A stretch of 62,498 nucleotides of DNA, counting the filler, from Asterionella formosa (Eukaryota): NCBI GenBank assembly GCA_002256025.1. It is 9 parts of 9 records of this genome, joined end to end, with 100 filler letters (N's around TTAATTAATTAA, not from the genome) between each part and the next. Parts side by side here need not be neighbours in the genome. Positions count along the whole stretch, not along the records: positions 20,899 to 27,758 come from NKIB01012589.1; 8 more parts are not named here. One strand, 5' to 3'. The notes beneath the pieces were generated by a model. The model was not told where the DNA came from and did no database searches. It saw nothing but the letters and a program-made list of their open reading frames with translations. Positions within the stretch are counted from its first letter, which is position 1. Every line of letters starts with the position of its first letter. The translations under genes were made by a program, and so were the position numbers. Shown piece by piece: positions 1 through 62,498 of this stretch.

Positions 1-3000
1 TGTTTTACTTCTAAGGATATATTAACATCAATTGATTTGATTCCGATGTCCCTTTTAGCGCCAAAATTGGTGGATAATATACCGATACATAAAATACTAC
101 GAGTATTATTCGATAGTGGAGGATCATTATCCTTAATACATGAACGGGTTATGCCTCAAGGTATTTCTTTGTCTGACGAGACTTCCCAACTAATACATAC
201 CATAGCTGGTACTTATTCATCTCATGCCAGTGTCATGCTATATGACCTGATTTTACCAGAATTTAATCGATCCGCTCATATTTTACAACAAAAGTGTCAA
301 GTCTTTAATGGTCTATGCACATTTGATGTTATTATAATAGGACGTGATTTCCTACGTCAAGTTGGTTTAGCCATTGATTTCGTAAATAACACCATGTCCT
401 GTATGGATATGATTGTTCCTATGCATCCTCTCACATTCTTTGATGATAGAGAATGTTTACAAGATGTATTATTATATTTCGATGCACCTATGATTGTGGA
501 ATCTTAATATGCGCTGGAAATTAAAGCTTCTGAATATAATTACGTAAATATTGATACAGTGGTGGATAAACAAATACATTTGACAACATTACAACGATCA
601 TGTTTACGATCTATATTGGTTAAATATCAAACATTATTTGATGGCAAATTAAAAGTCTATAGCCTCACAAACAGGTAAATTTGGAATTATTATCAAATGC
701 TGTCCCTTGTCATCAACGAGCATATCCGGTCGCTCATATTCATTTAGAAGTTTTCAAAACGGAATTACAACGATTATGTGATATTGGAGTCCTACAAAAA
801 TGTGGTGCTTCTAAATGGGCATCTCCCACTTTTATTATTCCAAAAAAGGATGGAAGTGTCCGATGGGTATCAGATTTTCGTGAACTTAATAAAGTCATCA
901 ATCGCAATATATATCCTTTGCCTCGAATACAAACTATTCTCACTAAACGTGCTGAATATGTATTTTTCACCAAATTGGATGTTTTCATGCAATACTATAC
1001 TTTTGCATTGGATGTGGAGAGTCAAAACTTTTGTGTTATTTCAACTCCATTTGGTTTATATAAATATTTACGATTCCCTATGGGGGTGAAACAATCATCT
1101 GACATTGCACAAGAAACTACACTATGGAACAGATCCTTAGTGATTTAGATGATGTGAAAATTTATATTGATGATGTGGGTTGTTTTTCAATGAATTTTTC
1201 AGATCACCTTCATTTATTGGACACTATTTTACATCGTTTACAGATAAATGGATTTACAATTTATCCATCTAAGTGTGAATGGGCCGTCCAAGAGACAGAT
1301 TGGTTAGGCTATTGGTTAACTCCTAATGGACTGAAACCTTGGTCTAAAAAGGTCCGAGCATTGATTAATATGTCTTCAACTACCAATCTTAAACAAGTTC
1401 AATCATTTCTCGGTGCTGTTACTTACTATCGAGACATGTTTCCTAGACGATCGCATGTTCTTGGACCACTTACGGATTTAATTGGAAATAGTCCATTTGT
1501 CTGGTTACCTATCCATCAACAAGCTTTTGAAGAAATGAAAGCATTGTTAATTGCAGATACACTCATGCGTTATCCTGACCATAATTTTCCTTTTCATATC
1601 TTTACTGAGGATGCCTCTGATTATCAATTAGGGTCGGTCATTGTGCAAAATGATCTCCCAGTTGCTTATTATTCTCGCAAATTATCTGCTGCTCAAAAGA
1701 ATTATACTACTATTGAAAAAGAATTACTTTCTGTGGTAGAAACTTTCAAAGAATTTCGCTCTATGTTATTGGGCGCAGTTCTACATGTTCACACTGATCA
1801 TCGAAATCTTATTTATAATACATTACATACTCAACGTGTTCTACGATGGAGACTTTACATTGAAGAATACCATCCTACTTTTCATTATGTGAAAGGGACT
1901 GACAATGCTATTGCAGATTCCATCTCTCGCCTCCCGAGGCTTGAGTCTTTGGTGGAGGATGATATTGATATTGGACCGAAATCTCCAACATCAACTTCCA
2001 CTTCTACTTTTTCAATTGAATTAGATGATGAACCTCTGCTTACATGTTTCCTTAATCATCCCACTTTGACAGACAATATTCAATATCCTCTGGATTATCA
2101 TTTAATACATGATAGACAATTGCTGGATATACAATTGATTCTCAATCAACAAACACATCCATTAAAATTTCCTTCTATCAATTTTCATGATATATTTTTA
2201 ATATGTTTTGTGAAGAATCCAGGAGATACTTGGCGTATTGCTATTCCTACATCATTATTGGATCCTATTATTAATTGGTATCATCAGATGTTAGCTCATG
2301 TGGGTATGACAAGATTAAATGCTACAATTGCTACACATTTTTATCATCCTACATTAAAAGCAAGAGTGGAACATATTGTAAGAGTATGTGAAGCATGTCA
2401 ACGTACAAAATTACCTGGTACTGGTTTTGGTGAACTTCCACCCAGGAATGCATTATTATTACCATGGTCAGAAGTCGCAGTAGATCTAATTGGTCCATGG
2501 AAGATAACAGTGGCTGCTCAAACGATTGAATTTCGTGCTCTAACTTGTATTGACACAGTCACCAATTTAGCAGAAATTTCACGTATCACCAATAAAACAT
2601 CAGAATATATTGCAATGAAATTTGAAAATGACTGATTAGCCAGATATCCCCGTCCAGAACGCTGTATACATGACAATGGAGGTGAATTTACTGGTGCTCC
2701 TTTCTTACACATGTTAGTATTGAATGGAATCAAAGATGCGACTACTACAGTAAAGAATCCACAAGCAAATGCTATCTGTGAACGTTTACATCAATCTATC
2801 AGCAATAGTCTACGAGTTATGTTAAAGGCTCATCCTCCAATCAATGAATTTCAAGCCCAAAATATTGTGGATACATGTTTTGCAGCTGCGTCATATGCAG
2901 CTCGAGCTACTATTCATATTATATTACGTATTTCACCAGGAGCATGGGTTTTTCAACGTGATATGATATTAAATATTCCTTTGATTACAGATTTACAATT

Positions 3001-3465
3001 AATAGATCAACGTCGACAAGTGATAATTGACGAACGTCGTGCAAATTTTCGTCGTCGATCTTATGATTACAAAGTGGGTGACGAGATTTTAATATTATTG
3101 GATAATCCTACTACTTTGGATGATCGTGGACGAGGTCCTTACACTATTATTCAAGTACATGCCAATGGTACAGTTACTTTTCAACGCACTATGCACATTA
3201 CCGAACGAATTAATATTCGTCGTATCAAACCTTTTCATAGGTAAAAGGTTTTCCCTCAAGTGTGGGAGAGTGAGCAATCCTGCACATCGATACAGATATA
3301 TATAGAGTTAGGGTTATATCAAATGCATCGGAATTCAATAATGAGAGAACCCGACTAACATCCATTCTATACTTTGATGTCAGTTCAGGTAATGAGTTGT
3401 ACATAAGGATTAATTTATAAGCTCATATATTCAATAAATACTACTACTTCTAGTTAGATACTTCA
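1..3465 (+). mobile_element. Ty3/gypsy LTR retrotransposon, 3' part (decayed pol plus 3' LTR)
   Basis: Domain order PR (LFDSG, 37-507), RT (WASPTFIIPKKDG, YIDD), RNase H (DASDYQLG, TDH, NAIADSISR), integrase (HHCC-like, VDL, HDNGGEF, NPQANAICER, RGPY). Stops at 505-507 and 2633-2635, frameshifts near 660 and 1125. Purine tract GGGAGAG (3264-3270) precedes the LTR. Confidence 0.95.
3271..3465 (+). repeat. 3' LTR of gypsy element (~195 bp, TG...CA)
   Basis: Begins TGAGC right after the PPT; aligns closely with 48716-48880, and similarity ends at ...GATACTTCA(C). Confidence 0.9.
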
Positions 3466-4720
3466 CATGGTACCGATTCATAATGGTACCAATAGTACTG
3501 GTACCAGGTACCAGGTACGACCCTGGCACAATTGACTTCATATGAGTATGTGGTTGTTAGCAAATAGCTACAAGCATGTATGTTCTTGGAACATGATGAT
3601 TGCCGGTTTGGTACCAGGTACCAGTAACATCATGACAATGATGATACGATTATTGTAAACAGATAAATCACGAATTATTAACCAATTGTTGTTTTAAGCT
3701 TCTGGTATTATAGATTATGTCTACTTGATGTACGACGGTTATGTATGAACTACTCGGGTTTAAATCCGGCAAGAAATCATGGAGATATTGTCGTTGCGGT
3801 CGAACGCCATGTTGCTTCCACCGATTTTCTATTTTAGCTATTTCGCAATGAATATCAAAGCTAAAAGTTCGTTTCTTTCACTAATTGCTAGTGAGACGTG
3901 TATTCTATCTAAGCAACTAATAAAAGTGTTAAACGGTTGAACAGAGTCGAAAATTAATAGTCATTTTATCATGGTAATGGGAAATTTCTCATGTTCGATT
4001 CATGAGCGATTGTTTAATTCTTCCACCGGTACCAGGTACCAGGTATGTAGGCAGAGAGCATATATGTTATACATATAACCATATGTGCATGTACCGGTAC
4101 CACTATTTGTATTCCCGGACGTCTGCACTCATTGGCGGGGGTCGACCATCATCTTCTTTGATCCCTCTCCTGTGCCCGCATCTGACCCCGACGGAATCTA
4201 GCTCTCCGGTAAAAAAAACCAATCTTTTTTGGATTGGGGGGTTTTCGATTGGGGGAATGAGTTTGACCCTAAAATAGTTCCTGCCAAATCAAATTCTAGC
4301 ATAATAGTATTCAAAACGATCATGCCACAAGTGAAAAATAATCGTTTTCCGAGTTAGCCAGATTGTATATTTTAGAATTGGATCTACAGGCGTGTATATC
4401 CGAGATGTCCAAATCATCATTTCGGCAATTTTACCGCAACTTGCAGGTACCTGGTGCTCAAGCCGAAGACGCCAGTCGAAATTATGCAAATCCAGTGCCT
4501 ATTGCTTGTCTTGCGCTCGCCAATTTATGTTTATCAGGTCACAATCATCCCATTGCAGTCCTCAAGTTTCGTTGTGGTTCCTCAAACTCGTTTCTTTCTT
4601 TTCCATCCTTTTGCGCTGACAGTCTGTGTTTGTTTTGAAAGTAGACATCATATCTGTTTGTTTGCATGGTAGTTCTTAGTGACAAACTTGCTCTGCTGTG
4701 AACTCTTGTGACGTTGTTGA

Positions 4721-5000
4721 TCAGACTTGTATGCATCGCCTGAAAGTGGGCTGAGTTCGCACGGGCCTGCCATCCTCCTCTGCTTTGTGATTTTTCAGTA
4801 ATGATCTAGCTAGATCATCTGCTTTCACATTCATTGCCACTTCAGATGTGAGTATCCTGTTGCTGTCATTATCCTGGTGAGCTTTGACCCACTTGATTGT
4901 CGTTTGGACAGGTTGTTCCCTGATGAGATCAGCAATAGATGTGGTGGATGCCCAGGATGCTTTGTCCATGATAGAAAGTGCACCCTCCCTATGTAGCGGA
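4721..5000 (-). pseudogene. Non-LTR retrotransposon (LINE/Ambal-like) RNase H fragment
   Basis: Translation IKWVKAHQD...MNVKADDLA matches the RNase H1-type W-V-K-x-H and N-x-x-A-D-x-L-A motifs; isolated and truncated. Confidence 0.6.
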
Positions 5001-6874
5001 ACGGTATTGAGTTTGAGAGGTATTGGTATGATTATACCTCTACCGTATATTGTCATACATGTTTATACTTACGAGTACATACGTATGCATCAGAAGTATG
5101 CAAGTAAGTAAATACTCAGCAGTTGAAGTTGAGATTGAGAGGTATAGATTTGGTAAATGTTTTCTCTATTCCCGGCGACAATTGGGTTTGTCATGACTTA
5201 CTCAACAGCTGTTTATATTGTGAAATCTTTATTGTTTACTACTCCCTACAAGTCCAAGTTTTCGAGCCTCAACGCCGTGACTAGCTTTGATACTGGCAAG
5301 TACTGAGCTAAAGCTTCTTCGTTTTTTCCCATACTCAGATATAGCTTTTGTCTACTCTTACTACTAGGCACTTTCTACTAGTCTAGTAAAAATTACCATA
5401 CTGCTCCTCTATACTTTGTCCCACGTGTACAAGCGTGAGGATTGAAGACAATGCATGTGAATTCCCATGAATTCAATCATTTTATCTACAGCAAACCTGG
5501 AGGTTTCTGGTGGTTCATGATGTGCATGCATACCTATATCAATGAGTTTTTATACATACTGGTATACTGTAGATGTCAGTTTGAAAATTAATTCAGTTGG
5601 CTGCATGAGACGACTTCCTGCAGAAATCATTGCAAAATACCAGTGTGATGTGGGTGCAGAAATGCAAATTGACATGGGTAAGGGTGTCATCATTTCATTC
5701 ATGCCTACTATGCACATTCACCCAGCACTGTGGGTCAGAAATGTGAACATCACAAAGAGTCATCAGCTTGAAGGAATGATCACTGTTCTGTGGTTAGAGC
5801 TAAAAATTAGAAGTTGATACTAAGAGGTGATGTTCTCATTGTATTCAGAGCTCCCAAGACTGGTAATGAGAATTCAAGATCATTTCTGATGTTGATCTGG
5901 AATAATTTTACGATGGTGAAGGTGAATATTTTGTACTTGAGGAAGAAGTAGAAAATGAAAGGATGTTAAGCCTCCAAGTGCAGTTCATGATGCCAATGAA
6001 GTTCCACTTGGAGCTGGACTATGGCAAGAAAACTGTTGGCCCATTGATTTGACTCTCAAAATTGATACAGGTATCAACAAGAAGGATAAAAATGCTTTGA
6101 GTCCTGAAGGGAATTGTTGAATTAAGAGTGAAGGGGTTGTATACATAATGTAAAATAAAGAGATTGTGGTATCTTGGTTGAGGTGCTGCTGATGCCACGT
6201 CATTATTGACTTTGCAGATGTGGTGGGAATTTTCTGACCAGAAGCCAATCATTGCAATGTTTGTCAAAGCCATCAATAACCACAGGGTGACAAGTGTTAG
6301 GAGGGCCATAAGAAGCCTTACAAATAACTATGTCATTACTGTTAATCCATCAATGTGTCAAACAAGTGCACTTTGTGCCTTCATTTGCTTCACATTGTTT
6401 TCTGTACATTGGACAAGCTTCTCATTAGGCCTGCATGACCTGCCAATTGCAAATGATCAAAACTCTCCATTAATGCTGGACAGTGCACTGTGCTAGTTGA
6501 TACATGTCCTTTTTAAATTACTACTTCCTCTGTCCGCTGCTTCGTTGATCATAGCAAATCTACAGGTACAACAGCTGAGAAAATACCTTCAAACGCTACC
6601 TTCCTATAAAGCACAGTAAAAGAATATGTTGTTGGGATTGTTCCACACCTCATAAATGATCGTTTTCTTCTCTTGTAAGGTGAGATATCGATTTCTCGGC
6701 AAACTTCCTCCTACAATTTTCACTGTGCACTATCTGATGTCTTTGTTTGTGTGTCTGGGGATTCCTGCTGTCCATTCTTCAGGGACGCATTGGCGGTGTC
6801 TAGCAACATCATATTTACTCAAGTCAACGCCCTCAAACAAGTCAGTCTTCCACTCCTCGGGGAGTAATAATGCT

Positions 6875-6974
6875 NNNNNNNNNNNNNNNNNNNNNNNNNN
6901 NNNNNNNNNNNNNNNNNNTTAATTAATTAANNNNNNNNNNNNNNNNNNNNNNNNNNNNNNNNNNNNNNNNNNNN
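6875..6974. other. Artificial scaffold spacer
   Basis: 44 N + TTAATTAATTAA (stops in all six frames) + 44 N. Confidence 0.98.
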
Positions 6975-8778
6975 TTTGTATTAAAACTCAGACAAGGCAT
7001 TACTGAAAATGGCCAAGGAACGAATTCAGGCTCAAGAAGAAGAGTTGGAGAGTTTAAAAGGTGAGTGCTCATTTCGTTGTTTCTGATTCTGTTTTGGCGT
7101 CGCTGGAAATCAATTCTGTTTCTGCAGGATCAAACCATTGAGAATCAATTGTATTTCTAGTGTTTGGTTGTATTGAAATGACTATTCAGGGACAAGAAAT
7201 CTCCAGGATATCTCGCATGATTTTGTGCAGATTATTATATTTCTTCTTTCCCTTTTTTGCTTTGGATGGATTTAATTTCAAGGAAACTATTACTTTTCCA
7301 TATCAACTGCACTCACGGCCATTATATCATTATTATCAAAACTATCAACATGTTATGATTTACTTTCCATATCTATATATAACTATACAGTCGAAAACAA
7401 GAAAATAAAAGACAAGAATTGGAAAGAAAGCGGTCCAACCAGCACCACCAGCAACAACAATTATTTCTCGTCCAACTCTAGTCGACGACCGTCACAAGAA
7501 TTTTCATCACCACCACTACTTGACCCATCCACAAATACTACTGCTGCTACTATGGAATCATCGGCGGACAATATTGTCAAAGTCTGTCAACGTATTAAAA
7601 CATCTGCTACAACAACAAATGATGACGAAGAAATTTATGCTCTCTTTGAATATGAAGTATACAATCCAGAAATGTCGGAAGCGACCAGCAAGCGATTCAA
7701 AGCATGGAAATACTTTGATTCCGAATCTGCACTTGTGGACTATATTCGACGTGATACAGGTGAACCATTGGTCCTACCCGCCTACTCCTTAACACCTGCA
7801 CAATCTAAGGAAATTCAAAATGCCACTAGAGCCCAAGTCTCGACGATTTCAGAAGAATTTCGTAGATTCCGTGTCAAGGCAGAAATTATGAAAAAACAAG
7901 CTGATGCACAGATTCGAGAATTGCACAATACTAATGTCATGTCAGCGACAAGGAGAATTGAAGGAGAAGATTTGGTGAGTTTTGTCAATAGATATATACA
8001 CTACTACAATTTGGTTTAGTTGTAGTTGAAAACAAAAATGTCAAGCACTTTTTGTTGTCATTGGATATGCAAGGTATGTACTCACAACAACAGTTTTCAA
8101 TACATTTTCACAGGAACGAGAACTTGAACAAGCCAGAACAGACCATGCCCAATTAGAACGACTCAAGGTTGAATTAGCAGAACAAGAAGCACATTGGAAG
8201 GAAGCCTATCAAGTTCTCATGACTGAAAATTCTGCACTCAAATCATCAGGAGCGGAAGCACTCCTGGCCGCTCAATGGAGACAACGGTATGAAATGTTAC
8301 TCAAAGAAAAGGAGGAAGTGGCAGGACGGTTGCAAATGCAAATTGACAAGGCAGATGTTTTGGCAGAACAAAGGCGCAAGGTGGATTCTGGCAAATATGA
8401 AATGAAGTACAGGGATTTGAAGGAATCGTTTCGACTGTATCGGAAAAAGGCCAAGGAGATTTTTGAAGCACAACAAAGGGGTGATGTGGGTGTAAGTTGT
8501 CAATCTATTTTTGCTGTTGCTGCTAGTTCTGACTATCCAACTTTCAATATCTCACGTGCGTTCCATCAACTTTATCTTTTTAGCTCGTTTCTATCGCCGA
8601 TAGTGGATCTAGAGATGCAAAATTATCGTATGTGAAGAACTTGATGGTGAACTATCTTTCATCAGATCAGGCTGTTCGTGATCACATGGAAGGAGCCATT
8701 GCAACTATTTTGAAATTTACACCAGATGAAATTGCTCGAATTGAAAAGAAGAAACAAGAGCAAGAATCTTGGTTTTAA
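6975..8778 (+). CDS. GRIP-domain golgin-like coiled-coil protein, 5' partial; exons <6975-7060, 7391-7974, 8114-8491, 8584-8778
   Basis: GT-AG introns keep the frame; coiled-coil body; C-terminus LSYVKNLMVNYL...AIATILKFTPDEI...SWF* is a typical GRIP domain. Confidence 0.88.
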
Positions 8779-9589
8779 AAGTTTGGATTTCATATTATGT
8801 AGCATTTGTTCCGAGAGCAGTCAAAGTGCAATGCTCTTCTTTCGAACTTCAATTTTTCATCTTTCCGAAACCAACCATTTCCATGACTTGCTTTTTTAAA
8901 GCCAAGGTGATGCTCCATCCAGCGGGTAACCGTTAGTACTTACATGCCGTTGAAACGTCACCCTGTTATCAGATTTTTGATTTAGAAATTGAGACAAAAG
9001 ATGCATTTAGACAAACACGTCAACCAAAAAAAGAATGTCACCAATTTGACACTATTGAAACTATTCGAGCTTCCTCTTACTGCGAGCCAATGGTAGCTAA
9101 CAATTGATAAATGCATTTGAATTCACATCCCTTACATTCTTGGTCTTGTTCCTTGAGAAACAAGTGCTTTCTTGAACTACCGTTAACATNNNNNNNNNNN
9201 NNNNNNNNNNNNNNNNNNNNNNNNNNNNNNNNNNNNNNNNNNNNNNNNNNNNNNNNNNNNNNNNNNNNNNNNNNNNNNNNNNNNNNNNNNNNNNNNNNNN
9301 NNNNNNNNNNNNNNNNNNNNNNNNNNNNNNNNNNNNNNNNNNNNNNNNNNNNNNNNNNNNNNNNNNNNNNNNNNNNNNNNNNNNNNNNNNNNNNNNNNNN
9401 NNNNNNNNNNNNNNNNNNNNNNNNNNNNNNNNNNNNNNNNNNNNNNNNNNNNNNNNNNNNNNNNNNNNNNNNNNNNNNNNNNNNNNNNNNNNNNNNNNNN
9501 NNNNNNNNNNNNNNNNNNNNNNNNNNNNNNNNNNNNNNNNNNNNNNNNNNNNNNNNNNNNNNNNNNNNNNNNNNNNNNNNNNNNNNNNN

Positions 9590-10294
9590 ATTGTACCGTG
9601 GAAAGGCAGCTGCCAATTGTTGCGCAAGGCGATGTTTCCTCCACCTAGTATAAGGCCGAATGCCTAAATTGTCCAGCTGCGACCTCGAAAATTGCAAGCA
9701 CAAGAGAAGGAAACTAATCTGTCCCAGGGGTGGTTCCATCCAGTTCCATGCCCATGCCCCAACTTCTAACCATGTTTCCAAATCCGCAGGTTCTGGAATG
9801 TCAGTAGTAACATGATGGTGATTGAACCAATGGACCGTCGGTAAGTGAAAGCACAGTGGGATACTTCCAAAGCCCGCGGTCAGTGCGATAGAAATTCCCA
9901 CCTTGTGTGGAATGGTTTGCCACACAGTAAACCGCTGCTGATATGCGGCCATGGTACGAAAGGTTTCCGATGCTACTTGATAAGAGACTTGATCGACACT
10001 TTGAATGTTTCGTTTCAATAATTCAACGCGAGCATCATGATTCTTCATGGCACTCAATGTCAAGAGACTCAATGTATCCAAGCTACGGCAGGTCGTTGGG
10101 TCCTGCTGTGGAAGGATCCGATGCTGCTGCCTCGTCACGGCCTTGTTCGGTCGTCGGTGGAAGTAACGGCTGCGGCGACGAGCGTCCTGCGGTTGCGGTG
10201 CCAACGTGGACATGGGACGAACCAGCCAACCGGAGGGCCGCTTTGGAGCGGACAATAGTAGCAAGCTACCGAGGGAATGAGCAGCCGAGATCAT
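9590..10294 (-). CDS. Hypothetical membrane protein, possibly mitochondrial; 3' end in N gap
   Basis: Clean ORF with Arg/Ser-rich N-terminus, hydrophobic segments and a Trp-rich block ETWLEVGAWAWNWMEPPLGQISFLLLCLQF. Confidence 0.7.
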
Positions 10295-11627
10295 GAGGAT
10301 GGGAAGGGATCAATGCGAAAATAATAATTTGAAATCAAGAACGGCACAACAATTGGATTGTCACGACGAAAAAAATGGCGTTAGAGTTGCTCTCTGTGTG
10401 ATTCAAGATCTTTAAGATTTCGCTTGCATGGTATGTTTGGTATTCACGTACATGATTGTCATTATACATACCGCTATTTGTATAGACCTAACTGAATACC
10501 GGTATATAATCTGTAACTACTTACCGGTACTCTAGTAAAGCAATACTATGTAGATGTGTACAGAGTCTCAAGATGGAAAATCCTCACGACTTGAATGCAT
10601 GATTGCATGACTCTGTCTACTCCACCTGTGTGTCTGGTAAGTACCAGGGTACCGGTACAAATGATTTTTCATAGCTTCTCTCATGATGGGAAGGAGCATG
10701 GTCGCTCCTCGCCAAAATGCATGANNNNNNNNNNNNNNNNNNNNNNNNNNNNNNNNNNNNNNNNNNNNNNNNNNNNNNNNNNNNNNNNNNNNNNNNNNNN
10801 NNNNNNNNNNNNNNNNNNNNNNNNNNNNNNNNNNNNNNNNNNNNNNNNNNNNNNNNNNNNNNNNNNNNNNNNNNNNNNNNNNNNNNNNNNNNNNNNNNNN
10901 NNNNNNNNNNNNNNNNNNNNNNNNNNNNNNNNNNNNNNNNNNNNNNNNNNNNNNNNNNNNNNNNNNNNNNNNNNNNNNNNNNNNNNNNNNNNNNNNNNNN
11001 NNNNNNNNNNNNNNNNNNNNNNNNNNNNNNNNNNNNNNNNNNNNNNNNNNNNNNNNNNNNNNNNNNNNNNNNNNNNNNNNNNNNNNNNNNNNNNNNNNNN
11101 NNNNNNNNNNNNNNNNNTGAATATGCAGACCAGGCTCGTATATATCAGTAGTAGTTATCTCATTGTTTTGCGGATTTTTACAGAATTGGACCATGGGAAG
11201 GCCTCCTCCTAGCCGCCAAGGCCAATTTTTCACAATCCACCCACCCACCTGGTCAGAACAGTGCAACTACTATATTTGAGTCCTCCGAGTCATTCCCAAT
11301 CCGGGGTATTTGGAACACAAATAGTCAGTCAAACTTCAAAACTTCTTAGCTACACTTATTACCCAACTCTACCTGTATTTTATTCGACGCAGGAAGAGTA
11401 GTACTAAAAATTGCCATGTTATCCAGTCATGTCTGACCACATTCACGCGCAGTTGATGATGACTGAGGCGTGACCAGGTAAGCTTGATTCAGCTGTTTTA
11501 TAATTAAATCGTGGTGAATATATGTTCATCATGAATGAACTTATTTTGTCTCACAATTTTAACAACCAAAAACTAATTTACTATATCACCATTGGAATTT
11601 ACTCCTTGCTTTCATCCTGCTGCAAAA

Positions 11628-12848
11628 ATGAGAATATCTCTCCATCTCTTTTTCATTGTCCTTCATGGAGAATACGACTACACCATGAGTACCCCCAACA
11701 GTAAGTATCCCACTACTATTGTAGTCTCGTCCAGCAGCAACCCTGCCTCTCATTTCCGGGTAAGAAGCAGGAGACTACGAGGCCTAATGGACACTAAGCC
11801 TTTGGCCACCAGCACTTCCATTGACAATCATCATCATAGTACTTTCTCCATCAGCACTAGCTCCTCCTCAGATTTCGCTAGTACTACTACTTCTGGTATA
11901 TTGTTTGAGGGTGAACCTGGTGGTGAAAAAGAAGCTGCTACTACTAGCATTCGAGACCTTGCAACATTTCAACAAAGTCATTCTGATACTGCTCACTCCT
12001 TTCCTCCTATAGTAAGCCCTACTAGTACCAAAGGAGGAGGAAGCCCCACAGCAACAATGTATAGCCCGACAGCAACTGGAATCACAAGGGCAGATAGGCG
12101 AACTGCCAGAGGCAATCCCACCAGCGAAACAAGAACAATTCCTCCTTCGACTACAGGATTGCCAGCTACAACTACAAGAAGCCCAATTGCTGGGGAAACG
12201 ACAGAAGCACCTATCAGTATAACAAGAATCCCTACTCCAACGCCAAGTACTATAAAGGCACCTAGTACAACAACAGAAGCTCCTTTCAGCACAGAATCCC
12301 CTGTACGTACAACTACTGATGCGCCGGTCAGTACACGAAGCCCTATGCAAACAACTACTGAAGCACCTATCAGCACAGGAAACCCTATAAGTACAACTAC
12401 TGAAGCACCAATCAGTACGCGAAGCCCCATGAGTACAACTACCGAAGCACCTATCAACACAGGAAGCCCTATCAGTACAACTACTGAAGCGCCAATCAGT
12501 ACTCGAAGCCCAATGAGTACAACTACAGAAGCACCTATCAGCACAGGAAACCCTATGAGTATAACTACCGAAGCACCAATCAGTACGCAAAGCCCTATCA
12601 GTACAACTACTGAAGCACCTATCAGTACAGTAAGCCCTATGAGTACAACTACTGATGCGCCGGTCAGTACACGAAGCCCTAGGCGTACAACTACTGAAGC
12701 ACCTATCAGCACAGGAAACCCTATAAGTACAACTACCGAAGCACCAATCAGTACGCGAAGCCCTATGAGGACAACTACTGAAGCAAAGTACTCAAAAAGC
12801 AAGAGCGGATACGGACGCCCCAAAAACAAGGCAGGAGGTAAACGTTAA
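11628..12848 (+). CDS. Thr/Ser/Pro-rich mucin-like repeat protein with basic C-terminal tail
   Basis: ATG 11628, short hydrophobic N-terminus, RSRRLR motif, 12 copies of 14-aa STTTEAPISTRSPM, tail KYSKSKSGYGRPKNKAGGKR. Confidence 0.75.
   Translation: MRISLHLFFIVLHGEYDYTMSTPNSKYPTTIVVSSSSNPASHFRVRSRRLRGLMDTKPLATSTSIDNHHHSTFSISTSSSSDFASTTTSGILFEGEPGGEKEAATTSIRDLATFQQSHSDTAHSFPPIVSPTSTKGGGSPTATMYSPTATGITRADRRTARGNPTSETRTIPPSTTGLPATTTRSPIAGETTEAPISITRIPTPTPSTIKAPSTTTEAPFSTESPVRTTTDAPVSTRSPMQTTTEAPISTGNPISTTTEAPISTRSPMSTTTEAPINTGSPISTTTEAPISTRSPMSTTTEAPISTGNPMSITTEAPISTQSPISTTTEAPISTVSPMSTTTDAPVSTRSPRRTTTEAPISTGNPISTTTEAPISTRSPMRTTTEAKYSKSKSGYGRPKNKAGGKR
12264..12785 (+). repeat. Coding minisatellite, 42-bp unit x ~12.4
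   Basis: Unit approximately AGTACAACTACTGAAGCACCTATCAGCACACGAAGCCCTATG; variation is concentrated at third codon positions of the + frame. Confidence 0.95.
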
Positions 12849-13686
12849 CACGTTTGTCGATTTAGTTGACTCATACACGCTTCCATCAATAATACATGTA
12901 TAACGTTCTATTAACGTGACTGTCAACATATACAATTTTGCAACATCGTCCTTATATTTAGTTTTTGTACCTACCAGTATAGTTGGTGGTTTCCCGTTTA
13001 TTTTGCAAATGTGCTGACCATCACAGGTGTTCATGTTCGATTTCGGCGATATTGCATAAAATATCTCACTTCTTGACGAGAGTAGAAAGGCAATGGGACA
13101 GTTGCGTATGTCCCTGTATGGTCGTCCAACTAGTGAAGAAGGAAAGTCTGAGATCTAAAATCTATGATTCATGTTGATTGCTCATAAGGTCGACTATATG
13201 TGAAAATTGCATTTTTCTCTTTGGTAAGTATTAACCAAACCAAACCAAACCACATCACTCATTCCGTTCCATTCAATGCCCACTTGTGCCAAAGCCAGCC
13301 ATGTCCAATCGTTCTCATGTTCAACTATTTTGCAAGGGTATCTTGTGGCAAACGTTCTGCTGCACAAGCACCGCCCAATTGCTCGTGACATGTGCATTTT
13401 AGCATGCCGTTCAGAAGTCTAGTTCTTCCATTTTACGCCAACAAAGTAAGACTTCGTCCCTCTCCTCCAATGCTAGCGACTAGCTGTTTCAGCTGAGCGA
13501 CTGTCAAGGGACAAAACAGAGTTGGCCGAGCTGATACAAACCCTTCAAGCAGATCTTCGACATGAACAACCATGTCGGGGTTCTCTGTTATGCAGATTAT
13601 GCAGAAACTGTACAAAAGCATTTAGTTTCAAATTATCGCGATCATCTCTGCCCTGGCGTCATGCGAGATCAATTTACATACCGGTA

Positions 13687-13781
13687 CCAGCAAGTTGTGG
13701 TAATTGTACTAAAACTAAAATTGTAGCTGTCTTTATCTATTTCAAATTGTTTATTTAAGCCAAATGACCGCAACTTGCAGG
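13687..13781. mobile_element. 95-bp MITE with ~19-bp TIRs and TA target duplication (Tc1/mariner-type)
   Basis: TA|CCAGCAAGTTGTGGTAATT ... AATGACCGCAACTTGCAGG|TA; the same right end (ACCGCAACTTGCAGG|TA) occurs at 4433-4449 on another scaffold. Confidence 0.75.
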
Positions 13782-13837
13782 TACCACCCAGTTTCTACCA
13801 GGTACCAGGTAGCACTTGATCACATGCTCGATAGGAG

Positions 13838-13937
13838 NNNNNNNNNNNNNNNNNNNNNNNNNNNNNNNNNNNNNNNNNNNNTTAATTAATTAANNNNNNN
13901 NNNNNNNNNNNNNNNNNNNNNNNNNNNNNNNNNNNNN
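13838..13937. other. Artificial scaffold spacer
   Basis: 44 N + TTAATTAATTAA + 44 N. Confidence 0.98.
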
Positions 13938-14769
13938 TTCAAGATGTCTTTGAGGAAACAGATAACATCTATATCGTTCTTGAACGGATGGACGGAGGTG
14001 ACTTAATCGATCGCATTATCGAAAGGGCTCACTACAGTGAAGGCGATGCTAGGGAAGTCTGCAGAAAACTGCTATTTGGTGTGGAATTTTGTCACTCTCG
14101 TAAGATTGCTAACCGTAACCTCAAGCCTGAGAATTTGTTATTGATGTCCAAGACGAGTGATACCGATGTTAAGATCTCTGATTTTGGTTACGCTAAGAAA
14201 GTACTTTTCCCCAATTCACTTCGGACACAATGCGGCACGGAAGGCTACGTTGCACCCGAGATTCTTGAGCATAGACCTGCGTATGATGTGAAATGCGACA
14301 TGTGGAGTCTAGGGGTAATCATCTACATTGTTTTGGGGGGCTACCGACCCTTCAGAGGAGAATCTGACGAAATTATGAAAAGAATTCGGTATGGCAACTA
14401 CAAATTTCACTCTAAATATTGGAGTCATGTGTCAGATGATGCAAAAAATTTGATTCGAGGATTGTTGACTGTAGATCCCGACAGGCGCTTATCAGCTTCC
14501 GATGCCTTAAAGAGTACATGGATCAATGCCGATGTGGATGCACTTGGTAAAACCGATTTGGCGACGAACCAAGAGCAACTGAAGGATTTCAAGCCAAAGG
14601 CAGCAATGCGCAAAGTAGTGAATTTGGTTAGTACTTTCATTGGTATGCTTTAATTGGATTGTTCCCGTTTTGTCCTGTAACTTATCCTTTTCTCCAATTT
14701 TTTCAGATTATTGCAACAAACAAGTTGCAGAGTCTTGGAACACGGTATCGGGCTTTCCAAGATTTCTAG
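13938..14769 (+). CDS. CaMK-family kinase domain with NRN in place of HRD (probable pseudokinase), 5' partial; exons <13938-14626, 14707-14769
   Basis: IANRNLKPEN, DFG, CGTEGYVAPE, DMWSLG; C-terminal basic amphipathic segment KAAMRKVVNL/IIATNKL; GTTAGT..TTTCAG intron. Confidence 0.9.
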
Positions 14770-15781
14770 AGGTAAAAGTAATTCTATAAAATATATTATG
14801 CTGATTCCCATATAATTTTTTTTATTGGAATGTGGAAGTTGTAACTTGGAAAAGAGGTTATAATAGTTAAATTTTCTTTACTTTGTTTCTTCACCTTCTA
14901 TTTTTTCATTTGTTTTTTCTCTGGATTGAATTTCTTTAGGCTGATTGCTTGCTTGTTTAAGTAAGTTGCATTGTGATTTCAAATCATTTTCGCATGCAGC
15001 CGGAAATGCTTTTGAATCTTCGCTTCCTCCAAATCTTATTTATACATGTTTTTTACTTCCTTTACTACATCTATGCAGTCGTCACCATATTTGCTGGGAT
15101 GATGTCCACTACCAATGATGGTAACAAAGGGCGCCACACAACCTATTCTATCCAAATAGTCGACTTTCAAGACGCCTTAGCAAAAAAGTTATGTATGATG
15201 ATTTTTGTGTTCTGATATACTATGTCACAAAGATCAGTTAAGAAATGTTTCTTCTTGCCAGCCAAAGAAGACAAGTCCCTCCTATTGTGTAACAAAATTC
15301 AACCTTGTCACAATGATGCATTGAACTTATCCAAGCAGCATTTCCCTTTGTTTTGCAAAGAAATAAAATTTTAAATTTTGTTTACTTAATAGGTGTGTGT
15401 CATGCTGTCACATGAAGTGCATATTTCCTAATCTGGTATGTTACTGGCAAAATGCACTATTGCATTGACTGGTGCAGCATTGCAATGATTGACGTTGGAT
15501 GCAACAGTGACATTCAACTGTTTAGTTCTTCATATTCCTTCTTTGTAATTTGAGGCACAATGCCATGACAATCTTGTAAAACAATTAGGCATAAGATAAA
15601 AGCATCATTAAAAATTAGTAAATTAATTTTTTAAGTACATGTTTTTGAACCTCGACTGGTGTGGAGTCCTTTGGGTCGCACCAGGGCGCATTGCGCCTGG
15701 TTTGATTACTACAATAGCCTAGACAGATGAATCATTGGTGAATGGTACCTTGCCAAAGTTCATCATGGGGAACTTGAGATG

Positions 15782-16190
15782 TTAACAAGCTAAATTGGCC
15801 GGCTCTATGATAGCAAGCCAAGCAGTTACGGCTGAGGCTGTGTGTGTTAACCGTAGCGAAAGAGGTAGGCCAAAGAGGTGGCCTAGTTCGTCTGGGGGAA
15901 TGGAGATTTGATTTTTGTAAGCGGAGGAAAGCTGTTTGCGAAGAAGGTTTAATTGGCGTGTGTTGGTGACTTGAAGTGTAGCTTGATGAACGACATCATT
16001 TCGGTGGTCAATTGTTCCATAATGTGTGCCTGGAAGGAGTTGATAAGTCGGCAGTTCCACATAGAGTAAGGAGTCATAAGATCTTGGTAAACTGTCATGG
16101 CATGACCCCAGGAAAGGGGGAGATGGCCGCAGAGAAGATGATTCCAGCCTAAAGCTGTTTGCTGGAGGAGGTAGCTAGGCACCACAGTGA
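15782..16190 (-). pseudogene. Non-LTR retrotransposon ORF2 C-terminal remnant
   Basis: QQTALGWNHLLCGHLPLSW and LFGLPLSLRL...AWL resemble C-termini of diatom LINE polyproteins; frameshifted. Confidence 0.5.
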
Positions 16191-18286
16191 AAACATAGAT
16201 TATGTACTTGAGAATACTTAATTGTGATTTGCAACTACATTTGACAAGAAGCAAGTAGCAAGAATATGTAGGACTACTGCCCTAATACTAGAAGACTAGT
16301 AACTGTTGACTATCAAAGTTTCACGATTAGTGTGTTCACCAACGCAATTATTATTCCTCAAAACCACCACAGCAATGCCTGCCAAGGATGCGTTTGTTTG
16401 CCATATTTGTGGCGAAGATCCATTCAAGTCATCTTGCATTCACTACGTGGAAGCTCCTGGTTGCAGAAAGCTGAGTTGCCAACAAAAGAGACAACAGACT
16501 GTGTCGGTGTTGCCGAAAACAACACCAAGAAGTTCAATATTTGAATGGCTGATTTGTCACGATTTTCGGCGTCCCATCATTTCATTCTACAATCTCCCAG
16601 AACACCATGATGTTATCTCATAACCAATACTTGATAAAACATATTTCAATTGACTTTGTTGGGACATCCCCAGAGTTCATAATATTCCACTTTGTTTGTT
16701 GACTTTGTCGCTTGGTTGTTTTTCTGAATTGTCTGCTTTGATAGATCATAGACATATGTTGCCTTGCAGAAAGTTGTGTCAAAACCGAGGGCAGATTTGG
16801 CTGCTTTGAATCGTTTTATCAGCTTCTCTATGTTGATGGGGTCCCCTTCATGAGTTGTGACAACATTGGCATGTGTCCTGTAATCTTGTTGTTCGTCAAG
16901 ATCTTTCTAAATCTTGAAGTATGTACATATATATATATATTGTCTTGTTACTACTAGCCTTGAAAATTGACTTCTCCTTTTGTTGTTAACACTTGCTCTC
17001 TTGTCATTCCCCTTTTACATCACAGACTTGAAGTTTTCTTTCTCCCTTTTTCCTCATCAGAACAATGCAATGGTAGAAATCTTTGCGCAATCCCAGGAAT
17101 TCTCAATTCTCTCTCCAATAATTTCACAGTGAAACTTCAGTGACGGTCAACAAAAAATTCCATTTCCCTTCCCATTGACTGAAGCTGTGTATCCACTTCC
17201 TCAAAATAAAGATATTTTCCCATCATTGACTTCAATGGAAATTCCTTTTGCACAAAACAAAGGCATCTTGATTTCCATTCAATGTGCAGCTATCCAATCT
17301 CGATTCATCAATAAATCCATGCTTTTTTACTTTTCCCTCCCTCAATAACTTTTGCTTTTGTCACTTCAATTAGTATGTTGTGTTCTTGCGCCTTTGACTG
17401 TATTGCTTGCTTCTTGCCCTTTGCTGATATTTCCCTTCGCTTTAGGTGTTTAAGAATCTCTTGTCCTTTGTGTATTGTCTTGTGATTGTTGGGTGCCATT
17501 CCAGTACAATGTCCTGGTGTGTTTGATATCCATCAGCTTCAGTGAATGTTGAACAATGTAGCAGCCATGCTGGTACGGCTTTCTCATGCATGTGTTCAAA
17601 CAGCATTTTGATACTGTGGGCTGTATTTTGTTTATGGCAGTATCATGCTGGTATATACCATATCCAGTAGCTGAACAGTTAGGTATTCCAATATGGAAAT
17701 GACAATACCGGTATACCAGTTGCCAGTTGCCAGTTGCTGTTCATATTTATACTGCTACCAAAGCAGTATTCTTATCATCACTATCTCATGTGCGCCTGCT
17801 GTGCACGATTTTTTCTGTCCCAGCAACAAAATGATGATGCAGCAGGCAAGGATAACGGTACCAGGTGCCCTGGTACCAGGTATAGAAGTCTACTGGTACC
17901 GGGTACCACAGAACAAGCAGACAGGCAGTCGATAGTAAATACACAGAATAAAAATTTATATAAAAGCCGATTTCGGAATTGATCACAGGTAATGTGGGTT
18001 GGTAGATCCCGCCGTACTTCAGTTTGTTATTTCGCAATTCAGCCGATTTTACATTCAATTTCGGAGAATTATCATCTTTTGGACATTTGGAAACGGCTGC
18101 AATCATTGAGTCATGATTTGTTGAAAATTTTGACGCCCTCCAAACGCAAGTCCATTTCTATCATTCATGCATTGCGTTGTACCTGGTTCCAGTACCAGGT
18201 AGGAGTACCAGGTACCAGTACTGCAATATCCTATTATAGTACCGTCAGTATGAACCCATTTTATGTACCGGTATGCATCCTCCACC

Positions 18287-20798
18287 ATGGGCGCTTGCCA
18301 AACGAAAGACGAATACAATCCGTATGATGCTAGATCTAGTGCGAAAGAAGCATCAAAGCCTCCAACAAAGAACGTCTATGTAGCAGCAACAGTAAGTTAG
18401 TCCATTTGCACTTTGTCGCCTAACGAAATCGTCGCAGACTTCCTGACGGCCCCTTGTCCTTCTTACCTTCATTCAGGAACAACAATCGGCTCCGCAGGAA
18501 GATGTATCTCCATCCGAGCGAGTACTCATCACTAGAGGGACAGAAAATCAGATAGGAGAAATCGGGAAACGCAAGTTCGAGGATCATTACACAGAAGGCA
18601 AGCAGGTGAGTCGATAATAGTGCGAAGTAACTGTTGCGGAAGGTTACAACGATTCTAATCCTCGCGTGCTATTTGTCCAGATTGGTTTTGGTGCGTTCGC
18701 GGTTGTCTTTATTGGAACAAACAGGTCATTCGACAAAAACTATGCCATTAAAAAAATTGATCGATCCAAAATGATGTGGGGCGATCGCGACGCGTTAGCC
18801 GACGAAATCAATAATTTGAAGGCTGTTCGCGAAGGTCCACATGTCGTTCAGCTTTACGATGAGTACTATGAGAAGAATTACTGTTATCTTGTCATGGAAC
18901 TTTTGCTGGGAGGAGAGCTTTTTGATCGCATTATTGAAAAACGCGCGTTTTCAGAGTTGGAAGCTAGGGATGTCACCAGGTGCATGCTGGAGGCCTTGGA
19001 TTATATGCATACAAAACAAGTAGTCCATCGAGATTTGAAACCAGAAAATTTATTGCTTCCGGTAAGTATGATGACTAGGCAGTAGAAAAATGCAGTTGAC
19101 AATTCGAAACCTTTATCATATTCAGCTGCCCTGCTCCTTCTCATCCATTGCTGACGCTCATTTTGTTTTGTCCCTGGTTTTGTGTGTACTATTGCAGACA
19201 AGGGAAAAGGATACAAATATCAAGCTTGCAGATTTTGGCTTTGCAAAGAAAATTTCGGAACGAAACGGGTGTCGCACACTTTGTGGTACACCTGGCTACC
19301 TAGCACCTGAGATTCTCGAGCGTTGGCCAGCCTACGGTACCAAGTGTGATCTTTGGTCCGTTGGAGTAATTCTTTTCCTTCTTCTTGGTGGGTACCTACC
19401 CTTTGAAGATGATAACGAGGACAAGGTATTCGATAGAACACGAAATGGCCTGTACAAATTCCATCCAGACTATTGGGGACATGTCTCGGGAAGTGCCAAG
19501 GAGCTTGTAACGAAATTACTCACGATTAACCCCAGCAAGCGATTTTCTGCCCAAGATGCCCTCAACCACAAATACATGGTGGCTTCAAACAAGCAAGCCC
19601 TTGAACAGTCAGGTGTCGATATAGAAAAGTTGAAGGAGTCACTTGCGTCTGCAAGAAAAAGGTTAAAAGCAGCTGTAAACACAGTGGTTGTGGCCAATCG
19701 ATTGCAAGTGCTCAGCGAGGGATTCAATAAATATCTTGAGCATAAGCGAGGAGATGAGCCAACTTTTAAAGTTAGACAATCTATGAACCCAAACGCGAAA
19801 GTTCCAAAATTGGATTCCGAAGAGGGCAAACCTTTTGACACATTCTATTCCCTTGGTGAATTGGTGAGTTATCCCTTAGCCTTTCCATGTTTTCGTCGTT
19901 ATTTGCGTGTCTCATATCTAAGTTTTCATGCATTCATAGCTCGGAGAAGGCGGCTTCGCTTCAGTATACCAAGCAACTCACAAGAAGCCACCATTCGAAA
20001 AGTTCGCCTGTAAGAAAGTCCTTCTCTCAAAGTTACCGGCTGGTGCTTCGGGTGCTCTCAAGGATGAAATCCAAGCACTGAAGCTCCTCCGTGGGGGCCC
20101 TCATATAGTGCGTCTCCACGATGTCTTCGAAGAAGTTGAAGTGACATACATGATTATGGAGAAGATGAGGGGAGGTGAATTGTTACAGCGCATCGTTGAG
20201 AAAGAAGTATACACTGAACGAGAGGCTCGGCAAACAGTGAAGATATTGTTTGACGCTCTCGACTATTGTCACAAGAAGAAGATCGCTCATCGTGATATCA
20301 AGCCAGAGAATTTGTTACTTGAGGTACGTTAGTCGCTCATCGCCTTTCCAATTTATTCAATTACTGTTTCTGATGACTTGTCATGTCATAAATTAGGAAA
20401 AGGACGACGACACGAGCATCAAGATTGCCGATTTTGGATTTGCAAAAAGGGTGGTCAAGAAGAATTCTCTAAGAACTCTTTGTGGCACTGCGGCATATGT
20501 TGCTCCCGAAATCTTGGACTTGAAGTCAAAAGGATATGATGAAAGAGCGGACATGTGGAGTTGCGGCGTTGTGACATTCATTTTACTTGGAGGATACGCT
20601 CCATTCGAGGGCCCGACTGAGGAACTAGCATTGACAATCTTGAAGGGAGACTACGAGTTTCACGACGAGTTCTGGTCGTCTATTTCACGTGGAGCAAAGG
20701 ATTTGGTTTCTTCACTGCTGCAGGTGAATCCTGAAATCCGGATTACAGCGGAGGAAGCACTTCAAAACGAGTGGATGACTGCCGATGGGGAAACACTC
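18287..20798 (+). CDS. Myristoylated tandem-domain Ca2+/calmodulin-dependent-like kinase, 3' partial; exons 18287-18391, 18477-18605, 18681-19061, 19198-19863, 19940-20323, 20397->20798
   Basis: CCACCATGG start, MGACQTK N-terminus, five frame-preserving GT-AG introns. Kinase 1: GFGAFA, AIK, HRDLKPEN, DFG, APE. Kinase 2: GEGGFA, ACK, HRDIKPEN, DFG, APE. Confidence 0.92.
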
Positions 20799-20898
20799 NN
20801 NNNNNNNNNNNNNNNNNNNNNNNNNNNNNNNNNNNNNNNNNNTTAATTAATTAANNNNNNNNNNNNNNNNNNNNNNNNNNNNNNNNNNNNNNNNNNNN
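20799..20898. other. Artificial scaffold spacer
   Basis: 44 N + TTAATTAATTAA + 44 N. Confidence 0.98.
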
Positions 20899-21998
20899 CC
20901 TAGTTCTTGCACATCTAAAGAACTGCTATGTTTCTTGTTGTAAAACCATTCTCATGTGTTCATGCTTGCACTTCCTGTGTGAAGCAAGGGTAGGGTGGCT
21001 TGCTGAGGAAGGAGAATCAGCATGCGAAATTGTAATTGTGGGGATATGTAAGCTGTCAATTCATAATAATGGTACCTGGTACCAGGTACTCCCATAAAGG
21101 GAAAACAATCAGGGTAGTACCCAGAGAACATTGCAACTGATATGATACAGTCCTTGAAAGTGCTGGATAAAACAGGATAATTTATAAATCATATCCTATA
21201 TTATGGATGCTATTTATCTAAGTGCAACCAGTATTCCCTTCACATGTGTGGTCAGACCAGGAAGGCACTGAAGTGCATGGTTTATGCACACTTATTCAGT
21301 TTCAACTCACTCCCAATGATGTAGGTTGTCCATTATAATGGATCTAGAAATTCTTGGGGCAGCTGTTTTTCCTTCATTAGATATATATGATACCAGATAG
21401 CATACCCTACATAGACTCAAAACTTTAGATGACACCGCCCTGCCTAAATAATATGAGGAAAATGAATATGCACTTAAACACATGTACACACCAAATAGAC
21501 ACTGTATCTATGAAAGTAGTGGTAAACTGTGTACCCATTAAATCTGGTTTCTCATACCCCTCAATGTACACAGCCACGATTGATTTTAATTAGAGGGGAG
21601 TACAAGACATGGGTCCTTTTTTGATGATCCAACATAATGAAAAAACAAACTTCTCCACCGTTTTCTCTGTAGTCTAAATCGTAAATGGCAACATTAAAAG
21701 ATATATTGTTGTAGTTTCAAACGGTTTCTATTATCAATAGAATTTCTAGTTTTGGTGCACTGGTGCACCTGAGTTTCATGATGGCATCCATATAGAGTGT
21801 ACTTTATCCTACAATAGTAATAATTTGTGCAGGTTCTACGACTTGGATCGTGATAGAAAATGAGATGAGCCAAATATGATTAATGGACAAGAACTCTGAC
21901 ATGCACAAAATATTTCTGCATCCTGAGGCAGCAGGCGAAAATGATTCTATGAACACTTCCGGCAAGCTGACAACATCATCAAGGCCAGCACTTCCTGA

Positions 21999-22267
21999 TG
22001 TTGAAATTGCGTCCCGAAGCACTCTATGCTTTCTTGTATCCTGTAAGGACACGTCAGGGACCAAATAGGCTGTAGATATGAACAACGATGTCTCCGTGAT
22101 CGATTGTAATCGTTCCTAAGAGTTTTAATAAAATTATGGGTTTTTACTGTTGACGTAGATTGTTTTCGAATTCTCTGGTACCATATTCTTTCTTGATTCA
22201 TTCGATTCAATATGTAATAGGTAAAATTCATACCGGGATTTTCTTTCCTAAAATATTTTCTCCAACA
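21999..22267 (-). repeat. 3' LTR of copia
   Basis: Direct repeat of 26981-27249 with 5 substitutions. Confidence 0.96.
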
Positions 22268-22289
22268 CACTCCTGCTGGACACGGATAC

Positions 22290-25200
22290 TCACTTTGAAT
22301 TCATAATTTGCTGACGAAAATGAATAAATTTCGTTCCAACCAGTGGTTTCGTCATGTAGTCTGCTAACATTGCATCCGTTGGACAGTACTTGATTTTTAC
22401 TTCCTTTCTTTCAATAAGATCAGTAATATAAAAATATTTGATGTTGCAATGTCGCGTGCGTTTTCCAGAACTTGCTTTTCCATTTGCTTCCAGTTTCATT
22501 GCACTAGTGTTGTCACGGTAAATGACATTCGTAGTCACCCTGTGTCCTTGTGCTTCAATAAATAATTTCGTCCACAACACCTTTGATGTGATGTCATCGA
22601 TAGCAACCAATCAGCTTCAGTCAAGCTTCTAGTGTTCACTTTCTGTTTCGTGGACATAGAACAAATAATTCCATTTCCAAGTGACAATGTAGCTCCAGTG
22701 TGACTTTTAAAATCTTTGTAACTGCAAACGCCGCATCAACGTACCATTTAATGCTCTGAGTGTCATCAGCACTCATAGATGCAACCTCATTTTGAGTTGC
22801 TTTCAAGAAATTCATGATCTTGACTAATTTCGCCCAATCGCCTTCATTTGGTTCGATAGTTCAGGTCGCCAGAAATGCAATTCCTGGTTGAATGTCCTGT
22901 CTTCCTTGCTTACATAGGAACATTCCTTTCATAACAAAAGTATGAAATATTTTTACTTTTTCATATTCAAGCTTCTTTGATTTTGTATTAACTGTGAACA
23001 ATTTATCTGTCCATGGGAATTTTCCAACACTTTCAAGTTTCAATGGAAAATCATCAATCATTGATTTCACATATTTGGTCATGTCCACCCTCAACACTCC
23101 TGGAAGAAAGTAATCTAGTGTCATCGCCAAATAATCATGCTTCTTTCCACGCATGACCTTGACTTCACCAATTTCGTCAGAAGCGTATTTCTGTTTGAGC
23201 CATTCCAAAAATTGATCATTCACTTTGCTGTCCATGTGACTTGATTTCAAATCGTCTACGTGCCAAGTAACTGTGTGCTGTTTGCCATTAACAATGCGAT
23301 TTGCAACACATGGATCATATGGGTTGACCTTGAATCCAATTGACTCAATATCCTTCCGAAATTTCTTGTAATATAATAATGATGACTGTAACATGCCATA
23401 TAATGCCTTGATCATCCTAACATATAGGACCTTGTTGTTCTCTTCATAAACAACATATTTTTCATAAGTCTCGGGGCTGAGCTCTGTCAACATATTGACA
23501 AGCAAACCTCTAATCTTCATAATGATTCGTTCCCCTTTTTCTTTCTCATCGATATCCACTTGCACAAATGCATTGGGTATATCTGCAGTCATAACATCGC
23601 GATTTTGCTTCGCATCAATTGTTGCTGTTATCATAACAGATTCAGTCATGGTAGTTGGACTAGCTGCTTCATCTCTTTCCATGTATTCACGCTGCAAACT
23701 GCCATTGGCAAAAGCTCTGCCTTTAATGCTCTTGTCTCTCTTTTCAGCCAAAACAATTAGACTTTCCATTGCACGTCACTTTTCGATATCGGTTAGGTCT
23801 TCAATCCTAATCGGTTCAAATACAACTCTATCATGAACTTGATTCATTTCTTCATAAGCAGCATCTCTTCCTTACTGGCCAAATTTCTTGAGGCCTTTCT
23901 TTAAGCTGTATGACTGAACAAAGTGAAATGCTTCTATATTGAATGACATCTCATTAACATAATACATTGCCATTGCGATTACTTTCGCAATTTCAGTGAT
24001 GTATTCTTCTTGACAGTGTGCTTGGGTCAAATAATGTTGGACCATCGTTAGTTTTGTTGGTGGTCTTGAAAACCTTCCAGATCTTGTAGTTCTAACATTT
24101 GGGTCTGAGTCATCCTGAGTGCTTGGATTGACTTCTAACAATGCCTCTTCATTTTCAATTTCATTTGCTGGCTCTTCATCCTCATCTTGGATTTCATCTG
24201 CATTCATTTCAGTATTATTCTCATTGTTACCCTCAGGTTCAGGATCATCCTCTTGAGTATTGTTGTTTAATTCAAGCTGTTCTGCTTCATATATTTCATC
24301 CGGAGTCATTTCATCATAGTCTTCCTCTCCGAGAATTTCATCATTGCTTTCGTTGTCACTAGCGTCTTGATCTTCATAATCTTCATCTTGTGCATCTTCA
24401 AATGCTTCATTATCATAATCCACTCCTGCAATCCAAGCACTATCATAAAATAGTTGTCCCATTCGATTTGGTATCTTGAGACCATCTGGCATATTTTCCT
24501 GCACAGCAAGGGCGTGTACTTGATTCATGATTGCTGGGGTAAGTGGTAGAGGAGTAATTGTTTGTCTAGTGATCAATGAATTTGTAGGTAGGTGTAACAA
24601 TTCATGACCTCCTTGCACATTGTCATTGTAGCGTAGAAAAATGCAATCTAGGCTGCGAGGTGCATTAGTGTTTGAAAACACAGGTTCTTCATGTGCTTGG
24701 ACATAAGTGCCAAATGTATACTGGCAATGTCAAGCATAGTCCAGGTTTTGTTGATGTAAAATCATACGAGGACTGTAATACGGGGATATCCCGTTCTTTG
24801 CCGGAAAGAAATGCAGTTTCTTTGCAGATTCTGTCACTAGAATCTTAATCATCAGTCGTGGCAAATGTTTGAAAGGTAATCGATGATAAGCTGCGTGCAC
24901 GCCTTCTTTAATTACTCGATTATTTCGCTCCGCTTCGGGAACATGTTCTTGTGGGTTTGCGTAATTCATAGTGACTTGAAATTCATTGGAAATTTGTTCC
25001 ATCAAAGGTCGAAACTCGTTGTCACAGTGGATTGTTGTAATATTAAATCCTCCGGTATTATAAACACGGAATACTTGAATCAAAGCATCTCGATAGACTT
25101 CAGCTGTCTGATTCTTGACCCATTGCGCTGTCCTATACATAATGTTTCGAGAAATTGTTGTGAGAAATGATTGTCCATTGACTTTCATTCCATCCATGCA

Positions 25201-26847
25201 AAGAATCACATCGCGTTGAGCTTGGATAAGCTCCTTAGGAATCTCGATATAGTCGTTCACAACTGGCAGCGGCTTGCGACGAGTTGTCTTGCCTTTTAGT
25301 GTTCCGATGTCAGGTCCAAAAATTTTCTCTGCAATTTTGATATCATCGGTATTCACTGGATAATTGTTGATCGTATTCATACGAATTATTGCCTTGAAAT
25401 CATTAATTGATGGTGTACCCAAGGCATGAAATAAATCACAAGCTCGCTTGGCTCTTTCAAATTGACGCTCAGTGTAAAATGTTCTGTTTTCTTCAACCGA
25501 ATTAAACATTTGAGCATTTTCCGCTTTAATTTTTGTAGTAGGCTTGAAAACATATAAGTTAATCCCAATTCTTTTGAATCGAACTGGCTTGTCAGGCAAA
25601 TGAACAATGAATGCATCTTCTTTCTCAGAGTCATAGGTAATTCTGTACCTATCTGCCATTTCGGCATAACTGAAGATGTTTGTGATTACCCTTTCATTAA
25701 ACCATACTTCTCCCCATTGTGGAAGATCAGCCTTCATATCAGTGACCATGGATCCACCATTTGTGGCCAGGTGCATGATTCTGTTGGTTGACATTTGAAT
25801 GGTATCAACCATTTTTGGGTTGCAAAAGACTGTGACACTTGATTGATTATCCAATAGTATCCAGTCACGCATCTCAGATGCTTGGTAAAATTGTAGTTTC
25901 ATTTGAGCTCCCGTCCATCCAAATTGATTGACATTTGCTTGTTGTGAAGCTTGTGATGACGGCGGGTTGTTGGAATTAACAGAGGTAACTGTACTCGTTT
26001 CGGATGTATTAGCCTGTGCCTGTGCATGGCTTTGGGCCCTGTTGATAGCCCATTCCTCTTTGGGTTTGTTCTTGTCTCGACACGAAGAAGATTTGTGACC
26101 TGCTTTTCCGCAGCAGTAACATTTTCCTTCTAACTGTGCAAACGATAAGTTCACATCTTCATCTTCCTTGCCTGCATCCTTTTGTTTCCACTTGAGCACA
26201 TCTTGTGCCACACGAAATCTCTTGGTGTAGTCTTGTAGACTTTCTCCTTCTTTTTGCTTTGTGAATAAAAGCGTTCTCATTGCATCTAAAATGAATGACA
26301 TTGAATATCAATTCTCTTGAAAATTTAATGCGTGTTCTTTAATTGCCATAAGCAATGTTATTGGGTTATTTTTGATCCTATTGTAATCAGATCTTGCTTC
26401 AATCTTGTTCTTCATGGCTTTGTTGCATCTTTCCCGGATTTATGCATACGCCTTGGTATTATTATTTTCGTAGGCCTGTACCCTTTTACTGTAGGTGTCA
26501 TAGTCAGCTTTGAACTCAATCTCATATTGTCGATTCTCTGCAGCGCGATCTTCTTCTGTTGTTGCAATGCTCACTTGCATTCTCGGCTTCCATGCCAATG
26601 TGCTCATTGGTTCTTATAACTCGAGCGCGGTTCCTATGTCGTTGCCATAGTCGAACACTTTCTTGATATGATTGATGAGGTACTCAGTAGTAGTCTCATA
26701 GTCAGATGCCTGCTTTGATCATCCGAGGTAGTAGTTATAGTCATTGACTGACTTCTTGATTGAGTGAGAAGCAACATTGCTCCCTCCCTTGGCTTGAAAC
26801 TTGCCCTTGGCTTGAGTCTTCTTGGTAAAATTTCCTTTGCCACTCAT
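22290..26847 (-). pseudogene. Copia gag-pol with several stops and frameshifts
   Basis: Start MSGKGNF at 26847; CYCCGKAGHKSSSC knuckle; ILLDNQS protease; integrase MDGM/HCDNEF/HVPEAER; RT KALYG/WHVDDL; RNase H YRDNTS/ADYMTKPL. Confidence 0.93.
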
Positions 26848-26980
26848 GATGCGCCCTGTGCGACTTCTTCAGACTCTGGATGGTCTGGTACCCTCAGATC
26901 TTGTCTCCGGGCTCTCAATGGTCCGCCTGTTGTTGATTGTGGTATCACGGCTCTTCCTGGCCGGCTAATTCTATTAAAAC

Positions 26981-27249
26981 TGTTGAAATTGCGTCCCGAA
27001 GCACTCTATGCTTTCTTGTATCCTGTAAGGACACGTCAGGGACCAAATAGGCTGTAGATATGAACAACGATGTCTCCGTGATCAATTGTAATCGTTCCTA
27101 AGAGTTTTAATAGAATTATGGGTTTTTACTGTTGACGTAGATTGTTTTCGAATTCTCTGGTACCATATTCTTTCTTGATTCATTCGATTCAATATGTAAT
27201 AGGTAAAATTCATACCAGGATTTTCTTTCCTAATATATTTTCTCTAACA
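26981..27249 (-). repeat. 5' LTR of copia
   Basis: Direct repeat of 21999-22267; upstream of gag in element orientation. Confidence 0.96.
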
Positions 27250-27758
27250 CCTGATCCTATAGCATTCAGTGTACCTGGTAATACTTTAACACAGGTACCG
27301 GTATATGGGGGGATACGAGACACAAGGTTTTACGGCACATGATACCATATGACCCCAACTTCTATATGTGAACCGGCTTGTCGCCGGTACGGCTTGAATT
27401 TACCGGCAATAACTATTATATGTAGTTTTCTACATCTTTAACCAACACGTATTATTGCCAGTTAAATAGCATTTATTTTATTTCCATTATTTAATATGAA
27501 GATATAAATATAATCCCCCTGGCTGCCCGGAGAACATCAAAAGATGATTGTCAGTGATGAACATCGGCTACCAAATAGTACCAGGTACCTGGCACCTGGT
27601 AAGCTCATCATTTCGAGACTGATCATGGCATCCCAACTTTCGCGTTTGCCGAATAGCTCCTTTCAACACGGTCTCGCCAGGGTTGTGGCAACATTGGTTA
27701 ATTCGAAAACTCGTTTGACCAGAGTGCAGCATCAATCACCAAGCCGACTCCTGCCGAT

Positions 27759-27858
27759 NNNNNNNNNNNNNNNNNNNNNNNNNNNNNNNNNNNNNNNNNN
27801 NNTTAATTAATTAANNNNNNNNNNNNNNNNNNNNNNNNNNNNNNNNNNNNNNNNNNNN
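27759..27858. other. Artificial scaffold spacer
   Basis: 44 N + TTAATTAATTAA + 44 N. Confidence 0.98.
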
Positions 27859-29075
27859 ATGGCATTCAATCCTCGCTTTTGACCTTTGGATTCTTGTACA
27901 ACATGACGGGGAACTGCGATGCCAGTATCGTGGAATCAGTGGGAGAGGTAGTACAAAGTGAGTGGTTTCATACGGCCCTCACCACAGAAACATACGATGC
28001 GATTCTAGTATTGGCACACATGGATTATCAAGATGACCTCGTCATGGTCATTCGGAATGCCATTCGAACCATGATATCGGCCAGCATTCCCATTCAATTT
28101 ATTACAGGACATTCACACATCCGTGCCTTTACTGCAGTAGATGACGTTTCCACTTCGTTTGAAGCTGGACATTACCTAGACACTGTGGGCTTTGTTAGTT
28201 TTCCCATTTCCACTATGGACGAGACTGACACGACCAACAAGACAAATCAATTTCATCATGTATTTATCAATGCCAGCATAGATGATTTCCAAAGAACCTT
28301 GGACATGGATTCATTTGATACGGAGGAGGGGCAAGCATTGTCTCAATTTATTCAAACAACACGAGAATCCATGGGACTTTTTGTTGTCTTGGGGTGTTCC
28401 CCTCAAACGTTCATTCTTGACCATGGACTCAACCAAAGTGATTCCTTGTGGAAATTTTATTTGGATGAAGTTGTGGCGAAACAATATTTGAAATCGTCGA
28501 CAACATCTATTTTTCTGCAAGGCACGGGAGCATTTCGAGCATCCTTGTGGGAGGGTGAAGTAAATGTCGATGATATTATTTGTGTCTCTCCCTACAATGA
28601 TACCATTTATCTGGTAGATACGACTGTTGAAGGAAGTCTATTACTTCAATTGATCGGTGGTCAGCCGAATGATATCATCGCACCAGTGAATAAACTTGGT
28701 TTGCCAAGATATGGCAGTTCATTGTCATATATTGATTCAATGGAATCGTATCACCTGTACATTCCCAAATTTGACATGACCAACATTCTAGAACGATTAA
28801 ATAGCCTAGCTGGAGGTTCAATATTTACCGCTACTTTGCAGCAATCCGACATTGGCCTGGACGTGACGACTACTTCCTTGTGGATCAAATACATTGAGTC
28901 CCATTGGAATTGCACAGTAACTACTTCTAGGTACGACACCATTCTGCAATGGAAGTGGGTGATGGCAGTCCTTTTCATGCTCCTTTTGGTAGTATGGATG
29001 GCAGGATTGAAATGGTTTTTTCCGTGTTGTTGCCATCATCGACAGAGGGATGAAGGGTACTTGTCATTGGAATGA
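27859..29075 (+). CDS. Calcineurin-like metallophosphoesterase / 5'-nucleotidase-like protein with C-terminal TM anchor, 5' partial
   Basis: FGFLYNM, LVLAHMD, IQFITGHSHIR, SFEAGHYLDTVGF motifs; 5'-nucleotidase C-domain-like GAFRASL..G.V.VDDI..VSPY; hydrophobic C-terminal helix. Confidence 0.78.
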
Positions 29076-29431
29076 GAATTTTCACATACAATACGTACTT
29101 ATGACATTTACTGAACTCGGAGTTTGTATTGTCCAGGGTAGACCAAAACCAAGTATAAATCATCCAGTAATGGAGACTTGCAATATGAGGATTTCAAACC
29201 CACTCGAGCCGATGAATATTTCAATTGGATGTCATACCTACGGTGCTTCTGTTTGACTGCTGTTTGTAATTCAGAACAACAAATTAAAACAAATGCTGAT
29301 AGTCATATCATACTACCGGTAAGCTAATCTACGACCAAATTAAAAATGATACATGTATTAATACTAAACGTAACTTGATCAGTATAACCAGAACAGCGTT
29401 TTGTAGAGGTGAAAATGATATACAACATAAA

Positions 29432-31555
29432 TTATTGCACACTACCACCAGGTCTTAGACCAGACTTGGCCTTTGTTGAAGGAGCCTTGACGTCGGTTGC
29501 TATCACTGGTCTAGCTAGTTTCGGCAATGCAACATCCCAAACGTCCATACTGTCCCATTCCTCATTGTTGTCGGTGATACCGAGCATTGTCCTCAACTCG
29601 AAAGAGTCAGGTTTTGCTTCATCGGACACGATTGTGACATTCAATGCATCCAAAGTCAAATTGGTGACATCGTCTACAAGGTCGTGCTCTGAATACGTGT
29701 CATTAACACCATCGATATTAGTCAGTTTGCTAGATAGCATTGGTGGGAGACGGCCAAAATGTGACTTCCATTGTTGAACAATCCGGGTGTGCTCAATTTT
29801 GATAAATTGGAAATGCTCTTCTTGACTCTTTCCTTGTGGAATAGGGATGGTGCCCAGGATCATGGCCAAGATTTGATCCAACAATGAAAACCAATTGGAA
29901 ACAGTCTTAGACTCATCATCGTTGTTCACGTTGCTGCTGTTGTTATTTGCGCCAAATTCTTCTTCATCAGCCCACTCCTCCTCCTGTAGTGTTTCAATCA
30001 AGTCATCAACTTGCTGAAGTCTATTCTCCAGTGATTGAACAATGGTTTGGGCCATGCGATACTCTTGTGATTTACATTGTTCTCTCACTCTCTCTCCTTC
30101 CATTAAGGCTTGACGCAAACGTTCTTCTTGAAATGCCAACTTGGAGGCCACTTGTTGTTTTTGTAATTTCCGACGCTGTCGCTTTATTGTAGCCTGTCGA
30201 CGTGCCTTGGCACGAGCCTCTGAGTTAACGAAGGGTAAAACTTTCACAACGGCAGGAGCTTCAGTAGTTTCATTGTCATCGTAAAGGTCATCGTTACTAT
30301 CGACGCGCTCAGACTCACTTTCTGATTCCTCGATTGTTCGATAGATTTTAACATCATCATCATCATCATTGTCACTATTCATTGATAGTCGTTCTGCCAT
30401 ACTGTTATGAGTTGGTTCATTTGGAAAAGCAAATTCAGTATTTGTCAAATCCAACGCTTCCAAGCCACCATGTCGTCGGTTCAATTCCATCATCACCTCA
30501 CGTGACAATAATTCCTCAAGCTCTTGACCTCTTTGACGCGCCATTTCTAATCGATGATCCAATGTCTCCCTTACTTGGTACAAGGTATCTAATTGCACCT
30601 TCCGTTTTGTTGTTTTCCATAGCTGCAATTCTTTGCAAATGTTCCTTTCCATGAAACATTTTTGTTCCTCCTTGGCCAATTTTCGCAGTTCTCTTCCCAT
30701 GTTAATTTTCCAAAGGAGCGATTGCGAGCATTGTATCAAGTAGGAAAAGATGGTTTCCACCACATGTACCTCGTGTGTTTGCAACAGTCTTTTCCATTCT
30801 CGTGCAGTACTGATCACTGTATTTGTTTCTGGAATGACCAAATAGTCTGGATAGGGTATGATGGAATATCGCAAGGATGTACCTTGAGTACCGGACGATG
30901 TACCGGTATTCCCCTGAATGGCCATATTGTGTTGTAATAGTTCCATAGCTTGTTCCTCGAACTGCCTACAGTCGTCGTCTTCGTTGCTGTCATCATTGCT
31001 TGTCGACAAGGCCAAAATCACTTGACGTTCAAGTTCTTTATGTTCTTCCCAATTGGTTGGTGTATATCCACAAATCGCCTGTAAATCAACAATCAATGCT
31101 GGTAAATGAGATGGTGGTGACATGGACATGTTGTCATCTGAGTCGTCCTCAATGCCGCTGCTTTCGTCGCTGTCGTTTGCAATATCTGGATCAGCTTGAC
31201 GCCTGGGAACAGGAAGTGTCATGACATCATCCCATTCTGAAATCTTGGTTATTGGTGATGATTCAACATGATCATAATGGTCAAGATATCCAGTTGGTTC
31301 TTCTGCCACCGCCTCTTGCTGATTCATTACTGTAGTACCACCATCATTCGATGTACTACCGATGGCTGCATCCGTATTCTCACTATCCGTAGCAGTATTC
31401 TTGCTGTTTCTGTTGCTTAAGAACATTGGTACCAATGGGACGAGCCCCGCAGTTGAGAGACCATGATGGGCAGCATGCTTTGGTTTTTCGTTCCACTGTC
31501 GGAGTTGATCCACCAGCTCCGTTGATAACTGAATGGTAACACCCAGGTCGTCCAT
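29432..31555 (-). CDS. Hypothetical acidic / coiled-coil protein (~707 aa)
   Basis: Long uninterrupted ORF, likely start MDDLG at 31555; charged coiled-coil segments; no domain recognised. Confidence 0.75.
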   Translation of the reverse strand: MDDLGVTIQLSTELVDQLRQWNEKPKHAAHHGLSTAGLVPLVPMFLSNRNSKNTATDSENTDAAIGSTSNDGGTTVMNQQEAVAEEPTGYLDHYDHVESSPITKISEWDDVMTLPVPRRQADPDIANDSDESSGIEDDSDDNMSMSPPSHLPALIVDLQAICGYTPTNWEEHKELERQVILALSTSNDDSNEDDDCRQFEEQAMELLQHNMAIQGNTGTSSGTQGTSLRYSIIPYPDYLVIPETNTVISTAREWKRLLQTHEVHVVETIFSYLIQCSQSLLWKINMGRELRKLAKEEQKCFMERNICKELQLWKTTKRKVQLDTLYQVRETLDHRLEMARQRGQELEELLSREVMMELNRRHGGLEALDLTNTEFAFPNEPTHNSMAERLSMNSDNDDDDDVKIYRTIEESESESERVDSNDDLYDDNETTEAPAVVKVLPFVNSEARAKARRQATIKRQRRKLQKQQVASKLAFQEERLRQALMEGERVREQCKSQEYRMAQTIVQSLENRLQQVDDLIETLQEEEWADEEEFGANNNSSNVNNDDESKTVSNWFSLLDQILAMILGTIPIPQGKSQEEHFQFIKIEHTRIVQQWKSHFGRLPPMLSSKLTNIDGVNDTYSEHDLVDDVTNLTLDALNVTIVSDEAKPDSFELRTMLGITDNNEEWDSMDVWDVALPKLARPVIATDVKAPSTKAKSGLRPGGSVQ

Positions 31556-31965
31556 GATCCTGGATTTTTTATCAAAGGCGCTGAAAATATAAAGAATGAA
31601 AAACTGTGTTTGTGTGGACATGAGAGTGAGAGGTGGTACCAGGGTACCAGTAGGTTTATATGTGTTATTTGCGTAAACAGAGATACCGGTACATATACCG
31701 CTAGATTTATTCATGATGGTATGATAGAGACTTACCTAGTACTCAGGTGAGTCAAAAGAGAATTTACAATACGAGGCAAGTAGGAATTGCAACTGTTCCA
31801 GAGTTGTCTGTTCAATATGCACATTGGTACATCAATGAGAAATCAGGATTCTTAGTTGAACTCGAACGTTCCAAAGATACGCACTCCTTCTCACTGACTT
31901 TGTGCATGAGTTGTGGAAGATTTTCGCTCACTTTCAAGTCCACCCACAGACAGAACCCCATCACC

Positions 31966-32882
31966 ATGAAGTCCGCTGCCGTTTTTGCTCTCCTTGCCGC
32001 TTCGGCTTCTGCGTTTGCCCCCACTCCTGCTGCTGTGAGTAGTTCCAATAGTGGTCGATATCATGATCTTGTTTTCACTGACTCGCAACGGACATCGATA
32101 GAGCCGACACAAGTTCGCACTGAGTAGTAGTAGTAGTAGCAGTAGTAGTAGTACTTGAACTTGCTTTGGTCGCTGCAACGAAGTAATATCAGGCGCAACT
32201 CGATCTGCCATTGTGCTCAATTCGTTCACGTAGATATGACGGGTGTACGACTCAACGCAAACTCACACAGCTTCTTCTCATTCAATAACAGGACACCAAG
32301 AGCAGCGCCCTTTACGACTCGCTTGATCCTTCCATTGGAGTCACCGCTCCTTTGGGCCTGTACGACCCACTTGGATGGTTGGACCCTGCCAAGGACCCTG
32401 CCAGCAAATTTGCCACCTTTCACGCGAACTTTGAACGTCGCCGTGCAGTGGAGCGCAAGCATGGACGCATTGCCATGGTTGCCGTAGTTGGTATGCTGTT
32501 CCACAATGCCAATATTGAATTCCCAGGATACCTTTCCAAGGAACTTGGAATCCGCTTCAGCGATGTCCCCAACGGCATCAACGGACTCTTCTCGATTCCA
32601 CTTGCAGGCCTGACCCAGATTGTCTTCGCCATTGGATTTGTTGAGCTTGCCATCTGGCCCGCATCCAAGTACGATGGAGACTACGGAACCGGATACGGAC
32701 GACCATTTGTCCCTAATGTTCTTGAGGGAGACGAGCTCAAGTACAAGCTTGATATGGAGATCAACCAGGGCAGAGCAGCCATGCTTGGAATCTTTGGTGC
32801 TATGGTTGGAGAAGTTGTCACTGGTCAGACTCTCGCAGAGCAAGTTGCAAGCGGAAACCTCATTGGATACGGTCCTCCCTAA
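31966..32882 (+). CDS. Fucoxanthin chlorophyll a/c-binding light-harvesting protein (Lhcq/Lhcf16-like); exons 31966-32034, 32292-32882
   Basis: Bipartite presequence MKSAAVFALLAASASAFAP; GVTAPLGLYDPLG; helix 1 RRAVERKHGRIAM; helix 3 EINQGRAAM. Confidence 0.95.
32122..32154. repeat. (AGT)n microsatellite in the Lhc intron
   Basis: gagtagtagtagtagtagcagtagtagtagtac. Confidence 0.9.
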
Positions 32883-33933
32883 ATTTATGTTTCTATACCT
32901 TACTTAAAAATGACGCAGAAACGCATGCAAAATGGATGAACGATTGACTCGTCCTTGTTGTATTGACACTGATAGCTACAGTAAATAGAAACACAACAAT
33001 CGGAAAATCACTTAGGAGTAGTTGTCTGAAGAAGATCTTTTCAATTAGAAATGCTTCTTTTAATACATTAAGCCATGATCATACAAACGTGTGTTGATTC
33101 TGAGGCAACACCAATCATTGAACCTTGCATTGGACTAATGGAAAAACAAGGCAATCTTCAAACAAAAGAACTTAAAATTGCCATCATTTATGGATGTTGA
33201 ACAATGAGGGTGAGGAGCTGGAGAATTCTGTGATGTGCCATCACTAAGATGCTTCGCGCTTAAATACCAGTATTCTGTTGTCTCTGTAGAAGTCAATAGC
33301 AAGGCATAATGTATTTTGTTGCACATGAGGTTAAGGTTCAATACAATTCCGACATATTTATGTAGTTATCATCCTATGATCATAGTACATAATGAGGAGA
33401 CCTCTAAACTTGCCCTTATCTATTTTCTCCATGTTATTTGGTTGCTTGACTATTTCAGGCAACCTATTGAAATTAATAACTGACTCCTAATCTCAAACTA
33501 AATACTGGTACATTGCTAACTAACTATGTTAAAAAGCTTCTTACTACTTTCCACAGGTGGTTTTCCTTTTCTTAGATTCTTAATGTCTAGTAGTACTCAC
33601 TAGTATTACTTAATTTTCTCTTCTTTCTTTGCTAACCATCCTGCTAGAAACTGATTGAACTTCCTGTCAATTCAATTGCTAATTCTAAAATTAATGTTCA
33701 AAATCAATGATTTCCTTTCCTTTCATCTCTGCTTCTTACAAGTCGTTTTAAGAGCCTCTTCGAATTTCCATCTAACAAATTGAATTCAATCTCCATTGTT
33801 ATCATCAATCTTTGATCTCATTAGCCAGGTGATTGATGTGGCGATGCAAGATTCGACTCCTTGGAGTACAATCCAGTCCACAATCCTCGTGACTCGAACT
33901 TATTTAATTGGTGACAGCCCATCACTACCGGTA

Positions 33934-34370
33934 TGATAAAATATATGGAATCCAACGAATCGAGAATCTATATTCTTAGTAGTGATTAGAAACCAAGACC
34001 CAAAACATCTCGTCATTTATTGACAAATGACTGGACTGGAGATGTTTACTTATTGACAAATGACTGGAGATGTTACTTATTGACAAGTGAATCAGATGCT
34101 CACTTATTGTCAAAAGAATAAGTGCTGCTCACTTATTGTCAAATGAATATGCTTACTTATTGTCAAAGTAAGCAAGATCATTTTGACGGGATCAAGGAAA
34201 GTGTGAGAAGTCTTGTTCGGGATTACATGAGTAATCAGGCAAGAACAAGACTAGATAGACTATTAACAGAAAGCTCACAATATTACAAAGTGTAAAGTCA
34301 AAATACGTTTTCAGCTTTAGAGATCTTAAAAGTAAGATCTGTGATATTTCAACTACTAGACAATTTAACA
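33934..34370 (+). repeat. Probable 5' LTR of a second copia element
   Basis: TGATAAA...TTTAACA imperfect terminal inverted repeat, internal tandem motifs, 31 nt before a copia gag ATG; no second LTR in view to fix the boundaries. Confidence 0.55.
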
Positions 34371-34401
34371 CGTTTTAAAACGAACCTACAGGTCTAGAGA
34401 C

Positions 34402-34721
34402 ATGGTTACGGCCGATGAGAAATCAGGTGAGACTGTTCGCTTGATCAAGTTTGATGGAAGCGAAGCTGCTTGGCATGAGTGGAGTATCAAGACTCTTCGG
34501 CTTGCGAAATCTAAAGGTTTTAGGCATGTTTATGCCAAAGACACGAAGCCAATCGACGATGATGCCTATTTGGTGTCTACTGATGATGACGAGAAGAAGA
34601 AGTATGAGTTGAATGACAAGGCATATCAGCTATTGATTCTTAGTGTCAGTGGGATTGCATTTGGGATTGTGAATTCTGCCAGGACAGATGATTTGATGGA
34701 TGGAGATGCTTTTCTTGCCTG
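34402..34721 (+). mobile_element. Ty1/copia gag N-terminus (truncated by scaffold end)
   Basis: FDGSEAAWHEWSIK...AKSKGF...NDKAYQLLILSVSGIAFGIV...GDAFLA resembles copia gag N-termini. Confidence 0.8.
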
Positions 34722-34821
34722 NNNNNNNNNNNNNNNNNNNNNNNNNNNNNNNNNNNNNNNNNNNNTTAATTAATTAANNNNNNNNNNNNNNNNNNNNNNN
34801 NNNNNNNNNNNNNNNNNNNNN
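34722..34821. other. Artificial scaffold spacer
   Basis: 44 N + TTAATTAATTAA + 44 N. Confidence 0.98.
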
Positions 34822-37174
34822 TCATACCCTTAAATTATGTACGTAGCTAAATTCGTCATATTGGGCCACCCAAATAATTAATTTGGGTGATCATATTTGA
34901 CTAGCGTTTTTTTTGTGGCGGCTGTACCAGTAATCGGCGTTGTAGATGTTGCCCACTGTCTAATCCTATATTACACAGACCATTATCCCTTTCTCCTTCC
35001 TTGTTCTGTTACAGTCACATTTTTCTTGACAACTGTACATTTGCATGCTATCGATAGTGCAATATATCACTTCTTGTTATCTAGAATGGCAAATGTTCCG
35101 AGTGCGACAAGAAATGAAATGATCTTGGTTGTGAAGGGGATACCGATTGCAGATTGTTTGATCAGGAAAAACGTGTTTCTATGGCGTATTTCATGTCTGT
35201 TCAAGAGACAACAGAAGAGTAAGGAACAATTCTTACTGCTTTGATCATGATGACAAAGGCAACGAGAAGAGACTAGATGACAGTGTCCTGGATTTCATTC
35301 TCAACAAATTCTATGTGGTCCTAGAGTCTGGCTTGTTTAACAAAACATCATTTGAAACTTCAAGGAAATTTCGGAATCATATAGGACCAGCGATGATTTT
35401 ATGGAAAACTCACTTTCCTTGAGATTTTAGACTACATCAAAAAGACAACAATATGACCAGATGCACCCATGAACTACATCCAGACTGGCGACCATATCCT
35501 GTTTCAATATTTTCAACTCCTTACTGAAGAAATGGGACAAATAACTTTCCTCCTCAACCTGTTCGTTATATACTTTCCAATCACTCCTGCAATTTTGGAA
35601 CTCTTTGGTGACAAGTCATGGACTGCATCTTCCGGATTGGCAACCATGTCTGGAGTTGCCTGTAATTTACATTTTGCTTTTGATTTGGAAGGGGGAGATT
35701 TTATATCAAGTCTATCAGATTTGATAGACTCAATTAGACGCTCTGAGGAAGTAGAAACAAGATCTACCACGGGCATACAAGCAACACAATCCTTACTTCT
35801 TGGAATGGTTTTGGGATAAGATGAACTGGCATCAACTATTTCGTTTTCATTCGTCTGTGTCAATGCATAAACAGAGAATACACGACGTTGGTGATCTTTT
35901 TTTGGAATGATAGGTATGACGAATTCCATCGGCTTGTCAGGAAAAAAAGTTTCCCCAATTTTGGCGATGCTTCTCAAATGTGGCCGTAATGGTGCACAGA
36001 AGCTTGTTCCTCTTTTCTTCTGTATCAATAACAGCACCAACAATATTAGTAAAAATACAGGGATCATTTGAAACGCCCTAATAACGGAGAAGTTCATCAA
36101 CATTATTGGACTCATTTCGACAACCATTGTTGCTGTACAACATTGGAATCAGCTGTTGATTGAATAATGGTTCTGGTACCCTCATAAGTATTTTACACTT
36201 CTTCGGAGTGGCAAGAACATATGTGTGGGACAAGCTACACTACATATAGTATTGAAACTATATATATAAAGCGGTCACTTTGTGGAAAGTATATGTGTGC
36301 CAATGGGGTTAGGCTGTCCTATATATTGCCTCTGATGTTGCCGATAAAGAGATTTCTTAAACACAATGGGATGTACAATGTTATTAAACAAAATTACAAT
36401 TATTATTTCGAACCCCCTGCTATTCAAGGTTCATGTGGTGCTACTATTTCCTGAGTGAAATGAAGCTACTTCCTGATTAGTGATTATGTGGCTCTAATTC
36501 TGCAGCATACAAACAGGCTCGCCAATAGCTAGTCAATGAGAATGGAAGACTCATGATTAAGGCCATGAGCAACAAACTACGCCTCCAGCTGGTCCATCTT
36601 CACTTTGATCCACATCTCATCTTGAAGAACAGATTAGAAATACGGATCGATGTTCGCAACGGGCGAATTATGATCAAAAGGTATTATCTTCTTGATTTCG
36701 GTTGGAATAATTGGAATCAGGTATGGCCTTCAATGCATCGTTCTCCAATTCTGTCGTATAAATTGACAAAAGCTTTTGATTTCGAGTAACAAAAAAATCA
36801 AACATCGCCAGCAAAAACCCATCAATATCGCGACCATGTCATTCGTTATAAGACTGAGACCATCGTCATCCCCGCAAGAAGGTAGCTTGTGAGGGATTCA
36901 ATGAATGTACATGGCTTGTAAGAAATTCGATTACTGATATGCGAATGGAGAGATAATGACGAATACTACTGGTACAAGAATTGGATCAAAGCATGTACCG
37001 GTAGAGCATTCAAATCGAAATGGCAACAAGGAACGCACCGTTGTTGCACAGAATTCATTCTAATAGAATCATTGGCTACAAGGTTACATACAAATAAAGT
37101 GATCTGTGTAAAGTCATAACCTTTGCTAAAACAATAATTGATCAAAGAGCAACAGCTATTGATCAATCAAACAA

Positions 37175-37545
37175 CGTATTCATATATCAAAACATTTGGT
37201 TAGTAGCATATTAGTTTTGATGACTTATATATATATGACTTCTATCTATGCGTAACCTGATGTGTGTAAGAAAGTAATCTGACAAACAATTTTGATTGAC
37301 AACACCAATACGGTCATTGATATATCAAAATTATCATCAACATAACAAAACATTTGATCAATATATCAAAGATTTGTTTTAACTGATTAGATTTGGTAAC
37401 TAATATATACGAGTTCTTATATACGCATAACCAATTGTGGGTATACTACTAACCTAACATACAAATTTGATTGATCATACAGACACTGCCATTGATTAAT
37501 CAAAATTATCATCAACATGTCAAAATATTTGAATAATTAATCAGT
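37175..37545. repeat. Diverged AT-rich tandem duplication, ~175-bp period
   Basis: TCAAAATTATCATCAACAT at 37325 and 37500 with alignable flanks. Confidence 0.7.
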
Positions 37546-38851
37546 TTCTTAACGTATGCTGAGAAAAACGTTAGATCTAATGGAAATCTATTCACAGACG
37601 GGAGGATAACACTGTATCTCAATCAGCATATGATGAACAAATCAAAAATATTTCGCAAGGAAGGATGGTGTTTTGACAGGGTACGCGCTTTTTTTAGTAC
37701 AAAAATGCAGATTTATTAAACATGTGAATAAATGGCGGTTTCTGGAACGAGCAGCAAATCTTTTGGCAGCCTCAAAAGTGGCTGGAGAAACCGGCCAGCA
37801 ATCTATGGCTACATATTTTCCAAGCAAAAAAAATTTATCACTTCAAAAACACCTAGGGTAGCGGAGTTGTAGAGGAAATCTTGACGTCAATTCAAACTAC
37901 CAACTCCATTCTCTGAGAGTCACGTGATGTGTGCTGCCATAGAGAATCGCTCCAAGATCAAAGTTACCAAATCGTTTTTCATTACTTCTATTTGAAGACG
38001 TGAGTACACACCAAATTTTCCGCCGCCCCACCTCATATGGGTCATTGAGCGCAATGACGGCATATCTAGAAATAATGGACTTGTAAGAATCCGCTATAAA
38101 ATTATTGAAATATGTTATTTTTTCTAGCTCGAACCAGCTCTTCCAAGGCATACTTAGCAAATAGACGCCAAAATGAATCTTTGCGCTTTGTGGTGTTCAT
38201 GGCTTATCACCACTCCATAAGCAATCGTTTTAGTTTATTGAGCCTAATTGGTTGTAATTACTGGAAACAGGCCGTTTCCTTCTTGTGTCAGTCTGGAAGA
38301 TGCATCAGCAGCAACAAAGAAGATTTGATTGACCAGAATTTTTGTCAGTAGGCATTCAGCAACAGACTCCCTGTTGATAGCGCAGCAACCAAAGAGCCTT
38401 CATCCGGTTGACAGTCTAGGCCAAGTAGGTAAATCGAATGTACCGTGAAGCAAACTAAGGATATTTTCCTTCTTGTAAATCTAAGATGCAGTTTACGGCA
38501 CTTTTTCGAATTTATGTCTTGAGTGCTGTATTTATGCTACTTTTCTAAAACTAGTATATGTTTAGGTTGTACCTCCTGGTACTAGCAAAATTACATTTAC
38601 TAGCATTCATACTGATACATTGTTTCCTCGAATTATTTTTCAATGCTCTCCATTTATTTATGCTTCACAATTCGATTTTATTATTAGAATGTAATTGAAT
38701 TTATTTTTCTTTCATTTTAGTATCACATGAACAAATATTTGTTGAATGGAACCTTGTCAATAACAAAGGTGATATGCAATATTACGACTATTCTTTTGCT
38801 GTTGTTGCGGCATGATTGCCAGTGGGCATAGATGTGGTAGTTGGTGTCAGG

Positions 38852-39445
38852 GAGTGTCTGTTAGGTTGTTGATGTCAACAGGTGTCCAAAGACTAGATGT
38901 AGTCTGAGGAATGTCTAAACAGAAATAGACGTTATTTATAAAGCAGATTATTATGAAAATGAGCAGTGTGACAAAGATCTTGACTGGTCCTTCCAGGGCA
39001 GTACTAGAGCATGCTAGAAGAGGTGCCATATATTTCAACATGGAAGCATTCTTGCTCAATAGTACCAGTGGTAGTATGTGAGTATATGTGAAAAACCAGA
39101 GGTCAACAGTTTAAGTCCTCAGCAAGAACAGAAAGAAAAAGAAAAGTGACAAAGAAAAAGAGAGACACTATGAAAATTTCTCTAGGATAGGGGGTGTCAA
39201 GCATTCACATTGGGATGATGTGGTATGTCAAGCATTAGCAGGGGAGGCTGTCACAGAGTGTCTGTTAGGCTGTTGATGTCAACAGGTGTTCAAAGACTAG
39301 ATGTAGTCTGAGGAATGTCTAAACAGAAAAAGACACTGTTTATATAGCGCAGAATAATATGCAAACAAGCGGTGTGAGAAAGATCTTGACCAGTCATTCC
39401 AGTGCAGGACTGGAGCGCGCTAGAAGAGGCACCACATGTTTCAAC
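38852..39445. repeat. ~190-bp direct repeat (38852-39040 and 39256-39445)
   Basis: Shared GAGTGTCTGTTAGG.TGTTGATGTCAACAGGTGT.CAAAGACTAGATGTAGTCTGAGGAATGTCTAAACAGAAA ... CTAGAAGAGG. Confidence 0.85.
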
Positions 39446-40285
39446 AACCGGGTACATGGTACCAAATTTGGTGGCTACACTGGTCCGGTCTGTACTGCGC
39501 TTGGGCGGTGCGCCGAACTCAGATGTTAACATTTTTAAGATTACCCGGTAACTGGCCGTGTATATGCCATGAACCAGGTCCTGAGCGACATTACGACTTC
39601 CGGGTTGAAAACCGGGTACCTGTATACACGTATATACAATCAGCATCGCTACATAGCTTTGTGTTCGGTGATAGTTGACTCCTGGTGCACTACATAGCTT
39701 TGACTACGGTCATATGAGATTGCAGTGGAGGTTGAATTTTTTGCATGACCAATTACTGGTACCATTACCCAGGTACCAGGTACCATGTACCGGTGCTGGA
39801 AGAACAATACATAGCGACATACCTTATGCAATATTTTTGCATGACTTCAAGTTTGATCGTAGTGTGCCACTCCTTGTCGGCTGTAATTTTATTTAAGAAA
39901 TATGATACTCGTCATTGCTCCGTCGATGGAATGATCTGTCGAAATAGGTCAATATTATTGGTCCTTTGAGTTTCTTCACTTATGACTACCAGTATGTACT
40001 GTACGTTGTCTTAACGGTATGTATCCGTACAAAATATAGGACCCGCGCGTCTAAAAAAATGGAGGATAGGTTTCCTTGTCTACGATATGTGCATGCCAAT
40101 GATCCTGTGGTGAACGCATTACAAAGGTATCCTGTTACCTGGTACTGATACGAGGTCTTCACATTCTAAGCGGAGTATCACCTACACAAACAAATGAAGT
40201 CCACAGAAAGACGAAAGCAAGTACGGTACCGGCATTACTGGTCCCAGGTACCTGGCACTCCGTGCCATGTATGCGACTTGATTGT

Positions 40286-40669
40286 GTTCGTTTGTCCGTT
40301 GCAGCAGAACCAAGGAAGATAGATAGAACAATCAGGAATAGAGAATGGCAAATTAAATATTTTAGCGAAGCACAGTACCGGTAATCATTCAGTAAAAAAC
40401 TAGGGAAGGAGCCAGAACTCTCAATATCTATAATTATTTAAGTTTTGATTGCAAAACGTGTTATTCTGTGTTCACTGGGTCACGGCAGTTCAAAAATATT
40501 GGGTCATGGCAGTTTTTTACTGGTACCTGGTACTCAGTACCATAAATGCGAGTCCTGAACAAGCTCCACTTGATCAAGTTCGTTTGTCCGTGCAGCAGAA
40601 CCATGGAAGATTGAACAATCAGGAATAGAAAGTGGCAAATTATTTATTTTATCGAAGCAGTAATCATTC
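40286..40669. repeat. ~100-bp direct repeat upstream of HSF (40286-40390 and 40578-40669)
   Basis: GTTCGTTTGTCCGT..GCAGCAGAACCA.GGAAGAT...GAACAATCAGGAATAGA...GTAATCATTC in both copies. Confidence 0.88.
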
Positions 40670-41191
40670 GCTCTTGTAAACATCCACATCGACAAGGTAT
40701 GTCCTTCCATGTTGATATCGATGGTTTGTTTCGCAAATAGTGTTTCATGAAGTCAATTACCGGTAATGATGATTGGTAGACAGTTTATCATGGCAGTACT
40801 TCGGATTTTCTCGTTGACGGTGTGAACGTCCTCGAAACGGTTGCATTGGGATAGCCAGACATCATCGACCCCGATTCCCTCCAGCGAATGTTAGTCGAAT
40901 GAGTCGGTTGTTGAATTTTCAGACGTCTTGTCGGACGTCTTGTCGGAATGGACACATTCTTATTTTGTGGTCACATGACGCACCTGTCCGTATGGTTTCA
41001 GCTAGGATTGAGCTTCTGATTGGTGGACCATATTGAAGTTTTCCTTTTAGTTCCCTGGAAAGTCGACGTCAGGAGGTTTGCATACGTCGGTTTGGGATGA
41101 TTATCAGAAAGAAACGGCTTCTGTTTCCTTTCCATCTGACTTACAATTCTTTGTTTTGTTTGACTGTTTATAGCCGTCATCAGTATAAATT

Positions 41192-41669
41192 ATGAGCTAC
41201 AATCCAAGCCTCGAAGAACAGGCTGCGGCATCTGTTGTCGCTGCACTGAGTGGCAAACGAGCCAGAGATGGCGCAGATGCCGCTGGGGGGTTTAATGCCA
41301 ACAAGTTTGCTCGCGTTGCCCCAGCTTTGATGCAGTTCCTGCCTCAGTTGCCTGAGCCTGCGAATTTGGTTCAAATTTCACTCCCTGGTGATAATGTTTC
41401 AGAATCTATGGGTTCTGCTGACAACCAGTTGCCAGAGTTGCAGGCTGCTCCTTACTATTACTACAAAGATTTTTCTCAAGACATGGATCCCGATCCCCTT
41501 ACTCCCCTGACTCCTCCGGGACGAGTGCCCAACTTCCCGGCCAAGATGCATGCCATCCTTTCTCGTCCTGACCTTGCCGACGTTATTGCTTGGATGCCTC
41601 ACGGAAGATCTTGGCGAGTGCTCAAGCCTCGTGAATTCGAGGTGAGAGTCTTGCCCACCTTCTTTGAGC
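41192..41669 (+). CDS. Heat shock transcription factor (HSF DNA-binding domain), 3' partial
   Basis: NFPAKMHAILSRPDLADVIAWMPHGRSWRVLKPREFEVRVLPTFF is the first half of an HSF DBD. Confidence 0.92.
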
Positions 41670-41769
41670 NNNNNNNNNNNNNNNNNNNNNNNNNNNNNNN
41701 NNNNNNNNNNNNNTTAATTAATTAANNNNNNNNNNNNNNNNNNNNNNNNNNNNNNNNNNNNNNNNNNNN
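41670..41769. other. Artificial scaffold spacer
   Basis: 44 N + TTAATTAATTAA + 44 N. Confidence 0.98.
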
Positions 41770-42242
41770 GGAGTCAGTCTCAGCACTTGTGTCTTCTCAT
41801 TGCTTGATTCTTCGAAAGATTTGTTTGGTGTATCTCACCTCAGCAGGGCATGTTGGGTCCCCACCAGTTGGCTGGTTTCTTAACTCTGTGAAGCTGTGTA
41901 TTTTTTGGCTAAGTGAAGGTCCTATCCATTCTTTGTCTGAGAAATTCTTGTTGTGCTGTGAAGCAGCAACTTCCCATTCATGGGACCCAAATAGCAGGTG
42001 AGTAGAAATGGAGTCCAACAATTTGTGTTATAATAGACACAGTGCACATGATATAATAATTTTTTATTATCATTGCGCGCCCATTTAGCGCTCTAAAGAT
42101 CTTTCATGTCGCTGTACATATTTATGTCTCAAGAAAGATCGATTTGTTTGCAGCGGCAGCTTGAAAAAATAGTTGAAGCCATTATACAAAAGTAAGCAAG
42201 GTCTTGAAAGCTCTTTTTTCTCGCCTACCATTTCGATTTTTG

Positions 42243-43247
42243 ATGACTATGATGATGATAATTCCATTTGCGGCCTTTGTCTTTTTATTTCTTCCAAATA
42301 CGAGTTGTGTCGCCTCTGCGCCCTTCCGCAGGTCTCGTCCCTTTGCCCTGCTGCAGCTTGTTCCACGAGGAGGCGGTGACGACCAGCATGCCATGACCAA
42401 GTTCGGTCGTATCTCTGACGACGAGTATATCTTGACACCTACCCAAATAGATGCTTTTCATACGACCGGTTGTGTCACTATTTCCAATGTCTTGACCGAA
42501 GACGAAGTGGCAGAAATACAAGTCATTTTTGACAAATTCATGAGCGGCGAAATTCCAGTCCCTGGCAAGGATTTTTGTGACATGTCCAAACCATTTGGAA
42601 TACCAAGAGAAGACTGGTCCATTATAAATTGCATGCTGCCAACGACCTACTATCCCGAGTGGGTTGGGAATATTTACGAAAGAGTTACCGCCAGTATAGT
42701 CCAACAACTGTTTCCTAATGAGCCCATGGTCAAGGATTATGATCAATTATTGAACAAACTACCAAACAAATCTGATGCCATTTTTGCTTGGCATCAAGAT
42801 ATGGGGTACTGGCCGAGCAGCGCTGTGTTGAATCTTACGACCACATCCACTGCCACATTTTCATTGGCCATTGATGATTCTGATCAAGAAAATGGATGTT
42901 TGAGGTATGTGAGAAACAGTGGTTTTGACAAGACTTTGAGACCGCATGTCCCTCTAGTGGGGGAGTCGAGGGACGATGGTCATGCTCTGACCATTAATGT
43001 TCACGAGGATGAAGAGGTCCAGTATGCGCCCGCCCTACGAGGATCAATCACCATCCATGATGAGTATGTCGTTCATGGAAGTTCTGGAAATACTAGTCCA
43101 CGACAACGACGCACATATGTTCTGGCTTATCGAGCCAAGGACATTGTAGATGCTGAACGAAGGATTGGATTTTCACATTCTCATAATGACAATACCAATT
43201 GGGATACATTTGATACTAAAACTGATGGCAATCAGAGTAGTGTTTGA
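42243..43247 (+). CDS. Phytanoyl-CoA dioxygenase (PhyH) family Fe(II)/2OG oxygenase with N-terminal signal/targeting peptide
   Basis: LTPTQIDAFHTTG, WHQD (HxD), AIDDSDQENGCL, VHGSSGN..RR; hydrophobic N-terminus. Confidence 0.88.
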   Translation: MTMMMIIPFAAFVFLFLPNTSCVASAPFRRSRPFALLQLVPRGGGDDQHAMTKFGRISDDEYILTPTQIDAFHTTGCVTISNVLTEDEVAEIQVIFDKFMSGEIPVPGKDFCDMSKPFGIPREDWSIINCMLPTTYYPEWVGNIYERVTASIVQQLFPNEPMVKDYDQLLNKLPNKSDAIFAWHQDMGYWPSSAVLNLTTTSTATFSLAIDDSDQENGCLRYVRNSGFDKTLRPHVPLVGESRDDGHALTINVHEDEEVQYAPALRGSITIHDEYVVHGSSGNTSPRQRRTYVLAYRAKDIVDAERRIGFSHSHNDNTNWDTFDTKTDGNQSSV

Positions 43248-44003
43248 TGGATATGTATCATGGAGCACTATCGTCATTCTATTTATATACTGAATATATA
43301 ATTGAAAAGTTTGGTTTTCATAAAGCAAATTCAAAATTGGATTTATTTCTAGAACTTGCTTCATCACTTGCAGAAATATCCATCTCTACTATAGCTGAGC
43401 ATCATTTGCAGTTGTTACAAAAATTAAGACTCAAAACCCAAGCTGTAATATATTTTTCGCTACATGTAGACTTATCTACAAGAACATGCTCATCACTGTC
43501 TATGGTAACCCTAGATTTTGACAAAGATATTCAAGTGATGGCAGAAGTAGCTCATGATTGTCACACAATATAGCACGGAGACAGGCATTGTTACTTGGTG
43601 GTAGCTTTTCTCGTTCATAAATCGATGCTGTAATAGGAATGCGATTGCAGTTATGTGATGGAAGTATCATCCCAGGATCGGCTCGATTATATGCCGCATG
43701 CTACTGGTAGTTTGTTACATAAACCCTAACCTTCGCATATTTTGAGAGGCAGTCCACTCGTGGTCGTCGTCATCGCGACCATCCAAGAAGGTTTTTTCTC
43801 TGTACTGGCTACCGCTACTACAGGGCTGATTAATTAATAGAGAATGATCACATTTGGTATAATGATTGCCTATTAGTTAATCGAAAACATCTGATCTGCA
43901 GCAGCCGATTAAATCACTTGATTGATTGCATCCATGGAGAGTCATGGTCGAACAAATTCTGATCCGCCATGATTCAAGCTACAATCACAAAAGGAAAACA
44001 ACA

Positions 44004-45070
44004 ATGAAGAGGAAAGTAATGGTCCTTTCGTATTCCTGCCAAGGCCATTGGCTCTTGATGATCTTGTGGATATTCACGTTTATGTTGGACGTGACGTTCA
44101 GTTTCACGGTTCTACCACCACCCATCTTTCATGCACATTCAAGAAGGGCCAAGAGTCACGTTAGTACTACGTGTCTGGCGGTGCTACTAGCTCCTGGAGT
44201 CGAAGTATTTGACGGAAGCACAATTGTTGATCCAATTGTAGTTTCAGGAGTCTTTTGGACCAGTCTCAAAGCAAAGTTATTTTCCATTTTTATTGGACAA
44301 GTTTTAGCGACTGCTGTATTCGGAATCCTAGCCTCGTTGGCGGCCTCGCAATTGCCCAAATTGGGTCAAATTGTGGCGCGAAATGTCTTTGGGGAGGACG
44401 AGACGAAGAAGAAACGAGTCACTCCTCCACGTTTAGAGGTTTCCTCTGCCAGCAATAATCGAATGTACGTTCCTGGTTTGTTTTGAAAACTCTACTAGAA
44501 GAGTATACAAATTGATGTCATCTTCATGTGCTCAACGTCTATTTTTTTACTACAGAAACTCGCAACTTGACCCTGACTTTGGAAAGCTAGTCTTGTGCAT
44601 TGTCATTGATGTGATTGGAACATCGTCTGAATTGATTCCCTTTGTTGGTGAACTTACCGATATAGCTTGGGCACCCCTAGCTGCCATTGCATTGCGATCT
44701 CTCTATGGAAGTAATATTGTATTTGTACTTGAATTTGTAGAAGAGATATTACCATTTACTGATATCCTGCCATTGGCAACATTATGGTACGTGCCACGGG
44801 TTCCTTTTCTTGCTTTTTGTTATCATCTGCTGTAAAACACCAATTCATTTATCATCAATAATGTGTTTCTACTTTCTCTTTTAACAATGTTTCATCATTA
44901 TCTGTCGATTATATAGTTGGGTGGTTGACACGTTCTATAGTGATTCAGATCTTGCCAAGGCCCTTGGTCTTGGACTGTTCTCGACAAAGGCTGTAGTAAC
45001 AATGTCAGACCCGCAGGTCATTGATGTTGAATCGGTGGACCAATCACCTCATTTATTAGACAAGAAGTAA
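44004..45070 (+). CDS. Hypothetical membrane protein, probably plastid-targeted; exons 44004-44464, 44556-44786, 44917-45070
   Basis: Signal peptide ending TFS-F; two phase-2 GT-AG introns keep the frame; C-terminal block DVIGTSSELIPFVGELTDIAWAP...EEILPFTDILPLATLCW. Confidence 0.75.
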
Positions 45071-45464
45071 AAAAACAAATCACTTTGTGTATGTAAATGA
45101 CGACTGGAGACATTATGTTTTAGACCAAAGAAAGTAATACACTTCTACCTCTACAAGTTTAGCATCAATAGCATAGTGTTGGCTATACCGATTGGATTAT
45201 ACGGCTCAATCGATCGAACCTACATGCCTCTTATAGAAGTCTAGAGAAAAATGATCATTTTAGGTCTCCATCTCGCTCTATGTTTTGTTTCAAATTTTGG
45301 GGGCTGTATGTATGTTGATATCTTACTAATAAGGGAGAATGAGGGATGATCAGGGTTCCATTCGCTTTTGATGAGTCACTTAGAAATTGAGCAAGCACAA
45401 CATATCCATTTTACACCTTGTAGGCAAAACTAAATATAAAAATAGTAAAATATAAATATAAAAT

Positions 45465-48279
45465 TCAATTCTCGGATGGCCCCTTGGGACGCAGTCTCAC
45501 AACCTTTGTTGGGTCGTCAATCTTGTCAATAAATGAAACTTCCGATGAATCATCGTCATCGGCTTTATCCAGTGCACTATTCCGCATACCGGAAATCAAA
45601 GAGATTGTTTCTGTGGATCCTTTTGGCTTTGGTGCCAGTCCCAGACGCTCCGTAAGGGAAAAGGTTGATCCACCCAACACAAAGACTGTAAAAACAATAC
45701 ATGCCGACGTCATGGCCTTGAGCTCTGGTTTTAACCGTGAACCTTCGCCAGTTACTGTATCGTACATTGGAATCGTCTCGACCAATGCAAAGGACATGGC
45801 ACCTCGAAGACCTGCAAACCACAAGACGACTTGCATTTTTCTATCAATAATTACACCAGTACTGCCCGGGATGCCTCGTGTGTTCCGTGATGACCTCCAG
45901 TTGGCTCGTAATTGTTGAACAGTCGTGACCCAATTGGCCAAGAGGGAAAGCAGCGGAATCATTATAGCACGACTGAGGCAGCATGCAAAGACAGAGAGGA
46001 ACATGTGCCAGAAGGACCAATGGTACCGGTAGGAAAACAAAAACACTCCCAAATATGCAAAAATGGATGTCTCCATAACTGTGGCTAGAATTTCAGTAAC
46101 AAATCCCACATGCGCCTTGGCTTCGGCGGAGAGATGACCTTTGCCAAAAATTGGACGCTTGGCCCTTACGCGGGGGTTGCTGTCACCAGGATCTTGTTGC
46201 TCGGTCACGTCGTCTTCGGGATGGTCATGTGGCCCAATGACATTAATGTCCATAACAAAGCCAGTGGCAACAACCGAGACAATTCCTGACCATCCGATTC
46301 CATCACAAATGTAGTAAGGAATGAATGCCCAACAAAAGAACATGAGCACTTCCACCAACGCAGTTTGCATGCCGTGCATGGCCCAGTAAAAGAAGGTACA
46401 GGCAATGCCCGAACCAATTCCGACAAATAGGGATCCAAATGCTATTACAGTAAAATGAATTGCTGCATTAATGACTGCTTCGGAGTCAATCACCAACGAA
46501 TCGTCCAAAAAATGCACCAGAGTCTGAAAGAGCACAATCGCCACACCATCGTTAAGTAATGACTCTCCAAAAATAATGACATAAATTGTGTCGGTATCCG
46601 TCATTCCCATATTGCTAAGAACGCTCAAGACAGCGATTGGATCAATGGATGAAATCAGGGCTCCAAAGGCCAACGACTCCACGTACGGAATAGTTTCACA
46701 AAACCGACCGAGCCACAATGTCCCTTTGTGAACAATCGTGGCCGTAATCAACGTGGCAAGCAGTGTTCCAGCGACGGCATAAATTATGATGGGTACAACA
46801 TGTCGATTGAACGACTTTTTATCAATACTCAACGCAGCTTCAAAGACAATAGGTGGAACCATAATGCGAAGGAACCATGCACCATCAAACGAGATATCGT
46901 AGCCAGGAAGGAACGACATGGCGGCACCACAGAGGACTGAAAGAAGGAATATGTGATGTAAGCGCAATGATTTAGTGTGAAAGCAAACAACAGTGAAAGA
47001 ACACCCAAAAGAACTCACCTCCGACCAAAATACACCCAGCAGCCTCCGGCAACCAGCGTATTTTAAAGTGCCGAATCATCGACTTGACCATACCGCAAAA
47101 GGCAATAACAAAAACAATCAAGAATAGCTTCTTATCAGAAACAGTTTCTTCTTCCTTTTGATCACAATTCTCATGAAAGACGTTCAGAATACTAGCACAG
47201 CACGTTCTTGCTTCGACAGATGTTGGATCATTGAGTACAGCCGAAACAACAGCAGTTGTATCTTGGACAGCAGTGGCCGAGGCAACCGCATCAACTGCAG
47301 CTTCATTCAATGTTGCATTGGTATGGTCGGCAGCTGTACGAATGGCCGACTGGATCGTATCTTCATTTTGAATCATCAATGTTTCTGTTATCATTTTATC
47401 TGACAGGTGTTCATTTGATGTAGGAAGTGTGAGTGATTGCTTGGGCTTGTCGGGTTTCGAGACCTCGACCTCGACCGTCGCCTCCGCCTTTTCTGCTTCC
47501 TCTTTATCAATAATGATTTCTTCTTGAATGCGACGAATAGTTTCCGTGTGCAAAATAGTATCCAGTCCTTCTTCAACTTGAAAGTGCGCATCGTTCCATT
47601 CCGCCAGAATTTGTTCATCGGCATAAAACTCATCGTCTTGACTCCAACTTTTGACAATTCCCGACCACCATCTAAATGTTCGATAGACCAATATTTTCAA
47701 TTTTGTATTCGTGTTTGGTTGATTTTGAAATAACTTTCTTCGTCGCTCCTGACCATCACTTGCAGCAGCGGCTGCTGCCTTTGCCTCCTTTTTGGCATTC
47801 GCTGCAATTTCTTTTTGTTTACTTTTTTCAATAATTTCTTGAGTACTATCCGAATTGCATGTCTTATCAAAAGCCTTTTTCAAGCCATTACATTCATCTT
47901 TGGCGTCAGTTGCGTTAATAACGAATGCAATAACACTTTCTCTACATTCCAGTACATCCGCTGCCTTCATACTGGCAGGTACCATGACATCGAATTTATC
48001 ATTTGCAACAACAACAGGAAATGGCAAATCATGCTCTTTTGATTTGACAATTACTTCTTGTACATCTTTTTTGGTTCGACTCACAGAAACATGTCTATCT
48101 TCGTGATCAGGTATCACAGTATCCAGCGTCAACCTGGTCCTGTCCATTTTGGATATAAATGCCGGTACAAACCCAAAGAGTAGTACCATTGCCGATATAA
48201 TTGTCAGTACCCATCGATTCCGGATCACCCAACATAACTTTTTTTGTGGTAGTTCGTCTGTGACCTCCTGTGTGTCCAT
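45465..48279 (-). CDS. Na+/H+ exchanger (CPA1, NHE8/NHX-like) with long N-terminal extension; exons 48279-47019, 46936-45465
   Basis: WLPEA, VPPIVFEAA, FGALISSIDPIAVL, FGESLLNDGVAIV, WFAGLRGAMSFAL motifs; 82-bp GT-AG intron at 46937-47018. Confidence 0.93.
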
Positions 48280-48615
48280 GATCACTTCCAAAGGAAGCAA
48301 GCTGGCCAATGGCTGTTCTTCCCTAAATTGGAATGGTGGAGTCATGAGGAACTTGCTGGTCACCTTGGACGTATTGTGTTTGCTTTGTGTACGTCTCTCT
48401 CTTTCTATCATTCGAAAAAGACAGGTATGTATGCAGTTTTGTGTTTCGCCTTGAGAGAAATGGCGCTACCACAAGTTCCGTTTTACTGCGACGGAATTCA
48501 CAGAACTGGGCGGTGGAAGCAAACTACAAAGTAGAATACGACGCGAACGAATGGAGAAAAGCTCTTTGCCTTGGATCTTGAAATGATTGCTACAAGTAGC
48601 CTTGATGATAGACCA

Positions 48616-48715
48616 NNNNNNNNNNNNNNNNNNNNNNNNNNNNNNNNNNNNNNNNNNNNTTAATTAATTAANNNNNNNNNNNNNNNNNNNNNNNNNNNNN
48701 NNNNNNNNNNNNNNN
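48616..48715. other. Artificial scaffold spacer
   Basis: 44 N + TTAATTAATTAA + 44 N. Confidence 0.98.
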
Positions 48716-50911
48716 TATAGGGTTAGGGTTATATCAAATATATCGGAATTCAATAATGAGAGAACTCGACTAACACCCATTCTATACTTTGATGTCAGTT
48801 CAGGAAATGAGTTGTACATAAGGATTAATTAATAAGCTCATATATTCAACAAATACTACTATTTCTAGTTAGATACTTCACTTTGAATTCAAAAAGAGTC
48901 GAATTAGAAGACAACAAACATGGCAATGTATTCAAGGGTTCCTGTGGTTCCTTTGATCAAAGACTACAATGTATTGACTATCAAGACTAAAACATTCAGA
49001 GTTGCTTTAACCGGTGGAAGGTTTGAATCGTTTGATCAAGATATGATCGATGGAAGCTCGGTGGAAGCATTGTTAATTGGAGTGAGTCAATTTCGTGACA
49101 TGGCTAACACATGTGCCTTTAGCCCTGCAGATACCTTTTCCTACTTTAAAAGGTGTTTGACCGACATTGCCTTATCGGATTGGTTGAATGTGGAAGTACA
49201 CCCAGAAGATCAATCTTACGATAGTTTCGATGAAGCGATGGTTTTATGGTTAGACGATCGTTTACCAAATGAGAGTTTTCAACGTCAACGACAATGGATG
49301 CTACGTTATTTATCTAAACCCTTTTCTATGTTGGTAATGGATTTCGGAGCTCGTATTAAAATTCTAAACAGGCTACTTCAACTAATGCCTCATCCAGAAG
49401 ATCAAAACGAATTGTCAAAAGAAGATATGCGGATTATCATTATCCGTTCTATGCCCGATGAGTGGCAACAAGAGTTTGAATTAAATCATGCAAAGACTTC
49501 AGACCAATCGATTCGCTCGGTTCTCGCTTACTTCGAGAGTCAACAATCGTTTAAGGATCGAAACAAGCATCTTCCCAAGAACAGTTTTCAAACAATCACA
49601 CAGAACCGTCTTCGCATTGCTGAAGGCAATCGTGTGATGCATCAAGAAAACGAGCGTGTCGGACGTCAATTCTATAAGGATAATTTTACTCCAAGTGGTC
49701 GTGGAAGAGCGCGTGCTATTGTCAATGCAGCCGGACGCGCATGGGATCGTCAGGCAACTGTTCGTCATCAAGCTCTACAAGCCAGTCGTACATACCATGA
49801 TTATCGTGGTCCTTGCCCGGTACATCCTGAAGGTGTGCATACTTGGGGCAATTGTTTCCAAAATCCTCGTACTCAAGGTGGTCGAGCAGGTCGTATGGCT
49901 GGTCGTCATAATGGATATGGCCGTTCCAGTTTCGGTAGACGAGGACATTTTGGTGGTCGTGGAGGCGGTGTACACAGCAATCCTACGGAAAGCTATCATA
50001 CTGACACTGCTAACCCTGTGCCTGTTCCACATGCTCGTATGTTAAATGCATGGGGTCATAATACTCATCCATCCGGTTGGGGTACCGTGCCACGTGCCGA
50101 TCCTACCGAGAATACATCTGCCCAGGAAATTTCAGTGGTCACGAACCCTCCTGCTGGTCAGATAGTGACTTTTGTCCCTTCTACACAACAGCAGATTGCT
50201 GATCGCCATTACAGAGGTATGTGCGATAATAGCGATGCTATTTATAATGACTCGTTGAGTATATCTCACGTTAGTCATCACCTGAATAATATTGTTTATT
50301 TACTGGTTGAATACACTATGGATACCGCTGTTAATGTAACGCGGGACATATATAAATGTATTGATGGACATGATGTTCCACATACATATCAGGGACCAAT
50401 TCCGGTTTCCTGTTTTACCCTTTTAAGGATATATTAACATCAATTGATTTGATTCCGATGTCCCTTTTAGCGCCAAGATTGGTGGATAATATACCGATAC
50501 ATAAAATACTACGAGTATTATTCGATAGTGGAGGATCATTATCCTTAATACATGAACGGGTTATGCCTCAAGGTATTTCTTTGTCTGACGAGACTTCCCA
50601 ATTAATACATACCATAGCTGGTACTTATTCATCTCATGCCAGTGTCATGCTATATGACCTGATTTTACCAGAATTTAATCGATCCGCTCATATTTTACAA
50701 CAAAAGTGTCAAGTCTTTAATGGTCTATGCACATTTGATGTTATTTTTGGACGTGATTTCCTCCGTCAAGTTGGTTTAACCATTGATTTCGTAAATAACA
50801 CCATGTCCTGTATGGATATGATCGTTCCTATGCATCCTCTCACATTCTTTGATGATAGAGAACGTTTACGAGATGTATTATTATATTTCGATGCACCTAT
50901 GATTGTGGAAT
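48716..50911 (+). mobile_element. Second copy of the same Ty3/gypsy family: partial 5' LTR (48716-48880), gag, protease; truncated at ~50911
   Basis: LTR matches 3301-3465; 50411-50911 is near-identical to 1-502; gag ORF 48920-50437. Confidence 0.95.
48920..50437 (+). CDS. Gypsy gag
   Basis: 505-aa ORF directly after the LTR; capsid-like SMPDEWQQEF; C-x2-H-x4-H-x4-C knuckle (CPVHPEGVHTWGNC); RG-rich nucleocapsid region. Confidence 0.85.
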   Translation: MAMYSRVPVVPLIKDYNVLTIKTKTFRVALTGGRFESFDQDMIDGSSVEALLIGVSQFRDMANTCAFSPADTFSYFKRCLTDIALSDWLNVEVHPEDQSYDSFDEAMVLWLDDRLPNESFQRQRQWMLRYLSKPFSMLVMDFGARIKILNRLLQLMPHPEDQNELSKEDMRIIIIRSMPDEWQQEFELNHAKTSDQSIRSVLAYFESQQSFKDRNKHLPKNSFQTITQNRLRIAEGNRVMHQENERVGRQFYKDNFTPSGRGRARAIVNAAGRAWDRQATVRHQALQASRTYHDYRGPCPVHPEGVHTWGNCFQNPRTQGGRAGRMAGRHNGYGRSSFGRRGHFGGRGGGVHSNPTESYHTDTANPVPVPHARMLNAWGHNTHPSGWGTVPRADPTENTSAQEISVVTNPPAGQIVTFVPSTQQQIADRHYRGMCDNSDAIYNDSLSISHVSHHLNNIVYLLVEYTMDTAVNVTRDIYKCIDGHDVPHTYQGPIPVSCFTLLRIY

Positions 50912-51909
50912 TACATTGACACAACGACACACAATTCCATTGTATCCTCTTGCTTCACTTACCACAAATCAATGCAACTGATGCATAAGTCTGTAATAGT
51001 AACTTGGGTAAGCCAAATTATTGAATAAGTAAGTTTCGGGTATCCAATGTTGTCGAATAAAACTTACCGGTTCATTTTTTTCAGCTTAACTTTGAGAGAA
51101 GGTCAACTTTTTGTCAGTTTTGTTCCAACAGAAGTGAATAGGTCCAACAAGCGACAAGAGCACTTACGCAATTTGGTTTGGTTTTGTTTTACATTGGTGC
51201 TCCCCAACAAGCGAAACGAGCTGTTGAATCAACTGAGAAAACAGGAAATGTGCGTTTAGTTAACAATTTGTTGTTGTGCTGCCTGCCTCCCAACGATTGT
51301 CATCCAAGTACCACATTGATGGCTTCATTACCTTAATCATTCTCCATCCTTCGAAGGCGCAATGTGTCGAAGCCACAATGTTTTTCGTTATGTATTGCGT
51401 AAACTTTCTTTTCTTGTCATGTGCTTAACTACAACATATCTTTTCAAGAAGCAGCAGGCATTGTTTGTTAACATGACAGAACGATTTCAAAAATATATAT
51501 GCCATGAATATAGTAATAAAATTTGTAAATATTTATATATATATTAAGTGTTATACATTTATAAAATTCAAAGGCGCTCTTGATATGGAACATCTGATAT
51601 GGTTGAGATGATCATACTCGCATATACATAATTCGAAAATACTCAATGCACTATATGTCCATTGTTTTCCATGACTACGTGTACCGGTATTGTTTCTGAA
51701 AATTGTTTGCATTGATATTTTCTACGTCCGTTGAAACTAATTATTTAGACCGTTCAAATGCCGCAAGGGTTTTGGTAGCAAATTGTTTAAGCCCCTTTTT
51801 TGGTTGGGAGCTCTTCATGTGTACCGGTACATCATAAACTATGACAATAACAATATATCATATATATATATACAGAGTACCAGTAGCAGGTAGTAAGTGA
51901 TATACTGGG

Positions 51910-52374
51910 GGTAGTCGGAGTAGTAAACTAGCAACAGAACACCATATGTTCAGGACTGTTGCTACTGCAGTGGGACAGTAAATCATCATAGTTTTAGGAT
52001 CCTATGATCGTAAAACTAAAAACCAAAAGAACACCATATGTTCATGACTGTTGCAATTACAGTGGGACAGTAAATCATCATCATTTTAGGATCGTATGAT
52101 CGTAAAACTAAAAACAAATAGAACACCATATGTTCAGGACTGTTGCTACTGCAGTGGGACAGTAAATCATCATAGTTTTAGGATTGTATGATCGTAAAAC
52201 TAAAAACCAATAGAACACCATATAATCAGGACTGTTGCTACTGCAGTGGGATAGTAAATCATCATACTTTTAGGATTGTATGATCGTGAAACTGAAAAGC
52301 GGTAGTCGGAGTAATAAGCAAGCAATAGAACACCATATGTCTATGACTGCTGCTACTGCAGCGGGACAGTAAAT
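51910..52374. repeat. 92-bp minisatellite, ~4.5 copies
   Basis: AGAACACCATAT unit starts at 51936, 52028, 52120, 52212 and 52327. Confidence 0.93.
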
Positions 52375-54817
52375 GAATTTAAGATCATCGAACTTTAAGG
52401 AAGACAACGACAACAGTTATCAAGTAGTACAATGTCGTCAAGAAACCATTAAGAGGTTCATGGAAACAAGCGACATGTGGCAAATACTGCCGGTATTGAA
52501 CAAAGAAGCAAGTTCCAAAATGAGTTTACAAAGAAAAAGAGAATAGGCAATTATCCAAAGCAACCCAATCGGCGATTGGGAGACGATGGGGACACCATCA
52601 GCTACTAGTACAAAGAATCCCGTAATTGATACTGACAGCAATGATGACGTTTCTACTTCAGTTGTTGATACAAGAAAAATGGCTCCTGTCGATGATGCCA
52701 TTAATAACTCCCGGATGCAGATGGACGACATGGTACCATATCATAAATTTCTAATCGCACGGACCAACAAGTACATAACAACCTGAGGGAAAAACATTTT
52801 GTACTTTCCAAAGGATATTATCAATTGGTAAATGAACTCAATCACTACAAAGGTCGTAATTCGGTTCAAAACTCGTCCATACAAGGTTATCAAGACTCTT
52901 CAATTTCAGCAGCCTTATCAGAACGTCGTTCCCGCTTAGCTAAAATTGAAACAAACCATCAATTGTCAAAAAGGTTTTGAGTTTTGTTTGCTTTCAAGAC
53001 CAAGATGTTTTGCTGTGAACATGTAAGTTTGATGTTATAGTTTGTGAATTACAGGTACTGTAAAACAGAATATCAATCAAATGTGCTTTTTTCTGTTCCC
53101 AAAAGAGAATCAAACATCCCGCCCTATCTGGTCCAAGTAGTATGAAAGGCATTTCCAATCACAAACAGGATTGGTTTGCCGAATGTTGCCTAACTCGGCT
53201 ACACACAGTGAAACCGGAGTTAGGCAAAGAAGTGGAGAGTGACCCAGAGCTTGCCGATTTCATATGGAATGGTTCTGATGCACTAGCTACTTCCAATGAA
53301 TCAGACCATTGAACGTACCAACAAGGCACGTTTAGATTACATCAAATCAACATGAAAAGTTGAGAGAATGTCAGAATGTATTGAATAATCAATTTAAAGG
53401 AATCTTAGGTAAGTTCTTGCAGGGAGATGCTCCGAAAGCATGATGTTTTGAGTCGGGGATTATATTCTTATCAAATATGTTTCAATTTAAAAATGCTAAC
53501 ATAATTCATGACACACCAGCTGGTCTAACAGAATATAGCTAACTTCCAGACTATGTATATTGATGACTTTATTAGGTGGGCGTTAACGCTTTATCGTTTT
53601 GCGCAGTCAAAGGACATTGACAGGGGAAGCCATGTATACCAAGTCTGGCGTGATGTTCTTGCTCTGGTGTATTTTGTTATAGGCAGGATTTTGAACAGGA
53701 GACAAATCTGGTGTGACCAAGCCAAATTTCAACTCAGTCTTCGGGCACAATGTGAATTGCAATCACGTTTTGTTGGTTCGCTGATCAATGCCAGTACAGA
53801 AACATTTTGCTTCTTGGTGCGTGCTGAAAGAAAAATTCCGATTACAACAAAAATATTTGGGTTTCAATCCAGATACCCATGAAATTTCAGAGAATTAGCG
53901 ATATTCGTCATTCTACCGATTTTTTCGACATTGGTGGGAAACCACTTATTTAAAAAAGTGTGAGCATGGGAAGAAAGTTCAGTTTCAAATGGTCTTACTG
54001 ATCAATGGACTGATGATTTACTCATTTATTATAGCTAAGGAAATCTACACTGGACTTTCACAAAAGAATCGATCTGAATATGGAAGGAATCCTAGTGGAA
54101 TTGCTACTCCCACCACAAATATCATCTACCCACACTCATACTTCTCATTTCCCAACGTAAGTAAAGAGGATATGCATCAATTTGTTGAATCACTTCAATC
54201 AAATGTTCCTGAAAAGAATATTGATTATAATGACCGCATTAATCAACAGGACATTGATGACGATGTTGATTTTGAATGGATCTCATGGAATCCAATGCAT
54301 ACTCAGTAGTTACATAATAATTATAGTTAGTGTGAGACTTCTACAAATGCAAGCCATATCATAGATGATAGGAAAACATTGATTCTGCTCTATACTACTA
54401 TTACTATTAGTGCCGCCTGTACTAGCTATATGTAGTGGTATACCTCCATTTTTACTACTATGGTGGAGTGATAATTTCACGACTCTGTATTTTACAGCAC
54501 AGCATGTTCGAAGTGGCGCTCAATTTATTATTATATATTAATTCATTTTCATTCTATCCTTTTCATATACTGACTTGTTCATCTTTTGCAATTTGCAATG
54601 TCTTTGCGCACATTGCAATGGTGTTATCTGTGTCACTAATTGTAGCAACCGTGTTTTTTATGCATGTGGTCACTGTCGACATTGCATACAGGAACATCGA
54701 GTTCCTGGAATACATAGTGAAACTATGTATTGCGGTAGTGCATCTAATCAATAAAGGAAAGAAGTAAATGACGGCAGTGTAACTGCTGCAGCATTTAGGG
54801 AGATTAGACAAAGAAGA

Positions 54818-55310
54818 GTGTTGTGTCCTATCCTTGTTGAATCAAGTGACCACAATCATCCATTTCATGACGACAGCGACGATTCAGTTTATAACAATAT
54901 TCAGTCACAACAGGACGAACAATTGAGACTAAAAACTCTCCAAGGGTTCAATTCAGAAAACATGCAATATTCAGATTTTCAAGATCGCACCGGCTTTCTC
55001 CCTGAAAATGCAATGGAAATGCCCCTTCCTCCTCAATTTCAACTTCCAAGTAAACATTCTCTGAACATGCCTCCAATTGAATTAGAACTCATGTTATTCC
55101 TCAACGAGAATTACCTACCTTCCACCAGTTTACTTTGATCATCTAATGAAATGGCTGTTCAAGGCAAAAGCAATGAAATATTTTGATGGAAGGTAGCTAT
55201 CATCAAGCTCCATCCTACCAGACTTTGAAAAAACGCATGGATATTTCATTTCCACCAACATTAGCTGGTGGTCAACTGTTGACCAAACAAATAAAGATTG
55301 ATAACAATTC
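54818..55310 (+). pseudogene. Possible decayed DNA-transposon (Plavaka/CACTA-like) ORF remnant
   Basis: ELELMLFLNENYLP followed, after a frameshift, by LFDHLMKW loosely resembles such N-termini; weak. Confidence 0.3.
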
Positions 55311-55560
55311 AAATATGATCATCCCACACACACTCCATTATTTGTTCATCAAATGAATGAGAATCACTGAGTTCTTCTTCATTATCAGCGATTTCGGGAG
55401 AATGAGGAGCAAAATACGACACTGGATGGTGGAACTGTGACTCTGTACAAATAGAGTCTTCATCCACGAAGACCAACTGTTTGGGTTTCCTCTTGCTTTC
55501 GAAAGCAATCATTCCTTCTTTTCAATCTCAGCCACTATTGTATCGGTTGGCATACTTCAT

Positions 55561-55660
55561 NNNNNNNNNNNNNNNNNNNNNNNNNNNNNNNNNNNNNNNN
55601 NNNNTTAATTAATTAANNNNNNNNNNNNNNNNNNNNNNNNNNNNNNNNNNNNNNNNNNNN
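55561..55660. other. Artificial scaffold spacer
   Basis: 44 N + TTAATTAATTAA + 44 N. Confidence 0.98.
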
Positions 55661-55974
55661 TAGGTCCCTACACAGATTTACACGTGGGCAACGCTAACAA
55701 TGTATACCACCGGTACTAGTAAACCGGTACAAACGGCTGCATGTGGCTCGTTTAGTATTGTTCTGAATGTGCAAGATCGCTAGTAAGTAAGAAGCATGAA
55801 AGAATTATAAATGACAGCAGTACTCCGAGTAGGTGGTTCCTGTACTGTTCACACGTAAACATAACATGTGCATTATTACTTACTAGTTGCAAAACTGGTT
55901 GCGTTTCGTTACTTCGTGACATAACAGCGACGGATTCCAGAGTGCAGTTTTCAAAAACACCAGACCGAAGCAAA

Positions 55975-58900
55975 ATGGCACCATCCTTTAGGTCCATTAC
56001 TTCGGCGGTTGCTTCTACTCCTCCCCGTGAAGCAGCGCCGTCTGACGAATCCCCAGCCCCTGCACTGTTGCGAGAGTGGAAGGAACCACAACAACATGAA
56101 TTGCAGTCTCCACTTCCTGTCGCGCCGGCAGTCGTGTTGCCAGTTCCTTGCAACCATGACGATGACGATGGCAAACCTGCCGCCGTTTACCCCATTGCCA
56201 CCTTTGTGACCAATTTGGTAAGGAACAGCATTGATCACATTTATGCCGGTATTGCGGTTTCAATTGATGAAACGCCCATCACCTCGGTTCGATCTGAAGC
56301 GGCCATGGAAACCATTCGGCAGGAGCTGCGACGAGATACGCGATCTGAATCGGACTTGTTTTTGCCCAACGACGACGAATATGTTCTCATCGATGGAGAT
56401 TTAGTGGCTATTCCAGCGCCGCCGCCTAATTCCACTGAGCAGGAAGATGTGGAATTTCAGCAACAACAGCATTCGACAAAAAACAGAATGCGACGATCGA
56501 TGAGAGGGTTGAGAAAGTGGATGAAGAAGAGGCAGGGAAAGAAGAACGATTTGCGGAACCAACCCGCAGAACCACCTGTAAAAAATCAATCTTCTCGTAA
56601 AATAGAGAAAAGGAAGCTCTCTATTCGGCGATCCAAGGTCAATGTCCACGAGAACACACAGATTCCTCCTCGTGCAAGATCGCCGCCACCAGGTCCGACA
56701 ACAACTTCGTCGGTCACCAGTGTAAACATCATTGGAGCCGTGGCGGCATCGTTCATGGGTAACAGTCCTCTACAGAACGTGGCCTCGGCTTTGGCATACA
56801 TTGAATCAGATGAAAAGAGTAATGGAAAAGTTGACAAGGTGGAAGAGATGCATCTTGAGTCTATGCTACAGCTGGCGAGGTTGGAAGTGGAACAAGACAA
56901 TGGCCTGGAGGACTGTATTGGATCATTGCCACCCGCCAAAACTCCAATCGCCAAGCACTCGAATCTTCCCTGTCCACTATCAAAAGCTACAACTGATGAC
57001 TTCTTCGTAATCAATGATACATTAAAGGTTATCATGATGGGGGACTTGTGTAACGAAAAGTCGCAATTGGCCCGCGCAATCGGAGGCAAGAAGCCGAAGC
57101 GACCAAGGTGCTCACTTGGTGTCGACGTACACACATGGAAGCCAAAAGATAATTTGACCTTTACTATTTGGGATGTCAGCAGTGTGCATGCTGGTGCCCA
57201 TCCATCGACTCAGGGCCTCTTTTTCAGTGCCAAATCGCTTTATATTCTTGTTTGGGATCTAGGGGTCTCAAATCGAATGACTTTTACCAAGCGAAAGGAC
57301 ACGGAAGACGATGATGATGACGACGACGACGAGAATGACAACGAGTTTCTCTGTGAGGAAAACCAGCGACAAGCGGACCGAGCACTGCACCATGACATTC
57401 AAGACCACGTGCTCTCATGGTTGGACCGTATCATTCCCTCTGGAAGCGCCATCTTGCCAGTCGCATCTGTGGCGTCAGGGATGGAAAACTCGGAAGTGCA
57501 GCGGCGGTGTGGCATGTTGCAAAACCTATTGGTGAATCACCCGGCGATTATTGGGGACCAGGCGCCAAATTTAATTTTTGGGAAGTTTAATCCCATCCTT
57601 CTGGTTAACTTGTTAACCGGAGAAGGATTTCCAGAATTGCAAGAAACAGTCTTGGCTATTGGGCGAGAGGGAGTATTTTCGCATGTTGGGAAGGAAGTCT
57701 CTAAGAGTACCATGCAAACACTTGAGGTGATCCGACGACTAAAACAAGATCGTAAAGTCATTCTGTTAGATCATTTATTGTCAGAAATGAATGAACCTAT
57801 GATAACGATGGAGGAAGTCACGGATGCCCTTCAATTTCTTTCCAATATTGGAGAGATTCTATATTTCGGCAATTCCGCAGATGACATTTTATCTCGTTAC
57901 GTTATTTTGTCTCGGAAATGGCTAGTTTCGGCGCTCTCTTGTATCTTGCGCCCTGACTTGCAACGAGAACTGGCAGAAACTCGACGTTTCATGAACCTAC
58001 AGTGTGTCTATAGTGGCGAAGCTTTTGTCGAATCTGATACAGTTCAGACTCTCCTAAAAGGAACCAACTCGAGTTGCCCTGTCTTGTCTGCAAAGGATTC
58101 TGCAATGTTGTGGCAATCCATGGTATTCATGAAAGAAGCAGCGGATCAAACTGCACAGCTTTCAGAAGCATCGAATACAATGTATGACTTTTTGGAACGG
58201 CTGCTAGTGCATTTTGGTATCCTTTTGCCGTTGAAGGTGGCAGCTGAACCGACATACTTTGTTCCTTCCTTATTGGATCAACGAGAACCGAGCGATGTAT
58301 GGAGGTACAAGACAAGCGATGCTTGGATGACCACGCTGTGTCATTCATGGTTATTGCAAGACGGAATCCCAACAGCCGTTATGGAGCATGTAACGACAAA
58401 CCTACTCCAAGATCTTTACGAATTCTCGACTACCTTTCATGGTCAACTAGCACGACCCTTGTTTCATGCAAAAACATTACCGATTGGATCAAACGTTGCA
58501 ATGAAAGAGTTTTTGAAAGACCATAATCAAGAACCAATTGGTCGCATCAAGATCAATCAAGTCATGTGCTGGGAATCATCTGTACTCATCAAAATCGGAT
58601 CCGTAATTGCCGACGAGGAGCATAATGAGTTTCGAGAATCCCCTTGTGAAGTTTATGTGGCCGTGGTGGATGACCAGTCAAAACATTGTGTTGACATCAA
58701 AGGTATGAGAAATGGCATGAAGCGACTGATTGTATGTGGGAAAGGACAAGTTGGTCGTCACGGACATAAACTCTGGAAAGGTGGATATGGGCTGGTGTTG
58801 GATTCTATCAAGGCATCATTGGCGGACTCCAATGGTTTTGACCGGCAGGTAGTCTGTCCCGAATGTCTCGCCCACTTGCATCCAAGCTGTGCCTCGGCTT

Positions 58901-59883
58901 GGAGCTGGGAGTATGTCAAATCATCTGCTTATTCGGGTGATTCAGCCATACGATGTGCCAAGGGGCATTCCGTGGATACCAACTTATTATGTGGTCATGG
59001 AATATGCCCTTCTATGGTCAAACCTCCCCCACCGTCCCTCTCACCTCGTGTTAGCAAGAAAGTCAAGTGCTTACTTAATAGTGTTGTTCTTGTCGGTCTT
59101 TGGGACTCCCAAGAAAAGAGGATCAAGAATGTTGGCTCCGGATTTGTTGCGGACCAATCGCTTGGTCTTGTTGTCACGGCTAGACATATTTTGTTTGATT
59201 TGGATGGTCCCAAAAGTGGGATTCCTTACTTTGGATTAAAACATGGAAAAGCAATAATTGGTGTCATTCCAGATGGTAGTGAAACTGCTGTGTTTCGATA
59301 CTTTGCCGAAATTGTGAGTGAAAATGTTCAGAATGTCGATGCATGTGTATTACGAATCACAGCTCGCATGGAGCAGGATATGATTGGCGATGGTGAAGGA
59401 TGTGCATCTCAGTCCGAGCTTCCAGTCTCTTGCCTCGCTGAATTGCCCGAGCTCTTTATGACAAGCAAATTTGAGTTGGAGGAATCGGTGCGCATTGTGG
59501 GGTTCAATCAAGGTGGTGAAGATGTGTTGGAGAAAGGCAAGCATGTAAATCTCTCGGTTGACTTTGCCAAAGGTTATATTTGCAAAATCTTTAAAGTCCC
59601 TGTGCGAGCTGATGATGAGAATAGCGACTCCTCCTCCTCCTCGTCATCAATTTCAACAAAGACCTTTTCTCCTCTGGAAGAGATTGTTGTAGATTGCAAA
59701 ACCATTAGTGGACACAGTGGTGGACCATGCGTCAATGGAGAAGGTAAGGTTATTGGAATTCTTAGCAGAGCCGATCGAAACGACAGGCAACGATGTTATT
59801 TGGTCCCTGGGAGTCAATTAAAGAAATTGGTTCGCAATGTCAAGAAAATCTATGATTCCGGTGGCCGAAGCAAGAATGTTTGA
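55975..59883 (+). CDS. Roco-like protein: disordered N-terminus, degenerate Roc, COR, Cys/His cluster, trypsin-like serine protease
   Basis: Roc: KVIMMG..KS, SLGVDVHTW, TIWD, HPSTQGLFFSAKSLYILVWDL. COR: LQFLSNIGEILYF, VILSRKWLV, YFVPSLL, CPEC..CAKGH. Protease: GSGF, VVTARH, DACVL, GHSGGP. Single intronless ORF. Confidence 0.88.
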   Translation: MAPSFRSITSAVASTPPREAAPSDESPAPALLREWKEPQQHELQSPLPVAPAVVLPVPCNHDDDDGKPAAVYPIATFVTNLVRNSIDHIYAGIAVSIDETPITSVRSEAAMETIRQELRRDTRSESDLFLPNDDEYVLIDGDLVAIPAPPPNSTEQEDVEFQQQQHSTKNRMRRSMRGLRKWMKKRQGKKNDLRNQPAEPPVKNQSSRKIEKRKLSIRRSKVNVHENTQIPPRARSPPPGPTTTSSVTSVNIIGAVAASFMGNSPLQNVASALAYIESDEKSNGKVDKVEEMHLESMLQLARLEVEQDNGLEDCIGSLPPAKTPIAKHSNLPCPLSKATTDDFFVINDTLKVIMMGDLCNEKSQLARAIGGKKPKRPRCSLGVDVHTWKPKDNLTFTIWDVSSVHAGAHPSTQGLFFSAKSLYILVWDLGVSNRMTFTKRKDTEDDDDDDDDENDNEFLCEENQRQADRALHHDIQDHVLSWLDRIIPSGSAILPVASVASGMENSEVQRRCGMLQNLLVNHPAIIGDQAPNLIFGKFNPILLVNLLTGEGFPELQETVLAIGREGVFSHVGKEVSKSTMQTLEVIRRLKQDRKVILLDHLLSEMNEPMITMEEVTDALQFLSNIGEILYFGNSADDILSRYVILSRKWLVSALSCILRPDLQRELAETRRFMNLQCVYSGEAFVESDTVQTLLKGTNSSCPVLSAKDSAMLWQSMVFMKEAADQTAQLSEASNTMYDFLERLLVHFGILLPLKVAAEPTYFVPSLLDQREPSDVWRYKTSDAWMTTLCHSWLLQDGIPTAVMEHVTTNLLQDLYEFSTTFHGQLARPLFHAKTLPIGSNVAMKEFLKDHNQEPIGRIKINQVMCWESSVLIKIGSVIADEEHNEFRESPCEVYVAVVDDQSKHCVDIKGMRNGMKRLIVCGKGQVGRHGHKLWKGGYGLVLDSIKASLADSNGFDRQVVCPECLAHLHPSCASAWSWEYVKSSAYSGDSAIRCAKGHSVDTNLLCGHGICPSMVKPPPPSLSPRVSKKVKCLLNSVVLVGLWDSQEKRIKNVGSGFVADQSLGLVVTARHILFDLDGPKSGIPYFGLKHGKAIIGVIPDGSETAVFRYFAEIVSENVQNVDACVLRITARMEQDMIGDGEGCASQSELPVSCLAELPELFMTSKFELEESVRIVGFNQGGEDVLEKGKHVNLSVDFAKGYICKIFKVPVRADDENSDSSSSSSSISTKTFSPLEEIVVDCKTISGHSGGPCVNGEGKVIGILSRADRNDRQRCYLVPGSQLKKLVRNVKKIYDSGGRSKNV

Positions 59884-61289
59884 TTTTAGAATGAAGGAAG
59901 ATGAATATTGAGGGTTGTCAAGAAGTTGTTTATGCGACATACATAATGTTAAATGAAACAAGTTTCTAGAAATCAATTTTCTATCTTCCCATAGAGGAAA
60001 AGGATCTGTGGGATCCTTGTTTACATTGTGTGTAGGCCGGATAGTTCGTAGGAGGCTTGACATTCTTCCTAAAATGGCTTAGTATCGTGCTGTATACTCA
60101 TCATATCTTTTCGTATATTCATAGGAAGAAGTCCTCCCTATGAGTTGATGGTGAGTCTACTGGTACTCAATTCAACTCCCACTGCCCCTCGTTTTTGTTG
60201 GGAGCCAGATATTTTATGGCAAAATGGTTCCGTTCGCCCGTAGCACTTTATCTTCACTCTGAATATCTAGGTCCGATAGCAGTGATTTTCGATCATCCAG
60301 TGTGAACAGCCAAATATGCATTGCATGAGACAATTGATCCATTGTAAACCCCAATGTACTCAAAGTTGCTTGCAAACATTCCAGACATGATTTGCCAACA
60401 CAAAACGTCAGGTTGTTCACCCGGTTATTGGTGGGGAAAGATTTGTGTATAAAACGCTTTTAGGGTCATAAAAAAGGAGAATAGGACTTGATAGTCTACC
60501 TAGTNNNNNNNNNNNNNNNNNNNNNNNNNNNNNNNNNNNNNNNNNNNNNNNNNNNNNNNNNNNNNNNNNNNNNNNNNNNNNNNNNNNNNNNNNNNNNNNN
60601 NNNNNNNNNNNNNNNNNNNNNNNNNNNNNNNNNNNNNNNNNNNNNNNNNNNNNNNNNNNNNNNNNNNNNNNNNNNNNNNNNNNNNNNNNNNNNNNNNNNN
60701 NNNNNNNNNNNNNNNNNNNNNNNNNNNNNNNNNNNNNNNNNNNNNNNNNNNNNNNNNNNNNNNNNNNNNNNNNNNNNNNNNNNNNNNNNNNNNNNNNNNN
60801 NNNNNNNNNNNNNNNNNNNNNNNNNNNNNNNNNNNNNNNNNNNNNNNNNNNNNNNNNNNNNNNNNNNNNNNNNNNNNNNNNNNNNNNNNNNNNNNNNNNN
60901 NNNNNNNNNNNNNNNNNNNNNNNNNNNNNNNNNNNNNNNNNNNNNNNNNNNNNNNNNNNNNNNNNNNNNNNNNNNNNNNNNNNNNNNNNNNNNNNNNNNN
61001 NNNNNNNNNNNNNNNNNNNNNNNNNNNNNNNNNNNNNNNNNNNNNNNNNNNNNNNNNNNNNNNNNNNNNNNNNNNNNNNNNNNNNNNNNNNNNNNNNNNN
61101 NNNNNNNNNNNNNNNNNNNNNNNNNNNNNNNNNNNNNNNNNNNNNNNNNNNNNNNNNNNNNNNNNNNNNNNNNNNNNNNNNNNNNNNNNNNNNNNNNNNN
61201 NNNNNNNNNNNNNNNNNNNNNNNNNNNNNNNNNNNNNNNNNNNNNNNNNNNNNNNNNNNNNNNNNNNNNNNNNNNNNNNNNNNNNNNNA

Positions 61290-62435
61290 TCCTTGGTAGG
61301 CTGACCCAAATAACCGTTTATAGTCATCTCTGTTCCTTGGAGATCTCGTTGTTGGCGCAGAATGGTGTGATAAATCGTTGATGGCATGGCCTTCCTCATT
61401 TGCACCATTTCGAAATTCTTTATCCAAACAATGAATCTTTGACGATTTACTAATGTTATAAATGTGATTCAAGGGAACGCCTGCCATTTCATATGCCATG
61501 CTGTCAGTGGGTGAATTGCCAAAGGCACAAAATAGTAATCCAGTGGCAGAACGACCGGCACCACCAAAGACCAATACCACTTGCCGAATCAATGAGTCGG
61601 CCTTGTATTGATAAATGTCTTGTGTGACTAATTCTGAAAGTAGGACAGTATAGACGCTCCCCGTGTGGCCCATCATGGGACCAGGGGGAAGTTTGAATGT
61701 ATGTTGTTGTAGCCCTGCCAATAATCGACGAGTGGCTTGTGCCATGTCAATGTTCCTAGCCGTCAGATAGAGGACACGAGTATTTTCCGTGGCGACTTGC
61801 TGAAAGAACTGACAAATTCCCAAATGCACGTATTCAAAATTTTCATTAATGACGGTATGCCAAACCCCTCGAGCACTCGATTTTGTAATCGTGCCGTCAA
61901 TGTCAACGATCACAATTCTGTAATGAGATTTCCAAAGAAATAAGTAAGCACTTGCCGTTCCCATGATAGCGCCTTCAGCTGTGAGCAATTCATATTTCAA
62001 CTCGTTCCGTTCGTTGTGCAATAGTTCCATCAACGTTGCCAATTGTTCCATGGAAGGCTTTTCTGACATGCCTTTTCGAAATTTGCATGTCCCACCAACC
62101 TTCGTTACAATCAGCTCCACTCCCTCCCATGGCACATCATTCACCATGATACGACATGATTTCCCAACGTGGTGGGACGGAAATTTGACACGGAAATCAC
62201 CCGTGGCCACGGCTCCGCCGTTGTCTTGTTGAACCACAATGACATCCAATGCAACGCCCAATTGTACGGAACCAGCTCCTATCGAACAGCAAAGAAGGCT
62301 CGCTGCGAAGGCATCGTTTTCATTGTTATTAGTATCATTAATACTGAAGGAGCTGTTGTTGTTGTTAATGGATACTTCTAGTATTCCATTCATGTTTGGT
62401 ATGGTCGACTCGATCAGCAAATTTGTGTCAGTCAA
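61290..62435 (-). CDS. Lipin/PAH-family phosphatidate phosphatase (NLIP-like + LNS2 HAD); start uncertain, 3' end in N gap
   Basis: ALDVIVVQQDNG...DFRVKF (NLIP-like), IVIVDIDGTITKS (DxDxT), LYLTAR, LPPGP, AFGNSPTDSMAY. Confidence 0.88.
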
Positions 62436-62498
62436 ATCACTGATGTCATGTGCTGCATAATATTCTCATTCATCGTCAGTCTCATCAAGCAAGAAGCA

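Follow-up and report, generated by a model that had tools for sequence, protein, structure and literature searches.

The locus described here raises the question of how a diatom LTR retrotransposon primes its minus-strand DNA synthesis when the primer-binding site (PBS) position, next to the 5' LTR, is occupied by a complement of its own LTR interior instead of a tRNA-type site. The window analysed, a stretch of 62,498 nucleotides from Asterionella formosa (assembly GCA_002256025.1), consists of small contigs chained via N spacers, and the contig carrying the element spans positions 20899-27758. The element is a defective copy of 5251 bp, recognised from direct repeats, broken ORFs and tblastn comparison with its relatives. 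It occupies positions 21999..27249 on the minus strand, and all the features located below lie on this same strand. Alignment of the two LTRs placed the 5' LTR (TGTTAG...TTTCAACA) at 26981..27249 and the 3' LTR at 21999..22267, each with a true length of 269 nt; a repeat search had given 270 nt, the extra nucleotide being a flanking G coincidentally common to both. The two LTRs differ at 5 positions, start with TGTT and end with CAACA, and the 5' LTR read in the element sense has its terminus ...AATTTCAACA at 26981. The element is bordered by the TSD TCAGG, the upstream copy of which (27250..27254) was identified from the sequence and the LTR alignment and the downstream copy (21994..21998) from the LTR alignment. 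The polypurine tract preceding the 3' LTR reads CAGCAGGAGTG, and its end, the octamer CAGGAGTG (22268..22275), abuts the 3' LTR on the 5' side. This octamer is also found ahead of LTR starts in related loci.

The gag start codon is located at 26845..26847, where residue 1 of the relatives P0001 and P0002 aligns (tblastn). An ORF piece of 523 codons (24730..26301), situated 5' of the reverse transcriptase (RT) ORF, encodes the C-terminal part of gag, which includes a CCHC zinc knuckle, together with a beta-rich domain and the integrase core, as indicated by homologues, zinc-knuckle matches and fold. Among its 404 homologues, those with source names come from diatoms, namely Fragilaria crotonensis (67% identity), Epithemia clementina and Attheya, and a diatom origin of the element is supported by these named homologues. 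Pfam rve gave no match in the 523-aa ORF or in the relatives searched, the ORF itself yielding a weak zinc knuckle only, and a PDB sequence search with an alignment of 30 homologues (alignment A2) returned nucleocapsid zinc knuckles only. The integrase was recognised by fold alone: the AlphaFold model of the ORF (mean pLDDT 74.8) matched retroviral integrase catalytic cores in Foldseek with E values of about 1e-8 to 4e-7 and a TMt of 0.71-0.76. The ORF piece at 22861..23769 carries a copia-type RT (Pfam RVT_2, E = 1.3e-12, 48.3 bits vs a cut-off of 31.6), and RVT_2 is also present in the intact relatives L035, where it covers residues 1235-1475 of 1714, and L064. Because the integrase precedes the RT, the RT is of the RVT_2 type, the LTRs are of the TG..CA form and the TSD is 5 bp long, the element is a Ty1/copia retrotransposon. 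The initial annotation had called it so, and the RVT_2 domain, the integrase fold 5' of RT and the diatom homologues all agree with that assignment.

The copy present in the window is dead. Its coding region is broken into at least four pieces, one of its several defects being a premature in-frame TGA in gag (26719..26721), read from the sequence, and about 107 codons of its relatives are absent at 26187-26190, as seen by tblastn. Contigs from other copies have loose ends at this same place. When eight relatives were used as tblastn queries, the remaining contigs of the window yielded no further member of the protein family. The related loci L035, L050, L064 and L073 have open frames of 1471-1840 codons and are likely to represent active members of the family.

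Directly after the 5' LTR, the element reads GTTTTAATAGAATTA (26980..26966), and the exact reverse complement of this 15-mer lies at 27118..27104 in the same LTR. The last LTR base, A 26981, pairs with T 27103, so that the duplex reaches 16 bp. Its 3' arm, the putative PBS AGTTTTAATAGAATTA, occupies 26966..26981, the first base being the last base of the LTR. Its 5' arm, the proposed self-primer TAATTCTATTAAAACT, occupies 27103..27118, between CCA on its 5' side and CTTAGG on its 3' side, and is the exact complement of the PBS. In the 3' LTR, the copy of the 5' arm (22122-22136) carries one mismatch. The initial annotation had drawn attention to the 15-nt complement (16 nt with the last LTR base), to the CCA ahead of the 5' arm and to the single mismatch in the 3' LTR copy against none in the 5' LTR; the first two were recovered in the sequence and the third by match search. 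When the RNA from 27121 to 26940 was folded, the 16-bp stem closed R-U5, and the MFE of -48.9 kcal/mol (z = -3.5) was equalled by none of 200 shuffles. Rfam returned no family at E <= 1 for positions 26700-27300, and the hammerhead-like look of CTGACG...GAAAG in U5 was considered but dropped as a candidate.

Given an AT-rich region and a dead copy, the complementarity could be a chance match or an artefact of one degenerate copy. However, a search for the PBS 15-mer with up to two mismatches gave four matches in the window, against a mean of 0.23 in shuffled sequences, and 0 of 100 shuffles reached four. The feature also recurs in related elements. The 30 homologues of alignment A2 were used to fetch 80 related loci from metagenome contigs, which share 33-65% amino-acid identity with the window element in the best protein segment, and 33 of these 80 loci possess the feature, with no identified counter-example. 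A blind search for perfect inverted repeats of at least 13 bp with a loop of 40-400 nt detected 34 stems in 336,470 nt, as opposed to 0-4 stems in each of 20 block shuffles of the loci, and 30 of the 34 stand directly after CAAC or CAAG, i.e. at the LTR end. At a threshold of 12 bp, 37 stems were obtained, 32 of them (in 31 loci) at the LTR-end position and 5 elsewhere. Locus L041 bears a 10-bp version of the stem. The contig of L035 starts 2 nt before the PBS, which complements the interior of its own 3' LTR over 14 nt. The probability that chance or a single degenerate copy explains the match is, in view of this recurrence and of the shuffles, negligible.

For 42 of the 47 loci without the feature, most of which lack the 5' LTR, the upstream sequence is shorter than 684 nt, which is the minimum among the positive loci. 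Locus L053, whose contig begins within the ORF, is also among these 47, and the contigs of L003, L030 and L077 begin in the leader and do not include the LTR end. No complement was found in L050, in which the LTR end could not be located. Among the 80 loci, there is none with an identifiable 5' LTR end followed by non-complementary sequence. A relaxed search (15-mers, up to two mismatches) of the 49 loci without a stem at the PBS position revealed no degenerate version at that position, and a search in trans against 3' LTR parts gave nothing in a PBS context besides L035. As would be expected, no complementarity is seen in the flanks after the 3' LTRs of the window element, L003 and L066. The loss of complementarity in relatives, which the initial annotation had put forward as an observation that would speak against its reading, was not seen: the complementarity is kept wherever the LTR end is on the contig (33 of the 80 loci).

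Covariation between the two arms was analysed in 33 elements, consisting of the window element and 32 loci. These contain 30 distinct arm sequences, each forming 10-19 bp (median 15-16), exclusively Watson-Crick, with the LTR of its own element, and the complement to the LTRs of other elements is mostly 5-8 nt. Counting outwards from the inner stem end, Watson-Crick pairs make up 99.5% of those at the first 13 positions, against a mean of 44% and a maximum of 56% when partners were shuffled among elements (1000 shuffles). Nearly every position of the stem shows 3-4 pair types, and the pairing collapses at positions 15-16. The number of G:U pairs at positions 0-14 is zero, in stems that were seeded on perfect matches, so that G:U-containing stems could be under-detected. 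For 11 elements, RNAalifold predicted the terminal stem only, with 15 pairs, of which 13 display double compensatory changes and 0 a one-sided change; it gave no equivalent of the additional U5 structures of Tf1. The covariation of LTR interior and PBS, which the initial annotation had regarded as informative, was thus found, the sequences differing between families and the two arms of each element still being complementary. The pairing of the arms is almost certainly functional, and either selected or templated.

Copia elements normally use tRNA-Met or half-tRNAs (PMC6317226, in the sections available), and it was considered that the PBS may complement a host tRNA, a tRNA half or another small RNA, the match to the LTR being secondary. 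The absence of a TGG or tRNA-type site after the 5' LTR, noted earlier for the window copy, extends to the relatives: no PBS begins with TGG, and none of the 30 families has a TGG at a distance of up to 10 nt from the LTR end. Over the 45 nt that follow the LTR, no 8-mer is common to more than 3 of the 30 families, and ARAGORN found no tRNA gene in the window. Moreover, the PBS varies between families at nearly every position, yet it matches its own LTR. A conserved host RNA is rejected as the primer because 30 different sites cannot all fit it. This explanation is accordingly highly improbable, and from the sequences compared here a tRNA primer appears effectively excluded.

The arms also occupy defined positions. 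The first base of the 3' arm is either the last LTR base or the one after it, the LTR end having been verified independently in the two-LTR elements (the window element and L066), and the 5' arm is located 56-183 nt upstream of the 3' arm. At the 5' edge of the 5' arm, a CA is present in 27 of the 33 elements, the background being 0.059 per register; this CA stands directly before the arm in 15 of them, and its A is the first paired base in the other 12. The motif TCAHW occurs within 6 nt of this edge in 28 of the 33 elements. In six elements (L017-L020, L026 and L080), the complementary stretch continues beyond the CA by 2-4 nt, which counts against the self-priming reading. At the end of the 5' arm, 22 of the 33 elements have T at position 0, and 26 of the 33 have C at +1. 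As to the sequence after the 5' arm, one subclade has CTTAG or CTAAG and another CGATA.

For diatom promoters, the available text of PMC4686930 cites CAY(+1)A and puts forward TCAH(+1)W as an initiator-like motif, and that of PMC4368664 gives the oomycete motif TCATTCC, with +1 inside the motif. Because the CA and TCAHW at the arm edge fit the diatom initiator-like consensus, we infer that the 5' arm begins at the expected transcription start, which in the window copy would lie at 27118..27119, with the CA directly 5' of the arm.

Sequencing runs were available as assembled Logan contigs, which cannot show RNA ends. Six RNA-library runs, whose libraries may include DNA, contain 14-32% of the sampled words of the element, and about 17 DNA runs from freshwater-type samples contain 37-40%, which is the proportion expected for a family consensus about 97% identical to the window copy. 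Three of the RNA runs cover 24-29 of the 30 element bins. Against the predicted start stands one RNA-library contig, X23 (record 23, 27044-27206), which spans it; this contig may derive from DNA, or from that portion of a transcript which belongs to the 3' LTR. A depth spike and an abundant short RNA were noted in run X23, although depth per contig does not locate an RNA end. Among the variant rows listed, none lay within either arm.

The diatom copia family probably self-primes in a Tf1-like manner, with the first ~16 nt of its own RNA. This is the reading proposed in the initial annotation, and it has gained support from the relatives (33 of 80 loci) and from covariation, the mechanism itself being put forward here as a model. 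In this model, transcription would start within the 5' LTR, at the CA just ahead of 27118, and the first ~16 nt of the RNA would pair with 26981..26966, either by folding back or in trans within a dimer. The RNase H of the element would cut the RNA at the end of the duplex, at about 27103/27102 (predicted cut at 27102..27103, by analogy with Tf1), and the freed 3' OH would prime the minus-strand strong-stop DNA through U5 and R. In the general scheme of reverse transcription of LTR elements, the plus-strand strong-stop DNA copies the primer still on the minus strand. In the diatom element, it would copy the attached primer to its 5' end, with the consequence that the PBS would be rewritten in every cycle. 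A PBS templated by the primer would entail perfect Watson-Crick arms without G:U pairs, free divergence of the arms between families and a sharp outer boundary of the arm at the start site. As a result of this rewriting, the PBS and the start-proximal sequence would drift together unconstrained, which would account for 30 sequences in 33 elements.

The same pairing may alternatively represent a conserved fold of the RNA in the 5' leader, closing R-U5 and serving packaging, dimerisation, translation control or the assembly of the initiation complex, in which case another primer would bind elsewhere. The stem is both thermodynamically strong and conserved, and LTR retroelements use long-range 5' pairings, Tf1 needing extra structure, to judge from titles in the reference list of PMC4600332. 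However, the 30 families offer no alternative primer site, lacking both TGG and any common sequence after the LTR. The 3' arm starts exactly at the LTR end, which fixes the start of minus-strand synthesis, and the 5' arm has its 5' edge at the initiator-like CA. Furthermore, the absence of G:U from 30 x 15 pairs is unusual for a purely structural helix and fits a templated copy. A role restricted to leader structure is thus unlikely.

The strict Watson-Crick pairing without G:U would also be expected of an inverted repeat acting as DNA, either as a cDNA hairpin or strand-transfer aid, or as a protein-binding site. Against this, the 30 different arm sequences hold nothing conserved for recognition by a protein, and the boundaries of the arms match an RNA landmark, the predicted start site. 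No mechanism with exactly such a geometry is known. A function at the DNA level is therefore very unlikely, and self-priming is retained as the preferred reading in what follows.

Self-priming has been experimentally established for Tf1 and Tf2 of Schizosaccharomyces pombe, Tj1 of S. japonicus and the wider Tf1/sushi group of Ty3/gypsy elements. In Tf1, as described in the accessible parts of PMC7175516 and PMC5006619, the PBS is bound by the 11 nt at the very start of the mRNA. RNase H then cleaves the transcript between nt 11 and 12, and minus-strand synthesis proceeds from the short RNA released in this way. In the case of Tj1, self-priming was called from the complementarity of the PBS to the mRNA 5' end (PMC4600332, same limitation). 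According to the available portions of these three papers, the accepted signature of self-priming is a PBS complementary to the mRNA 5' end inside the 5' LTR (PMC7175516, PMC4600332, PMC5006619).

As in the Tf1 group, the PBS of the diatom elements lies directly after the 5' LTR and has its complement within that LTR. They are also devoid of a tRNA-type PBS, and the 3' end of their 5' arm faces the U5 end, as priming requires. Unlike the Tf1 group, they encode an RT of the RVT_2 type with the integrase located 5' of it, in place of a gypsy-type RT and the order RT-RH-INT. The diatom element would thus work like Tf1 while not being a Tf1/sushi member. Two further differences from Tf1 concern the RNA itself: the diatom duplex, known from sequence alone, comprises 15-17 bp, usually including the last LTR base, as compared with 11 bp in Tf1, and no extra conserved U5 stem was predicted by RNAalifold in the diatom elements.

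Within Ty1/copia, self-priming has been predicted for the plant TAR lineage by Neumann et al. (2019, PMC6317226), who, in the part of the paper available, also cite an earlier proposal for Houba and Osr-1. The initial annotation had taken self-priming to be unreported for copia; this view does not hold in the light of the TAR prediction. Both the diatom lineage and TAR belong to Ty1/copia, have no tRNA PBS and are predicted from sequence to self-prime; they differ in their hosts, which are Viridiplantae for TAR and diatoms for the elements described here. In the fungal copia element GalEa, a Conserved Hairpin Site replaces the PBS, and its authors found no complementary LTR sequence, according to the available text of PMC5445492. 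GalEa and the diatom elements share the lack of a tRNA PBS and the presence of a self-complementary feature at the PBS position. In GalEa, however, a conserved sequence forms this palindrome or hairpin locally, whereas in the diatom elements the partner lies 56-183 nt upstream in the LTR and its sequence is free. With the copia elements primed by tRNA-Met or half-tRNAs (Ty1, copia, Osser and Bianca, among others), the diatom elements have in common the TG...CA LTRs, the 5-bp TSD, the PPT and the order gag-PR-INT-RT-RH, but they lack TGG or any tRNA-complementary site, and their PBS is family-specific.

A literature search, in which subscription journals were thinly covered, found no report on the priming of diatom copia elements, and nothing on priming was found in the available portion of Maumus et al. 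(2009, PMC2806351), which deals with diatom copia. Self-priming is thus not new for copia, given the plant TAR prediction, and no prior report for diatom copia was found.

A broader proposal, to which we incline slightly, is that a widespread clade of diatom Ty1/copia elements has abandoned tRNA primers, independently of Tf1/sushi and of plant TAR, and uses a 15-17-nt self-primer with a PBS rewritten in each cycle. If true, self-priming would occur in a third lineage and a second superfamily, in stramenopiles, and such a clade would be invisible both to annotation based on a tRNA PBS and to host defence targeting tRNA primer-binding sites. Elements without a tRNA PBS would escape any silencing guided by 3' tRNA fragments, a concept presented in the accessible part of PMC7472051. 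LTR pipelines that demand a tRNA-type PBS would presumably discard these elements and under-count diatom copia. The signature, an LTR-end sequence complementing an LTR-internal stretch bounded by TCA, is one for which algal genomes can be scanned. The finding also bears on whether hairpin priming and self-priming are ancestral or have evolved repeatedly, as discussed in PMC3601003. For diatom copia elements, it provides a concrete, testable model of replication, with a predicted start site for each family.

The polypurine tract of the Ty1/copia element ends in the octamer CAGGAGTG, which lies immediately 5' of the LTR start (CAGGAGTG followed by TGTTG) at all identifiable LTR starts. The octamer is found on the minus strand at positions 22268-22275, 23095-23102 and 24421-24428 of the window, where it is counted 6 times against 1.58 expected, and it is also present in many of the related loci from metagenome contigs. 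Further copies occupy conserved internal sites, notably within TTGGATTG-CAGGAGTG-GATTATGA. At these sites the octamer may serve as a central polypurine tract, or it may simply reflect conserved codons. One internal copy adjoins an arm of a second, long-range inverted repeat inside the element (24118-24130 / 24429-24441), which has arms of 12-13 bp, a loop of 170-300 nt and a counterpart at 2860/3047 in the related locus L003. Imperfect forms of this repeat are present in L030, L041, L042, L067 and L077; because the arm sequence is conserved, covariation between the arms cannot be judged.

At the contig joint 27250->22269, the internal 3' end, a single LTR and the PBS with the leader lie on the same contigs. 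A similar joined layout is seen in loci such as L002, L004, L010, L016, L026, L029 and L059, and many loci have either the polypurine tract directly 5' of the apparent 5' LTR or terminal overlaps. Such one-LTR joins probably arose because the repeats of a multi-copy element were collapsed during assembly, giving circularly permuted contigs, although they could also represent tandem copies or 1-LTR circles.

Elsewhere in the window, on a contig different from that of the element, a 12-bp inverted pair with a loop of 109 nt (40390-40401 / 40511-40522) resembles the layout formed by the PBS and its complementary 5' arm in that TCA starts the first arm and CTAGG comes after it, but there is no CAACA ahead of its second arm. 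No protein related to the element's family was found on that contig. Among the related loci, a 14-bp hairpin, GGGTTGTCAAAGTT...AACTTTGACAACCC, is common to L027 (608-704) and L041 (1843-1950) outside the PBS context and may belong to another repeat. The window also contains tandem repeats (12162-12833 and 51841-52298), one type with 11 copies of a 42-nt unit and another with 4 copies of a 92-nt unit, as well as some segments common to different contigs at 94-99% (8-502 with 50420-50911, and 3301-3466 with 48716-48881).

In run X23, a lake RNA library, summed contig depth between 26844 and 27209 reached 26,741-33,396 in the pair of bins that span R-U5, the PBS and the beginning of the leader, compared with 135 in the next bin upstream and at most 1,486 downstream; at position 27062 it was 64,167. 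This peak might reflect an abundant short 5' RNA, but contig depth is a non-local measure that may count contigs of other organisms. Immediately 3' of the proposed primer, at 27097-27102 and the equivalent position in relatives, one subclade carries a conserved CTTAG, CTAAG or CCTAG and another CGATA, and position +1 after the primer is C in 26 of the 33 elements compared. This stretch could provide a cleavage-site context or act as a downstream promoter element.

Follow-up and report, generated by a model that had tools for sequence, protein, structure and literature searches.

A Roc-COR protein of the diatom Asterionella formosa with degenerate GTPase motifs and an HtrA-like protease domain

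The freshwater diatom Asterionella formosa expresses a protein in which the Roc-COR fold is kept, the nucleotide motifs are degraded, and COR, a Cys2-Cys-His module, and the His-Asp-Ser triad of a C-terminal protease are strongly conserved. By descent and predicted fold, the protein is a Roco member and not a canonical GTPase. Sequence comparison places it in an old, diatom-wide clade without leucine-rich repeats (LRRs), which is a paralog of an LRR-Roc-COR-protease clade. We consider it reasonably likely that the protein is a pseudo-GTPase Roco scaffold that drives a protease. The gene was analyzed within a stretch of 62,498 nt (nine joined genome parts; here, the window), and its features, in window positions, are as follows.

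55906..59989, + strand: mRNA by RNA contig cover (contigs of four runs), with a short 5' leader, the CDS, and a 3' UTR of ~106 nt
55975..59883, + strand: single-exon CDS, 1302 aa plus stop (ORF; first ATG at 55975, end of stop at 59883)
55975..57006, + strand: N-terminal region of low sequence conservation, residues 1-344 (Pfam scan, conservation profile, motif counts)
56512..56544, + strand: basic patch RKWMKKRQGKK, residues 180-190 (protein sequence)
57007..57699, + strand: degenerate Roc G-domain, residues 345-575 (family profile; fold alignment to 4wnr)
57040..57063, + strand: P-loop GDLCNEKS, residues 356-363, with Glu361 replacing the second Gly and Lys362 and Ser363 kept (motif alignment)
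57169..57183, + strand: G3 position WDVSS, residues 399-403, with the Gly of DxxG lost (motif alignment)
57466..57477, + strand: G4 position S498-V-A-S501, after strand beta5, with no [NT]KxD and no Asp (alignment and model)
57700..58275, + strand: COR-A, residues 576-767 (Pfam PF16095; VIA to 4wnr through model residue 425)
58276..58824, + strand: main body of COR-B, residues 768-950 (model alignment to LRRK2 and LRRK1)
58831..59004, + strand: Cys2-Cys-His module, residues 953-1010, with putative ligands C961, C964, C994, and H998 (conservation, separate model)
59035..59856, + strand: HtrA/Deg-like serine protease, residues 1021-1294, with no PDZ after it (Pfam Trypsin_2, VIA)
59185-59187, + strand: triad His, H1071 in TARH (motif, conservation)
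59338-59340, + strand: triad Asp, D1122 in DACVL (motif, conservation)
59716-59718, + strand: triad Ser, S1248 in GHSGGP (motif, conservation)

Domain architecture of the A. formosa protein

The Pfam Roc model has no match in the A. formosa protein. A family profile matches the Roc domains of MbRoco2, LRRK2, LRRK1, and CtRoco at E values of 1e-10 to 8e-7 (9.8e-11 for the Roc domain of 4wnr, from MbRoco2). The best Foldseek matches to the AF2 model (pLDDT, 87; pTM, 0.85) are LRRK1, LRRK2, CtRoco, and MbRoco2, followed by Deg/HtrA proteins, and the VIA alignment with the MbRoco2 RocCOR structure (4wnr) has a Z score of 26.5 and an rmsd of 3.2 over 302 residues, covering model residues 1-425. The canonical G1 (GxxxxGK[ST]), G3 (DxxG), and G4 ([NT]KxD) motifs are all absent; the strand before the G4 position corresponds to residues 153-159 of the AlphaFold model. 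The original prediction had described a Roc-COR protein with a Glu in the P-loop, a G3 lacking DxxG, and an unrecognizable G4, and each of these points agrees with the alignments. It had also proposed profile searches as a check on Roc and COR, and both domains were recovered in this way, with the predicted fold in agreement.

COR follows Roc, as had been proposed: Pfam COR-A (PF16095) matches residues 586-767 with an E value of 9.6e-11 and a score of 42.2 bits (cut-off, 35.3). The VIA alignments extend further along the model with LRRK2 (8fo9_A; Z score, 25.2; model residues 5..672) and LRRK1 (8e05_A; Z score, 24.9; model residues 6..671). After the main body of COR-B comes the Cys-His cluster already noticed in the original reading, C961-P-E-C964 and C994-A-K-G-H998, of which each of the four residues is present in 219 of the 220 aligned proteins (the remaining row being a gap). 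Zinc binding is predicted from these four invariant residues. In a fold search of 48,161 chains with a separate model of the module (pLDDT, 82), the C-terminus of the CtRoco COR ranked first, with a weak structural match (3dpu_B 868-940, Z score of 4.9; 3dpt_B, Z score of 4.8; next-ranked match, Z score of 3.0). RING chains scored lower than the CtRoco COR (Z scores of 2.1-2.8), and the Pfam zf-RING_16 match (E value, 0.17) reached 12 bits, with the cut-off at 27.4. The module is probably, as judged from its model, a zinc-braced C-terminal end of COR and not a separate finger. A role of C-COR in dimerization is described in a passage of a review (PMC6337361).

Pfam Trypsin_2 matches residues 1054-1262 of the protease domain with a score that exceeds its cut-off (E value, 1.6e-12), and VIA aligns the domain with DegQ, DegP, DegS, Deg1, and HtrA1 (Z scores, 22-23; rmsd, 2.5-3.0; ~195 residues; 20-24% identity). 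The predicted complete triad is present, and it is kept in the orthologs, with H1071 found in 217, D1122 in 215, and S1248 in 213 of 220 aligned proteins; the rows that lack a triad residue or a Cys/His ligand are mostly gaps. No PDZ domain was found by Pfam, and the protein stops at residue 1302, 8 residues past the aligned protease domain. The AF2 model includes a Ser/Asp-rich, low-confidence loop at residues 1213-1225.

The Pfam scan detected no domain, LRR included, in residues 1-344, and no LRR family at an E value of ≤1 for the A. formosa protein (P0001), versus LRR_8 at an E value of ~1e-16 for P0105 and P0115 of the LRR clade in the same kind of scan. The earlier description of this region as low in complexity, free of LRRs, and endowed with a basic patch therefore stands. 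Several short motifs (PVAPA, YP[VI]ATF, DG[DE]L, A[YF][IVL]E, and K[VI]DK) are specific to the LRR-less clade, each occurring in 42-60 of its 87 N-termini, compared with 0-1 of the 95 LRR-clade N-termini. A K/R cluster exceeds the shuffled expectation (p≤0.05) in 79 of the 87 LRR-less N-termini, its composition being kept and its sequence not. The N-terminus is disordered yet carries conserved short motifs.

Two paralogous clades in diatoms

We found 226 homologs of the A. formosa protein. The motifs are column conserved in the 220 aligned proteins, and therefore they are not due to chance. In two trees, one of which was made with the motif columns excluded, the LRR clade and the LRR-less clade split at 100. 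GK[ST] is present in 100/100 rows of the LRR clade versus 4/98 of the LRR-less clade, in which an Asp or Glu precedes the Lys ([DE]K) in 85/98, the Lys itself is kept in 96/98 non-gap rows, and the next Ser/Thr is kept in 83/98 of these rows. The G3 motif reads W[DE]xxG in 101 of 102 LRR clade rows (FDFAG in the other) and [WF]DxxG in 67 of 100 LRR-less rows. The G4 Asp is found in 99/99 and 8/96 rows, respectively. The triad and putative zinc ligands are essentially invariant in both clades.

Mean pairwise identities in the LRR clade are 0.664 for Roc, 0.566 for COR-A, and 0.609 for COR-B, and those in the LRR-less clade are 0.504, 0.579, and 0.535, respectively. By this measure, the LRR-less clade is the only one of the two in which Roc ranks lowest in conservation; the relaxation of Roc is confined to the clade with lost motifs. 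The trees place P0096 and P0076, in which the P-loop still reads GVGKS, on early LRR-less branches, and the G3 Gly was lost separately in the subclade of the A. formosa protein and in the subclade with the Pseudo-nitzschia rows. As read from these sequences, the GTPase motifs of the LRR-less clade decayed stepwise while the rest stayed conserved.

At least eight named diatom taxa or assemblies have both paralogs, and in Mayamaea these lie on a single contig, with close locus tags. Odontella is represented in both clades, indicating that the duplication is old.

A proposed pseudo-GTPase scaffold and alternative readings

In the explanation that we favor, Roc would, judging from its motifs, no longer be a GTP/GDP switch but a pseudo-GTPase with a structural and regulatory part to play. 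COR, whose end is putatively zinc-braced, would keep an oligomer or a fixed arrangement of Roc, COR, and protease, and the protease would be the only catalytic output. Control would have shifted from GTP turnover to the N-terminal motifs and basic cluster, to a partner protein, or to both. Several observations count against a dead switch: Roc is still ~50% identical across the LRR-less clade, which suggests that it does something, and the replacement of the P-loop Gly is nearly always acidic and not random. Together with the retained Lys, Ser/Thr, and DxxG, this acidic preference could reflect an altered phosphate or nucleotide site that still functions, at least among relatives of the A. formosa protein.

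Taken further, these features could mean that Roc still functions as a nucleotide switch, albeit with an atypical P-loop, and that the nucleotide cycle gates the protease, as it does the kinase output of LRRK2. The conserved Asp/Glu would then handle Mg2+ or phosphate, or alter nucleotide preference. The high confidence of the predicted Roc fold is in keeping with such a switch, as are some orthologs, P0031 with 38.0 bits and P0049 with 38.3 bits, that still score above the Pfam threshold for Roc. We nevertheless regard it as unlikely. Replacement of the equivalent Gly in Ras (Gly15) strongly lowers nucleotide affinity. In the A. formosa protein, the G3 Gly is missing as well, and so is the G4 Asp, which is the residue that reads the guanine base and one that is nearly lost in the LRR-less clade but universal in its sister clade. 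The relaxation of Roc in the LRR-less clade alone argues in the same direction.

The coexistence of the two paralogs in these diatoms, their old duplication, their identical ligands and triad, and the proximity of their genes in Mayamaea are the grounds for a further, speculative proposal, to which we give a similarly low probability: the LRR-less protein may be an obligate partner of the LRR paralog in an asymmetric heterodimer formed via the COR ends. The LRR subunit would sense and cycle GTP, and the pseudo-GTPase subunit, with its disordered, motif-bearing N-terminus, would set localization or threshold; activation would follow when the two protease domains are brought together. If this is true, the two would form a sensor/helper pair made of Rocos, the first system of this family with proteolysis as its output.

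Less probable still is an executioner of immunity or programmed cell death, in which a trigger would cause di- or oligomerization and thereby switch the protease on, similar to STAND/NLR proteins with protease effectors. The combination of an NTPase-like module, an oligomerization domain, and a protease parallels bacterial conflict systems and Avs2-type trypsin effectors (passages of PMC7159879). The sister clade bears LRRs, and brown-algal LRR-ROCOs are proposed as immune receptors in passages of PMC11378527 and PMC3341825. However, Pfam revealed no sensor repeats, there is no sign of expansion or diversification (one copy within the window), and the core shows ~50-60% identity from one diatom to another and contains COR and protease blocks that hardly vary, unlike diversifying receptors. 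PADLOC aligned the protease with RT-Protease_XI models only over a short local stretch (E value, 4e-7; ~60 residues), and transcript contigs are present in many unrelated freshwater metatranscriptomes, which suggests ordinary expression. Of the original interpretation, the Roc-COR tandem, the degenerate G-domain, the lack of LRRs, and the kept triad survive, and the suggested part in diatom defense or programmed cell death is left without support. The conservation pattern fits better with a core regulatory or proteolytic-processing function than with a fast-evolving immune receptor.

Integrity and expression of the gene

The locus is an expressed, intron-less, polyadenylated single gene. RNA contigs of four runs, which are no proof of a single transcript molecule and do not rank expression level, span 55906-59989 without joints. 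Contigs start at 55906 (run X6) and 55961 (run X1), and a contig of run X1 terminates at 59989 in a poly(A) tail of 24 A residues. One contig (57943-59879) connects COR to the protease. Depth is 0 at 55661-55818 in all four runs and past 60085 in three of the four, and the reading frame is open upstream to 55942 (GTG). The stretch or a part of it was found in 20 of the 22 runs listed (19 recorded as RNA; 17 studies). The unbroken contig cover and the poly(A) tail indicate one gene and not two, so the single ORF of the original prediction is not divided by the RNA. Orthologs align over 98-99% of residues 340-1302. That the ORF is an artifact (Roc-COR and protease genes read through, or a decaying pseudogene) is thus highly improbable and was rejected: it has nothing in its favor but the Pfam Roc miss and the degenerate motifs, and it is contradicted by an open frame of 1302 codons, by RNA contigs across every domain junction, by the collinear architecture of >100 orthologs (several listed as complete MMETSP transcripts), and by the invariant triad and putative Cys/His zinc ligands.

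Comparison with known systems

The closest known architecture is that of the LRR-ROC-COR-peptidase ROCOs of SAR algae, represented here by the diatom LRR clade (for example, P0105, P0128, and P0140), which have the same collinear Roc, COR-A, COR-B, Cys2-Cys-His module, and HtrA-like protease and are ~40% identical to the A. formosa protein over the COR-protease part, with the same invariant triad and putative zinc ligands. In contrast to these proteins, the A. formosa protein has no LRRs, has Glu for the P-loop Gly, and has lost the Gly of G3 and the Asp of G4, and its clade has its own set of N-terminal motifs. ROCOs with a C-terminal peptidase are mentioned for SAR algae, including the brown-algal "group 3," in part of PMC11378527; the link to group 3 is drawn from that text. 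We found nothing in print on a degenerate, LRR-less Roc-COR-protease clade, and our literature search found no paper joining "pseudoGTPase" with "Roco."

The Roco proteins of C. tepidum and M. barkeri (Roco2), LRRK1, and LRRK2 share with the A. formosa protein the Roc-COR tandem fold and profile-level Roc similarity. In LRRK1 and LRRK2 the kinase is directly C-terminal of COR, as is the protease here. The A. formosa protein differs from all four in that its output domain is a serine protease and not a kinase, in its degenerate G motifs, in the putative zinc site at the COR end, and in the lack of LRR, ankyrin, and WD40 repeats. The HtrA/Deg (S1C) proteases DegP, DegQ, DegS, plant Deg1, and HtrA1 share the chymotrypsin fold and the triad, but the A. 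formosa protease has no PDZ domain, carries its regulatory module (Roc-COR) on the N-terminal side, and has the loop at 1213-1225. In pseudoGTPases such as the pG domains of p190RhoGAP and degenerate septins, the G-domain fold is likewise kept, G1, G3, and G4 are lost, and selection continues; membership in this class requires biochemical absence of nucleotide binding or hydrolysis, and the A. formosa protein is a candidate for it by motifs and fold.

Implications

ROCO searches that rely solely on the Pfam model of Roc, a procedure described in part of PMC11378527, would miss members of the A. formosa type, since the model has no match in this protein. The family also flags a conserved, expressed, uncharacterized cytosolic protease across diatoms. 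It comprises two natural versions of a Roc-COR-protease: in one, LRRs accompany a textbook GTPase, and in the other, the GTPase motifs have decayed. For LRRK2, there is still debate on how Roc-COR transfers a signal to the output domain. A protease output is easy to assay, and thus the pair could show what Roc-COR does without nucleotide cycling and whether an active Roco is under the control of a pseudo-GTPase one.

Domain composition of the Roco protein

The original prediction read the gene at window positions 55975 to 59883 (+) as a Roc-COR protein fused to a protease, with a degenerate GTPase and no leucine-rich repeats (LRRs). Each motif quoted in support of that description was located at its site in the 1302-residue product.

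Features of the window protein (residue numbers; + strand)
356-363: P-loop, GDLCNEKS (motif reading)
399-403: G3 position, WDVSS (motif reading)
498-501: G4 position, S498-V-A-S501, after the fifth strand, without [NT]KxD
586-767: COR-A (Pfam, E 9.6e-11; 42.2 bits, cut-off 35.3)
961-964 and 994-998: Cys-His cluster, CPEC and CAKGH
1054-1262: Trypsin_2 (Pfam, E 1.6e-12)
H1071, D1122, S1248: catalytic triad, in TARH, DACVL, and GHSGGP

A two-residue shift of the G4 position, suggested by a second HMMER alignment piece (score, -1.8), was overruled, since the register is set by the predicted beta5 strand and by the Asp that never varies in the LRR-bearing paralogs. The Pfam scan of the window protein returned no Roc, no LRR, and no match in residues 1 to 344. 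A single-sequence search of PDB sequences yielded only weak protease matches (HhoA/HtrA2; E, 0.13 to 0.5), and a family-profile search was therefore needed. The profile of 68 members matched the Roc domains of Methanosarcina barkeri Roco2 (E, 9.8e-11), LRRK2 (1.8e-10), LRRK1 (4.5e-10), and Chlorobium tepidum Roco (CtRoco; 7.9e-7), as well as the protease HtrA1 (1.6e-7). Several orthologs pass the Pfam Roc cut-off themselves (e.g., P0031, with 38.0 bits, and P0049, with 38.3 bits). For residues 340 to 1302, an AlphaFold2 model (pLDDT, 87; pTM, 0.85) retrieved LRRK1, LRRK2, CtRoco, and MbRoco2 first and Deg/HtrA proteases next in Foldseek. VIA-align placed the RocCOR of MbRoco2 on model residues 1 to 425 (Z, 26.5; rmsd, 3.2; 302 residues), LRRK2 and LRRK1 on residues 5 to 672 (Z, ~25), and DegQ, DegP, DegS, Deg1, and HtrA1 on residues 682 to 955 (Z, 22 to 23; rmsd, 2.5 to 3.0; ~195 residues; 20 to 24% identity). 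Roc is thus recovered by the family profile, the ortholog Pfam scores, and the predicted fold. Although the protease shares the HtrA/Deg fold, the window protein lacks a PDZ domain, and its chain stops 8 residues past the aligned domain.

Two low-confidence loops lie inside folded domains: an acidic poly-Asp insert in Roc (window 57298-57345; residues ~442-457) and a Ser/Asp-rich protease loop (window 59611-59652; residues ~1213-1226). Both appear in the family consensus as acidic or Ser-rich stretches.

Two diatom clades, with and without LRRs

Searching with residues 340 to 1302 identified 226 proteins, the best 120 of which split into two groups. The first (~104 proteins; 40 to 99% identity over 98 to 99% of the query) lacks LRRs, and its named entries include Seminavis, Nitzschia, Cylindrotheca, Pseudo-nitzschia, Mayamaea, Epithemia, and Odontella. 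Members of the second are ~40% identical over the COR-protease part and carry LRR families together with strong Roc/Ras matches. A second search, started from a member of the LRR group, revealed that this form is also a diatom gene, with named entries including Nitzschia inconspicua, Mayamaea, Cylindrotheca, Thalassiosira, Skeletonema, Pseudo-nitzschia, Epithemia, Odontella, and Chaetoceros. Both forms are listed for at least eight named taxa or assemblies. In Mayamaea pseudoterrestris, the LRR-less gene (MPSEU_000739300) and the LRR paralog (MPSEU_000740300), entries P0058 and P0140, have nearby locus tags on one 788,239-bp contig. The homolog P0006 and a fast-evolving LRR-less paralog (P0112) may also be neighbors, since for each of them the longest contig listed measures 42,225 bp.

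Two trees were rooted on the LRR clade, one built with FastTree from 121 sequences and the other with IQ-TREE (quick mode) from 52 chosen sequences, with the G1, G3, and G4 columns omitted. The two clades separate with a support of 100.

Stepwise loss of the guanine-nucleotide motifs

All 220 retrieved proteins were aligned and assigned to a clade by their identity to a reference of either clade, giving 113 LRR-clade and 107 LRR-less sequences. Mean pairwise identities were computed by domain from 1500 sampled pairs per clade.

Motif retention (sequences covering the site) and mean pairwise identity: LRR clade; LRR-less clade
G1 GK[ST]: 100/100; 4/98
G3 W[DE]xxG: 101/102 (exception, FDFAG); 67/100
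G4 Asp, five residues past LP[VI]: 99/99; 8/96
Roc identity: 0.664; 0.504
COR-A identity: 0.566; 0.579
COR-B identity: 0.609; 0.535
Cys-His module identity: 0.551; 0.605
Protease identity: 0.680; 0.607

The P-loop Gly is replaced by Asp or Glu in 85 of the 98 LRR-less sequences covering it. In the trees, early LRR-less branches keep this Gly, namely, P0096 (GVGKS, WDLEG, and ASFDD) and P0076 (GVGKS), and the crown has Asp or Glu in its place; P0049 and P0098, with Gly inside the crown, look like reversals. The G3 Gly was lost separately in two subclades, i.e., the 20-sequence subclade of the window protein and a subclade with Pseudo-nitzschia sequences. The guanine-nucleotide motifs were thus lost in steps.

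Where its motifs are intact, Roc is among the best-conserved domains; in the clade that lost them it ranks last, still at 50% identity. The P-loop Lys persists in 96/98 LRR-less sequences and the following Ser/Thr in 83/98, and the Gly replacement is almost always acidic; some selection still acts on the site. These features are points in favor of an altered but working nucleotide site, a reading that we consider unlikely.

Protease triad and a putative zinc-braced COR end

Orthologs keep the triad: among the 220 sequences, H1071 is present in 217, D1122 in 215, and S1248 in 213, and C961, C964, C994, and H998 are each present in 219, the misses being mostly gaps. A conserved Roc-COR-protease machine with an intact triad and Cys2-Cys-His site is evident from the alignment.

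Residues 948 to 1015 were folded alone (pLDDT, 82), and the resulting model was aligned to each of 48,161 representative chains, with no prefiltering by Foldseek. The best two matches, covering 57 of the 68 residues, were both to the C-terminal COR end of CtRoco (3dpu_B 868-940, Z 4.9; 3dpt_B 872-940, Z 4.8), followed by a chain with a Z of 3.0. These scores are low, as expected at 68 residues, and the module sits exactly where COR should end. Because of this top match and this position, we read the Cys-His cluster as a predicted zinc-braced C-terminal subdomain of COR; zinc binding and any role in dimerization are likewise predictions. An inserted finger is the less likely reading; RING chains scored lower (Z, 2.1 to 2.8) than the CtRoco COR end. 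An ESM Atlas search with residues 945 to 1030 gave no usable match. When two copies of a segment comprising COR-B and the Cys-His module (model residues 425 to 676) were submitted to complex prediction, the score was 0.00 and the partner's own fold was uncertain, a result that weighs neither toward dimerization nor away from it.

N-terminal motifs of the LRR-less clade

The N-terminus (residues 1 to 344) has no Pfam domain and low column conservation. Of 87 LRR-less N-termini with 150 or more residues, 79 contain a K/R cluster stronger than in shuffled versions of that region (P ≤ 0.05). Five short motifs recur in this set, i.e., P[PV][VI]AP (42/87), [YF]P[VIL]A[TS]F (56/87), DG[DE]L (60/87), A[YF][IVL]E (53/87), and K[VI]DK (60/87), and each occurs in 0 or 1 of 95 LRR-clade N-termini. 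To judge from sequence, a disordered region with docking or modification sites would look like this.

Scan of prokaryote genomes

No Roc-COR-protease protein was found in a pattern-based scan of 185,579 prokaryote species (one genome each), a kind of scan that distant forms would escape. It gave 81 pattern matches and one confirmed relative, a 523-residue ORF on a Gammaproteobacteria metagenome-assembled contig (L001). This ORF is related in the protease domain only (38% identity), lacks Roc-COR, and shares the GHSGGPC and CYLVP blocks with the diatom protease. A polyubiquitin-like ORF adjoins it.

L001:2245-3816 (+), protease-bearing ORF, 523 aa
L001:5134-6714 (-), ubiquitin-like ORF, 7 repeats

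The G+C content drops from ~63% to ~47% just before these ORFs, and the stretch looks either like a eukaryote-derived island, acquired by transfer, or like part of a chimeric contig.

Gene model and transcripts

The predicted frame is present and open: it extends from 55942, with the first ATG at 55975 and the stop ending at 59883, and the window holds one copy of the gene. The gene stretch was wholly or partly present in 20 of the 22 public runs listed, with 19 on record as RNA and 17 studies represented, and most of the runs containing it are freshwater, lake, or estuary metatranscriptomes. Contigs of four runs were placed on window 55661-60400. They span 55906 to 59989 without a joint, and therefore the gene has no intron; one contig terminates at 59989 in 24 A, indicating a poly(A) site ~106 nt past the stop. 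RNA depth was 0 in 4/4 runs at 55661-55818 and in 3/4 runs beyond 60085, so that the flanks serve as an internal silent control. RNA does not split the ORF into two genes; a single contig (57943-59879) reaches from COR-A to the protease end, and several collinear orthologs are listed as complete MMETSP transcripts. Contigs alone do not establish that the transcript is a single molecule; with the open frame and the collinearity of the orthologs added, a two-gene reading is very unlikely. The gene is expressed as one mRNA, and the chance that the ORF is an artifact is negligible.

A candidate splice donor at 59775, raised by a loose contig end in runs X2 and X7, was rejected: the loose letters match, in diverged form, the 30 bases that come next in the window, which assigns the contig to a relative. 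After 59775, the X2 and X7 contigs depart into related but different sequence, and RNA contigs of run X6 carry a 12-nt in-frame insertion after 59118. In these freshwater samples, the differences appear to be variants of this gene from strains or sister species.

Window surroundings

48920-50919 (+), a 505-aa ORF without a Pfam match, followed by an ORF with an RVP domain (50458-50916; E, 1.2e-5)
41192-48411 and 61289-62435, an HSF-type DNA-binding protein, a PhyH dioxygenase, a Na+/H+ exchanger, and, downstream, a lipin-type LNS2 protein (-)
6875-6974, 13838-13937, 20799-20898, 27759-27858, 34722-34821, 41670-41769, 48616-48715, and 55561-55660, paired 44-N runs every ~6.96 kb

The RVP-bearing ORF, ~5 kb upstream of the Roco gene in the window, is probably a retrotransposon remnant; the other genes are ordinary eukaryotic genes without an evident link to the Roco gene. 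One 44-N pair lies ~315 bp upstream of the start codon, and three longer N runs also occur; all look like traces of masking or scaffolding, not biological features.

Interpretation and relation to published work

The Roc-COR-peptidase architecture is known in outline: a 2024 study of brown-algal ROCOs describes a "Group 3" with a C-terminal peptidase domain (IPR009003) and at most four ROCOs in diatoms (PMC11378527). Its search used the Pfam Roc model, to which the window protein gives no match. Our literature search, with the supplementary tree of PMC11378527 outside the comparison, turned up nothing closer than this study and found no account of a degenerate Roc in ROCO-peptidase proteins or of the LRR-less pseudo-GTPase clade; it also found none of the coexistence of this clade with a canonical paralog, the zinc-braced COR end, or the N-terminal motifs.

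We favor, with some reserve, a joint reading in which Roc would have lost GTP cycling and would act instead as a scaffold or a surface for regulation, the COR domain and its zinc-braced end would fix an oligomeric or intramolecular arrangement, and the protease would be the output, controlled from the N-terminal motifs and/or by a partner. That the dead-Roc protein pairs with the canonical LRR paralog as a sensor/helper heterodimer is the boldest reading, and a doubtful one. The originally proposed role as an immune or cell-death executioner seems more doubtful still; it concerns role rather than mechanism and is compatible with the other readings. The only PADLOC hits, short local protease matches to RT-Protease_XI (E, 4e-7), are not enough to place the protein in a defense system.

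The original description of the window protein was accurate, and the finding is real. The gene is best filed under the SAR ROCO-peptidase proteins, in an LRR-less pseudo-GTPase branch. Its product is a conserved, uncharacterized diatom protease with a proposed function and a proposed mode of gating, and the pseudo-GTPase branch offers a clean natural experiment for Roc-COR signaling.
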